This document shows, piece after piece, positions 1-64,000 of a stretch of 64,000 bases of DNA; positions within the stretch are counted from its first letter, which is position 1, and each line of letters begins with the position of its first letter. Both the position numbers and the translations under genes were made by a program. Source of the stretch: Octopus sinensis (Eukaryota); contig NC_043021.1 of the NCBI RefSeq assembly GCF_006345805.1, positions 6,386,001 through 6,450,000 on the forward strand, written 5' to 3'. The notes below the pieces were generated by a model. That model saw only the letters and a program-made list of their open reading frames with translations. It searched no databases and was not told where the DNA came from.

Positions 1-20
1 TATATATATGTATATGTATA

Positions 21-68
<48 letters not shown>

Positions 69-948
69 ACAATATATATATATATACACACACTGCTCCA
101 GCATGGCTGCAGTCAAATGACTGAAACAAATAAAAGAATATATACATACACACACATACACATCACAAAACCACACACACACACTTATGCCCATCTTAAA
201 AAACACTGATACACACCTTTTATATGTACACACCAACTCAAGCCCTTCCTCCCTTCTTAAGCACCCACCTCCCACTTAGAACCCCATTCCTGACCAGCCT
301 AAACCCAACACCTGAGTTTTCTTTCCTCTCTCTCCTCTCAACCACTTCTCCTCTTTCACACTCCACTTTTAAACTTTCCTTCTACACTTTTCTTCCGATG
401 AAAGCCTAGCATCCAAAATGCTGAGGTTCTTTCCTTTCCTCTTTTCAAGTGGCAAACTAGCTCAATATTTGTTAAAACTTGGCCTTCCTTCTGTTGAGCT
501 TTTCCTTTTTTTTTTTGTTTATTACCTTTGCAACCAACCAACACACACATGTACTCACACATACATACACTCACACACACACTCACACACACACACACAC
601 ACACAGACAAGTGGTGTTTTCTGCATGAATGCAAATCTTGCAATGCTTGCTTTAACAAATACTAAATCAGATTTCCTAATATTTTTTTTTCCAATTTTAT
701 GACAGATACCTGGAAAGCAGGTACACACACACACACACACACACACACTTCTTTAATAATATGACTTCAGTTTTAAAAATTGTAAACTCTAGCTTCAGTA
801 CCAGGAGTCATCCCTGATACACACACACACACACACGTTAGAAATGCATTAAAGAGTGTGGGACCAATGCTACTACATTGGCAGAGAAATCATTTCTTTT
901 TAATAGTAGAGTGCCGTTAATATGATGTTGATACATGCACACACACAC

Positions 949-1014
<66 letters not shown>

Positions 1015-1019
1015 ATATA

Positions 1020-1069
<50 letters not shown>

Positions 1070-1219
1070 CATATATATATATATGCATATGTATATATGT
1101 ATATATATACATAAACATACACATACATCCAAATATATACAAGAATAACAAGGAGGTTGAAAAGAAAAGCAAGATGAAAGAGAGAAGAAACGAGAAAGGG
1201 AGAGAGCAAGAGAGTGCGT

Positions 1220-1438
1220 TAATAATAATAATAATAATAGTAATAATGATAATAATAATAACAATAATACAATAATAATAATAATAATAAAATAATAACA
1301 ATAACAACAATAACAATAATAATAATCATGGTAATAATAAATAATAATAATAATAATAAAATAATAATAATAATGATGATAATAACAATAATAATAATAA
1401 CAATAATAATAATAATAATGATGATAATAATAATATAA

Positions 1439-1475
<37 letters not shown>

Positions 1476-1539
1476 GATAATAATAATAATAATAATAATA
1501 ATAATATAATAATAATAATAATGATAATAATAATAATAA

Positions 1540-1570
<31 letters not shown>

Positions 1571-1575
1571 TAAAG
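1220..1575. repeat. (AAT)n microsatellite
   Basis: Direct reading. Similar tracts lie at 10162-10286, 11735-12355 and 28100-28510. Confidence 0.95.
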
Positions 1576-2176
1576 TGATGAAGTCTAAATAATAAACAAA
1601 ATGGCACAGCTTTCTTCACAGTGCCTATCTTCCTAACACCATTCCACTTCCTAACCAATACTGCACTGCTTTCAAGGAACTTCCCAAAATACACTTCCCA
1701 ACTCTAACAACAAGCATGTGTACACGTGCTCGCACGCATGCAACGTACACATGCATAAGATTCTATAGAAAAAAAAAAAAAGATTTTTTTTTTTTTTTTT
1801 GAATTGTGAAGTGAAATCAAAAATAGAAAAATCAATGAATTGATGTATATTATCACTCGTGAGATAATATTGGGTTACGAAGAATTAAGATGGATTTAAT
1901 GTTTCTTAATGCGGTTTGATATGCTGGAAACCGGAAAAACTATAAAGAAAAAAGAAGTATCCAACAAGAAAAATTCGAAAAAATTGAGAAGCTAAAAAAG
2001 CAAACTACAAAATTAGATAAACATGTGAATGTATAGAATTAGCAGGTTAGACGGAGTCAATAAACAACGAGAAGCTAACAGAAGCTGTTAGGGCAGCAAC
2101 GTAACGAAGAAGACGATGACAATTAAATGGATCCTGCATCAGTTTCGATGATGCTGAGAGAGTATTACAGATGTAT

Positions 2177-2565
2177 GTGGAGGCGCAATGGCCCAGTGGT
2201 TAGGGCAGCGGACTCGCAGTCATAGGATTGAGGTTTCGATTCCCAGACCGGGCGTTGTGAGTGTTTATTGAGCAAAAACACCTAAAAAAGGTCCACGAGG
2301 CTCCGGCAGGGGATGGTGGTGATCCCTGCTGTACTCTTTCACCACAACTTTCTCTCACTCTTACTTCCTGTTTCTATTGTACCTGTATTTCAAGGGGCCA
2401 GCCTTGTCACTCTCTGTGTCACGCTGAATATCCTCGAGAACTACGTTAAGGGTGCACGTGTCTGTGGAGTGCTCAGCCACTTACACATTAATTTCACGAG
2501 CAGGCTGTTCCGTTGATTCGGATCAACCGGAACCCTCGTCGTCGTAACCGCCGGAGTGCTTCAAG
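2177..2565 (+). mobile_element. Full-length tRNA-head SINE, family C, with an 11-bp TSD
   Basis: Pol III A box TGGCCCAGTGG and B-like box GTTTCGATTCC. TSD ATTACAGATGT at 2164-2174 and 2566-2576. Related pieces lie at 33164-33487, 36680-36865, 44720-44965 (minus) and 49351-49545. Confidence 0.85.
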
Positions 2566-3840
2566 ATTACAGATGTTTGACCAATAGGACAACCTGTTTG
2601 TTGTGGTATTATAAGATGAAGTGATGGAGTACTTCATAAGCAACAACGTACTACAAGAAGTGTTGTATCTTTAACCCTTTAGCATTGAAACCGGTCATAT
2701 CCTCATGGTGGCATTGGCAAGTGACCAAGACCTTATTTTGCTGTGAGCATAATACAGTTAGGTTGTGTAACGTATTATGTAACTCCCAACTCATCAGGCA
2801 ATCAGGTAAAATCAGGTAAAACAGGTAAAACTTGTTCATTAACAAGAGCAGCAGTTGAAATGGAACAGTAATAATGGTTTTAAATTTTGGCACAAGGCCA
2901 GCAAGCTTTTTGGGGGGGTTGGGTAAGTCAATTACATTGACCCCAAAGTATTTGACTGGTACTTATTTTATCGACCCTGAAAGGATGAAAGGCAAAGTGA
3001 GTCTCAGTGAAGGTTGAACTCAGAATGCAAAGATGGATGAAATGCTTCTAAGCATTTTGCTCAGCCTGCTAACAACTCTGCTAGCTCTGGCATCAATATC
3101 ACCAATCTGAGAAGACCTGGAAAAGAACTGACCCTCCTGCAAGACCCATTAAATAATGGAATAGAAAAAAAAAACATAAACACAAATAAAACAAAGATTT
3201 TTCATTTATTTTCAGTGCCCATGCAGTGCCACGTTAAAGTACCCAGCACATTCTGTAAAGTGGTTGGTGTTAGGAAGGGCATCTAGTGGTAGAAACCTTG
3301 CCAAATCAGACTGGAGTCTGATGCAGCTCCCTAGCTCGCTGGCTCTGGTCAAACTGTTCAGCCCATGCCAGCATGCACAATGGACATTAAATAGTCATGA
3401 TGATGATGAAAAAAAGGTTGTTTTACCTTTCCTTGGGGGGTGTTCCTTCCCATCGAGGTAATTCTGGTGATGGATTCAAATCTAAGGTGAGTGAGGCGCT
3501 GGATCCCCTCCTGGAGCACAGAAGTGAAAACACATCGGTTAGAAATATGTACGTATTAGATTATCATAAGGGGTTTGTAGACAGGAGGATGTAGTCAGGA
3601 GAGGAAAGCAAGGTGAGTGTAGCTATGAGAGTGTAGCTTTGAGTGTAGCAAAAGGAGTGCAGTCAAAGGAGCATAATAAGGGAGTAATCAAAAGTTTGTG
3701 GTTGCAAATATTTAGTGAAAAGGGTATTCAGATTTGTGCCATATAAAACGTTTAATGACAGGTGTACAGTAACAGATACTTAATTAAAGGTGTGCATTGC
3801 ATAAAGAGGATGTAGTAGTAGTGAAGACAGTGATGAGAAT

Positions 3841-4069
3841 TTAACCCTTTTGTTACCATATTTCTGTTGAGGTACTCTGTGTTTCTTTCAATTAATTTTA
3901 AATATAACAAAGAATTAGTAAAATAACTTAGTTACCATTCAGCTAGTGTTAGGAACATAAACTGTGACTAATGTTTGGTGGAAGATTTTAATTCAGAACT
4001 TTTGGAAACAAGACATTTGTACTACAGAACCAGAGGCGGTTTCAGGCAGGTTGGTGTCAAAAGGGTTAA
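3841..4069. mobile_element. piggyBac-type MITE (TTAA target, CCCTTT termini)
   Basis: TTAA-CCCTTTTG ... CAAAAGGG-TTAA, about 220 bp. Confidence 0.8.
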
Positions 4070-5267
4070 GGTCAACTATGATCAGAGAATTATGTGAGAT
4101 ACTCAAAAAAAAGTGTGTACCTTTTAAGCAAACCCTCAGCTCTCATCTGTACTGGAGTCTGAGCCGGTAGAGGTGTAACACAACGTTTGACCACGTAGAC
4201 TGGAGAAGACTCTGGTTGGACCATCATAGCGTCTTTCATATTAGGTTTGAGTGTAGGATAGAATATTCTTTGTACTGTAGGATTTTTCAGTTCAGCCTTT
4301 TTGACTTTTTGTCGATAACAGCAGTAGACCTGTAAATAAAGATGGACATAGATATTAGATAATTTGACACAATAAAATGACTGATACAAATGTATCTCTC
4401 TTTACTCTTTACTCTTTTAGTTGTTTCAGCCATTTTGACTGTGGCCATGCTGGAGCCATGCTGGAGCACCGCCTTTAGTCGATCAAATTGACTCCAGGAC
4501 TTATTCTTTGTAAGCCTAGTACTTATTCTATTGGTCTCTTTTGCCGAACCGCTAAGTTTCGGGGACGTAAACACACCAACATCGGTTGTCAATCAGAAAA
4601 TGTATGACAAAGAGTGAGTGCAAAGTGGGCACCTCAGCAGTTGGCACTTGACTTGAAGGAGGGAAGCTTGGAAGTCTGCTCAGATATGCTGGAAGCATTT
4701 GACAGGGGACAAAATATGGCCATAAATTTATTATCTGGAAACAAAGGCTCAGACCTATTTCTTTATTGCCCACAAGGGGCTAAACACAGAGAGGACAAAC
4801 AAGGACAGACAAAGGGATTAAGTCGATTACATCGACCCCCCAGTGCGTGACTGGTACTTAATTTATCGATCCCGAAAGGATGAAAGGCAAAGTCGACCTC
4901 GGCGGAATTTGAACTCAGGACATTACAGCAGACGAAATACGGCTACGCATTTCGCCCGGCGTGCCAACGGTTCTGCCAGCTCAGACCATAAAATAGTATC
5001 ACATCTTTTCTCCCAGGTCTAAGATGTTCAAGAACCAGCAGTCAGCACAGGAAATCACGGTGATTGTTATTTGGTAACATTTCTCATGGCCAGACATTTT
5101 CTTATGGAAGACTGGAAATCAATGACATGTTTGTTTACATCTATCATGGGATGTCAAGAAAAAGGTAAACACACACACACACACAAACCCTGGCACTCAA
5201 TAAGTTGAAACAATATATACATAGTGACACATCAAAGTGGTTTGCAGTCATGTGGTGGTAACATACC

Positions 5268-5501
5268 TATTTCTTTACTACCCACAAGGGGCTAAACACA
5301 GAGGGGACAAACAAAGACAGACACACAGATTAAGCCGATTACATCAACCCCAGTGCGTAACTGGTACTTAATTTTTCAACCTCGAAAGGATGAAAGGCAA
5401 AGTCAACCTCGGCAGAATTTGAACTCAGAACGTAACGGCAGACGAAATATGGCTATGCATTTCGCCCGACATGCTAACGGTTCTGCCAGCTCGCTGCCTT
5501 C
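5268..5501 (-). mobile_element. tRNA-head SINE, family B, with a 16-bp TSD
   Basis: TSD GTGGTGGTAACATACC at 5252-5267 and 5502-5517. The central GCCTTTCATCCTTTCG.GGTCGATAAA..AAGTACC resembles the Meta-SINE domain (from recall). Confidence 0.85.
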
Positions 5502-5968
5502 GTGGTGGTAACATACCAAAGCAGACTTGAGCTACATGGTGACTAAGTGGTCTGATCGTTAGTCTTGTTGATAACCCAGCAAAAAATAGTCATTAATATT
5601 TTTGTGACACATCTAAATGGTGGTGGGCATTGAATGTCCCATCCAAGTGGACCACAGACAACAGCTATATGGGAGCACATCATAAAAATTATAACAATGT
5701 GACATCACATCCATGGAGGAAATGTGTAAATGATAGCATCAAAGTGGGTGGGAGCAGTCCTATGGTGATAATCAGAGGTGGTGTGGGGTGAGTAGTAATA
5801 AAATGGTGATATTAAAGGAGGCCAGTAACCAAAGTAATTAATAAAAAAGGATGTCAGTAATCACACTATTTAAATGGCAGTATCAAAGTTAGTAAGGTCA
5901 ACCATAATGACGTACTGACATTGAAGGATGAGACAATATTATAAGTCCAAAACAAAAGTGAATTTAAT

Positions 5969-6537
5969 GCGGATGTTCTGTTAGAACAAACTATACTGTG
6001 GTAGATACCATGAGAGAACCTCTTATATTTGCCTTTTGATGCAAAATGTTCTCTTGCTTATATCACTAGCAGGGAGATAATTCTAAATAACAATCTCTTG
6101 CAATTGATAATTCTTTACTACCCACAAGGGGCTAAACACACAGGGGACAAACAAGGACAGACAAACGGATTAAGTCGATTATATCGACCCCCAGTGCGTA
6201 ACTGGTACTTATTTAATCGACCCCGAAAGGATGAAAGGCAAAGTCGACCTCGGTGGAATTTGAACTCAGAATATAGCGGCAGACGAAATACCGCTAAGCA
6301 TTTCACCCGGCGTGCTAACGTTTCTGCCAGCTCACCGCCTTTTGCAATTGAGTGTCCGTTACTGACGAGACCAAGGAAGGTTGAAATTATGTGATCTCAT
6401 GGTCTCGGCACTGGAGATGGTGGGGATTTATCTCCCTGCTAGTGATACAAACAACAGTGCATTCTGCACCAAAAGCCAATATGAGAGTTTCCCTCAGGTA
6501 TCTACTGCAGTATAGTTTGTTCTAACAGAACATCCAC
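5969..6537. mobile_element. MITE with ~110 bp inverted arms, containing a nested SINE
   Basis: 5969-6080 is the approximate reverse complement of 6428-6537. Confidence 0.75.
6108..6341 (-). mobile_element. SINE family B with a 10-bp TSD
   Basis: TSD TTGCAATTGA at 6098-6107 and 6342-6351. Other copies: 4757-4982, 37825-38054, 9575-9745, 17735-18095, 18225-18440, 29020-29200 and 50440-50570. Confidence 0.85.
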
Positions 6538-7739
6538 ATTTCAGTGGGAATAAATATTACCTCTTGGTATTAAAATAAATATGAATTTAATGTGTCTGAC
6601 TTACCAGAATGGTGACTAACATAGTGACAAGAGCTGCGGCACAGGAGGCGACGATGTAGGGGAGGTAGTGTTGCATCCACACTGGATCAGTCATTGAAGT
6701 TTTTACCACAGATGTCTGAAATTAATGAATGGGTAATAATTAGATTAGACAGTTTACACCCCTACCTTACAATTTTATCATCTTCTCATATAATCATCTT
6801 CAGTTACTGAGACCACAATTAAAGAAAAGCAAAGTAAAGGGTGTGTGTAACTGTGTTTTGGTTTTTTAACCCTGAACCAATGAAGAAATCTTTGGATAGT
6901 CATTAGGCCTGCTAGTAAATAGCAAAATCTCCCTCAAATCTCATCAACCAATTTTTCATCTTTCCACATTAAAAGCATTGGTGATGGTGCCACATACAAA
7001 AGAATCCAGTACACTCTGTGGAATGGTTGGTGTTAGGAATGGCAACAAGTTGTAGATACTGTGCCAGAACATACAATAGAGCCTGGCACAGGGTCTGGGT
7101 TGACCAGCTCTGGTCAAGCTGTCCGACTTATGCCAAATGGAAAACTGATGTTAAATGATGATGATGATGACGATGATAATATTATGTCTTGTGAGAATAT
7201 GGATCTGCAACTGGAAAGTCAGAGATGACACTGAAGTATTCTCTCCTTGGAGCAGATTTGGGCAAAGTTGTATGGAAGACAAGCTGTTGCTCTTGCCTAT
7301 GCAGTGAGTCTCTCTTTACCATGCTACAAATGTTATCTCAAAGAAAGGCAAGAGCTGATACACTTCAGTACCAGTGTCACCACAGGAATTTCCACAATAT
7401 AGGCATAGGTATGGCTGTGTGGTAAGATGCTTGCTTCATAACCATATGGATTAAGGTTCAGTCCCATTGCATGGCTCCCTGTGCAAGTGTCTTCTATTAT
7501 AGTCTTGGGGTGACCAAAGCCACGTGAGTGGATTTGGCAGATGGAAACTGAAAGGAACCTGTCATAGGCACATGCATGGCTGTGTGGTAAGAAGTTTACT
7601 TCCCAACCACATGATTCCAAGTTCAGTCCCAGTGCATTGCACCTTGGGAAAGTGTCTTCTATTATAGCCTTGGGCTGAGTAAAGCCTTGTCAGTGGATTT
7701 GGTAAACAGAAACTGAAAGAGGCTCATCACACACACACA

Positions 7740-8599
7740 CATCCGGACTGATGCCATAATAATGAAGCTAAAGCAAGCAGAGCGAAGCCACTTGGCACAG
7801 ATTGACCTTGACCTCTGCTGTGCATGTGCATTAAGTTTCAACATCCTAGTTCACTTTCGCTTTTTACAGCAGTGCTTGGAAGGAAGGTGTGTAGTGTGTG
7901 ATCGTTGCATTGACCATGACAGAGAAAGTTGTCATGGCGATATCTGCTCAGAGGCCTATGCAAAGTTGCAGAAAGTGTATGGAGAAGAGTGTACGAACCG
8001 CACGTAAGTGTACAGGTGGTTCAGACGTTTCCAAGATGGCTGAGAAAATGTTGATAGTGATGAATGTTCTGGGAGACTCACAACCAGTAGATCTGAGAAA
8101 AACATTGCAGATGTGCATGCAGCTGTGAGGGGAAATTTTTGAATCACCATCTGTGAGTTATCAGAGGATGTACAGATTAATTACGGTTCAGTTCAGTCCA
8201 TTATCACTGAAGATTTGGGTATGAGATGAATGTCTGCCAAGTTTGTGCCAAGACTACTTTCAGCTGACCAAAAAGACACACAAGTTTCAGTTGCATAAGA
8301 TCTCCTTGATTGTGTAGAGAACAATGAAAACTTTTTGAAAACTTTGCATAGGCCACTGAGCAGGTATCACCAAGTTTCTGGCAAAATTTGATGCAGATTC
8401 TCTGCTCAACTTGCTCTGTCATGGTCAATGCGAAGATCACATGCTACACACCTTCCTTCCAAGCACTGCTGTAAACAGTGGAGGTGAGCTAGAATGTTAA
8501 AACTTAGTGTGCATGCTCAGCAGAATTCAAGGTCAATCTGGGGCCAAGAGGCTTCACTCTGCATGCTTCAGCTTCCTTACTATGGCAACAGTCTGGATG
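7740..8599 (+). mobile_element. Mariner-derived non-autonomous element with ~230-260 bp inverted termini
   Basis: 7740-7966 is the reverse complement of 8341-8599. The interior encodes a decayed transposase N-terminus (YAKLQKVYGEEC...VYRWFRRF...SAKFVPRLLS). Confidence 0.85.
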
Positions 8600-8616
8600 C
8601 TATTTTTAACCAGACC

Positions 8617-8669
<53 letters not shown>

Positions 8670-9532
8670 TATATATATACATACATATATATGTGTGTCT
8701 GCAGGTTTGTGTCAGTCTTCCACCACCACTTGACAACCAGTGTTGGTGTGTTTCCATCAATGTAACTTAGCGGTTTGACATAAGAGACTGACAAAATAAG
8801 TACTAGGTTCAAAAACAAAAAAAAAAAAAGAAGTCCTGGGGTCAATTTATTCAATTAAAATACCCTTCAAGGTGGTTCTTCACATCAAACGGAACCCTCT
8901 TCATCATAACCGAAAAAGTGGCAGTTACATGTACACAGAATTGCATTATCCAAAGGGTCTATCCTGTTTGAAGTTAAGTAAAGAGTAATTTAGTTGCTAT
9001 TGCTAGCATGTTGAGAAGTAGAGGCTCACTGCTGTTGGCAGTGGTGATGGTGATGATGATGAAGGTGGTGGTGGTGGTGGTGGTGGTGGAGAGTATAGGG
9101 GTAAGAGTTGGGGTGGGAGTGTTAGATGTGGCAGTGATTTTAAAGATCAATATTCTCCTCCATTAGGAACTATTCAACGAAATCAATGAAATAGTCTGCA
9201 AGACATGGCCTATTATTAAGGTGGTGGTGGTCATGGCAAGTGGTGGTGCAGGTGTTGGCAGTAGGGAAAAACTTACTGAAGTGGTGATGCTGGTGAAATG
9301 TGACAGCTGAGGTGGTATTGGTGGTAGAGTGTGATGGTTATGGTGTTGTTGTTAGCATTGGTGTGATGGTTATAGTGTTTGGTCTGGTGGTGGTGGTGGT
9401 GGTGATGAGATATTGGTGGCACTGTGATGGTGACACTTGAGTAGTGTAGTGACAGTGTCGGCATGGAGGTGGTGTTTGTGCGTTGAGGTGTGATGGTTGA
9501 AGTGGTGTTTGTGCAAAGAGGTACTGTTGGCC

Positions 9533-9568
<36 letters not shown>

Positions 9569-10223
9569 TGTAGTGTTGGCATTTCATTTGTTTTTACATT
9601 CTGAGTTCAAATTCTGCCAGGGTCAATTTTGCCTTTCATCCTTTCGGGGTTGATAAAATAAGTACCAGTTGAACACTGGGGTCGATGTAATTGACTTATC
9701 CTCCCTTCCCCCAAATTGCTGGTCTTGTGCAAGAATTTGAAACCGGGTTAGAGATAGACTGAGAGAGAGAGAGGAAAAAGCATATGTTGAATGAGAGATA
9801 GAGTGGGGTTTTGCTGGCCTTGTGCAAGAATTTGAAACCGGGTTAGAGATAGACTGAGAGAGAGAGAGAGAGAGAGAGGAAAAAGCATATGTTGAATGAG
9901 AGATAGAGTGGGGTTGTAGGAATGAGAGTATGAGTGAGAGTGTGAGTGACAGTGGTGAGAGTAAACAAAGAATTTACTTACCTCAGATCCAACTGACTGT
10001 ATGTGAAGGTTTGGTAGAAGCTTTTGTAATCTGGACAGCAGATTGTGTGTAGCCAAAATGGTGCTGGCTTTAATGAAATTTCCCAAATGGAATGGTATTT
10101 TTGGACTGAGAGACTTGATGAAGAACATCTCAACTGTATTACGGTGAATCTGAAAATGATAATAATAATAATAATGGTTAATAATAATAATAATAATGGT
10201 TAATAATAATAATAATAATAATG

Positions 10224-10286
<63 letters not shown>

Positions 10287-10287
<1 letters not shown>

Positions 10288-10716
10288 TTAAGGCCAACAG
10301 GCCAGATATAGTTGTCAGAGATCATGAAGAAAAAAAATGCTTTCTAATTGATGTATCAATACCGGCAGATGACAACGTATCTCTAAAAGAAATGGAGAAA
10401 CTCTCAAAATACAAAGACATGGAAATAGAGGTAACTAGAATGTGGAATCTGAAAACAGAAACAATTCCTATCATAGTAGGTGCATTAGGCATGATAAAAA
10501 AATATTCAGACAAATACATAACAAAAACACCAGGACTTACAAACACATATAACATACAGAAAATTGCACTACTAGGCACTGCACACATCCTACGCAGAAC
10601 ACTTTCCATACAATAACCATCAGAACATCACAACAAATCACAGCACATACCCAAGGCACACAGAGCTGCGCTCGGTCGTGAAGTGAAAGCACGCTATAAA
10701 AATAAAACTACTGAAC
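10287..10716 (+). mobile_element. 5'-truncated R4/Dong-clade non-LTR retrotransposon: restriction-like endonuclease domain plus 3' UTR
   Basis: ORF 10221-10616 contains RPDIVVRD...LIDVSIP...EKLSKYKD (PD-D/E-xK RLE motif) and ends ALLGTAHILRRTLS. It is flanked on both sides by (AAT)n. Confidence 0.88.
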
Positions 10717-10827
10717 AATAATAATAATAATAATAATAATAATATTTTAAAAAAGATTGACGTAACTCTTCACAAAGGTAAACAGTCAAAACGAAGAGCG
10801 CGATTCGATTGTAAGATATTTTATTAG

Positions 10828-10870
10828 TTGAACGATATTTCAACAGTACGTCTGTCTTTGTCAAGTTCAA
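10828..10870 (-). ncRNA. Minimal hammerhead-like motif with U3-A8 core (UUGACAA)
   Basis: Minus strand: TTGAAC-TTGACAA-A-GACAG(acgta)CTGTT-GAA-ATAT-C-GTTCAA. Perfect 6-bp helix I, palindromic ATAT, AUC site. Confidence 0.6.
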
Positions 10871-10906
10871 AATAAGAAGTGATAAAAATAATAAAAATAA
10901 GAAGTG

Positions 10907-10947
<41 letters not shown>

Positions 10948-11502
10948 TGCCCTGATGCAGTACCAGGCAGTGGCTCTCATGGCTTCTGATCTTAACTGAT
11001 TGGAAGTGTTATCATGTACATTGTTTTGTCTTGGTATAAAAGATGGGCTGCAACAAATATTCTGCTCAATACCACAGATTTGCTTGTCAGTTGTTTGACC
11101 TTAACTAGTTGAGCATGTCCCTTAGTGGCTGACGATATATGCATCTCTGATCACGAGCAGAAGTAGTGGGGGAGCGTTATAGCCATGTGTTGCCAGGAAT
11201 TCTTTGGGGTTTCAATAATTCACCTCTGGAAACATGGGTGGTTCTTTCAACATCCTTAAACAACCCTTATTCAGGGACCTTTTGAGCGGGATGGGCTACT
11301 TGACCTGAAGAAAATTCTAACTGGGCCCCACCTGCAAGGTCATGCGCTGTTTACCTTGATATGAGATCACCATGTCGCGCACATATGGTTGTGATGCATG
11401 TGCCTGGTGTGCCCTTATCAGATGGGTAGTCATGATGGGTATATTGGGCTTCGTATATTTTACCCCAGTGTCACTTTGATGGCATGCACTGCTCTCTCAC
11501 TC
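10948..11502. mobile_element. Unclassified ~555 bp non-coding element inserted in (AAT)n
   Basis: Complex, non-coding sequence bounded sharply by (AAT)n at both ends. No credible ORF. Confidence 0.55.
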
Positions 11503-11537
<35 letters not shown>

Positions 11538-11733
11538 TGATGATGATGATGATGGGGAGAGGATAAGTTCATTACAACGACCTTAGTGATCATTAGTGGT
11601 ACTTATTTTATCAATTTTTATAGGATGAAAGGCTAAGTTGACTTCGGTGGAATTTGAACTCAGAATGTAAAGACAGACGAAATGTCACTAAGAATTTTGC
11701 CCAGTGCAGTAAAGATTCTACCAGTTTACTGTC

Positions 11734-11793
<60 letters not shown>

Positions 11794-11795
<2 letters not shown>

Positions 11796-12038
11796 TGAAA
11801 GGATGAAAGACAAAGTTGACCTTGACAGACATTTTCTGCAACAATACTCTGTGCAAAACCAAAAATATGGCACCCTACTCATAATACCAACTTGAACTTC
11901 TACCTGTTGTCTCTTGAGGTCTCTGGATGAGACTTGGAGTCAACTTGTACAAATACAAAGCAAAAGTCAAACATATAATAATAATAATAATAATAATATA
12001 ATAATAATAATAATAATATAATAATAATAATAATAATA

Positions 12039-12092
<54 letters not shown>

Positions 12093-12270
12093 TGAAAGGA
12101 TGAAAGACAAAGTCGACCTTGACAGACATTTTCTGCAACAATACTCTGTGCAAAACCAAAAATATGGCACCCTACTCATAATACCAACTTGAACTTCTAA
12201 CCTGTTGTCTCTTGAGGTCTCTGGATGAGACTTGGAGTCAACTTGTACAAATACAAAGCAAAAGTCAAAC

Positions 12271-12273
<3 letters not shown>
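11794..12273 (+). repeat. Two-copy direct duplication (period ~297) of a SINE fragment, a second R4/Dong-like 3' terminus and (AAT)n
   Basis: 11794-11975 is near-identical to 12091-12273. The piece gacattttctgcaacaatactctgtg resembles a decayed HILRxxLS ORF end. Confidence 0.8.
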
Positions 12274-12304
<31 letters not shown>

Positions 12305-12305
12305 C

Positions 12306-12355
<50 letters not shown>

Positions 12356-12360
<5 letters not shown>

Positions 12361-13912
12361 TAAGGTAGCACCAATAATCATGAAATATATAAAACACACC
12401 ATGAATAAATGGCAGACAGTGCTACAGCCCCAGACAAAAGTGGGCCTTATAAAATCAAAGCCATCCCCACTAGAAGAGGAATATTCCAGGGAAACATGCT
12501 CTCTCCACTCCTTTTCTGCTTGGCACTGACACCTTTATCTGAGATGCTAAACAAAACTGGATGCGGATACAGCTGTTATGGCAAAACAATCAACCATCTC
12601 TTGTATATGGATGATCTAAAACTGTATGCTGTAAATGACAAACAGCTGGAAACACTGCTGCAGACAGTGTATGGAGTTACCAAAGAAATAAACATGAAAT
12701 TTAGTTTAGAAAAATGTGCCACAGTAACCTTGAAAAGAGGAAAACTAGTTAAGAGTAACAATATCACACTAGATAAAGCCAATGAAATAAGAGAATTAGA
12801 CCTAAGCCAGACATACAAATACTTAGGAATCAATGAACTAGATATGATACAACACACACAAGAGTTAGATTAATACTGAAAACAGAGCTCAATGCTAAAA
12901 ACAAGATAATAGGTATCAACACTAGCCATCCCAGTTATAAGATACAGCTACAATATTCTTAACTGAACTCTAAATGAACTAATCAAAATAGAAAGGAAAC
13001 AAGAACACTAATGACAGAATTTAGTACACACCATCCAAAATCTGACATAGAAAGGTTATACAATGTATTGAAAGTGGTAGAGGCCTTATACAGCTAGAAA
13101 ACTATTATAAATAACCACCATAGGATTATACAAATATCTAATTCAGAAGCAAGGAAAACTAATACAAGTAGCCACAAAGCTTTAGTAAAACAAAAACTGT
13201 TTTCTGTCTTTAACCCTTTAGTGTTCGCATTATTCTGCCAAAATTAATCCTTTTTTATCCACATTGCTTTGAACTAATCATGCATTGTCTTGTAGCTATG
13301 AGATTTTGATGAGGTAGCTGTTAATTTTTAAAACGATATTGTAGGATTGGTGTGAAAGACCAGATCTGGCCAGTTTGAACATAAAACAGGCAGAATACTT
13401 CTGGCCGGATATGGCCAGTTTAAATGCTAAAGGGTTAAGGAAGCTGAAAAATACAAGAAAGAAGTCATAATACCTAACAACTATGAAGAAAATGAAGAAA
13501 CAACAAAAGCTGTACAACAACTGAAATCCCTGCTAAAACTAGAGCAACAATGTATCATGATAAAACAATGGCAAGAAAAGTCCCTACATAGAAAATATTG
13601 GGTTAAGCTAAACAGAACAAAAAAAAAAAAAATAGACAAAGTTCCAACAATGGTTAAGAAGCTCAGGACTCAAAAAAAGAGAAACTGAAGGATTTTTAAT
13701 TGCAGCACAAGGTCAAAGCCTGCCCACTGTGAAATCACCAAAAACACATAATGAAAATAAAATAAAGAAAATACAACAAATAACTGCAGAATAGGTGATG
13801 ATGGAGAAGAAACAATAAATAATATTGTCTCTGGCTACCCAGTCCTGGCTACGAAGGAACATATTCACAGACACGACAGAGTTGGGACCTATATACACTG
13901 GAAGCTATGCCA
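12356..13912 (+). pseudogene. R4/Dong-clade reverse transcriptase and downstream domains, decayed
   Basis: ORF 12409-12873 has RGIFQGNMLSPLLFCLALTPLS, NHLLYMDDLKLY and YKYLGI. A zinc-knuckle-like region (CR...ETI..IVSGYPVLA...HRHDRVG.YIHWKLC) lies near 13780-13910. It starts at an (AAT)n tract and is interrupted by a MITE. Confidence 0.88.
13210..13438. mobile_element. piggyBac-type MITE nested in the Dong-like LINE
   Basis: TTAA-CCCTTTAG ... CTAAAGGG-TTAA. Confidence 0.85.
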
Positions 13913-13955
13913 GTGTATAAGATGATGATGATGATGATGATGATGATCATCATCA

Positions 13956-14003
<48 letters not shown>

Positions 14004-14379
14004 TCGTCGTCGTCGTCGTCGTCGTCATCATCATCATCATCATCATCATCATTACCATCATTATGATAATGTTAATGATGAGCACAACAGCAAAGCAGAC
14101 GATGATGATGATGGCCAAGACAGTGAAGATGGTGATGATGCTAATGAAGAGGAGGTGATGACGATGATGATGATGAGGATTATTATGATGGCAATCAATT
14201 AGAAGTTGATGATAGCAAGGACAATGAACACAAAGATAATGATGATGATGATTATGATGACGATGACGATGGTAATGCTGATGAAAATGCAGATAACAGA
14301 ATTCGTATCTGGTTTATAACAATTAAATCTTCAATCAAATCTTGTCAGCCATTGAATTTGTTTCTGTCTTATGCAGTTT

Positions 14380-14730
14380 TCCCAAATTTTTGTAAAAATT
14401 GTATTTTATGGTTTTCGATTTTTAAAAAAATTTTAATTCTAGAAACTGGAATTAATTTTGTTTTAGAAAATGTCAAATTATTGTTTAATCTGTCTTTCAG
14501 CAATCTTTCTATATTGTCTTTCTCTTTTAGAAAGATAGGAATCATCTTGAAGAATGCCCACAGAACTTTGTTAATGTCAGAAAATTTGAGAGGTATATCC
14601 CAGAATCTTTTGGGGGGGGCATTTTTCCCACTCTTTCCCTTCCCAACTTTCTCTCCTTCCCCCTCTATTTTTTTTTTTTTTCTAACGAGTTTGTTGAAAT
14701 CTGTTTTAAAGTTTAGACTTTGAGAAATGT
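14380..14730 (-). repeat. Unclassified dispersed repeat, with a second copy at about 30200-30500 (plus)
   Basis: Shared segments such as AAATTTTCTGACATTAACAAAGT and AAAGACAAT..AGAAGATTG.TGAAAGACA. Confidence 0.6.
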
Positions 14731-15689
14731 CTCTAGCAGCAAAATACATCAAGGTATTTATCATCATCATCATTTAACGTCCGTTTTCCATGCTAGCATG
14801 GGTTGGACGGTTCAACTGGGGTCTGGGAAGCCAGAAGGCTGCGCCAGGCCCAGTCTGATCTGGCAGTGTTTCTACAGCTGGATGCCTTTCCTAATGCCAA
14901 CCACTCTGTGAGTGTAGTGGGTGCTTTTTACATGCCAGGTGAGGCTGGCAACGGCCATGATCGGTTGGTGCTTTTTACGCGTCACCGGCATGGAGGCCAG
15001 TCGGGGCAGTGCTGGCAACAGCCACGTTTGGATGGTTCTCTTATGTGCCACCAGCACTGGTATCACAGCTACAATTTCCTATATAGGCAGAATACGGTTG
15101 CTTATTCCTTCAGTCATCCATTCATTCACACATACATACATACATACAGACACATGTACACACATACATACATATCAGGGACATGCTGCCTGGGTAGACA
15201 AGGTAGGCAGTGCCTACCCCGAATGAAACAGATTGATAGTAACATTTTCCTATCATGGCAGAAGTAAATCTGCCTCCAACTCAGTCACGCACCTGTGTTT
15301 CACTTATTTTCTTGTGTGTTTTACTACATAAACGTCACCAACTGCCTACCCTGAGTAATTACTCATGGCTCATGCCTGATACATATACACAAATACATGC
15401 ATACATACATACACAGACACCCACACACACATACAAACAATCTTGATATATGGGACTATAAAAATCTGCTAGACTCTTCAACGATTGAGTGAACTTGAGT
15501 AATGTGAAATAAAGTGTTTTTCTCAAGAATACAGCACACAGCCAGTCCAAGAATCGAAACCACAACCTCATGACCATGACTGCAACAACCTAGCCACTAG
15601 GCCACACACCTTCACATAATATTGGATTGGGCAGTTCCTCTGCCCTTTGGTGGGTTCTGTTGTCCTACAGGGTGTTCAATAACTCACCC

Positions 15690-17265
15690 TCTTCACTAAG
15701 CTAACTTGATTTTAGGCAAAAAAAATTCACGCTTAGGTACAACCATTTCGGTTTTAACAATAGAGATTTATGGGGAGATCCCATAAACCAAATAATTCTA
15801 ACCTATCAGTACCAAACAGATTGGTTGCATTTTTGATGATGTAGACTTTCACCTTGCATGTTTTCCCTAAAAATGTGACATTAGTCCACATTTCACCTAT
15901 AAAATGTTTGTTGCCTGTCATGCTATGAACAAATTTCACTGTTTTTCTCAACAGAGGCTTCCCTATTTTCTTCCATGTGTCCATATTTATTATTGAAATA
16001 TCACTTCCGGTAACCAATTGAAGTGTAATATGTATTCCATTTATTTTTACATGTACAAATTTTCTTATTTTCCTTTTTGCTTCTGCTGAGAGCACCCTAG
16101 GATTTTTAACGTTTGACCTTCATAATTTTGTTCTGCAGTGTGAACTCTTGTGACCAAGTCTTTTGCAACTTTAACATTTTTGATTTTTAACCCTTTAGCG
16201 TTCAAATTAATATGTCAAAAGTAATCCGTATTCATTTACATTTTAAAATATTAATCTGGTATTATCTTGTAACTTCAAGATTTGAAAAATGTAATTGTTT
16301 ATTTTTAGAATGACATTGCAGGGTAGGTGTGAGATACTGGTTCTGGCCAGTTTGAGCATAAAATGAGTAGAATATTCGGGCCGGATACAGCCAGTTTAAA
16401 CACTAAAGGGTTAAATGGACAGTCTTTTCTGAAATGTATGCCTCCACATCCATAACATGGATTAGGATGTGACGCTCTTTTTTGGTTGTACTTTTCCGGC
16501 TGGCATATCTGTATTTTTGAGGAATCCTTTTCTTGAATTTTTTCTACATTGTGTTTCAAGTTTACCATCCTTTTGCATTCTTCTGCCATGGACCGTAAGG
16601 CTAGATCTTGGTTCGCTTTTTCCAATTTAGAATGAATTCTGGCACGGATTTCTGTATCTTCGCTTGCTGTAAGGCCTTCTACGAAAATGAGACACTTGCA
16701 CATCTCAGGTGCAAGTTCTTTGAGTTTAAAACTTTCACAGATCTGGATCACTGTTCCTGTGCATGTGATAAAATCAGCATTCTCTTTTTTTACATTATAT
16801 TCCAACACTCCATTCAAGTGTTAAATAGAGAAGTTTTATCACCGAATATGTTAGACAGTAATTCTGTTGTTTCTTTAAAACAAATTTCATTGGGTTTTTT
16901 TGGAGGGGAAATATGAAATTACAGTAATGTTTATGCTCTAACGGAGCTAATATTTGCAATAACAATTTCACTTTTTGTTCGTCTGGCTATGATTTTCAGT
17001 CTTGCTTTGAAAATTTCCTCATACCTTCTGTAGTACGATGCAAAAGTTATACCCTCCTCTGGGTTATAACTGAATTCATTAATCGAGTTCAAAATGTATT
17101 ATGGAAACTGTACTATGGAAGCTAATAGGCCTTCCATTATTTAACAAGTTGTATCACAAACAAAATTGTTAAATAACCAGCATGAGCTTTGAAACCCTCG
17201 TTGCCAGATGTTGTAATAATCCGTCTGGCAATGGTTTACATTTTCTTTTTTTCCTCTTTGCCAGA
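15690..17265 (-). pseudogene. Ty3/Gypsy LTR retrotransposon gag and protease, decayed
   Basis: ORF 16305-16817 carries the CCHC knuckle CYGCGGIHFRKDCPF. ORF 15754-16095 is retropepsin-like (LQL[V]TGSDISII, catalytic D lost). PBS-like TGGCAACGAG lies on the minus strand near 17188-17206. Confidence 0.85.
16187..16414. mobile_element. piggyBac-type MITE nested in the Gypsy gag region
   Basis: TTAA-CCCTTTAG ... CTAAAGGG-TTAA; same family as 13210. Confidence 0.85.
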
Positions 17266-17519
17266 TGTTGTAATGTAATTTGTTATGTACAATAAATAAG
17301 ATAACCAGACAACAGTAAAAACAATCTAACGAACTAACAAATCTCTTTACAAACCAACAATCAATATTCCTTGTGAACTAACCAAACTGACACCTTCTGA
17401 CTTCACTGTGAACCAACACAAACTTTACTCGACTCCGAACTCACTCGGATCGTTACTATTTATACTTTACTCGGACCAGTCTATTTCTTGCAAGGGGTGT
17501 TGTAACTCTCATCACAACA
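17266..17519 (-). mobile_element. Probable 5' LTR of the Gypsy element
   Basis: TGTTG...CAACA termini, minus-strand TATAAATA at 17457-17464, immediately followed by a PBS-like TCTGGCAAAGAGG. Confidence 0.6.
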
Positions 17520-18174
17520 AAACCACATTTTTACCACATTGCCTGGTCCAGGAATTGAAACCACAATCATACCACAGCCTAACCATTAAGCCACGCACCT
17601 CCACAATAATTCAGAATATGCACATCTACAACTGTGTCATGTGATAATTCATCCTTGTTTCACTTCACCGAAATGCATAGGGATTCCTTTTGTTCTACTT
17701 TATTTCCCTTGTTATTTATGTATGTATTGTTGGAAAGCTGGCAGAACGGTTAGCAAGCCAGGCAAAAGGCTCAGCAGCATTTTGTCTGTCTTCACATTCT
17801 GAGTTCAAATTCAGCCGAGGTTGACTTTGCCTTTCATCCTTTTGGGGGGGTCGATGAAATAAGTACCAGTTAAGGATAGGGGTCGATGTAATTGACTTTT
17901 CCTTTTCCCTGAAATTCTATACTTTGTTCCAAAGTATGCAATTTTGTCTGTCCTTGTTCTGAGTTCAAATTCTGCCAGGGTCATCTTTGCTTTTCATCTT
18001 TTCGGGGTTGATAAAATAAGTACCAGTTGAATACTGGGATCGATGTAATCAACTATCCCCTTCGCCCAAAATTTCAGGCCTTGTGCCTATAGTAGAAAGG
18101 ATTGTTGTTATTATTATTCTTTTTATCATCATTATTGTTATATTATGATTATCATCATCATCATCATCGTCATT

Positions 18175-18207
<33 letters not shown>

Positions 18208-18681
18208 GTTATCAATATTATTAAGGCAGTGAGCTGGCAGAATCATTAGCATGCTGGGCAAAATGCTTAGCAGCATTTTGTCATCAGCATGTTCTGAGTT
18301 CAAGTTCTGTCAAGGTCGACTTTGCCTTCTATCCTTTCAGGGGTCAGTAAAATAAGCACCAGTTGAACACTGGGGCCAATGGTTACATCGACTTACCCTG
18401 TCCCTTAAAAGTAGCTGGCCTTATGCCAAAATTTGAAATTAATGCATGTATTGTTTGAAGCCAACAGTCAACTGTATTATCCAATCAAATCTGTTAATTT
18501 GAAATACCAGAAACTCCTCATCCAATCAGCTTCCGATGTTTAATTGATCATTTGCCAAATAATATTCATTGCATCATTTAAAAACCATTAAAAGCTATTG
18601 TGTTGTTTCATAAGTTCACTTCCGTGCTTCTGTCTGATAATCAGAGACGTGAAATTCAGAGTAACGTTTTGTGAAGCAAAT

Positions 18682-19078
18682 GTATGTATGCATGTGTGTG
18701 TGTGTGTGTGTGTGTGTGTATAAGTGTATGTATGTGTGTGTGTATGTATGTATATGTGTGTGTGTGTGTATGTATGTGTGTGTGTGTATATATGTGTGTG
18801 TGTGTGTGCGTATGTATATGTGTATGCATGTGTGTATGTATGTATGTATGTATGTATGTATATGTGTATGTATGTATGTATGTATGTATGTATGTATGTG
18901 TGTGTGTATATATATGTGTGTGTGTGTATGTATATGTGTATGCATGTGTGTATGCATGTATGTATGTATGTATGTATGTATGTATGTATGTATATGTGTA
19001 TGTATGTATGCATGTGTGTGTGTGTATGTATGTATGTATAAGTGTATGTATGTATGTATATGTGTATGTATGTATGTA

Positions 19079-19117
<39 letters not shown>

Positions 19118-19150
19118 GAGTGTGTGTGTGTATATATGTATGTATGGATG

Positions 19151-19209
<59 letters not shown>

Positions 19210-19215
19210 TATATA
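18682..19215. repeat. Compound (TG)n/(TATG)n/(TA)n microsatellite
   Basis: Direct reading. Similar tracts lie at 25495-26115, 48120-48720 and 56930-57260. Confidence 0.95.
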
Positions 19216-19700
19216 CATATACACAGATATATATTGTACTTGTTTGGCAAGTGACTCAAATAACAACTAACATAGCACTCCTTTCATAATGTGATTGTTG
19301 AACATCAAATTACAGATAAATAAATTCCTCTGTGTGTGTGTGTGTCCGCGTGTGCATGCGTATGCACACGCGCACCAACAGGAAGGGCATCCCAAGCACC
19401 AAAGATCTGCTTCGGTAAACTACAACCCACCCACACAAACATGGAAAAGAGGATGTTAAAAAAAAATGATGTCACACACATGCACACACACACACACATA
19501 CACTTATACATACACACACACACACACACACACATACACAATACATGCATACATATAGCAGGTCAGCTGGGATAATATAATTCTTGGGATGGCACTTCAA
19601 AGTGCTGTGACTCTGTGACTATCTGAAAACTGGAATGGATGTCCCTTATGAAACTGCTGTACCAGGAAAACATTTTTACTGTAGAGTATAAATAATAATT

Positions 19701-20410
19701 ACCGTAAATCCTCGAGTATAATCCACATTTTTTCCCCAAAAATTTAAAGGTCAAAATCCCTAATGCATACTATATACGAGGTTAAAAATGAAAATTATTT
19801 TCTGAGCAATGTCCGAGTCTCTATTTGTTGTCCAGCAATGTTTATTCAGACGCATTTTGTGATGTCAGGAGCGAAAATACCTTAACCCTTTAGTGTTTGC
19901 ATTATTCTACCAAAATTAATGCTTTTACATCCTCATTGTATTGAACTAATCATGCATTATCTTGTAGCTATGAGATTTTGATGAGGTAGCTGTTAATTTT
20001 TAAAACGATATTGTAGGGTTGGTGTGAGAGACCAGATCTGGCCAGTTTGAGCATAAAACAGGCAGAATACTTTTGGCCGGATATGGCCGGTTTGAATGCT
20101 AAAGGGTTAAGCTAAGCCTGAAAGCAATGAAGTCATAAAAGAATCATCCATAACTTGCAGTAAGCAACATTTACTAAACGTTATTACTGTTATTTCTTTA
20201 CTTTCTGCAAACAAAATGCACAAAAAAGCTACACGTTTGCATTATGTTATATATAAAATAATAATAAAGGACGTTATCATATACATTTTTACAAACCAAG
20301 GATGTTATATAGACATCCTTGACTCAAGTTAGAGAAGGGGTGCGTATTATACACAAGGTTTAGGTTTTTCAGAGGTACAGCCCCCTAAAAATTCCCTGCA
20401 TATTATACTG
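19701..20410. mobile_element. pogo/Tigger-like non-autonomous DNA element
   Basis: Starts TA-CCGTAAATCCTCGAGTATA. Decayed inverted subterminal motifs lie near 20335-20410. Confidence 0.5.
19882..20110. mobile_element. piggyBac-type MITE nested in a pogo/Tigger-like element
   Basis: TTAA-CCCTTTAG ... CTAAAGGG-TTAA; highly similar to 13210-13438. Confidence 0.85.
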
Positions 20411-20752
20411 ACCTGTTTTCCATTACATTTCAGACAGGTTCAGTACTAAGTTGCTGAAGCAGAAATATCGTTATAGCAATCACAGCCATGTGTTGGGAGG
20501 GATTCTTTGAGGTTTGAGTAAATATCATAAAAGCTAGGTTGGAAGGGAATATTAGCCATTTTTCATACTTTCAAAAAGGAAATAACAGTTGCTAAACAAG
20601 GACAAACATCATATTACACAGTGTAATGCTTCTTTACTGACATTGAGATTTGAGATTTTGATGATGCAATTGTTTATTTTTAGAATGACATTACAAGGTA
20701 AGTGTGAAAGGCCAGATGTTGCTGGTTTGAACATAAAACAGGTAGAATACTT

Positions 20753-20793
<41 letters not shown>

Positions 20794-21179
20794 TCTCTCT
20801 TTTTCTCTTTTACTTGTTTCAGTCATTTGACTGCGGCCATGCTTGAGCACCGCCTTTAGTCGATCAAATCGACCCCAGGACTTATTCTTTGCCTAGTACT
20901 TATTCTATCGGTCTCTTTAAGTTACGGGGACGTAAAAACACCACCACTGGTTGTCAAGCGATGTTGTGAGGGACAAACACAGACACACAAACACACACAT
21001 ATACTTATACATATATACGATGGGCTTCTTTCAGTTTCCGTCTACCAAATCCATTCACAAGGCTTTGGTCGGCCCAAGGCTATAGCAGAAGACACTTGCC
21101 CAAGGTGCCACGCAGTGGGACCGAACCCGGAAGCATGTGGCTGGTAAGCAAGCTACTTACCACACAGCCACTCCTGCAC

Positions 21180-21214
<35 letters not shown>

Positions 21215-21832
21215 TATATTAATTATATAATATATATATATATGGCCTTTAAATGCTAAAGGGTTAACATAGAAGACAACCGGGGGGTCGGGTGGAAACC
21301 TGTGGTAATATGCAAACCAGGTCTGCAGAAAGAAAAGGATTCCGACCAGAATAGATGATGATTTTTGTGGTGGAATAGCATGATAGATACAGCTATAAAA
21401 GATAAAAGGCAGGTTTGGGGAAAAAAAAAAGAAAAATGGAAAAATGCAGGGAGCGAAAAAAAGCAGCATGGAATTGCAAAAAAGAGAAGTAAGATGTCAG
21501 ATATACTTAGTAAAATGGAAACATTGCTATCACACATCATCACTTCTGTCAGCATCATTACCATGGCTATCATCAAATCATCATCATGGTCTTCATGTTA
21601 TGATTGATCACCTTCACCCTTCTTCTATCCTAACCACCACCACCACCACCACCAACACTACTACCTGTACTGTCACTGCAACTACTACCACCGCTGCTGC
21701 TCCAGGTACGGCCACCACCACTTCCAGTCCAGTAACACAGCTACAACCATTCTGCCTCTGCGTGTGTGTGTGTTTGTGTGTGTATTTGTGTGTGTGTGTT
21801 GTGTGTGTGTGTGTGTGTGTTTGTGTGTGCGT

Positions 21833-21918
<86 letters not shown>

Positions 21919-22749
21919 AGTTTCCTCAGTATAAATCTGTTGAAGCCGTATAAATTCGCAACCAGCATGCGATTGGTTATTGACTGATGGTGCAAAAAAA
22001 CAAAAAAACAAAAAAAAACAAAAAAAAACAAAAAAAAAAGACAGGAGTGGCTGTGTGGTAAGTAGCTTGTTTACCAACCACATGATTCCGGGTTCAGTCC
22101 CACTGCGTGGCACCTTGGGCAAGTGTCTTCTACTATAGCCTCGGGCCGACCAAAGCCTTGTGAGTGGATTTGTTAGACGGAAACTGAAAGAAGCCCATCG
22201 TATATATATATACATATATATGCTTGTGTGTGTCTGTGTTTGTCCCCCTAGCATTGCTTGACAACCGATGCTGGTGTGTTTACGTCCCGTTACTTAGCGG
22301 TTCGGCAAAAGAGACCGATAGAATAAGTACTGGGCTTACAAAAGAATAAGTTCCGGGGTCGAGTTGCTCGATTAAAGGCGGTGCTCCAGCATGGCCGCAG
22401 TCAAATTACTGAAACAAGTAAAAGAGTAACCCAAAATGACCTGTCCACCAACCATTCCGCTTTCTGTCCCTCCACCTGTCCTGTTTCACCCCTTCTCTCT
22501 CCCTCTTTCTACCTTTCTCTTCCCTCCACCTCATTTCCACCATTCCTTCTGGCCACCACCCCTCTCATCCCAACTCTTCTCCCCTTAATTCCTACCGATT
22601 CCCTCATACTCTCTCTCTCTCTCTCTCTCTCCTCTCCCCTCTCCCATTGTTTCATATAAAGTTACAACTGCCTCATCACGTTCAGTCTCTTCCAGCATCT
22701 TTCATTTTTTTCATCTGCCCCACTTCTCTCCCCAATTCAGTGACCCATT

Positions 22750-23270
22750 ACAACCATGACCACCACGACGATGACCACCACCATGACCACGACGACGATG
22801 GTGGCGGTGGTGGCCACCAACACCACCACCACCAACACCAACACAACCACCACCACTACTACCACCACCATCCCCATCACCGCCACACCACCACCACCAA
22901 CACCAACTCACCACCACCACCACCACCAACATCACCACCACATGCCACCACCACTTACCACCACCACCAACCAAACTGGCGCCGACACCACTACAACCAC
23001 GACCACCACCACGACCACGCACCACACCACCACCACCCCTGCCGCCGCCGCCGCCACCACTACCACCACCACCACCACTGCCGTCGCACCACCACACCAC
23101 CACCACCACTGCGCCGACGCCGCCACCCTACCACCACCACCCTGCGTCGCCACCACCACAACCACCACCACCACCACCACCCACCACCACCAATACCACA
23201 CCGCCGCGACCACCACCGCCACCATGACCACCACCGCCACCACTGCCGCCGCCACCACCACCACTGCAGA
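22750..23270. repeat. Cryptic (CAC/CAN)n triplet tract
   Basis: Direct reading. A related CAC/CA tract lies at 35100-35830. Confidence 0.9.
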
Positions 23271-23354
23271 TACATATGTCAAGACATATACAACCAACAA
23301 TCATAAAGTTAATCAATCAGTAATAATTTAGTTTTTGTTTGTCTTCTTTCTTCT

Positions 23355-23386
<32 letters not shown>

Positions 23387-23853
23387 TTTGTTTTTCCTTT
23401 TTTCCGGGAGTGGAGGAGTGGGGGGGGGGGGGGTAGTTGCTTTTAGAAGACTTTTCATTTCTGAGAGAAGAAAACAACAGCAACAACAAAGACACCGCCA
23501 CTGCCACCACTAGCACCTCCACCGACTATAACAACAACAACAACAACAACACTAACAGCCATTGCCAACAGCAACAACAACAACAACAACAACACAACAA
23601 CAACCTCACCACCAATGCCAACACCTTATTGCATATGCATAAACACACGGTCTTTATACTCTGATATGCAAAGAGAGGCTCACACACACACGGAAGGGAG
23701 AAGAACTGTGTGCATGCAAATGCACATGGTGTCCTACACACACACATACTCAGATGTGCACACACACCACACACACATACACACATATATATACACACAC
23801 TCTTGCACTTATGCAAAGCGAGGCATGATGCAGAGAGATGAAGTATATGCATA

Positions 23854-24305
23854 GGCGCAGACGTGGCCGAGTGGTAAGAAACTTGCTTTTCACAACTGGT
23901 TGGTGGTTCAGTCCTATAGCGGGACACATTGGGCAAGTTGCCTTCTGTTATAGCCTCGGGCCAATCAAAGCTTTGTGAATGGATTTGGTAGATGGATACT
24001 GAAAGAAGCCCAACACATACACACACATACACATATATATATATATATATATATATATGTGTATATATATATAGCATGGAAAAAGGACGCTAAATGATGA
24101 TGATGATGATGATGATATGTAAATTATTATATATATATATATATCTATATATTATGTATAATATATATAATAGTATATATAATGTATATACATATGTGTA
24201 TATACACATATATATATCATATAATATATATATGGATATCTATATATATATTATATAATATATGTTATACATATGGGTATATATACATATATATATATTA
24301 TATAT

Positions 24306-24359
<54 letters not shown>

Positions 24360-24602
24360 TGTATGTCTGTATGTATTTATATTATGTGCGTGTGTCTTTG
24401 TGTCTGCTTGTCCCCACCACCATTGTTTGACAACCAGTGATGGTGTGTTACATCCCTGTAACTAAGCAGTTCGGCAAATTGACTGATTGAACAAGTACTA
24501 AGCTTACAAAGAATAAGTCCTGGGGTTTGACTTATGCAGCTAAAACCCTTTAAGGCAGTGCTCCAGCATGGCCACAGTCAAATGACTGAAACAAGTAAAA
24601 GA
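23854..24602 (+). mobile_element. SINE family A with an internal microsatellite expanded to ~360 bp
   Basis: Head half at 23854-24015, tail half at about 24380-24602, separated by a TA-rich tract. Confidence 0.75.
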
Positions 24603-24642
24603 ACAAACGTACATGCTGACCCACACACAGACATACTCAAAT

Positions 24643-24687
<45 letters not shown>

Positions 24688-24957
24688 CACACACACACAC
24701 ACGCACACGTACACATGTACACACTCTTACACTCAGATATGCACTCACGCAAAGAGAGACACACACGGCAGAGAGATGCAGTGTACGCATGCAAATGCAT
24801 ATGCAGATGCACACATCGACATACACAGATGTGCACACACCTACACATGCAGACACACGCAGGTGCACGTGTATGTATGCATGCAAGACTCACAGCTGCA
24901 CAGACATGCAATGACATACAAAAATACAGATTCTTGCAGACGCAAACACAAACACAC

Positions 24958-24993
<36 letters not shown>

Positions 24994-25176
24994 ACACACA
25001 CATACACACACACAGACACACACACACACAGACACACACACACATACACACACACACAGACACACACACACAACAGATGTACACAAAGTGGCATACAAAC
25101 ATATATACACACCCTGACATATTTACACACACACAAGTACACATGAACACAGACATGTCCCCCCACCCTCCCCCGA

Positions 25177-25219
<43 letters not shown>

Positions 25220-25502
25220 TACAAACCCATGACCTTCCCCATCGAAAATCAATAAGCAATTTGAAAGCAATCACAAGTAAAAAAAAAAAAAATTATAAAA
25301 AAAAACCAAAAAAAAACCGAAAGCTGAATATGTTACAAAAAATTTTTTTTTTTTTTGTGCTGTTGTTGTTTGTGTTTATGGTGTTTGGCGCATTTGATCA
25401 ATAGTTTAACGATGAACTCACTGAAGAAGGTACAGGATCGGAAGTGAACTGAACAGGGAAGCATGAACTCGTAAGAGATTGTTGTTCGCTATCTATTATA
25501 TG

Positions 25503-25557
<55 letters not shown>

Positions 25558-25657
25558 CATAGATAATATACTATATATAGTAGACATATAATATATATTA
25601 TATATATATATAGATATATATATATAACATATATAATATATACAATATATAGAGAAT

Positions 25658-25706
<49 letters not shown>

Positions 25707-26076
25707 TATATTATATACATAATATATATATATACATATATATATAGATATATACACACACACACATATATAGACACCATAATACACACACACACAAAAT
25801 ATATATATATAGACATATATATATATACATATTACATATATATATATAGACACACACACAACACATATCTATATATATATATACATATATATATATACAT
25901 ATATATATATATTACACACACACACACACACATTATATATATATATATATATTATATACACACATATACATTATATAGATATATATATAACATATATATA
26001 CATACACAGCCACACATACACACATATGATACATATGTATATGTATAATTACAAGATATATATATATGCACATTAT

Positions 26077-26121
<45 letters not shown>

Positions 26122-28123
26122 CATATATATATATAAAGTCATGAATAACAGAAATAGTTTTATGGAATTTTATTTAACACTAAGAAAATTCTAGTATCGC
26201 GACAAATTGTTTCGTAACTTAAAAACATGTAAATAACTTAAATTATTATATTTGATAATAAATGAATTACTTACACATATACAGACATAAGCATAAACAT
26301 ATATAAATACAGGGTGGGTGCAAAAGTTGGTATACACGTACAATACTCGTTTATTTTTATCAAAGAAATAAAAAGTTACGATAAAGGTATTATTATAGTT
26401 ATGATAAATGTGGCTGTGTGGTAAGTAGCTTGCTAACCAACCACATGGTTCCGGGTTCAGTTCCACTGTGTGGCACCTTGGGCAAGTGTCTTCTGCTATA
26501 GCCTCGGGGCCGACCAATGCCTTGTGAGTGGATTTGGTAGCCGGAAAACTGAAAGAAGCCCGTAGCTATTATATGTATATATATATCTATATATGTGTGT
26601 GTATGGTTGTGTGCTGTGTTTGTCCCCTAGCATTGCTTGACAAACCGATGCTGGTGGGTTTACGTCCCGTCACTTAGCGGTTCGGCAAAAGAGACTGATA
26701 GAATAAGTACTGGGCTTACAAAAAGAATAAGTCCCGGGGTCGATTGCTCGACTAAAAGGCGGTGCTCCAGCATGGCCGCAGTCAAAATGACTGAAACGAG
26801 TAAAGGAGTAAAGAGTTATGATTAATGACACTGAAAATGAGGTTAACTAATTGAATGTGCTAATAATTTTGATGAATTAAGTTATTATAACATTGATTTG
26901 ATACTTAATGCATACCTACTTTTGCACTCCCCCTTGTATGTGCATATATGTACACTATACAACTGATTAATTCATGCTCTCTCCTCTAGATGTGAGTAGA
27001 TATGTAGCTACCCTACAACAAGAATCTGCTCTACCTACAATGGGTCCAAGGACTGTATGTACTGGGTGCTTTTTTCATGCCACTGGCAGTATTGAGATTA
27101 CCATGCAGCTCACAAATCTACAAGACCTGAGGAGTGTGGAAGTTCATATGTTAGATGGGGGGCTTAAGGTATGAGAGAAGAGAAGGGAGTGAGAGTAGGT
27201 GCTTGCTTCAGAGTCCCTACACATACACCACGCTCACGTGTGCACTTTATATACATCTATATGTACAGGGTGTCCCGTGGTGTCATATGGTAGGAAGTTC
27301 CATCCCAACAACATGGTTCCAGGTTCAGTCCCACTGTGTGGTACTTTAAGCAAGGGTTTTCTACAATAACCTTAGGCCTTGTGAATGAATTTGGCTGATG
27401 GAAATTGAAAGAAGCTAGTTGTATACACACACACACACACACATATACATATACCTGTGTGTGTTTGTCTCCTATCACAGATTGACAACTGGTGTTGGTT
27501 TGTTTACATCCCTGTGTGGTAAAAAGTCATTAAATTGAAATTTTGAACTCAAATGTCCATGGCATTTTGAAGCACTATCTATCTATCTATCTATCTATCT
27601 GTCTGTTTGTCTGTCTGTCTTTCTGTCCGTCTGTCTGTATATCTATCTATCTATCTATCTATGTCTGTCTATCTATATATCTATCTATCTATCTATTTCT
27701 GTCTATCTATCTGTCTGTCTGTTTGTCTGTCTGTCTGCCTATATCTATCTATCTATCTATTTATCTATCTATTTATCAATATGTATACACACACACATGC
27801 ACACACATACACACACACACACACATACACACACACAATGGAATCTGTTATTACACTGATGGATAATGTAATCAACAACTGCTTCCAGTTATTAAAATTA
27901 GTGGGCCTCAAAATCTTTATTTGCTTAATTTTATCAACTGGTTATTATTATCATTGAAATAGCTTTGTCTCTGAGAAACTACAACAAGTTGCTTCCAACG
28001 TATGTGTGCGAGTGCATGTGTGCATATACAGACATATATATACAAACATATATACACATACATCTATGCATATTAGATCATAGTTAACCTAGAGCTGAAC
28101 AATAACAGCAACAACAATAATAA

Positions 28124-28164
<41 letters not shown>

Positions 28165-28236
28165 TAATAATAATAATAATGATGATAATAATAATAATAA
28201 TAATAATAATTGATAATATAATAATAATAATAAAAC

Positions 28237-28306
<70 letters not shown>

Positions 28307-28346
28307 TAATAATAAAATAATAATAATAATAAAAATAATAATAATC

Positions 28347-28390
<44 letters not shown>

Positions 28391-28460
28391 TAATAAATCA
28401 TAATAAAAAAAATAATAATAATAATTTTTAATAAATAATATAATAAAATAAAAATAATAA

Positions 28461-28491
<31 letters not shown>

Positions 28492-28967
28492 AATAATAAG
28501 AATAATAATAACAACAGTCTTATTTGATGTTGTCTATCAGATGGAGCAGAAATTTTCAGAAAGCAACAAAGAGAACCTCAGAAACCATCAATATGTTTCC
28601 ATTCTTGTCCTTTACTCCTCCAAAAACTGTTTATGCCCTCTTACTCAACCTGCCCCCCCGCCACCACCATCACCACCACTAAGCTCAAAGCATTATGCAA
28701 TGTGCAATACAACAAAACAGATCTCTATTGTAGTAAAATGCAGCACAAATCAACTGCAGTTTTCATGTGCACCGCTGCCAATGCACACATCGCTAACGAT
28801 CAGTATGCTGTTGAATGGAGAGGGAGAGAGATAAAGAAAGAGAGAGAAAGAGAGAGAGGGAGAAAGAAGGAGAGCGGTGGTGGATTTCCTGACTAAATTT
28901 ATGAATACATGTGAAAGGTGTAGAGTTGCTTTGCTAGCAATTCCCCGGGTTTCTTTGCTTTATCAAA

Positions 28968-28987
28968 AGGTCAAAGGTCAAAGGTCA
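28968..28987 (+). promoter_or_regulatory. Three perfect AGGTCA half-sites with 1-nt spacing (double DR1), candidate nuclear-receptor element
   Basis: AGGTCA-A-AGGTCA-A-AGGTCA in apparently unique sequence. Confidence 0.35.
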
Positions 28988-29362
28988 CGTTAGAAATAAA
29001 CATAAAATGTATAAAGCTGTCAGAATCTTTAGCATTTTGGACAAAATGCTCAGCAGTATTTCTTCCAGCTCTTTACGTTCCGAGGTCAAATAACTCTGAA
29101 ATCAACTTTACCTTTTATCTTCCAGGGTTGATAAATGAAGTACCAGTCAAGTATTAGGCTAATTGACTACTCTCCCCTATTGCTGGCTTTGTACCAAGTG
29201 TAAAACCCAATATATATATAGATATATCTATATATATATATATAATGATTTAATATATAGTTACTCTAAACATGAAAACACAAAGAGAAAACACAACAAC
29301 GCGAGGACATGGAACAAGTATAGGGTTATTGGACGCTCAGGAAAGGAAAGGATGAAGGAGGA

Positions 29363-29396
29363 TTTAACATTTCGAGCGGAGCTCTTCGTCAGAAAC
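29363..29396 (-). ncRNA. Decayed minimal type I hammerhead (PLE pLTR type) in a ~200 bp repeat (about 29260-29460)
   Basis: Minus strand: GTTT-CTGACGA-A-GAGC(tcc)GCTC-GAAA-TGTT-AAAT. Helix III ATGT is one transition from the palindrome ACGT. Confidence 0.65.
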
Positions 29397-29560
29397 ATAG
29401 AAAAAGAAAAGGTCCAAATATAAACTATTAAGTGCATATACTAAAATGCATAACGCAGGTATGGTTATGCAAGCCAGTGGTTATCTAAAAAAATATATAA
29501 ATATATAAAAAATAATCAAAATTTAATACAAGGGCAATAATTTGGAAGTTGTTCCCTTAT

Positions 29561-29964
29561 AGGCGCAGGAGTGGCTGTGTGGTAAGTAGCTTGTTTACCA
29601 ACCATATGGTTCCGGGTTCAGTCCCACTGCGTGGCACCTTGGGCAAGTGTCTTCTACTATAGCCTCAGGCCGACCAAAGCCTTGTGAGTGGATTTAGTAG
29701 ACGGAAACTAAAAGAAGCATGTCGCATATATGTATATATATATATATATGCGTGTGTGTGTTTGTGTGTCTGTGTTTGTCCCCCTAGCATTGCTTGACAA
29801 CCGATGCTGGTGTGTTTATGACCCCGTTACTTAGCGGTTCGGCAAAAGAGACCGATAGAATAAGTACTGGGCTTACAAAAGAATAAGTCCCGGGGTTGAG
29901 TTGCTCGATTAAAGGTGGTGCTCCAGCATGGCCGCAGTCAAATGACTGAAACAAGTAAAAGAGT
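29561..29964 (+). mobile_element. Full-length tRNA-head SINE, family A (probably one of the octopus OK/OR SINEs)
   Basis: A box TGGCTGTGTGG, B box GGTTCAGTCCC, internal (TA)n(TG)n, tail GAAACAAGTAAAAGAG. Other plus-strand copies: 22042-22428, 26408-26817, 47326-47735 and 62476-62852. Confidence 0.88.
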
Positions 29965-31224
29965 TACCCCCATGTGAAAATTTGTTTGTTTACTCCAAAA
30001 TCTTATACAATCTCAAGTGATTTTATCATGTTTTCATCCAAGATGGAGACAAACACCAAAGTCTCATGCAACAGGCTTGATAATTGTTAAGTGATGTACT
30101 TCTCTTAGCATGAAACCAATGGCAACCTGGTTAACCCACAAATAAAACGTGGGTTTGTGTGCTGCTAGACATTTCTAAAATCTTAAATACCTCAACCAAG
30201 TAGTTAAAGAAGCAAAATCAAAGAAAAAGGAAAATGCCCTTCCCATGCCTCAAAGATTGCAGATAGTTCCTGAGAAGTTTTCTGACATTAACAAAGTTTT
30301 CTGTGGGCAGTTTTCAAGATAATTAGCATCGTTTCGAAAAGAGAAAGACAATTAGAAGATTGGTGAAAGACATTAAATGATAATTTGACATTTCCAAATG
30401 AAAACTAATTTCTGCTGCGAACAGAAGTTTCTAGAATAAAGAGGAAAAAAATTTGAAAAATCACCAAATGCATTTTCAGAAAAATTTGAAAATCTCAATA
30501 AGAGAAAAAGAAAGAAACCAAAAAAAAAAAAAAAATCCAAAAGAAGCAAATCCAAACAGTCTGGACTGGATTGAAGATTTAATTCTAATCAACTAGATTC
30601 CAATTTGGTGGTGGTTGCGCGCATTTTCAACATTATTGCAATGATCATCATAATCATCACCATCACCATCACCATCACCATACTATTATCCGAGAAGAAA
30701 AAGCTGCCACCATCGCCAACTTTACAGTTAATATCTTTCCTTTCATTGCCTTCATAATAATTGTCATAAGCATCATCATCATAGTCAGCACCACCACTAA
30801 CAACAACAGCTTTTTTATTTATTTTTTATTTTGTCATCATCCCCTTCTTTGTCATCCTCATCATGCCACCACGGCCACCACCACTATTTTAAGGTTCCAA
30901 TTGGCATATTTGGCATGGAACTCAATCCTGGATGTAATTACCCTGAGAAGCTTGTCCACCAACGCAACCCTCACAGTCAAGTTCTTGCACACAAGTTTCA
31001 AACCTCCAGTTAATTAAAACTAAAACCATTTTGACTATTAGACTGGAACTACGGAAATGGAATTCCATTAAAGTAACAACAACAACAACTATTACAGTAT
31101 CTCCATCATCATCATCATCATTGTCTCTATCTTCACTTTTCTCAACAACATCACCATAATTATCATCATCATCATGACTATTCTTGCATCATCGTCATCA
31201 GTATTTTTACCTTCCTCAATGCTA

Positions 31225-31793
31225 TGAGAGGATGCTGGAAAGTTCCTGGCTTTAAAGGTGGCATCACAACATCACAAGCGGAAAGTGTAACCTCTCGAAA
31301 GAGCTGTTCTTCACTCCTGCTCCAGAGCATCGGCTGCGGGGCCACTCCGAAAAGCTCTATCTGCGACGATTTCATCTCAATCGAAGGAGAGGGGCTTTCT
31401 CCGTCCGGACTGCGGATCCGTGGAATAAGCTGCCGGACGAGATAGTGAAGATGCCGAGGACCGCTCGGTTCAAAGTCTCTCTTGACCAGAAATGGCCTGA
31501 ACTCTTTGCATGAACACCCTCCCTGTACATAACTCCATGTCCCCCTACATGACCTTGCTTTTTGCTTTTTGAGCCAAAAAAATTTAACTTAACTTAACTT
31601 AACTTAAGGGTATTGCGAAAGGCCTGGTTGGAGGCCAAGCCTTCCGAGTTCTTTTACAGGGCTTAGAAAAACTGAAGGACCACTGCAATAAGTGTGTGAA
31701 TCTGAGAGGGGAATATGTTGACCAAAATCACAATTAACAGAATCCTCCTGTATTTTATTTTACTCAAAGCCAGGAATTTTCAGCATCCCCTTG
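31225..31793 (+). mobile_element. Mariner-derived MITE (TA-flanked TIRs) interrupted by the CR1 insertion
   Basis: TIRs GAGAGGATGCTGGAAAGTTCCTGGCTTT / AAAGCCAGGAATTTTCAGCATCCCCTTG. The internal part encodes a mariner C-terminus (GLEKLKDHCNKCVNLRGEYV). Confidence 0.85.
31256..31607 (+). mobile_element. 5'-truncated CR1-group LINE 3' end with (AACTT)n tail
   Basis: Translates SGKCNLSKELFFTPAPEHRLRGHSEKLYLRRFHLNRRRGAFSVRTADPWNKLPDEIVKMPRTARFKVSLDQKWPELFA* (stop 31511-31513). This matches the CR1 RGHxxKL...FSxR...WNxLP...FKxxLD tail. Confidence 0.85.
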
Positions 31794-31936
31794 TACTGTC
31801 ATTATCATTATCATCACCACTATCACAATCATCATCATCGGTAGACTGTCACAATCAAGGCAATGAAGAGCTTCTATATGCTTGCTTGATGTACTAGAAA
31901 TAACAGCCAATTAATCTCCATTCTCCAGAGATTGCA

Positions 31937-32150
31937 GCACAGATTTTTGTCAGTGAACAGGTCGCGGTCTTAAAGTGACGAAAATATTTTGACAAATTAA
32001 ACTTAAATGTTGAAGTGAATTGAACGGCTTTTATGTCTTTCTTAAATGGCTTAAAAACACCTTCCACGCTGCAATTGTTTTCGTTTCAGCACACAATCTC
32101 AGATCAAATCACTTGCTATGCAAGTACATCTCCGTAATCTCCATTCTGTA
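31937..32150 (+). mobile_element. Dispersed copy of the G3-C8 hammerhead-bearing repeat
   Basis: Collinear with 38925-39060 and with the reverse complement of 38741-38921. Confidence 0.8.
31946..31996 (+). ncRNA. Minimal type I hammerhead-like motif with G3-C8 swapped core (GUGAACA)
   Basis: TTTGTCA-GTGAACA-G-GTCGC(ggtcttaaa)GTGAC-GAA-AATATT-T-TGACAAA. Helix I is 7 bp, helix II 5 bp, helix III is the palindrome AATATT, and H17 is U. Confidence 0.75.
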
Positions 32151-32371
32151 ACTCTTGTATTGTTTTTTCGCACACTCAGCATACCCTGGATGCCTTCCAT
32201 GGAATATAAAAAGAACTTTTTTCTGCTCATCATTCTTCCATAAAGAAAAATAATCTGCAACCTTCTGTCTCAATAAACTACTATTGTTCCTGAAAGTTGT
32301 TTTTCTGATATTTACTATGGATTGCTTGAAGCTAACTTTCTTCCTACACCTTGATGTCAGAATCTTACATT

Positions 32372-32418
<47 letters not shown>

Positions 32419-33492
32419 ACACACACACACAGACACACACACACACAAAGGGTTTCTTTCGGCCCAAGGCTGTAGTAGAAGAAAACTGACCCATGGTGCC
32501 ACACAGTGAGACTGAACTCGGAACCATGTGGTTGGGAAGCAAGCTTCTTACTACACAGCATAAATAACCAGACTTGAAAAAAAAATGCTCTGCAGTTGAT
32601 TTATTCAACTAAACCCCTTCATGATGGTGCTCCAGCATGGCCACAGACTAGTGACTAAATCAAGTAAAGGATAAAAGATATGTGTATTTGTGAGTGTGCA
32701 TGTGTATATGTATACATATGTGTGCGTGTGTATACTCTTTTACTCTTTTACTTGTTTCAGTCATTTGACTGTGGCCATGCTGGAGCACCGCCTTTAGTTG
32801 AGCAAATCGACCCCGGGACTTATTCTTTGTAAGCCCAGTACTTATTCTATCGATCTGTTTTGCCGAACCGCTAAGTGACGGGGACGTAAACACACCAGCA
32901 TCGGTTGTCAAGCAATGCTAGGGGGACAAACACAGACACACAAACATATACACACATATATATATATATACATATATACGACAGGCTTCTTTCAGTTTCC
33001 ATCTACCAATTCCACTCATAAGGCATTGGTCGGCCCGGGGCTATAGCAGAAGACACTTGCCCAAGATGCTACGCAGTGGGATTGAACCCGGAACCATGTG
33101 GCTGGTTAGCTGCTACTTACCACACAGCAACTCCTGTATGTATATATATATATATATGTATATGGAGAAGGCGCATGGCTTAGTGGTTAGGGGTATTCAT
33201 CTCACAGTCATAAGGTTGTGAGTTCAATACCCAGCAACACACCATGTCCTTGAGCAAGACACTTTATTTCGCATTGCTCCAGTCCACTCAGCTGGCAAAA
33301 ATGAGTAGTGCCTGTATTTCAAAGGGCTAGCCTTGTCACACTCTGTGTCACACTGAATCTCTCCAAGAACTACATTAAGGGTACACATGTCCAAGGAGTG
33401 CTCAGCCACTTGCACATTAATTTCTCAAGCAGTCTGTTTCATTGATCGGATCAAATGGAAACCTTGTCATCGTAACCCACAGAGTGGCAGTT

Positions 33493-33545
<53 letters not shown>

Positions 33546-33925
33546 ATATATAATAAAATATTAGGGAATAAATCCAAACTTACAGGGAAAAATCAGATTT
33601 AGGATTGAATCCAATTTTATAGTAAAATATTATATTATATTAAATTAGAGATAAAACCACTATTAGGCAAATCAAACAATGAAAAACTTAAGCCAATACA
33701 TAAAATTAATTAATTTATATTATTTTAAATATATATCAAAAGTATTAAAAGTTTAATAAAAGATAATGAGTAAAACACTACGATCATATATATATATACA
33801 TGAGTCAGTTGATGGCCTCCACTACCTCAAATGTTCTTAAAATTTAAATCCACATCTTTGTCTATATATCTACCTTCTCTATAATGTTGCCACTTGATAT
33901 GAAAATTTTTGTATTAATGGAAATC

Positions 33926-34029
33926 CTCTATAATTGGCTGATGAGTGCTCAGCATTTTAAAACTGTTGTAATACTTACAACATTTAATTAAATGATGTAG
34001 TACGAAACGATCGTACCAAATTACCGGAG
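33926..34029 (+). ncRNA. Type I hammerhead ribozyme, copy 1
   Basis: Helix I TAATTGG/CCAAATTA (one bulged A) plus distal CTCT/GGAG. Core CTGATGA 33938-33944. Helix II GTGCT/AGTAC extended by CATTT/AAATG and TGTTGTAA/TTACAACA. GAAA 34004-34007. Palindromic helix III ACGATCGT. Predicted GUA cleavage after 34015. Confidence 0.9.
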
Positions 34030-34120
34030 TCATTCTTGTTGCTTATTTTGAGTATATATATATATATGTAGATATACGCAGTCACGTATATGTGCATATG
34101 AGTGTGTGTGTGTGTAAAAC

Positions 34121-34226
34121 CTCTATAATTGGCTGATGAGTGCTCAGCATTTTAAAACTGTTGTAATACTTACAACATTTAATTAAATGATGTATAGTAC
34201 AAAACGATCGTACCAAATTACCGGAG
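34121..34226 (+). ncRNA. Type I hammerhead ribozyme, copy 2, with G12A core mutation (probably inactive)
   Basis: Same fold as copy 1, but GAAA reads AAAA at 34201-34204. Confidence 0.85.
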
Positions 34227-34315
34227 TCGTTCTTGTTGCTTATTTTGAGTATATATATATATGTAGATATACGCAGTCACGTATATGTGCATATGAGTGT
34301 GTGTGTGTGTAAAAC

Positions 34316-34421
34316 CTCTATAATTGGCTGATGAGTGCTCAGCATTTTAAAACTGTTGTAATACTTACAACATTTAATTAAATGATGTATAGTACGAAAC
34401 GATCGTACCAAATTACCGGAG
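34316..34421 (+). ncRNA. Type I hammerhead ribozyme, copy 3
   Basis: CTGATGA 34328-34334, GAAA 34396-34399, ACGATCGT helix III, predicted GUA cleavage after 34407. Confidence 0.9.
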
Positions 34422-34516
34422 TCGTTCTTGTTGCTTATTTTGAGTATATATATATATGTAGATATACGCAGTCACGTATATGTGCATATGAGTGTGTGTG
34501 TGTGTGTGTGTAAAAC

Positions 34517-34622
34517 CTCTATAATTGGCTGATGAGTGCTCAGCATTTTAAAACTGTTGTAAAACTTACAACATTTAATTAAATGATGTATAGTACGAAA
34601 CGATCGTACCAAATTACCGGAG
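34517..34622 (+). ncRNA. Type I hammerhead ribozyme, copy 4
   Basis: CTGATGA 34529-34535, GAAA 34597-34600, predicted GUA cleavage after 34608. The helix II apical loop reads AAC instead of TAC. Confidence 0.9.
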
Positions 34623-35337
34623 TCATTCTTGTTGCTTATTTTGAGTATATATATATATATGTAGATATACGCAGTCACGTATATGTGCATATGATTGAGT
34701 GTGTGTGTGTGTGTATGTGTGTACTGCACAACACCTATTTAACAATAGCATGGTGTGTAGGTGACAATTGTAAACTGAGGCGTACAGTAACAACCATCAC
34801 CTGTTATCAGAAGCAGGTGTCATATCGTAATTGAAAATGAATGAAATTAAAAAGAAAATAGGAAAAAAAAAAAATCAATCAGTTTTTGTAACTACCATCT
34901 ACTCTGCTTGTCACGACGACCACCACCACCACCACTACTACTGGTACTACATTCACCAAACTAATATCTTCTCTTAGTATGTACACTACCTGTCACAACC
35001 TTCATACCATGTTGCCCACACTACAACTTCAGCTACCACTACAACCAACATCATACCTTCACCTGGATGTCGTGCACACATCACCACTATACACTACCGC
35101 ACACACACACATAATCACTACATATATATGACACCACATGCATGCACAATCACCACTACTATCGCCACCACCATCACCGTCCACACACACATGTACACAC
35201 TATCACCATCACACACATACACCATCACCACCACTGTAACCATCACCATACATACACACACATACAAAATCACCACCATACACACACATGCGCTTACCAT
35301 TACCACAACACACATACACAATCACCATCACCACCAC

Positions 35338-35368
<31 letters not shown>

Positions 35369-38247
35369 CATCGCCACCAGTAAACACCACCACCACACAC
35401 ATACACACACACACACACACACAATCACCACCATACACACACACACACCATCGCCACCAGTAAACACCACCACCACACACACACATACACACAATCACCA
35501 CCATACACACACATGCGCTTACTATTACCACAACACACACACACACACACCACCACCACACACACACACACCACACCACCATCGCCGCCAGTAAACACCA
35601 CCACCACACACATACACACACACACACACACATGCAATCACCACCATACACACACATGCGCTTGCCATTACCACAACACACATACACAACCACCATCACC
35701 ACCAACATACACACACACAGACACACACCCACAGACACACACCCACACACACACACACACACACACACCACCACCACCACCACCATTGCCGCCAGTAAAC
35801 ACCACCGCCGCCACACACATGCTCGCATACACACTTACCATCTGATGTCAATAAATAACTCGACACAGCTCACAAAGGTGTGGAACAAAACACCAATTTA
35901 CAAAGCTAGCCTTAAGATTCAAATCAATAACCAATTGGTGTAATGTTCAGATCAATAGTACGATAGTGAGGTGACATAGTGTGGTGCATATTCATTATTG
36001 ATTATTAATTATTGAGCTCCATATAGAAACTGATAAATATCTCATATTGATCTCATAAATATATTGTTATCAACTCACCTTTGATATTTTATTATTATTA
36101 TTATTATTATTATATTATTATATTATTATTATTATTATTATCCAGTAATCTTGTTTTTATTGCATGTTTTCACTGCACAACCAGGTGCAACAGCTCTGTG
36201 CACCTTGGTTATGTGTAGTGTTTTGCTTCAGGTTTGTATTTTCTACTGTATTGACAATACTTTACGAAATGTGTGAGGACCTAGTAAAGCTAGTTTCCGT
36301 AGTTTGCATGTATCACCACCTTCACTTAATATCCATTTTACCATGCTTTGCATGCGCCAGATGGAATTTGTTAAGGCAGATTTCCAATGGCTGGATGCTC
36401 TTCCTGCCATCAACACTTGTGTGTTTCCAATCGAGGTAATATTTTCACATGGTTTACACACGGTTTTTTTTTTTATGGAAAACTGGAAAGGAACAATATC
36501 ACTTGTATGACAGTAACGCTCATTTGTAATTATCACATGATGTCACGACAGAGGCACAGACACACACACAGACACACACATACATACATACCTACATATA
36601 TATACAATGGGCTTCTTTCAGTTTTTGTTTATCAAATTCACTCAGGGTTGTCCTATGTGTATATATATGTATGTATATAGAGAAGGAACATGGCTTAGTG
36701 GTTAAGGTATTCAGCTCACAGTCATAAAGTCGTGAGTTCAATACCCAGCAACACACTATGTCTTTGAGCAAGACACTTTATTTCACGTTGCTCCAGTCCA
36801 CTCACCTGGCAAAAATGAGTAGTACCTGTATTTCAAAGGGCCAGCACTGTCACTCTCTGTGACTAAGAATAGTTAGGGTCCATCAATCCATTCATTTTCC
36901 CCACTCTCTATTCCAGGGACAGTCATGGGAGGTAGCATCCTCAAGCACCTCCTCCATGGGGTCTTATTAGAAACAACAGTCATGAGACCCTCCAGTTGGA
37001 TTCTGGATGCATAATCAACTAAAATATTATGGATATTAACCAACAATCTCACTCTTGGTCTCCTGCCAGTCGGATTGCTTTGAAGAATTTGTATTGAGGT
37101 TTTTCCCTCTGATGTTCTAATCCCATGACAATACTACTGGAGCTGTGACCACTGAATACAGAAAAGTATTGAGAAAGGAATTGTTAGGATGCCAGACGAA
37201 AAAAAACCTTATCGTATGTTTTTGTCCTTTTACATTCTGAATTTAAATCTTGTTAAGATTTAATTTGCTTGTCAGGTTTTTTAAAAAGAAAGTTTTTGGC
37301 CGTAAGTCAATAAAATAAGTATCAGTGAACTTGCCAACCTCTCCAGAATATTAGCAGCTATGTCAAGTCAATAATAAAATTCATTATTAACGAGATTTTA
37401 ATACTGTGAACAATTCTCCTCAATTTTATAATGTATATGTAAACAGTAATATATACACTACAGATGAGATGAATATATGTGTATGTGTGATATATATATA
37501 TATATATATAAGCGCCATCCGAATCGTGACCGAAGCCAGTGCCGCCTCGACTGGCTTCCGTGCAGGTGGCACGTAAAATGCACCAATCCAACCATGGCTG
37601 ATGCCAGCCTCGCTTGGCACCAGTGCAGGTGGCACGTAAAAAGCACCCACTACACTCACGGAGTGGTTGGCATTAGGAAGGGCATCCAGCTGTAGAAACA
37701 TTGCCAGATAAGACCGGAGCCTGGTGCAGCCTTCTGGCTTCCCAGATCCCCGGTCGAACCGTCCAACCCATGCTAGCGTGGAGAACGGATGTTAAACGAT
37801 AATGATGATGATATATATATATATATTTCTTTACTACCCACAAGGGGTTAAACACAGAGGGGACAAACAAGGACAGACAAACGGATTAAGTCGATTACAT
37901 CGACCCCAGTGCGTAACTGGTACATAATTTATCGACCCCAAAAGGATGGAAGGCAAAGTCGACCTCGGTGAAATTTGAACTCAGAACGTAACGGCAAACG
38001 AAATACTGCTAAGCATTTCGCCCGGTGTGCTAACATTTCTGCCAGCTCGCCGCCTTTATATATATATATAGGAGTGGCTGTGTGGTAAGTAGCTTGCCTA
38101 CCAACCACATGGTTCTGGGTTCAGTCCCACTGCGTGGAATCTTGGGCAAGTGTCTTCTGCTATAGCCCCGGGCTGACCAATGCCTTGTGAGTGGAATTGG
38201 TAGACGGAAACTGAAAGAAGCCTGTCGTATATATGTATATATATATA

Positions 38248-38641
38248 TACTAGCAGTATCGCCCGGCGTTGCTCGGGTTTGTAAGGGAAATAATTATATA
38301 AGCATTTTTAGAGATGTAAAGTATAATAGCCATCTCAATATGGCTAACCACAAAGGGGGAGGGGTGTTACTGTAGCTTTTTACGTTCTGAGATTTAATAA
38401 TAAATTTTAGAGAGTTACTTCCCTTATATATGTCAAAAATGGATTAAAAATGGGAAAAAATGATGGTAAATTTATTTTTAAAATCGTAGACTCATCGTAG
38501 ACGCGCGCTAATACCCAGACGGTCTCGATATGAATCACGACTATAAGATACCCGGTTTTGAAAAACTGCACCGCAAAATGTGGGAGTAGTTAGGAATTTA
38601 ATCGTAGGAGACAGACACACACCTCACTTTTATATAAAGAT
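38248..38641 (+). mobile_element. Helitron-like (Lep1-type) non-autonomous element
   Basis: 5' TACTAGC..GCCCGGCGTTGCTCGGG, 3' GACAGACA...TTTTATATA.AGAT. No TIRs or TSD. Confidence 0.6.
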
Positions 38642-38740
38642 TTCCTCTATTTACATAATATTGAGGTCTCTTTCTTTCTTTTGTTATCTTACTGTTTTTA
38701 CCAATATACATATATATATATATATATAAATATATATATA

Positions 38741-39060
38741 GTTACAGAGATGTACTTGCATAGCAAGTGACTTGATCTGAGATCGTGTGCTGGAACGAAA
38801 ACAGTTGCAGCGTTGAAGGTGTTTATAAGCCATTTAAGAAACACACAAAAACCGTTAGATTCACTTCAACATTTAAATTTAATTGTCAAAATATTTCGTC
38901 GCTTTGAGACCGCGACCTGTTAGCACAATATTTTTGTCAGTGAACAGGTCGCGGTCTGAAAGCGACGAAAATATTTGGCAAATTAAATTTAAATGTTGAA
39001 GTGAATGTAACGGTTTTTGTGTGTTTCTTAAATGGCTTACAAACACCTTCCACGCTGCAA
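38741..39060. mobile_element. Inverted pair of the hammerhead-bearing PLE-like terminal repeat, between (TA)n tracts
   Basis: Arms 38805-38921 and 38943-39060 are near-perfect reverse complements. The same sequence family occurs at about 31937-32150. Confidence 0.85.
38933..38983 (+). ncRNA. Second copy of the G3-C8 hammerhead-like motif
   Basis: TTTGTCA-GTGAACA-G-GTCGC(ggtctgaaa)GCGAC-GAAAATATT-TGGCAAA. One T shorter at the cleavage junction than the 31946 copy. Confidence 0.65.
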
Positions 39061-39423
39061 TATATATATACACACATATATATATATGTATGTATGTATG
39101 TATGTGTGTATATGTGTATGCATGTATGTGTGTGTGTGTGCGTGTCTGTGCTTGTGATTGTCCTCCACCACTGCTTGACAACGAATGTTGGTTTGTTTAC
39201 ATCCCTGTCACCTAGTGGTTTGACAAAGGAAACAGATAGAATAAGTACAATGCTTACAAAAATAAAACTGGAGTTGATTCATTAAACTACAATCTTCAAG
39301 GCATTGCCCCAGCATGGCCACAGACCAATGGCTGGAAAAAGCAGAAGAATAAAAGAATACATTCTCTGCTTGGTCATATGTTGAAGGCATGAGAAAGCTT
39401 GAGTTTACATGAGAAGGCCTAAC

Positions 39424-39901
39424 AGACCTGGTAGAAACAGCAGCCAAATCTCCCTCAAATCACACCTTACTGTCTTATGTATGTATATATATATGAGCCA
39501 ATGAGGGGGACCTCTACATGGTAGCTAGACCTGGTAGAAATAGCAGCCAAATTTCCCCCAAATCACACCTTACTGTCTTATCTATGTATATATGTATGTA
39601 TGAGCCTATGAGGGAGACCCCTACATGGCAGCTAGACCTGGTAGAAATAGCAGCCAAATTTCCCCCAAATCACACCTACTTCTTATCTATGTATATATGT
39701 ATGTATGAGCCTATGAGGGAGATCCCTACATGGCAGCTAGACCTGGTAGAAATAGCAGCCAAATTTCCCCCAAATCACACCTTACTGTCTTATCTATGTA
39801 TATATGTATGTATGAGCCTATGAGGGAGACCCCTACATGGCAGCTAGACATGGTAGAAATAGCAGCCAAATCTCCCTCAAATCACACCTTACTGTCTTAT
39901 C
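39424..39901 (+). repeat. ~105-bp tandem array, 4.5 copies
   Basis: AGACCTGGTAGAAA starts at 39424, 39527, 39634, 39739 and 39846. Confidence 0.92.
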
Positions 39902-40073
39902 TTTCTGCTACTTGGATATAGGTGTTATATTCGTCGTAAAAAAACTTTCCTGTCACACACTCACGCACACGCACACACACACACACACACACGCACCCTC
40001 ACACACACACACACGCGCACACCCACACACACCCACTCACACACACGCACGTTAGCTTACAATTTTATTTATA

Positions 40074-40703
40074 TACTAGCAGTATTGCCCGGCGTTGCTC
40101 GGGTTTGTAAGGGAAATAACTATATAAGCATTTTTAGAGAGTTATAGCCAAAAAATAGCAAAAAAGCATTAAAAATGGAAAAAATATGATGGTAAATTTT
40201 TTAAATCGTTGATCATCGTAGACATTTTAGAGAGTTACTTCCCTTATATAATAGCGAAAAAATGCATTAAAATGGAAAAAAAACGATGGTAAATTTTTTT
40301 TAAATCGTAGACTCATGTAGACGCTTTCTTAGCCATTTCTGTTTTGGTGTCTTCAAGCCATGAAGTCGTTGTTCTAAAAGAACACTGGTCTCCTTGACAA
40401 CGCATTACGACGTTGATTTCCTTACACTCCCTTCCCCACAGGTGCAGGTGTGAGCGTGGACGCCAACTCCGCCGCCATCGACACACGAAAAATTATGCAT
40501 TAAAATGGAATAAAAAATGATGTTAATTATTTTTAAAATCGTAGACTCATCGTAGACGCGCGCTAATATTCAGACGGGCTCGATATGAATCACGACTATA
40601 AGCTACCCGAATTTGGTTAAACTGTACCGCAAAATGTGGGAGTAGTTAGGAATCTAAATCGAAGGGGACAGACACTCACACAACTACAGTTTTATATATA
40701 GAT
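40074..40703 (+). mobile_element. Longer copy of the same Helitron-like element
   Basis: Same 5' and 3' ends as 38248-38641, with internal duplications. Confidence 0.6.
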
Positions 40704-40764
40704 ATTACATAGCGCAGTAGTGGTGAGATATGACAGCAATGAAAAGCATACATTCACTCTCTGC

Positions 40765-41100
40765 ATGCAATTAGACTCGGAAAGTTCGTGAGGAACCCAT
40801 TGACCCAATTTGCTGACTTTTCCGATAGCACACAGGTGTCAATGAATGGTTGAATGACCAAATCCAAGCTTCTCTGCTAGTTCCTCAACAGTTACGATGA
40901 GATTTTATTCCACCAGGGTTTTCAGGATGTCCTTGTCGAGTTCTACAGATCTTTCAGGATGAGGCTCGTCTTCTAGGCTGTAGTTTATGGCTCGGGATTT
41001 CTGGAACCACCATTGACACTGCCTTACGCTTATTGTCCAATCTCCATATACTGCATTAATATTTCTTGTACTTTGCACACATTTATATTCTGTTATTCTT
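40765..41100 (-). pseudogene. Mariner transposase N-terminal relic
   Basis: RNINAVYG...VRQCQWWFQK...SLEDEP...ELAEKLG...GQWVPHEL. Confidence 0.8.
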
Positions 41101-41391
41101 TTATATGTTTCAGCCTTGAGGTTGTGGCCATGCTGGATCATGTGTGTGTGTGTGTGTGTGTGTGTGTCTATCTGTCTGTCTGTCTGTATGTATATATGTA
41201 TATGTATGGTGGTGAACAATAATATTTTCAACAGATGTGTTGCAAATGTATCTGATTGTTCTCAAGCTTCAATACTGTGGTGTGTGTATGGTGTGTGGTG
41301 TATGTATGTATGTATGTATATGTATGTATGTATGTAATGTATGTATGTATGTATGTGTGTATGTATGTATGTGTGTGTATGTATGTGTGTA

Positions 41392-41426
<35 letters not shown>

Positions 41427-41594
41427 ATGTATGTATGTTGTATGAGTGTATGTTTACTTTATTACTAATTACTCTCTTCCAAGAACATTTTCACTCACTC
41501 TTAGCTTCCCATACATTTTACTCATGTATCTATCAGCGTCATAGACAGAATACTTTCACTTTAGTCTTCCTCAAATCACTCTGTCGCTATTTAC

Positions 41595-42199
41595 TTTCAT
41601 TTTATTCGTTGCCCACTGTGTGTGTGCGTTTGCGTGTGGTGTAAACCAGACTAAGAAAAGCATTTGACACACACACCAGAATGTGAGTTTTCTGTACAAT
41701 TTTGCTTAATGGAGTTTAATTTTAAAAACTGGACCTGGCATGACGCGCGATGCATTGTACTTTAAACTGCTAGGTAAATTGTAATTGAAGAAATCCTATA
41801 TTGTAGATTGTATAACTCCCAAAGGGAGGCAGATAAAATCTGCCTTTTATAATAAGAGATTTGCGTGTCTGTGTGGAAAGAAGAAGTGGGAGGCAGAGTG
41901 AAAGAATCACTCACTACAGTAAGTGAATTAGTTTCATTTTATTCGTTGCCCACTGTGTGTGTGCGTTTGCGTGTGGTGTAAACCAGACTAAGAAAAGCAT
42001 TTGACACACACACCAGAATGTGAGTTTTCTGTAAATTTTGCTTAACTGGAGTTTAAATTTTAAAAACTGGACCTGGCATGACGCGATGCATTGTACTCTT
42101 AAAAATGCAAGGTAAATTGTAATTGAAGAAATCCTATATTGTAGATTTGTATAACTCCCAAAGGGAGGCAGATAAAATCTGCCTTTTATAATAAGAGAT
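41595..42199 (+). repeat. Two-copy direct duplication (period ~337) ending in a hairpin plus TTTTATAATAAGAGAT (Helitron-like 3' end)
   Basis: 41595-41860 is near-identical to 41932-42199. Terminal GGCAGAT/ATCTGCC hairpin. Confidence 0.7.
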
Positions 42200-42436
42200 A
42201 TGTGTGTGTGTGTGTGTGTTTGTGTGTCTGTGTTTGTCCCCCTAGCATTGCTTGACAACCGATGCTGGTGTGTTTATGTCCCATCACTTAGCGGTTCGGC
42301 AAAAGAGACCGATAGAATAAGTACTGGGCTTACAAAAGAATAAGTACTGGGGTTGAGTTGCTCGATTATAGGCGGTGCTCCAGCATGGCCACAGTCAAAT
42401 GACTGAAACAAATAAAAGAGTAAAAGAGTATATATA

Positions 42437-43280
42437 CAGGGTACAATGGGTAAATTGTCACCGTTTTATATTTCTAATTTCATGCATGCGCATTGATTGT
42501 TTTTGATTTTGTCGACAACACAGTATAGTAGGGTCAGTTGGGTACTGTCTGTGAAAAAAAACAAACAGCACCATGATGCAATTCACTCTGCCAGAAATTT
42601 GGAAATGACACACTGTACTGCTTGGCATTTGTGCTAGAAGCTCCAATACAAACATTTCAGATTGTTTGGGTGTACTGAGAGTGATATAAATCAAACATCC
42701 AGTAAACATCATGGTGTTTGGGGTAATCACTAGTGATGGCAACGTTATGCCTCCATTCATCTTCCCACATGGCCTCAGACTCAACATGGAGGCCTACATC
42801 ACATGCCTGAAGGAGGTAGTGCTGCCCTGGATCAAGAGGGTGGCTGCTGGAAGACCCTATGTCTGGCAACAGGACTCTGCACCATGCCACACAAGCAGGA
42901 GAATCTAGTCGTGGCTGTCAGACAATTTCTGCGACCACATCACCCCTAACATCTGATCTCCTAACTCCTCAAACTGCAACACACTCAATTATTATGTGTG
43001 GGGTGCAATTGAGGGAGAGACTAACAAAACTCCTTGTAACACCAAAGATGAACTGAATGCAAGAATTATGGCAGCATTCACAATCCAGAAGAGTTGCAGG
43101 AGATTCCAAAGTTGTCTGGAGGCTGTAGTTGAAGCGAATGGCACTTTTATTGACTAAGTTTACTCTTTAGTATTTCAAGATACTTTTATGTAATTTTGGT
43201 AAATATATCTGTTAAAATGAGATGTCAATGTTATTTTCCTTTTTGTGTAGTTTAGACAACAGTTTATTCACCATTGCCTG
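42437..43280 (+). pseudogene. DD37D (maT-type) Tc1/mariner transposase relic with TIRs
   Basis: MVFGVITSDG...WQQDSAPCHTSRR...SPNSSNCNTLNYYVWG. There are 37 residues between the second D and the third catalytic position (now N). TA-CAGGG terminus. Confidence 0.85.
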
Positions 43281-43327
43281 CATATATATAATACATATAT
43301 ATATACACACACACACACATTATTTCT

Positions 43328-43810
43328 GGGTCGATAAATTAAGTACCAGTTACGCACTGGGGTCGATGTAATCAACTTAATCCGTTTGTCTGTCCTTGTT
43401 TGTCCTCTCTGTGTTTAGTCCCTTGTGGATAGTAAAGAAACAGGTATTTCATCTACTGTTACGTTCTGAGTTCAAATTCCACCGAGGTCAACTTTACCTT
43501 TCATCCTTTCGGAGTCGATAAATTAAGTACCAGTTACGCACTGGGGATCAATGTCATCAACTTAACCCTGTTGTCTGTCCTTGTTTGACCTCTCTGTGTT
43601 TAGTCCCTTGTGGGTAGTAAAGAAATAGGTATTTCGTCTACTGTTACATTCTGAGTTCAAATTCTACCGAGGTCAACTTTACCTTTCATCCTTTCGGAGT
43701 CGATAAATTAAGTACCAGTTACGCACTGGGGTTGATGTAATCGACTTAACCCCATTGTCTGTCCTTGTTTGTCCCCTCTATGTTTAGCCCCTTGTGGGCA
43801 ATAAAGAAAT
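43328..43810 (+). repeat. Head-to-tail array of head-truncated SINE-B units (period ~184)
   Basis: Units restart at about 43438 and 43622, directly after the previous copy's ...GTAGTAAAGAAA tail. Confidence 0.8.
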
Positions 43811-44304
43811 AAAGGAATTCTTGGATATGAGATGAGGCCAATGGCAACAATGGTCAAAAATATTTCTATCTGATCAGTTTGATTTTTTATTCAGCCACTG
43901 AATATCAAGGACTACATTAGCAAATGTATGTTTTACTTTTGCAAGACTGTAGGTTGTGATTTGAGGAAGTGCTGTCTCTGTAGTTCTTCTTTTGAAAAAA
44001 AAAGAAACATGAAAAAATTATTTAATGATAAAATCTTTAAGAGATTAATATGATTATTAAGAGCGTATGAAAGGTCATTAAATAACAAGTGTAACTTACA
44101 GCTATTGTGCTAATTCCAATGTGGGCGCGTGGAATTTTCAATATTTGTGCGAATGCGTTCCTTAATGATTTCAGAAGTGTGTAGTTACGATTCAATGCTG
44201 GGTAGTTAACGTGCTGGAAATAGATTCAAAAGAGAAAATAAATATATACATCAGCAGGGACACAGTTCAATGGCTGAAATCAGAAAACAGTAAAAGAACA
44301 TCTT

Positions 44305-44348
<44 letters not shown>

Positions 44349-45257
44349 TACAGTCTTTTGGCCTGCCCTCTCGTGAGTTGCAGCCTTTCCATGCTGTCGG
44401 TGACCACAAGAGGGTAGGCCAAAAAAACTGAAAAGAACACCACTAATAATAAACACAAAGAAGGAAGTCTATACATATATACATCGGTGCTCCAGCATGG
44501 CCACAGTCAAATGACTGAAACAAGTAAAAGAGTATATATATACATAAGGTGGCCAGATGGCAGAATCATTAGCATGCTGGGCAAAATTCTTGGTGGCATC
44601 TTATCTGTCTTAATGATTTAGGGGCAAGCATGGCTCTGTGGTAAGAAGCCTGCTTCCCAACCACATGGTTTCGGGTTCAGTCCCATTGTGTGGCACCTTG
44701 GACAATTTCACAGGCCCACTTGTGAAATCAATGTGCAAGTGGCTGAGCACTCCACAGACATGCGTACTCTTAATGTAGTTCTTAGGGAGATTCAGTGTGA
44801 CACAGAATGTGACAAGGCTGGCCCTTTGAATTGCAGATACAACTCCTTTTTGCCAGCCAAGTGGACCAGAGCAAGGTGAAATGAAGTGTCTTGCTCAAGG
44901 ATACACTGTACCACCAAGAATCGAACTCACGGCCTTATGATCATGAGCTGAATACCCTAACCACTTAGCTACATGCGTCCACTGTGTGTATATATGTAAA
45001 GACATATGTGACACTACAGGTATGCATGTTACTACATGTGTGAGTCCGTATGTCTCGACTTTATATATGGTGTTACATACAGCATTCCCATTAATGTATA
45101 TAAAGTGGGCGTGAGTGACTGCATGTGTATGCAAGTGAGTGTTTGTACATGTATAGAAATGGATCTATATAGGTATGCATATCCCTTACATGTGGGGGTG
45201 ATTGTGTCTCTTTTGACTTATGTAGGTGTACATGCTTGTATGTCCATATATATATAT

Positions 45258-45700
45258 ATCTTTATATATATAAAACTGAGAATGTGTGTCTGTCTCTCTG
45301 TCTGTCTGTCTGTGTGTTTCCCTAAAACTTGAGAACTACACAACCAATTTCATTCAAATTTTACACATGCCTTACTTAGGGTCCGGGGAGTGTCATCGGC
45401 AATTTTTAACTTTTTGCCTAGGGCGAGCTCACAGCAATATCATATCTTCTCCACTATGATTCCCTAAAACTTGAGAACTACACAACCAATTCCATTCAAA
45501 TTTTACACATGCCTTACTTAGGGTCCATCCATGTAGTTTCATGGACAAAAAAATGTTCAACTTCTTACCTAGAGAGAGCCCATAGCAATATCATATCTTC
45601 TCCACTATTTCAGTATTACGTGTTAAAAGTGAAACATAAACATTTCTCTATTTTATGTCAGATACTTTCACTTTAACAATAAAAATAATAATAACAATTG
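45258..45700 (-). mobile_element. Helitron-like element with an internal duplication
   Basis: Reverse-strand Lep1-type terminus with (GACA)n. 45321-45380 is repeated at about 45461-45522. Confidence 0.4.
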
Positions 45701-45901
45701 AATTATATGTAGTAAGTAATAATTAAAATCAAACTAGAGTATAATATAATCGTAACATAACAAAAGTAAAAATAGCAATTGGTATAAAATTGCATCAATG
45801 ACTTGAACTTGAATAAGTGGTTTCACATGAATGGGAATAAATTAAAAATAAAATTAGCGTGCAGAAATGGAATAGTCCAGATGGATAATGAAAAATTACA
45901 T

Positions 45902-46227
45902 TATGTACGTACCTACATCTATATGTATACATACATGCATATATGGGTACGGGACACAAAATAAACATCACACACAATGAGAAACGAAAACATAAACACG
46001 AAACTAAGGAAATGGGGAAACGAGGAGTAGATGAAACCATGGCGGCTGAAGAAGGGGAATGTTCCTTGTGTTGTATGTCCTGTACTCTATTTTTTCGTTG
46101 TTTAAGAAAAATGTCCATTTTCTTGGTTTTGTGTTTATGTTTTCATTTCTCATTGTGTTCGACGTTTTTTGGTGTCCTGTACCCATATATGCATGTATAT
46201 ATACATGTGGAGGTAGGTACGTACATA
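45902..46227. repeat. Inverted repeat with ~113 bp arms and a ~100 bp spacer
   Basis: 45902-46015 is the approximate reverse complement of 46115-46227. Confidence 0.75.
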
Positions 46228-47034
46228 TATGTATGTATATATATATATGCATGTTTTATTTATTAATTTGTTATTATATGACGGAACGCATGCATCCATT
46301 CCTCAGTAAGTTTTATATATATATATATATATATTATATACACACACAGACTTTATTTTTGAATATTCTTAAATTACCATAAATTGCTTCTAGCAATAAT
46401 TTCCTAATTAGCCTTGTCTTTTCTGGCTTTATGAAGTCCACTTTTACAACATTGGTGTTGAGACAGTCAGTTACACAATCAAGTGCTTCAATAATTATAG
46501 GAATAAATATGATTCTTGAAATAAATCTTAAGTGAAAGTCCAAGTGGAGTTCAGTATATATTTTTTATATCTTTTCACTAATCTTCAATATTAGGTTGAC
46601 ATCCAGTGGGGAATTAATTGCTGCAAATGCACGCAATTTTCTTCCTCATTTCTGATCATTATATGTATATATATTCTTTTATTCTTTTACTTCCTTCAGT
46701 CATATGTAGAGGGACTTATTCTTTTGTAAGCCCAGTACTTATTCTATCGGTCTCTTTTGCCGAACCGCTAAGTAACGGGGACATAAACACACCAGCATCG
46801 GTTGTCAAGCAATGCTAGGGGGACAAACACAGACACACACAAACACACAAATATATATATATACATATATACTACAGGCTTCTTGTAGTTTCCGTCTGCC
46901 AAATCCACTCACATGGCTTTGGTCGGCCTGAGACTATAGTAGAAGACACTTGCCCAAGGTGCCACGCAGTGGGACTGAACCCGGAACCATGTGGTTGGTA
47001 AACAAGCTACTTACCACACAGCCACTCCTGCACC

Positions 47035-47067
<33 letters not shown>

Positions 47068-47293
47068 GATGGGCTTCTTTTAGTTTCCTTCCACCAAATC
47101 CACTCTTAAGGCTTTGGTTGACCAGGGGCTATAACAGAGGCATTTGCCCAAGGTGCTACATATTTGGATAGATTCTGAGACAATTTGGTTGAGAAGTCTG
47201 CCAACCAATCAATCAATCTCTCTCTCTCTCTTTCTTTCTCCCTCTACATATAAGCACACACACATACACAAATACACACACACACACACATAC

Positions 47294-47326
<33 letters not shown>

Positions 47327-48133
47327 GGCACAGGAGTGGCTATGTGGTAAGTAGCTTGTTTACCAACCACATGGTTCCGGGTTCAGTCCCACTGCGTGGC
47401 ACCTTGGGCAAGTGTCTTCTACTATAGCCTCGGGCTGACCAAAGCCTTGTGAGTGGATTTGGTAGACGGAAACTGAAAGAAGCCCGTCGTATATATGTAT
47501 ATATATATATGTGTGTGTATGTTTGTGTGTCTGTGTTTGTCTCCCTAGCATTGCTTGACAACCGATGCTGGTGTGTTTATGTCCCCGTTACATAGCGGTT
47601 CGGCAAAGAGACCAATAGAATAAGTACTGGGCTTACAAAAAGAATAAGTCCCGGGGTCGAGTTGCTCGATTAAAGGCGGTGCTCCAGCATGGCCGCAGTC
47701 AAATGACTGAAACAAGTAAAGGAGTAAAAGAGTAAAGAGAATATATACATACACACACACACACATTCATATATATATATATATATATATATATGTTCAT
47801 AAAACAACTCAATTAGCAACAGAGAGAGAGAGGTTAAGTAATAATAACAATAATGATAATAATAATAATAATAATTTGAAGAAGAAGAAAAAACAACAAC
47901 AATGACGACAGCATAAAGGAAAGCAGTTCTTCAAAGAAACGCAAGAAGTGAGAGAGATTGGTTCAAAAGCCGTCAAGACAGACACAGAAGTGAGAGAAAG
48001 GAGAAACCACCTCAACACACAGACAACATTATTCATTGACAATGATGAGTTGATGTCTCTGTTGCTAGTCTGTTGTGTTAGGAAAGCACAAACAACATAA
48101 TAGCAATCAGCTGACGTCTATATGTATATATGC

Positions 48134-48164
<31 letters not shown>

Positions 48165-48229
48165 AGTGTGTGTTTACGTAAATATATATATATATGTATG
48201 TATGTATATGGATAAATATATGTGTGTCC

Positions 48230-48269
<40 letters not shown>

Positions 48270-48361
48270 ATGTGTATTGTTGTGTGTGTGTGTGTGAATG
48301 GTGTTTAAGTAAATATATATATATATGTATGTATATGGATAAATATATGTGTGTCTGTGCG

Positions 48362-48403
<42 letters not shown>

Positions 48404-48490
48404 TTGTGTGTGTGTGTATGTGAGTGTGTGTTTATGTAAATATATATATGTATGTATATGGATAAATATATGCGTGTCCGTGTGTGTGTG

Positions 48491-48525
<35 letters not shown>

Positions 48526-49823
48526 ATGTGTGTGTGTTTATGTAAATATATATATGTATGTATGTATATGGATAAATATGTGTACATGTGTATATATATA
48601 TATATATATACATGCATATAAGTATATATGTAATTATATATATATATACATGTATACAAATACATGTGTGTGTACGAAGTATGTGGCGTCTTTGTGAGTG
48701 TGTATGTATGTGTTGTTCATTTTGTGTGTGTGTGGTGTGAGAGAGAGAGAGAGAGAAAGAGAAGGAGAGAACAGTGTGTTTTTGATGTTTCTGTTGAATT
48801 CTTCCAAATCCATCCATATTTATTTGTCTGTGAATGTTGATGAGAATTCAGTCAATGAGACAGAAAGAATTATGCAACAGAGACAGACGAGGTGTGTATA
48901 TATATATATATATATATATACCAACACATAAGTATTTATGTACATAGATATGTATGTATGTATGTATAAATTCTTGCATGTGTACGCATATACACACACA
49001 CATATATATATATATATATGCCAACATGCGATAGATGCATACATAAACACAATCAGATAATTGAAAATATTCCCAATTAAAAAAAATATTCTCAATGTTA
49101 AAAACAGAATAGTCTTATAATATATATGGTTCTTTACAAAATTACCATTATGTTCTGACTGTCAAAGAATGACAGTCAGAAAATAATGATAAACAGTTTA
49201 TTAGAAATACTAGATTATACATATGCACACACACACACACGTGTATGTATACAGACATATACATATGGACACACACACTTATATTTATGTGTGTATATAT
49301 ATATATATATAGAGAGAGAGATAGATAGATAGATATGTGTGTGTGTGGGGGGTGCAATGGCCCAGTGGTTAGGGCAGCGGACTCGCGGTTCGGAGGATCG
49401 CGGTTTCAATTCCCAGACTGGGTGTTGTGTGTGTTTATTGAGCAAAAACACCTAAAAAGCTCCACGAGGCTCTGGCATGGGGTAGTGGTGACCCCTGTTG
49501 TACTCTTTCACCACAACTTTCTCTCACTCTCTCTTCCTGTTTCTTGAGTAACGCTGCAATGGACTGGCGTCCTGTCCAGCTGGGAGGAACACATACACCA
49601 AAGAAACCGGGAAACCAGGCCCATGAGCCTGGCTAGGCTTGAAAAGGGCGAAGGAGGAGGATATATATATGTATATATATGCCCACATCCATGCACACAT
49701 ATCCATTACGGCATTTATGTATTGCTAAGAGAGCATCATCTCCATAGATATCACCTTTCAGGGTTAGGAGTTCCACCATAATATGTAACCTGTACTGAAT
49801 CACATGACCCCATGGTAATGACA

Positions 49824-50236
49824 AATTTGTGACATATTTCAACTTCTAAGGACAAATTCACTGCAGTTACCATAAAGAAAAAATTCTCTCTTATGGTAAA
49901 AGATGAAAAAACTCCATATCTTCCCAGTGTTGCCCCTGTCAGATTCCCAGATGCACTGTTTCTAGCTCTTCAGCCACTATCAATGGGCTTTAAATCTGCC
50001 AAGGTAACCATGGCAATTTAAAACAGATTGAAAACACTTTAGTTAAAACTAAGGCTTTAAATCTACCCAGAGTTACCCATCTTCAGTTTTTCTCATTGAT
50101 AACGGCTAAAGAGCTAGAAATGCTGCATATGGGAATCTGGCAGGGGCAACACTGGGCAAATCATAACACAGAGTTTTTTCTCTATGGTAACGTAGTGAAT
50201 TTGCCTTTTAAAGGTGAATTTAGTCACAAACAAATT
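49824..50236. mobile_element. MITE with ~150 bp inverted arms
   Basis: 49824-49985 is the approximate reverse complement of 50094-50236. Confidence 0.75.
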
Positions 50237-50609
50237 GTGATTAACCTAAAGTTCACTTATGCCTAAACACTGTTGGCAATGATCTGCTGAATTTCTTACA
50301 ACCTGATAGTCTAACAGTGCAACTCAGTGAATATTGTTGACCATGTTAGTTTTGTTGTAAAGCAAACTTCTTACCACACAGCCATCCCTGTGCCTAAATC
50401 TTACCGAGCGTAAACCATTTAATACAGGCTTCAAATTTGGGCACAAGGCCAGAAATTTTGGAGGTGGGGTAAGTTGATTATCTCAACCCCAGTATTTAAC
50501 TGGTACTTATTTTATCAACTCCAAAAGGATGAAAAGTATAGTTGACCTTGGTGGAATTTGAACTCCGAGACACAGCCATGCACAATACACATATATTATG
50601 TGTGTATGC

Positions 50610-50648
<39 letters not shown>

Positions 50649-50754
50649 TACTTGCATACAAACAAACACACATAAAACAAAAACAAAACAAGATAAAAGG
50701 TGAATTTTAGCAATTTATCAAATTATGTTGGTGGAATTATTCAGAAAAAGCTAT

Positions 50755-50849
50755 TAATTATGGAGCACGGCACTTAATTAGTGGTTTGAGAGCATTAATT
50801 AATTAGTTCTATATAGCGATGTATAGTTAGCTTTGCTCTAAAATAATTA
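50755..50849. promoter_or_regulatory. Cluster of five TAATTA homeodomain-type sites
   Basis: TAATTA at 50755, 50775, 50796, 50800 and 50844 in apparently unique sequence. Confidence 0.3.
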
Positions 50850-51391
50850 GTGCAGAGGGAGGGAAAGAGTGGAAGAGTTAAGTGGTTAAAACGAGGAGGG
50901 GGAGGAGGCGGAGGAGGAGGAGGAGGGAAACATGCAAGCGTGGTAACGAAAGGGTTAACCAGCCCCTTCTTACATTGCAGGCTTTCTTTCAGTTCCAATG
51001 TAGTTGGAATTGGTGGGGATAATGTTGGGGTCGGGGTGAGGTGGTGGTAGTGGTGGTGTTAGTTGGGGGGGGTCTGCCTCCTCTTTTTCTGTCTCTTCCT
51101 CTTCCTTCCTCTCCCTCCTTATATGTTATTGTTGTGTTGTTGTTGTTTACCCAGAGGTCAATCCTGAAATCCTGCAAACCTATTATCAAAGGCATTCCGG
51201 TCATAAACCCATCCCATAGATTATTTAGACACAGTGTATCCAGGACTAAATTGCCCAATGTGCCCTTCCTTGTTTATGACAGTCATGTGAGATTACATGT
51301 GCATGTGTGTGCGTAATTGCGGATTCTTTTGATCATGTGATCAAAGGAATCCTTAATTGAAAAAACAAGTTGGGGCTAATGCCTCACAGAA

Positions 51392-51825
51392 TACTCTTTT
51401 TACTCTTTTACTTGTTTCAGTCATTTGACTGCAGCCATGCTGGAGCACCGCCTTTAATCGAGCAACTCGACCCCAGGACTTATTCTTTTGTAAGCCCAGT
51501 ACTTATTCTATTGGTCTCTTTTTGCCGAACTGCTAAGTAACGGGGAAATAAACACACCAGCATCGATTGTCAAGCAATGCTAGGGGGACAAACACAGACA
51601 CACAAACACACACACGCATATATATATATATTACATATATATATATATATATACATATATACGATGGGCTTCTTTCAGTTTCCATCTACCAAATCCACTC
51701 ACAAGGCTTTGGTCGGCCCGAGGCTATAGTAGAAGACACTTGCCCAAGGTGCCACGCAGTGGGACTGAACCCGGAACCATGTGGTTGGTAAACAAGCTAC
51801 TTACCACACACCCACTCCTGCACCT
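51392..51825 (-). mobile_element. Full-length SINE family A, minus strand
   Basis: Reverse complement of the 29561 copy. Other minus-strand copies: 20800-21181, 32733-33136 and 46683-47035, plus many half copies. Confidence 0.88.
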
Positions 51826-51967
51826 ATGTTGAATTTATTTAACGTTCCTTTACACAATTGCGATTTCTATCCTCTGATATTATATTTCAGAAAAGTAGAG
51901 AGCTAATAAGAAACATGAGTACTTTGTGTGTAGGTGTGTACGCACACACACACACACACAGACACAC

Positions 51968-52797
51968 ATAGTAAAACATGGGCTGTGACTGCTAAGGACA
52001 TGCATAGGCTTGAAAGAAATGAAGCGAGTACGCTCTGCTGGATGTGTAATGTCAGTGTGCATACACAACAGAGTGTAATTGCCCTGAGAGAAAAGTTGGA
52101 CATCAGAATTATCAGATGTGGTGTGCAAGAGAAACGACTGCACTAGTATGGTCATGTGTTACGTATGGATGAGGACAGCTGTGTGAAGAAGTGTCACACC
52201 CTAAAAGTGGAAGGACCCTGGGGAAGAGGTAGACCCAGGAAGACCTGGGATGAGGTGGTGAAGCATGACCTTCGAATGTTGGGCCTCACAGAGGCAATGA
52301 CAAGTGACCAAAATCTTTGGAGATATGCTGTGCTTGAGAAGACCCGGCAAGTCAAATGAGGTCATAGCTGTGGCCTATGTCAGTGTCACATAACAGGTCC
52401 ATTTAAGAGTACCTTTTAATAGTTGGGCAATATGCTGTGCTTGGAAAGACCTGTTGAGTCAAGTGAAATAGTTGTCATGGCGAATGCCAGTACTGCCTGA
52501 CTGGTGTGTAAAAAGCACCATTCAAGTGTAGTCGATGCCAGTGCCGCCTGACTGGCTCTGATGCCGGTGGCACATAAAAAGTACCATTTGAGTGTGATCG
52601 ATGCCAGTGGTGCCTGACTGGCCCCAGTGCCAGTAGCACATAAAAAGCACCCACTACACTCTTGAAGTGGTTAGCATTAGGAAGGGCATCCAGCTGTAGA
52701 AACCTGTAGTCTCCTGGCTTGCCAGTCTCAGTCAAACCGTCCAACCCATGCCAGCAGGAAAGCAAACGTTAAATGATGCTGATGATGATGATAACGA
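51968..52797 (+). pseudogene. RTE-clade LINE 3' end (RT C-terminus, 3' UTR, (GAT)n tail)
   Basis: SKTWAV...RLERNE...LCWMC...RLH*YGHVLRMDE...GRGRPRKTWDEVVKHDL, followed by a UTR ending in TTAAATGATG. Confidence 0.85.
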
Positions 52798-52799
52798 TA

Positions 52800-53010
52800 A
52801 ATTGGAGTAGTGCAATATATAAAGAATCATAGAATTGAGTGGATATCACAGAAAGCTCCTCTGATGGATCCAGCTAGCAGATTACATAGTTATCCAATAC
52901 AGAAGAGTATAATGCAGAGGCCTAAAGCAGCTGAAATCCAGAAGATCTGATTCACGAAATTATTTCAGGAAAAGTATATAAATCATAAGAAGTTTGAAGG
53001 TATAAGAGAA
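52800..53010 (+). pseudogene. Possible older PLE endonuclease C-terminal relic
   Basis: Manual translation gives RIEWISQKAPLMDPASR...RPKAA...HKKF, a loose match to the PLE tail. Confidence 0.35.
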
Positions 53011-53274
53011 GAATGTATTTATTTAGCCTATGACCTCATTACATCTTTTCCTCAACATCCATAAACTGGATGTGACACTTCCGCACCTCCAGTAACAGAG
53101 AGCAGTTACCATGTTTTTTCACACCTCCCAGGTCTGATGAGTTGACTTTATAAGGTAATCACAAGCTTACATTAATATCTGGTGCAAAACCAACTGGTCA
53201 GATTGATTGCAATGGATCTGTAAAACTGAATACTTTGATTTCTATACCCACTCTATTGACAAGTGTCTTGCATA

Positions 53275-53652
53275 TTTTGCCGGTGGCACGTAAAAAGCAC
53301 CATCCGATTGTGGCCGTTGCCAACCTCGTCTGGCTCCCGTGCCAGTGGCACGTAAAAAGCACCATCCGATCGTGGCCGTTTGCCAGCCTCGTCTGGCCCC
53401 CGTGCTGGTGGCACGTAAAAAGCACCATCCAATCGTGGCCGTTTGCCAGCCTCGTCTGGCACCTGTGCAGGTGGCACATAAAAAGCAGCCACTACACTCT
53501 CGGAGTGGTTGGTGTGAGGAAGGGCATCCAGCTGTAGAAACACTGCCAGATCAGACTGGGCCTGGTGCAGCCTTCTGGCTTCCTAGACCCCAGTTGAACC
53601 GTCCAACCCATGCTAGCATGGAAAACGGACGTTAAACGATGATGATGATGAT
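53275..53652 (+). mobile_element. RTE-derived 3' UTR copy with an internal 62-63 bp tandem repeat
   Basis: GTGGCACGTAAAAAGCACC recurs at 53283, 53345, 53408 and 53471. Related tails lie at 14761-15070 (minus) and 37515-37810. Confidence 0.8.
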
Positions 53653-53689
53653 GAATTAAAACATCATACAGCTGCTGTCTCAAGCCAAC

Positions 53690-54095
53690 CTGTTGAGACC
53701 TTGTGACAAGGCGTGTATGATAAACTCCATCATATATGAGGCAGAAGTAACAGCAATGCTTCAAGAAAACCTAGTTGAAAAGAAAAATTGCATCAGTTAT
53801 GCAAAGGTAATTTCAAAAATGCTATGTAAACCACCAATCTTCTTTCCAGCACTTCGGCAAAAGTAATGCAACTAAGTTGGATAGCCATGTATGGGGTTTG
53901 AAAAATAACTTCATACCACATACAATCAAGTGGAAAAATCATGGAGAAATCCAAGCCATATGTTAATGGATCTGAGAAATGCAAATTATGTATAGCAAAA
54001 GATCTTATATTCTTCTTAGATCCAGATCTGAAATTTTTAGCAGATATAAGCACATGGATAAATTTCTTTTGTCAAACTGGAGGACACCACCTGCT
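53690..54095 (+). pseudogene. Penelope-like element GIY-YIG endonuclease C-terminal relic
   Basis: Manual frameshifted translation gives SIIYEAEV...NATKLDSHVWGLKNNFIPHTIKWK-IMEKSKPYVNGSEKCKLCIAKDLIFFLDP...KHMDKFLLSN. This resembles the PLE C-terminus (STxLSxYIWxLK...CxLC...CRHxxKFLL). Confidence 0.75.
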
Positions 54096-54439
54096 CTAGA
54101 TTGAGTTGCTGTTTCACAGACTTTGGAATATTTTGTTAAATTGTTCTGCACCAGCTGCATTAATTGCCGTTTCTGCAATCAAGGAGTACAGGGATCTTAG
54201 TTTTCTTGCTTTTGTTTCTTTCTTTTTGTTCCATTTTTTGCATCAACTTTTTTTCAAGTTTTTCTTCTTGTTTTTTTCTTATTATTTTTCACTGTCCAGC
54301 ATCCAGGTTTTTTTAAAATATATCCAATGTGTAACCAGAGTCTGAAAGATTGCTTGAAGATACATGGTATGTTTTATAAATCTGCCCATTTAAAGTATCG
54401 TAAAAGCATGAAACTGTCAGTAGCTCTTTCGTAGTGTGT

Positions 54440-54660
54440 AATAAATTGTTGCATTTAAACAGAGAATTACAAATGGAAATGCAGTCCATTAAACTTTTTC
54501 CATTAAATTCTGAGGCACCCAAAAGCCATTAGTGATTCATGTATCCAAGTGTTTTTAAATGCTTTATAATGTTCCTATGAAATACATGGAGAATTACTCT
54601 GGTGTCCCATGTTTCTGATTAGTATTTCAATTTGGTCATCAACAACAACAGAACGCCTGC
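54440..54660 (-). pseudogene. Mariner transposase fragment
   Basis: Frameshifted WVPQNL-MEKSLMDCISICNSLFK, matching the mariner WVPHEL...LMDRISIC region. Confidence 0.6.
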
Positions 54661-54717
54661 CGGAACATTCACGGTCATCCAAATCAAAATTTTCACCTTA
54701 AACTAGTAAGCCAGTCC

Positions 54718-54932
54718 TTAACCCTTTGGTGTTTAAACCGGCCATATCCGGCCAAAATATTCTACCTATTTTATGTTCAAACTAGTCAGATATGGTCATT
54801 CATAGCTACCTTAAAAATAAACAATCACATCATTGAAATCTCAAAGCCATGAAATGATGCAAGATTAATTTTACATGGTGTGAATAAATAGGCTTTACAT
54901 TTGACAGAATAATCTGAATGCTAAAGGGTTAA
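54718..54932. mobile_element. piggyBac-type MITE, opposite orientation
   Basis: TTAA-CCCTTTGG ... CTAAAGGG-TTAA. Confidence 0.8.
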
Positions 54933-55486
54933 ACACAGTCCTAGCACTGCACATCTCTCTTTTCCTGTTTGTAAAGCATTTTAACCTTTACGGAAATAAA
55001 AGAGCAGAAAATGATAAAATTGTTTCTTACTTTCCTCCATTTTCGCATTTAATGTAAAAACAGTAGAAATAGACTAGCCATAAAGCAATCATGAAGAAAG
55101 ATGTGTTGAAATGCCACCTTTCAGAAAATAAATGTTATTTTTTTCTTTTATTTGTTTCAGTCATTTGACTGTGGCTATGCTGGAGCACAGCCTTTATAAA
55201 AGTCAGCAGAAGTTTGCCATTACCTCTTCTGCCGGAACCACGTGGAGCTTAGGTGTTTCGCTCATAAACACACACATCGCCCGGTCTGAGATTCGAACCC
55301 GCAATCCCTCGACTGTGAGTCTGCTGCTCTATCCACTAGGCCATGTGCCTCACATGACCGATCAAATCATGAAGTTTAAACACTAACAGCATGGAAGATG
55401 GATGTTTAAAATGATGGTGATGATGATGATGATGATACACACACACACTATATGTGTGTGTATATACATATATATATATGTATATG

Positions 55487-55707
55487 TATGAGGGAGTGAT
55501 GAAAAGTTCTTGGATTTGGGTAAAAGAAAATACAGGAGAATCAGTTAATTATGATTTTATTCAACATATTCCCCTCTCAGGTTCACACACTTGTTGCAGT
55601 GGTCCTTCAGTTTTTCTGAGCCCTATAAAAGAACTTGGAAGGTTAGGCCCCCAATCAGGCCTTTCGCGATACCCTTAAAGCCAAGAACTTTTCAGCACCC
55701 CCTTGTA
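55487..55707 (-). mobile_element. Uninterrupted copy of the same mariner-derived MITE
   Basis: Reverse complement of 31225-31255 joined to 31608-31793, with TA at both ends. Confidence 0.85.
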
Positions 55708-56031
55708 TGTTATATACATGCACAAACAGGCTTCTTTTAGTTTCTGTTTAGCAAATTCCTTTACAAGGCTTTGGTCAACCCAGGGCTATAGTAGAAGTCA
55801 CTTGCCCAAAGTGTTGTGCAACAGAACTGAGCCCAAATTCACAAGGCTGTGAAGTAAGCTTCTTAACGACATACCCACACCTGACTCTGTGTGGGTGTAT
55901 ATATATATATATATATATATATCGGAGACCCCCTTTGGTCATGAATGACCATGGGATTGCACCTAGGAAGTTACCCTCTGAGGCACAAGTCCGGGCAAGG
56001 TTATTTATGGAAGACCAGTAGTATGTATGTG

Positions 56032-56077
<46 letters not shown>

Positions 56078-56195
56078 TGTGTATACATGTGTGTGTGTAT
56101 GAATATATATATATATATATATATACACATGTGAAGGCACGTGGCTTAGTGGTTAGGGCATTTGGCTCACGATAGCAAGGGCGTGAGTTCAATTA

Positions 56196-56365
56196 ATCTA
56201 TCCTGTGAGACAGGAGCAGGTGGTGTCCTCCAGTTTTACAAAAGAAATCTATTCATATGTTTGGACTTGCTAAAATTTCAGATCTTTAATTAAGCTATGC
56301 AGTGGAATTCTTGGATCTAAGAAGAATGTGAGATCTTTCTGCTTTACATAAGGGCATCCATGTAT
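56196..56365 (-). pseudogene. Second fragment of the same PLE family 3' end
   Basis: Reverse complement of 53990-54110 (gatcttatattcttcttagatcca...ctggaggacaccacctgctc). Confidence 0.7.
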
Positions 56366-56641
56366 CTTTTCTATAGCAAGATACTGCCCCACCCCTGACT
56401 TAAAAATCACCTCTCCACACTCCCAAATACCCCACTGCCATTACCACTCAGTTGCCTGTTTTCTGTTTCTTGTCTTTTCTTGTCTTGTAAGTTACTTGGC
56501 AACCCCACTGGTGCTGGAGGCATGAGAAAAAGCAACCAGTACACTCTGTAAAGTAGCTGGCATTAGGAGGCCAACCAGTCATAGATCACTAGATATTGTC
56601 AAACCATCCAACTCATGCCAGTACAGAAAACAGATGTTAAG

Positions 56642-56684
<43 letters not shown>

Positions 56685-56976
56685 ATATGTATCTATGTTT
56701 GGGTGTGTGACTTTGTGTTTGTACTTGTCCCTCACCACTGCTTCACAACTGGTGTTGGTTTGGTTATGTGTGTATAACTTGGCTGTTTGGCAAAAAGAGA
56801 CTATATAGAATAAGTACCAGATTTAAAAACAAAAAAATATGAATGGGGTCAATTTATTCAATTAAACCTTTAAGATAGTGCCCCAGTATGACTGCAGTCA
56901 AAAGACTGAAATAGGTTAAAGAGATAAAAGTAAATATATATATATATGTAAATAGGTATATACATATATTTGTGTG

Positions 56977-57014
<38 letters not shown>

Positions 57015-57065
57015 ATATATATATACATACACATATGTATGTATAATACACATATACATACATTT

Positions 57066-57106
<41 letters not shown>

Positions 57107-58236
57107 TATATTCATACACACACATATGTATAATACACACATACATATATTTATATATATCATATATATATATATAATATATATATATATATGTATAATA
57201 CAATATATACATACATACATACATACATACATACACACACATAACAAACACACCCACACTCACAAACGTAGATAGTCAGATATAGATGTTTATGTCATCT
57301 AATAAATCACTCCTGTCTCTAGAACCACCTCATGTTGCTTAAAGCTGCCAATGTATCAGAGAAAACAACAATAACAACAACAACAACAGCAACAACAACA
57401 ACTTCAAACTTCAAATGCAGACGTACCACCCACACCTGAAAATATTGCCTGAAACTACGGCGACGACGACGACGACAACAACAACAACAACAACAACATC
57501 GACAGCTTCGTGCCTCAATGAGCAATGGAAATCAATACCACTTTCATCAGCCAGTATTATGTGGCAATGGCAGAAAAACTTGGGCTGCTGCTAATGAAAC
57601 TACGTCTCGTGTATTGGTGTATAGATCTATCATGATGCCCGCACAAACACACACATACACACACACACACACATAAACCTACCTTTGCCCACACACACAC
57701 AGTCTTTACAATAGAAGTGGAAATCTGTGGTCGGGTATACACATACTAGTGGGCCTCCAACATGCATAGATACACGGAATACACACGTGTACATTCATGC
57801 AGGTGGGTACTTGAATATTCGTTGACGTTGTATACATTCGTATATTTCTCTACACCCAAACAACTATCATCTACATATACATCTCTTTCTCTTGTACGTA
57901 TGTATGAATATATGTATGTGTATATATTCACAACACACACACATATATATATATATACACATACATACATACACACACCTGGGTGGGTGGACAGACGGAT
58001 GGAAAGACAGAAGGATATATATATGTGTGTGTGTATAGAAATATATATATATACCGGAGTAAACACATAAATGTGAAACAAGGTGGAAAAAAGAGTACTC
58101 AAATACCAGTGGTAGAGTAATATGCTTTATTTAAAGCAGCAGAAAATTCAAACTCAGAGTAACAGGTTTTGTTGAATCTTCTGCTGCTTTAAATAAAGTA
58201 TATATATAATATATATATATATAGATACATACATAC

Positions 58237-58268
<32 letters not shown>

Positions 58269-58828
58269 GTAGGTATTGTATACACACACACATTTATATA
58301 TACAGACACAATGTCGGTGGGCGGATGAATGAATAGATATATAGATAGTGTGATTGATTGATTGATAGATAGATAATGCACTTCATGTTTACGTATTTCT
58401 TGTTTCAAGGATATAAACAAGCAGGCGGATTAGTTGTGAGGCAAGTGCGTGGTGAGCATTAAATTTCTTTGATGTCGTTGATGTCATGTTCAGCTTAAAC
58501 CTAAAACATTGAATGGCTTCTCACCAACTCCAAGAATTAAACAGCCAGGTTCAGAGTGTTTTGGTGAGAATAAGTAACAAATAAGTAGTTGGTCCTTTCA
58601 ACAAATACCATTCCCCCCCACCCCTTTTATTCAGGAGTGAAGGGCAATTCTCTTGCTCCTTCACAGGGCCTCAAAATCCTTGTATGGAGAAAGGGAAGAA
58701 AGTGTCCTCGAACTGAAGATCTGGCTCAAATGTTTGCACCAGAGTGAACTATTGTTACCCAAGGTGCCAGGTAGTGGTGTTAAACCAAGCAGTGGGTTAA
58801 ATCTACCACCCATATAAGCCATATATAT

Positions 58829-58871
<43 letters not shown>

Positions 58872-58912
58872 TAAATGAAAGAATGGAGTCGAACGAAGAT
58901 GTTAACAAAATT

Positions 58913-59005
58913 CCTTTACTCTCGACATATGTTTCGAAGACAACATGGTTTCATTCCAAAGGAATAAAGGGTGTAAGATGCAATCTTCTCATCAGGAAAG
59001 AAAGG
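58913..59005 (-). ncRNA. Type I hammerhead ribozyme with canonical GUC site
   Basis: Minus strand: CCTTTCTTTC-CTGATGA-GAAGA...TCTTC-GAAA-CATATG-TC-GAGAGTAAAGG. Helix I is 10 bp with one bulge, helix II is extended, helix III is the palindrome ACATATGT. Cleavage is predicted between 58924 and 58923. Confidence 0.9.
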
Positions 59006-60777
59006 GAGCCTCTCTCGGCAACAAGACAAACAAAAATTTCGATGACCACCTACATGGTAAACAAAACGATAATAAGTGTTTTTTAAAAAAAACATTAGAA
59101 GAATTGACGTCAAAGTTAGATAGTAGGAAGAGAAGGGTTAAAGGAATGATAGGTAGGGAACCAGTGGAAAGGGAAGGGTACATTGATTAAGAATGTTCAA
59201 AGGCTTAGGAAAGGATTTCGCTATTGAAGTGGAGTGCACGTTAAGCTAATTGTTCAAAGCACGATGCCTATCGTAATCATTTGTATGAGTAAAAGGATAA
59301 TTCAGTCACCAATTGAAATATATATATATATACATGATGGGCTTCTTTCAGTTTCCATCTACCAAATTCACTCACAAGGCTTTGATTGGCCTGAGGCTAT
59401 AGTAGAAGACACTTGCCCAAGGTGCCACACAGTGGGACTGAACCATGTGGTTGGTAAGCAAGCCACTTACCACACAGCCACTCCTGCACCTATAAAGTTC
59501 AATTAATTTTTTTTTGTATTCCACCATATAAAATAAATATCATACAAAATACTAGGTTGATATATTTACTGGATAAACTCCAGTATGGTCATGGTCCAAT
59601 GGAAGACAATAGCGAAAGAATACAACAAAAAGGAAGTTCAAATCTTGGTAAAGTTAACTTTGCCTTTCCCGTAACAGAGGTTAAAAGCCGTGCACCAGAG
59701 TAAATTGTTTCTTAATAGTTGTGACTCTCTTACTGCCTCAGTCTATCCATCTATACATTCGTCAATCCATCCAACCCTCTCCCCTCTCAAGTGTGTCCCA
59801 TTTTCAAGAAGGGCAACCTTTCTGACTGTCAGCTATTGAAAGCACTTCCACCATCTCAAAGATGATGGTAACAAACATCCACAACACCTTAGCTCCTCCT
59901 CCTTACTTAATGACTACAGCACAACTTTTGTACAGTTAGACCTACAAGACACCTATTCTCCTATGTCATGCACCATGCCTCATGCTCAAGAAATTTGGTA
60001 AAAACAGTGTTGTTGTGCTCAGTTTCTGTAAAGTATTTGACCATATCTGAGCTCTTGGGAAAACTGGTCACCCTAAGCTCTCCTTCCATCTGCAGCTCTT
60101 CAATCTGAGATTTCCTGTGAGATTGAAACCTCACTGTGTGCTGGTGTGGTTTCCTCTGACTCACATTCTATCTGCTGTGGTTTGACAAATTCTTAACTTA
60201 TACCTAACCAACTTCTATGTCATTACCTCAAACAATCTTTTATCTTTTACTGGTTCCAGTCGACTGCAGCCAGGCAGGGTGGGGCAGCACCTTGGGGAAT
60301 TTTAGTCAAACTAATCAAACCCAGGACATATTTTCTTTTTAAATCTGGTACTTATTCTATTGGTCTCTTTTGCTGAACCGCTAAGTTATGAGGACATAAA
60401 CACACCGACACTGGTCATCAAGTGGTGGTGGTGGAGGACAAACATAGACACAAAGACATACACACACATAGACACATGGAAAAGAAAGGTTTGGTCACAA
60501 ATGATCATGGGATTTGCACCTAGAAAGTTCCACTCCAAGGCACAATTCCTGTGCAGGTAGCACGTAAAAACACCTTTTGAGCGTGAGCATGGTCGTTGCC
60601 AGAATGGCAGCACCGGCAACAACCATGCTCGAATGTTGTTTTTCACGTGCCACCAGCACATGTGCTGGTAAAGCGATGCTGGCAATGATCATTCTCGAAT
60701 GGTGTTTTTCCTGTGTCACCGGCACGGGAGCAAATCCATGGCCCTGGCAACAATCACGCTTGGATGTGCTTTTAACA

Positions 60778-61824
60778 TTCCACTAGCATGAGTGCCAATC
60801 AGGCGGTACTGTCATCGGCTACATCAGCGATTTTAGTTTGTTTACACTTTCCTCAACAGGTCTTCACAAGCAAAGTTCATTGTCCAATGAATGAGAGGTA
60901 CTCATAAGTGGCCCCGGTTACACCCCACTCTTGGATGTGCTTTTAATATTCCACTGGCACAAGTGCCAATCAGGCGGTACTGTCATCGGCTACATCAGCG
61001 ATTTTGTTTTGTTTTTACACACTTCCTCAACAGGTCTTCACAAGCAAAGTTCATTGTCCAGTGAAGAGAGGTACTCATAAGTGGCCCCGGTTACAAACAC
61101 ACCCCACTTCTTGCTTTTAATCACTGGCACAAGTGCCAATCAGTCTCGTCATCGGCTACATCAGCGATTTTGGTTTGTTTACACTTTCCTCAACAGTCTT
61201 CACAAGCAAAGTTCATTGTCCAGTGAATGAGAGGTACTCATAAGTGGCCCCGTTACACCCCACTCTTGGATGTGCTTTTAATATTACACTGGCACAAGTG
61301 CCAATCGCGGTACTGTCATCGGCTACATCAGCGATTTTGGTTTGTTTAAACTTTCTCAACAGGTCTTCACAAGCAAAGTTCATGTCCAATGACTGAGAGG
61401 TACTCATAAGTGGCCCCGGTTACACCACATCTTGGATGTGCTTTTAATATTCCACTGGCACAAGTGCCAATCAGGCGGTACTGTCATCGGCTACATCAGC
61501 GATTTTGGTTTGTTTACACTTTCCTCAACAGGTCTTCACAAGCAAAGTTCATTGTCCAATGAATGAGAGGTACTCATAAGTGGCCCCGGTTACACCCCAC
61601 TCTTGGATGTGCTTTTAATATTCCACTGGCACAAGTGCCAATCAGGCGGTACTGTCATCGGCTACATCAGCGATTTTGGTTTGTTTACACTTTCCTCAAC
61701 AGGTCTTCACAAGCAAAGTTCATTGTCCAATGAATGAGAGGTACTCATAAGTGGCCCCGGTTACACCCCACTCTTGGATGTGCTTTTAATATTCCACTAG
61801 CACAAGTGCCAATCAGGCGGTACT
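60778..61824 (-). repeat. 171-bp tandem array (six copies plus a partial) built from RTE 3' UTR sequence
   Basis: Units start at 60778, 60949, ~61119, ~61284, 61450, 61621 and 61792. The minus strand contains TGCTTGTGAAGACCTGTTGAG, as at about 52438. Confidence 0.92.
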
Positions 61825-61996
61825 GTAGTCAGCCACATAAGCAATTTTGATTTCACTCGACTCGATAGGTCTTCACAGAACTGCCAGACTGGCCCTCATG
61901 CCGGTGGCACGTAAAATGCACCCACTACACTCTTGGAGTGGTTGGCGTTAGGAAGGGCATCCAGCTGTAGAAACTCTGCCAGACCAGATTGAGCCT

Positions 61997-62265
61997 GGAT
62001 TATTACCTCTTCTGATCCATAGCTCACTTCCTGCTCTCACAAAACATCATCAACCAAGAGAAAGTAGAAGCTTCAGTGATGGAGTTCTTCACCTTGAAGT
62101 GCAAGAACTGTTATCAGCATGGGATCAAAGAACTGGCAGAATGGCAGCTTCGGGTGGTGCAACACAATTGCCTCTACTTTGAATGCCAGGCTGCTTTTGA
62201 AGGAAGTTGACAGATAAAGCAAATAAGCTACCAAAGTATTGCAAACCTTTTGTCTCAAAACAATA
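61997..62265 (+). pseudogene. Mariner transposase C-terminal fragment
   Basis: DYYLF*SIAHFL...EFF...YQHGIKELAEWQLRVVQHNCLYFE. Confidence 0.7.
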
Positions 62266-63139
62266 CAGTTGTAAGGTACTTTATATAAACATGTGTGTAT
62301 GTGTGTATATATTGTATAGATAGATAGATGGATAGATAGATAGTTCTGGGTTTAGTCCCACTGCGTGGCACCTTGGGCAAGTGTCTTCTACTATAGCCTC
62401 GGGCCGACCAAAGCCTTGTGAGTGGATTTGGTAGACGGAAACTGAAAGAAGCCCGTCGTATATATGTATGTATATAGCTTGTTTACCAACCACATGGTTC
62501 CGGGTTCAGTCCCACTGCGTGGCACCTTGGGCAAGTGTCTTCTACTATAGCCTCGGGCCGACCAAAGCCTTGTGAGTGGATTTGGTAGACGGAAACTGAA
62601 AGAAGCCCGTCGTATATATGTATACGTGTGTACATGTGTGTGTGTATGTTTGTGACTCTGTGTTTGTGCCCCCAACATCGCTTGATAACCGATGCTGGTG
62701 TGTTTACGTCCCCGTTACTTAGCAGTTCGGCAAAAGAGACCGATAGAATAAGTACTAGGCTTACAAAGAATAAGTCCTGGGGTCGATTTGCTTGACTAAA
62801 AGGCGGTGTTCCAGCATGGCCACAGTCACATGACTGAAACATGTAAAAGAGTTGTTTTATTCTGCCATTACTCAGATTTTTCACTTGTACAGGTAACAAA
62901 AATATGCATACCTGCATATGTGTAGGTAAGTGTAAGAGATAATAGAATGTATAGAATTTAAGCGAGACAACCGAACCAAGGAATTGAACTCAAGACCTCA
63001 GTGGAACTAAACCACCTGTAGATTACCACCTCGTTTGTTTAAGTTTTCGATCTCAGTGAAATCAAGTGATGAGAAGCAATAAAGAACTAATTAGATGATA
63101 GATGATTAATGAAGGTATTGTGTTCCTCTCCCTCTCTCT

Positions 63140-63490
63140 GTCTCGTGTATGTATACTTAGAGAGAGGAGAGGGAGAGAGGGAGAGGGAGAAAGGGAGAGA
63201 GATAGAGAGAGGGAGAGGGAAAGAGAGAGAGGGATAGATAGAGAGGGAAAGAGAGAGGGAGAGGGAAAGAGAGATAGGGCTAGATAGAGGGGGAAAAGAG
63301 AGAGAGGGAGAGATAGAGAGGGAAAGAGAGAGAGACGGGGAGAGATAGAGAGAGAGGGAAATAGAGAGAAAGGGAAAGAGAGAGAGATAGAGAGGGAAAG
63401 AGAGACAGGGAGAGATAGAGAGAGAAATAGAGAGAGAGAGGGAAAGGGAGAGAGAGAGAAAGGGAGAGAGAGAGAGAGAGAGAGGAGGCT
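63140..63490. repeat. GA-rich polypurine tract
   Basis: Direct reading. Confidence 0.9.
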
Positions 63491-63583
63491 GTTACTTCTT
63501 CAGATGTCAGCGCAGGAGACATGGGAGAGAAAGAGGTAGTGACCAAAGAAGGGGGACAGAAACAGACAGGCAGAGATTAAAAG

Positions 63584-63641
<58 letters not shown>

Positions 63642-64000
63642 GTATAGAGATAAAGACGGAATGAGCCGGAGGCAAAGAAACATAGATATAGAAGACAGAT
63701 GAGAGAAGAGAGAGAGAGAGAGAGATGAGAGAGAGACTGAGAATGAAAGAGAGAGAGAGAATAGGAGAGGTATATTTTTGTTATCTGAATGAATAAACAA
63801 AATAAAAGAAAGAATATCGCCGCGCAGAGGCTGCAGCAGAAGAAGGAAATAGAAAGAGAATCAAGGGAAATAAGCGAAAATAATGGTAGAATTCACTGAT
63901 ACTAGTACTTCTTTTGCACAACACAGTAATGCTATTACTACTGGTGATGCGGTTGTTGTTGATGTTGTGGTGGTGTTGTTGTTATTGCTGTTGCCATTCC

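What the first reader, a model, noticed from the sequence alone, without database searches (positions are those of the whole stretch)
33925..34714. Tandem array of four hammerhead ribozymes: candidate octopus retrozyme or circular-RNA generator
Seen in sequence: four head-to-tail 195-201 bp units, each folding into a full type I hammerhead (CUGAUGA core, GAAA, GUA site, helices I-III). The repeated unit begins almost exactly at the 5' base of helix I (CCTCT). Predicted cuts after 34015, 34212, 34407 and 34608 would release 197, 195 and 201 nt monomers. Established knowledge: non-LTR retrozymes of metazoans and newt satellite 2 are tandem repeats of a few hundred bp with one type I HHR per unit, processed into monomeric and circular RNAs and thought to be mobilised by PLE reverse transcriptases. 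Inference: this locus is such an element, or a tandemly amplified PLE pseudo-LTR. The unit also includes ~65 bp of microsatellite-like linker, so local DNA-level duplication is a real alternative.
Basis: partly seen in the sequence, partly recalled or inferred. Interest (0 to 1): 0.92.

Follow-up and report, generated by a model that had tools for sequence, protein, structure and literature searches.

The report
Hammerhead ribozyme tandem repeat in octopus
A four-copy, roughly 197-bp tandem repeat in an octopus genome carries a self-cleaving hammerhead ribozyme motif in each copy (three intact, one with a dead catalytic core), so it looks like a new cephalopod example of the known animal "retrozyme" repeats, but its activity and mobility are untested.

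Summary
The array is real: 33921-34714, four head-to-tail units of 197, 195, 201 and 201 bp, 95-99% alike. Units 1, 3 and 4 each hold a complete type I hammerhead, with cleavage predicted after 34015, 34407 and 34608. Unit 2 is not intact: catalytic G12 is A at 34201. Rfam scores the motif at only 18.6-19.4 bits against a threshold of 34, because helix II carries a 47-nt insertion. My own structural descriptor expects 0.004 hits per window by chance. It found the array and a second, sequence-unrelated solo hammerhead at 58913-59005 (-). Helix III is 2 bp plus a palindromic tetraloop, the hallmark of hammerheads that act as dimers in tandem transcripts. SINE matches place the window in Octopus, a genus with Penelope-like elements. 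The locus meets the structural definition of a metazoan non-LTR retrozyme. Untestable here: other genomic copies, transcription, cleavage and circular RNA. No target-site duplication was found, and no reverse transcriptase or endonuclease lies within about 4 kb. The exact four-copy count also fits local DNA duplication. Verdict: a new member of a known kind, of moderate interest.

The parts
33921..34117 (+). Unit 1 (197 bp). Hammerhead domain 33925-34031: CUGAUGA 33938-33944, GAAA 34004-34007, predicted cleavage after A34015. It has a 2-nt (TA) deletion in distal helix II relative to the other units.
   Evidence: Rfam Hammerhead_1 18.6 bits
34118..34312 (+). Unit 2 (195 bp). Hammerhead-like domain 34120-34228 with CUGAUGA 34133-34139. 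Catalytic G12 is A at 34201 (AAAA 34201-34204). The cleavage-site sequence after A34212 is intact.
   Evidence: It is found only when the descriptor is relaxed to [AG]AAA. No Rfam Hammerhead_1 hit.
34313..34513 (+). Unit 3 (201 bp). Complete hammerhead 34315-34423: CUGAUGA 34328-34334, GAAA 34396-34399, predicted cleavage after A34407.
   Evidence: (Rfam 19.4 bits, full 45-position model with a 47-nt insert in helix II)
34514..34714 (+). Unit 4 (201 bp). Complete hammerhead 34516-34624: CUGAUGA 34529-34535, GAAA 34597-34600, predicted cleavage after A34608. It has a T-to-A change in the apical loop of helix II and an altered (TG)n tail that ends the array.
34424..34513 (+). Example of the inter-ribozyme linker: about 21 nt of T-rich spacer, (TA)n, a 34-nt unique segment, (TG)n, then AAAA. 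It folds as a (UA)n/(UG)n hairpin, which produces spurious sub-threshold microRNA-model hits.
58913..59005 (-). Second, solo type I hammerhead candidate, unrelated in sequence to the array. Helix I is CCUUU-CUUUC / GAGAG-U-AAAGG. CUGAUGA is at 58995-58989. Helix II is GAAGAU.../...GUCUUC within a 53-nt domain. GAAA is at 58935-58932. Helix III is ACAUAUGU (palindrome). Predicted cleavage is after C58924. A (TA)n(GTAT)n tract follows 55 nt downstream (58868-58821).
   Evidence: not detected by Rfam at E<=10

Best explanation
This locus is a small array of a non-coding, hammerhead-bearing tandem repeat in an Octopus genome. Structurally it is a metazoan non-LTR retrozyme-type element with three intact ribozymes and one dead one.

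Shown here:
- There are four head-to-tail units of about 197 bp.
- Each unit has a type I hammerhead scaffold: helix I of 7 bp, an internal loop and 4 more bp; the CUGAUGA core; a 61-nt helix II domain closed by G10.1-C11.1; GAAA; and helix III of A-U and C-G capped by the palindromic tetraloop GAUC. The cleavage triplet is GUA.
- Unit 2 has lost G12.

Inferred mechanism:
- Read-through transcription gives multimeric RNA.
- Helix III is unstable as a hairpin, but ACGAUCGU is self-complementary. Neighbouring units would therefore pair into double hammerheads with an 8-bp helix III and cleave after GUA.
- A host RtcB-type tRNA ligase would circularise them.
- The reverse transcriptase of a Penelope-like element might copy the circles into new tandem insertions.
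- In a double hammerhead each core cuts the partner's site. Unit 2's site could then still be cut by a neighbour's intact core, while unit 2's own core would be inert.
For: - The array is real.
- The complete core and all three helices are present in units 1, 3 and 4. Helices I and II are recovered by unconstrained MFE folding, and the ribozyme-constrained fold lies only 4 kcal/mol above the MFE.
- Chance expectation is 0.0043 hits per window, yet two independent loci are present.
- The two loci share architecture but show no significant sequence similarity outside the core (83 of 500 shuffles score as well). Both have a long helix II domain, G10.1-C11.1, C15.2-G16.2 and a palindromic loop 3. 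The helices are therefore maintained with different sequences.
- The helix III hairpin scores 0.0 kcal/mol against -10.0 for the intermolecular duplex. This matches the published description of metazoan type I hammerheads that act as dimers in tandem repeats (PMC4209133, PMC7229834).
- Unit length, GC of 31-33%, the lack of coding capacity or Pfam domains and the single ribozyme polarity fit the non-LTR retrozyme definition (PMC7229834).
- Units 3 and 4 satisfy the operational criterion of at least two consecutive complete hammerheads with MFE below -5 kcal/mol (bioRxiv 10.64898/2026.07.22.740005).
- The host is Octopus, which carries Penelope-like elements (PMC13282606, PMC8967140).
- None of the other 100-200-bp tandem arrays in the window carries a ribozyme-like motif.
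Against: - Rfam Hammerhead_1 scores only 18.6-19.4 bits, below the gathering score of 34.
- One of three substitutions inside the ribozyme domains hits the catalytic core (G12A, unit 2), so there is no sign of selection for activity since the units duplicated.
- No second copy of the unit was found anywhere I could look: the window, 61 kb of O. vulgaris sample, metagenome, prokaryote and viral contig scans, or pseudo-ORF protein look-ups.
- There is no target-site duplication of 6 nt or more and no partial units at the edges.
- The array is exactly 4.0 units. Its ends lie at the 5' edge of helix I and in the unit's own (TG)n, not at the ribozyme cleavage site.
- The circular monomer fold is no more stable than shuffles (z -0.5 to -1.4).
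- Helix II is far longer than in canonical animal hammerheads, so the usual loop 1-loop 2 contact cannot be assumed.
Confidence: 0.6

Rival explanations
1. The array is a local DNA-level minisatellite. A single hammerhead-bearing fragment, either a solo retrozyme monomer or a decayed piece of a Penelope-like element, sat next to a microsatellite. It was then amplified in place by unequal crossing-over or replication slippage. The ribozyme is a passenger, and no RNA-mediated step made the array.
For: - The copy number is exactly integral (4.0), with both ends in phase with the unit.
- The inter-unit junction GTGTA|AAA(A)CCTCT can be read as the 3' end of the array joined to its 5' start.
- There is no target-site duplication.
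- Units 2 and 3 are 99.5% identical and share two states against units 1 and 4. This A-B-B-A pattern shows at least one in-place duplication or conversion.
- The same window holds other 107-185-bp tandem arrays, some with SINE-like consensus units, so such arrays form readily here.
- The second hammerhead is a solo copy with the same layout of ribozyme, spacer, then (TA)n.
Against: - Tandem organisation with one type I hammerhead per unit is exactly what defines retrozymes.
- The palindromic helix III only makes sense for ribozymes that work in tandem (PMC4209133).
- Of the tandem arrays in the window, only this one has a ribozyme.
- This rival explains how the copy number arose, not why a hammerhead is there, so it overlaps with the main explanation.
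Confidence: 0.28
2. The array is the remnant of tandemly inserted Penelope-like elements. The repeated unit would be a pseudo-LTR whose internal reverse transcriptase/endonuclease ORF has been deleted.
For: - Penelope-like elements carry type I hammerheads in their pseudo-LTRs and insert as partial tandems (PMC4209133, PMC8557442).
- Vertebrate retrozymes are phylogenetically close to such pseudo-LTRs (bioRxiv 10.64898/2026.07.22.740005).
- Octopus genomes hold Penelope families (PMC13282606).
- Both hammerheads in the window are followed by (TA)n within 60 nt. Only 6.9% of window positions have this property, and (TA)n is a reported preferred target of some of these elements (PMC8557442).
Against: - No RVT_1 or GIY-YIG signal appears in the stop-free segments of 50 aa or more that were submitted from 29.8-37.8 kb or 58.6-62.3 kb.
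- The only reverse transcriptase fragment is 21 kb away, at 12409-12873.
- The motif has a 2-bp helix III with a tetraloop and no extra base between positions 9 and 10.1. It is therefore closer to canonical animal hammerheads than to the minimal variants of metazoan Penelope-like elements (PMC4209133).
Confidence: 0.07
3. The resemblance is chance. An AT-rich minisatellite happens to contain CUGAUGA and GAAA with pairable flanks.
For: - Rfam scores are below threshold.
- My lenient descriptor would still give on the order of 100-200 chance hits in a roughly 2.8-Gb genome at 0.034 per Mb per strand.
- The energies are not better than shuffles.
Against: - Helices I and II are much longer than the descriptor demands.
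- G10.1-C11.1, C15.2-G16.2 and a palindromic loop 3 are all present, although none was required by the search.
- The motif sits in a tandem array of retrozyme-like unit length.
- A second independent motif with the same unrequired features lies in the same 64 kb.
Confidence: 0.04

Closest known systems
Metazoan non-LTR retrozymes (Cervera & de la Pena 2020, PMC7229834), e.g. the Mytilus galloprovincialis 350-390-bp and Acropora millepora 220-240-bp repeats
   Same: Short, AT-rich, non-coding head-to-tail repeats. One type I hammerhead per unit, of a single polarity. No LTR, PBS or PPT. The host genome also carries Penelope-like elements.
   Different: Only four units, one with a dead core. The helix II domain is 61 nt instead of about 4 bp plus a loop. 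About 65 nt of each unit is (TA)n/(TG)n microsatellite. Copy number elsewhere, expression and circular RNA are unknown. No cephalopod example turned up in the literature I could search.
Newt and salamander satellite 2 / axolotl HHR_Amex2 retrozymes
   Same: [quoted passage not shown] HHR_Amex2 has the same arrangement of two base pairs plus a tetraloop (PMC7229834).
   Different: The amphibian units are 330-350 bp, present in about 10^5 copies, with a canonical short helix II and conserved loop 1-loop 2 contacts.
Hammerheads in pseudo-LTRs of Penelope-like elements (PMC4209133)
   Same: Type I topology, palindromic positions around helix III, tandem context, and an enlarged helix II relative to canonical motifs.
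   Different: No reverse transcriptase/GIY-YIG ORF lies nearby. A real 2-bp helix III with a loop is present. There is no bulged base after A9. Helix I is long rather than 4-5 bp.
Schistosoma Sm-alpha hammerhead repeats (from my own knowledge; also cited in PMC4209133)
   Same: A short non-coding repeat with an active type I hammerhead, found both dispersed and in tandem.
   Different: It is a SINE-like retroposon of about 335 bp with a canonical compact ribozyme. There is no sequence similarity to the octopus unit.

Membership tests
Hammerhead ribozyme, type I (Rfam RF00163 / clan CL00010) | Score at or above Rfam's curated gathering threshold (34 bits) | tested here: not met
   There were 0 gathering-score hits in the window. 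Units 3, 4 and 1 score 19.4, 19.4 and 18.6 bits, and unit 2 gives no hit. The alignment covers all 45 model positions, and the shortfall comes from a 47-nt insertion in the helix II loop.
Hammerhead ribozyme, type I (Rfam RF00163 / clan CL00010) | Conserved core C3-U4-G5-A6-N7-G8-A9, G12-A13-A14, A15.1-U16.1 and H17 | tested here: met
   Met in units 1, 3 and 4 and in the solo motif at 58913-59005 (-). Not met in unit 2, which has G12A at 34201.
Hammerhead ribozyme, type I (Rfam RF00163 / clan CL00010) | Three helices around the core, with helix I open and helices II and III closed | tested here: met
   Helix I is UAAUUGG/CC(A)AAUUA plus CCUC/GGAG. Helix II is GUGCU/AGUAC plus an extension. 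Helix III is AC/GU with loop GAUC.
Hammerhead ribozyme, type I (Rfam RF00163 / clan CL00010) | Loop 1-loop 2 tertiary contact of canonical animal motifs (helix I about 6 bp, helix II about 4 bp) | tested here: inconclusive
   Both stems have internal loops 5-7 bp from the core, but helix II continues for about 50 nt. The conserved loop nucleotides cannot be assigned.
Hammerhead ribozyme, type I (Rfam RF00163 / clan CL00010) | Site-specific self-cleavage | not testable with these tools
   This needs in vitro transcription of monomer and dimer templates.
Metazoan non-LTR retrozyme | Head-to-tail tandem repeats of about 150-450 bp with one type I hammerhead per unit | tested here: met
   There are 4.0 units of 195-201 bp, with a hammerhead scaffold in every unit, intact in three.
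Metazoan non-LTR retrozyme | [quoted passage not shown] 2026) | tested here: met
   Units 3 and 4 are each complete, with MFE -21.5 kcal/mol. [quoted passage not shown]
Metazoan non-LTR retrozyme | Non-coding, no LTRs, GC below 50% | tested here: met
   The longest stop-free stretch is 88 aa and has no Pfam match. The flanks are not repeats of each other or of the unit. GC is 31-33%. PBS and PPT were not searched for specifically.
Metazoan non-LTR retrozyme | Many copies at unrelated loci, flanked by target-site duplications when present | not testable with these tools
   No octopus genome can be searched by DNA here. There is no other copy in the window, in 61 kb of O. vulgaris or in the contig collections. 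No duplication of 6 nt or more is shared by the sequences flanking this array.
Metazoan non-LTR retrozyme | Expressed as monomeric linear and circular RNAs | not testable with these tools
Metazoan non-LTR retrozyme | Highly self-paired circular monomer | tested here: inconclusive
   Circular folds give -38 to -40 kcal/mol with 62-69% of bases paired, but z is only -0.5 to -1.4 against dinucleotide shuffles.
Metazoan non-LTR retrozyme | Co-existence with autonomous Penelope-like elements in the same genome | not tested
   Supported by literature only: Penelope families are annotated in O. vulgaris and O. bimaculoides (PMC13282606, PMC8967140). None was detected in the parts of the window scanned.
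Penelope-like element pseudo-LTR | Direct repeats flanking an ORF with a telomerase-like reverse transcriptase and a GIY-YIG endonuclease | tested here: not met
   There are no Pfam hits in 29.8-37.8 kb, and the units abut each other with no internal ORF.
Penelope-like element pseudo-LTR | Minimal hammerhead variant (no or 1-bp helix III, bulged base between A9 and 10.1, helix I of 4-5 bp) | tested here: not met
   G10.1 directly follows A9. Helix III is 2 bp plus a tetraloop. Helix I is 7 + 4 bp.

The most novel reading that the evidence does not exclude
Octopus genomes may carry a lineage-specific class of hammerhead elements with two distinguishing features. First, helix II is expanded into a 53-61-nt domain that replaces the canonical loop-loop contact. 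Second, the mobile RNA itself may include (UA)n/(UG)n tracts. These tracts would anneal to nicked genomic microsatellites and prime reverse transcription by a Penelope-like enzyme. That would explain why both hammerheads in this window abut (TA)n, and why the array ends inside its own (TG)n rather than at the cleavage site.
Probability: 0.12. Interest if true: 0.6.

Novelty: new member of a known kind. Interest (0 to 1): 0.35.

Why it matters
- If the family proves multi-copy and expressed, it would extend ribozyme-made circular RNAs (retrozymes) to cephalopods. This is a lineage noted for unusual RNA biology and a repeat-rich genome, and I found no report of hammerheads or retrozymes there.
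- The natural G12A unit sits between intact units. That gives a ready-made test of whether these ribozymes cut their own site or their neighbour's, as the double-hammerhead model predicts.
- The very long helix II shows that curated Rfam thresholds miss this variant. Genome surveys that rely on them would under-count animal hammerheads.
- If the array turns out to be unique to this locus, it is simply a minisatellite that captured a dead ribozyme.

Tried and rejected
- **Rfam at curated thresholds.** Nothing in the whole window. In E-value mode the linker gave only sub-threshold microRNA, scaRNA and snoRNA hits, caused by (TA)n/(TG)n hairpins, and I dismissed them.
- **Other copies by DNA.** Two metagenome scans, one prokaryote-genome scan and one viral-contig scan all returned zero. 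These collections are not expected to hold octopus DNA, so the result is uninformative.
- **Other copies through pseudo-ORFs of the unit.** Two exact look-ups and one homology search found nothing. The window's own ORFs are not in that collection either, so this is also uninformative.
- **Literature search by sequence strings.** No hits.
- **Supplements.** The retrozyme paper's supplement does not mention cephalopods. The O. vulgaris repeat paper's supplement is a short document that does not appear to include the repeat library.
- **Sampling O. vulgaris.** Three 20-kb slices held no hammerhead.
- **Homology between the array unit and the solo hammerhead.** Not significant.
- **Degenerate partial units or duplications at the array edges.** None.
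- **Reverse transcriptase or endonuclease domains near either hammerhead.** None.
- **Thermodynamic stability as evidence.** Rejected, because the z-scores are near zero.
- **A third, compact hammerhead-like site at 6356-6402 (+).** It appears only with a relaxed descriptor and scores 13.5 bits (E = 1.7), so I treat it as probably chance.
Full report
**1. The observation**

Tandem Repeats Finder reports one array at 33921-34708: period 195, 4.0 copies, 95% matches, score 1427.
- I divided it into units 33921-34117, 34118-34312, 34313-34513 and 34514-34714. They align with 95% mean column identity.
- Unit 3 is 99.5% identical to unit 2, 97.0% to unit 4 and 97.4% to unit 1.
- Homology begins 4 nt before CCTCT and ends in the last unit's (TG)n.
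- The flanks hold no degenerate partial units. Local alignments of 300 nt on each side against a unit dimer score within the shuffle range.

**2. The ribozyme**

Each unit reads 5'-CCUCUAUAAUUGG-CUGAUGA-[61-nt helix II domain]-GAAA-C-GAUC-G-UA|CCAAAUUACCGGAG.
- The core, G10.1-C11.1, C15.2-G16.2, A15.1-U16.1 and the GUA triplet are all in place in units 1, 3 and 4.
- Unit 2 has A instead of G12 at 34201. G12 is a catalytic residue, so that core should be dead. Established hammerhead biochemistry says this change reduces activity by orders of magnitude (my own knowledge).
- Unconstrained folding recovers helices I and II. A fold constrained to the ribozyme structure lies 4 kcal/mol above the minimum.
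- Rfam finds nothing at gathering thresholds. In E-value mode, Hammerhead_1 matches units 3, 4 and 1 at 19.4, 19.4 and 18.6 bits over the full model, with a 47-nt insertion in the helix II loop. It misses unit 2.

**3. Chance**

I wrote a type I descriptor with these requirements:
- CTGANGA;
- helix II of at least 4 bp with a loop of up to 70 nt;
- GAAA;
- helix III of A-U plus one pair with a 3-12-nt loop;
- UH;
- helix I of at least 4 bp.

It gave no hit in 300 dinucleotide shuffles of the window. It gave 10 hits in 295 Mb of first-order Markov sequence. That is 0.034 per Mb per strand, or 0.0043 expected per window.

Genome-wide, this still allows on the order of a hundred chance hits, so the descriptor alone is not proof. 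However, the real motif far exceeds its minimum requirements, it sits in a tandem array, and its loop 3 is palindromic.

**4. A second hammerhead**

The same scan found an independent motif on the minus strand at 58913-59005.
- Helix I is CCUUU-CUUUC / GAGAG-U-AAAGG.
- The core is CUGAUGA.
- Helix II is GAAGAU/GUCUUC within a 53-nt domain.
- GAAA is followed by helix III ACAUAUGU, again a perfect palindrome.
- The cleavage triplet is GUC.
- It has no significant sequence similarity to the array unit outside the core, and it is a solo copy.

Two unrelated sequences keeping the same architecture works like covariation evidence that both are real hammerheads. Rfam does not see this one at E<=10.

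Both motifs are followed within 60 nt by (TA)n of at least 6 repeats. Only 6.9% of window positions have this property. This is suggestive, but n = 2 and the test was post hoc.

A third, compact candidate at 6356-6402 is weak (13.5 bits, E = 1.7).

**5. How the ribozyme would work**

- The helix III hairpin has no predicted stability (0.0 kcal/mol). Two copies of ACGAUCGU form a duplex of -10.0 kcal/mol.
- This is the published signature of most animal type I hammerheads: a 1-2-bp helix III capped by a small palindromic loop. Such motifs are poorly active alone and active as dimers when a second copy lies in tandem (PMC4209133). The axolotl HHR_Amex2 motif and invertebrate motifs have the same arrangement of two pairs plus a tetraloop (PMC7229834).
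- In a double hammerhead each core acts on the partner's site. Unit 2's site may therefore still be cut while its own core is inert. This is inference.
[quoted passage not shown] None of these steps is shown here.

**6. Context**

- The region is non-coding. The longest stop-free stretch across the array is 88 aa.
- The stop-free segments of 50 aa or more that I submitted from 29.8-37.8 kb gave no Pfam hits. The same holds for 58.6-62.3 kb around the second motif.
- A LINE-type RVT_1 fragment lies at 12409-12873 and a gag-like zinc-knuckle ORF at 16305-16817.
- Other tandem arrays of 107-185 bp occur in the window. None has a ribozyme-like Rfam signal.
- A SINE-derived ORF (62483-62917) has six significant matches in a 5.8-billion-protein database. 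The four that carry an organism name are all from Octopus vulgaris or O. bimaculoides.
- The window's SINEs are 88-95% identical to O. vulgaris GCA_951406725.2 loci. The octopus attribution therefore stands.

**7. Retrozyme or local duplication?**

In favour of membership:
- unit length, AT-richness, one single-polarity type I hammerhead per unit, and no coding capacity or LTRs;
- two consecutive complete ribozymes, the operational criterion of bioRxiv 10.64898/2026.07.22.740005;
- Penelope-like elements in Octopus genomes (PMC13282606, PMC8967140).

Against, or neutral:
- no target-site duplication of 6 nt or more;
- exactly 4.0 units, with ends at the unit boundary rather than at the cleavage site;
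- an A-B-B-A pattern of shared variants, which shows at least one in-place duplication or conversion;
- a core-killing mutation in one unit;
- a circular fold no more stable than shuffles;
- no second copy in anything I could search. None of those sources contains an octopus genome searchable by DNA.

I therefore put 0.6 on a retrozyme-type element and 0.28 on a purely local minisatellite built from a solo hammerhead fragment. I put 0.07 on a Penelope-like pseudo-LTR remnant and 0.04 on chance.

**8. Novelty**

Tandem repeats with type I hammerheads are a described class. The class paper states that they occur from molluscs to arthropods (PMC7229834).
- I found no paper that links hammerheads or retrozymes to cephalopods. 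The 2026 O. vulgaris repeat annotation does not mention ribozymes.
- This is a new member of a known kind. Its variant features are a 53-61-nt helix II domain and a microsatellite-bearing unit.
- Interest is moderate, at 0.35.

Noticed in passing
window 58913-59005 (-), with microsatellite 58821-58868: A solo type I hammerhead candidate, unrelated in sequence to the array, with the same architecture: a long helix II domain, palindromic helix III ACAUAUGU and a GUC cleavage site after 58924. It is followed by (TA)n(GTAT)n and is missed by Rfam even at E<=10.
   Followed up: yes
window 6356-6402 (+): A compact hammerhead-like site (CUGACGA, helix II GACC/GGUU, GAAA, cleavage triplet AUC) next to a SINE-like copy. 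It was found only with a relaxed descriptor. Rfam Hammerhead_1 scores it at 13.5 bits (E = 1.7), so it is probably chance or a decayed copy.
   Followed up: partly
window 60755-61853; 39424-39902; 43323-43811; 7399-7719: Other tandem arrays of 171 bp x 6.5, 107 bp x 4.5, 185 bp x 2.7 and 165 bp x 1.9. The last two have consensus units that look SINE-derived (my reading; not tested). Rfam in E-value mode found no ribozyme in the first three arrays; 7399-7719 was covered only by the whole-window gathering-threshold search. Minisatellites of 100-200 bp evidently form readily in this region.
   Followed up: partly
window 22037-22429, 26410-26815, 29567-29964, 32726-33161, 46711-47029, 47290-47743, 51391-51827, 62475-62852: Many copies of a roughly 400-bp SINE, 88-95% identical to copies in Octopus vulgaris GCA_951406725.2. 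An ORF read through one copy has six significant database matches; the four that carry an organism name are all Octopus.
   Followed up: yes
window 12409-12873 (+); 16305-16817 (-); 31256-31510 (+): Retrotransposon debris. There is an RVT_1 fragment with a YMDD motif (best database relative 67% identical, and 81% DNA identity to a Logan contig of run SRR11869391). There is a gag-like ORF with a CX2CX4HX4C zinc knuckle. A stop-free stretch also resembles the C-terminal tail of LINE ORF2 proteins (from my own knowledge; no Pfam hit).
   Followed up: partly
window 34444-34514, 34050-34118, 34649-34722, 41298-41435: Sub-threshold matches to microRNA models (mir-297, mir-3149, mir-509) arise wherever (TA)n faces (TG)n. 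They are hairpins of microsatellite origin, not evidence of microRNA genes.
   Followed up: no
window 35183-35782 and 22814-23264: Long CA/CCA-rich low-complexity tracts with strong negative GC skew lie just downstream of the array and at 22.8 kb. They generate long spurious ORFs rich in His and Thr.
   Followed up: no
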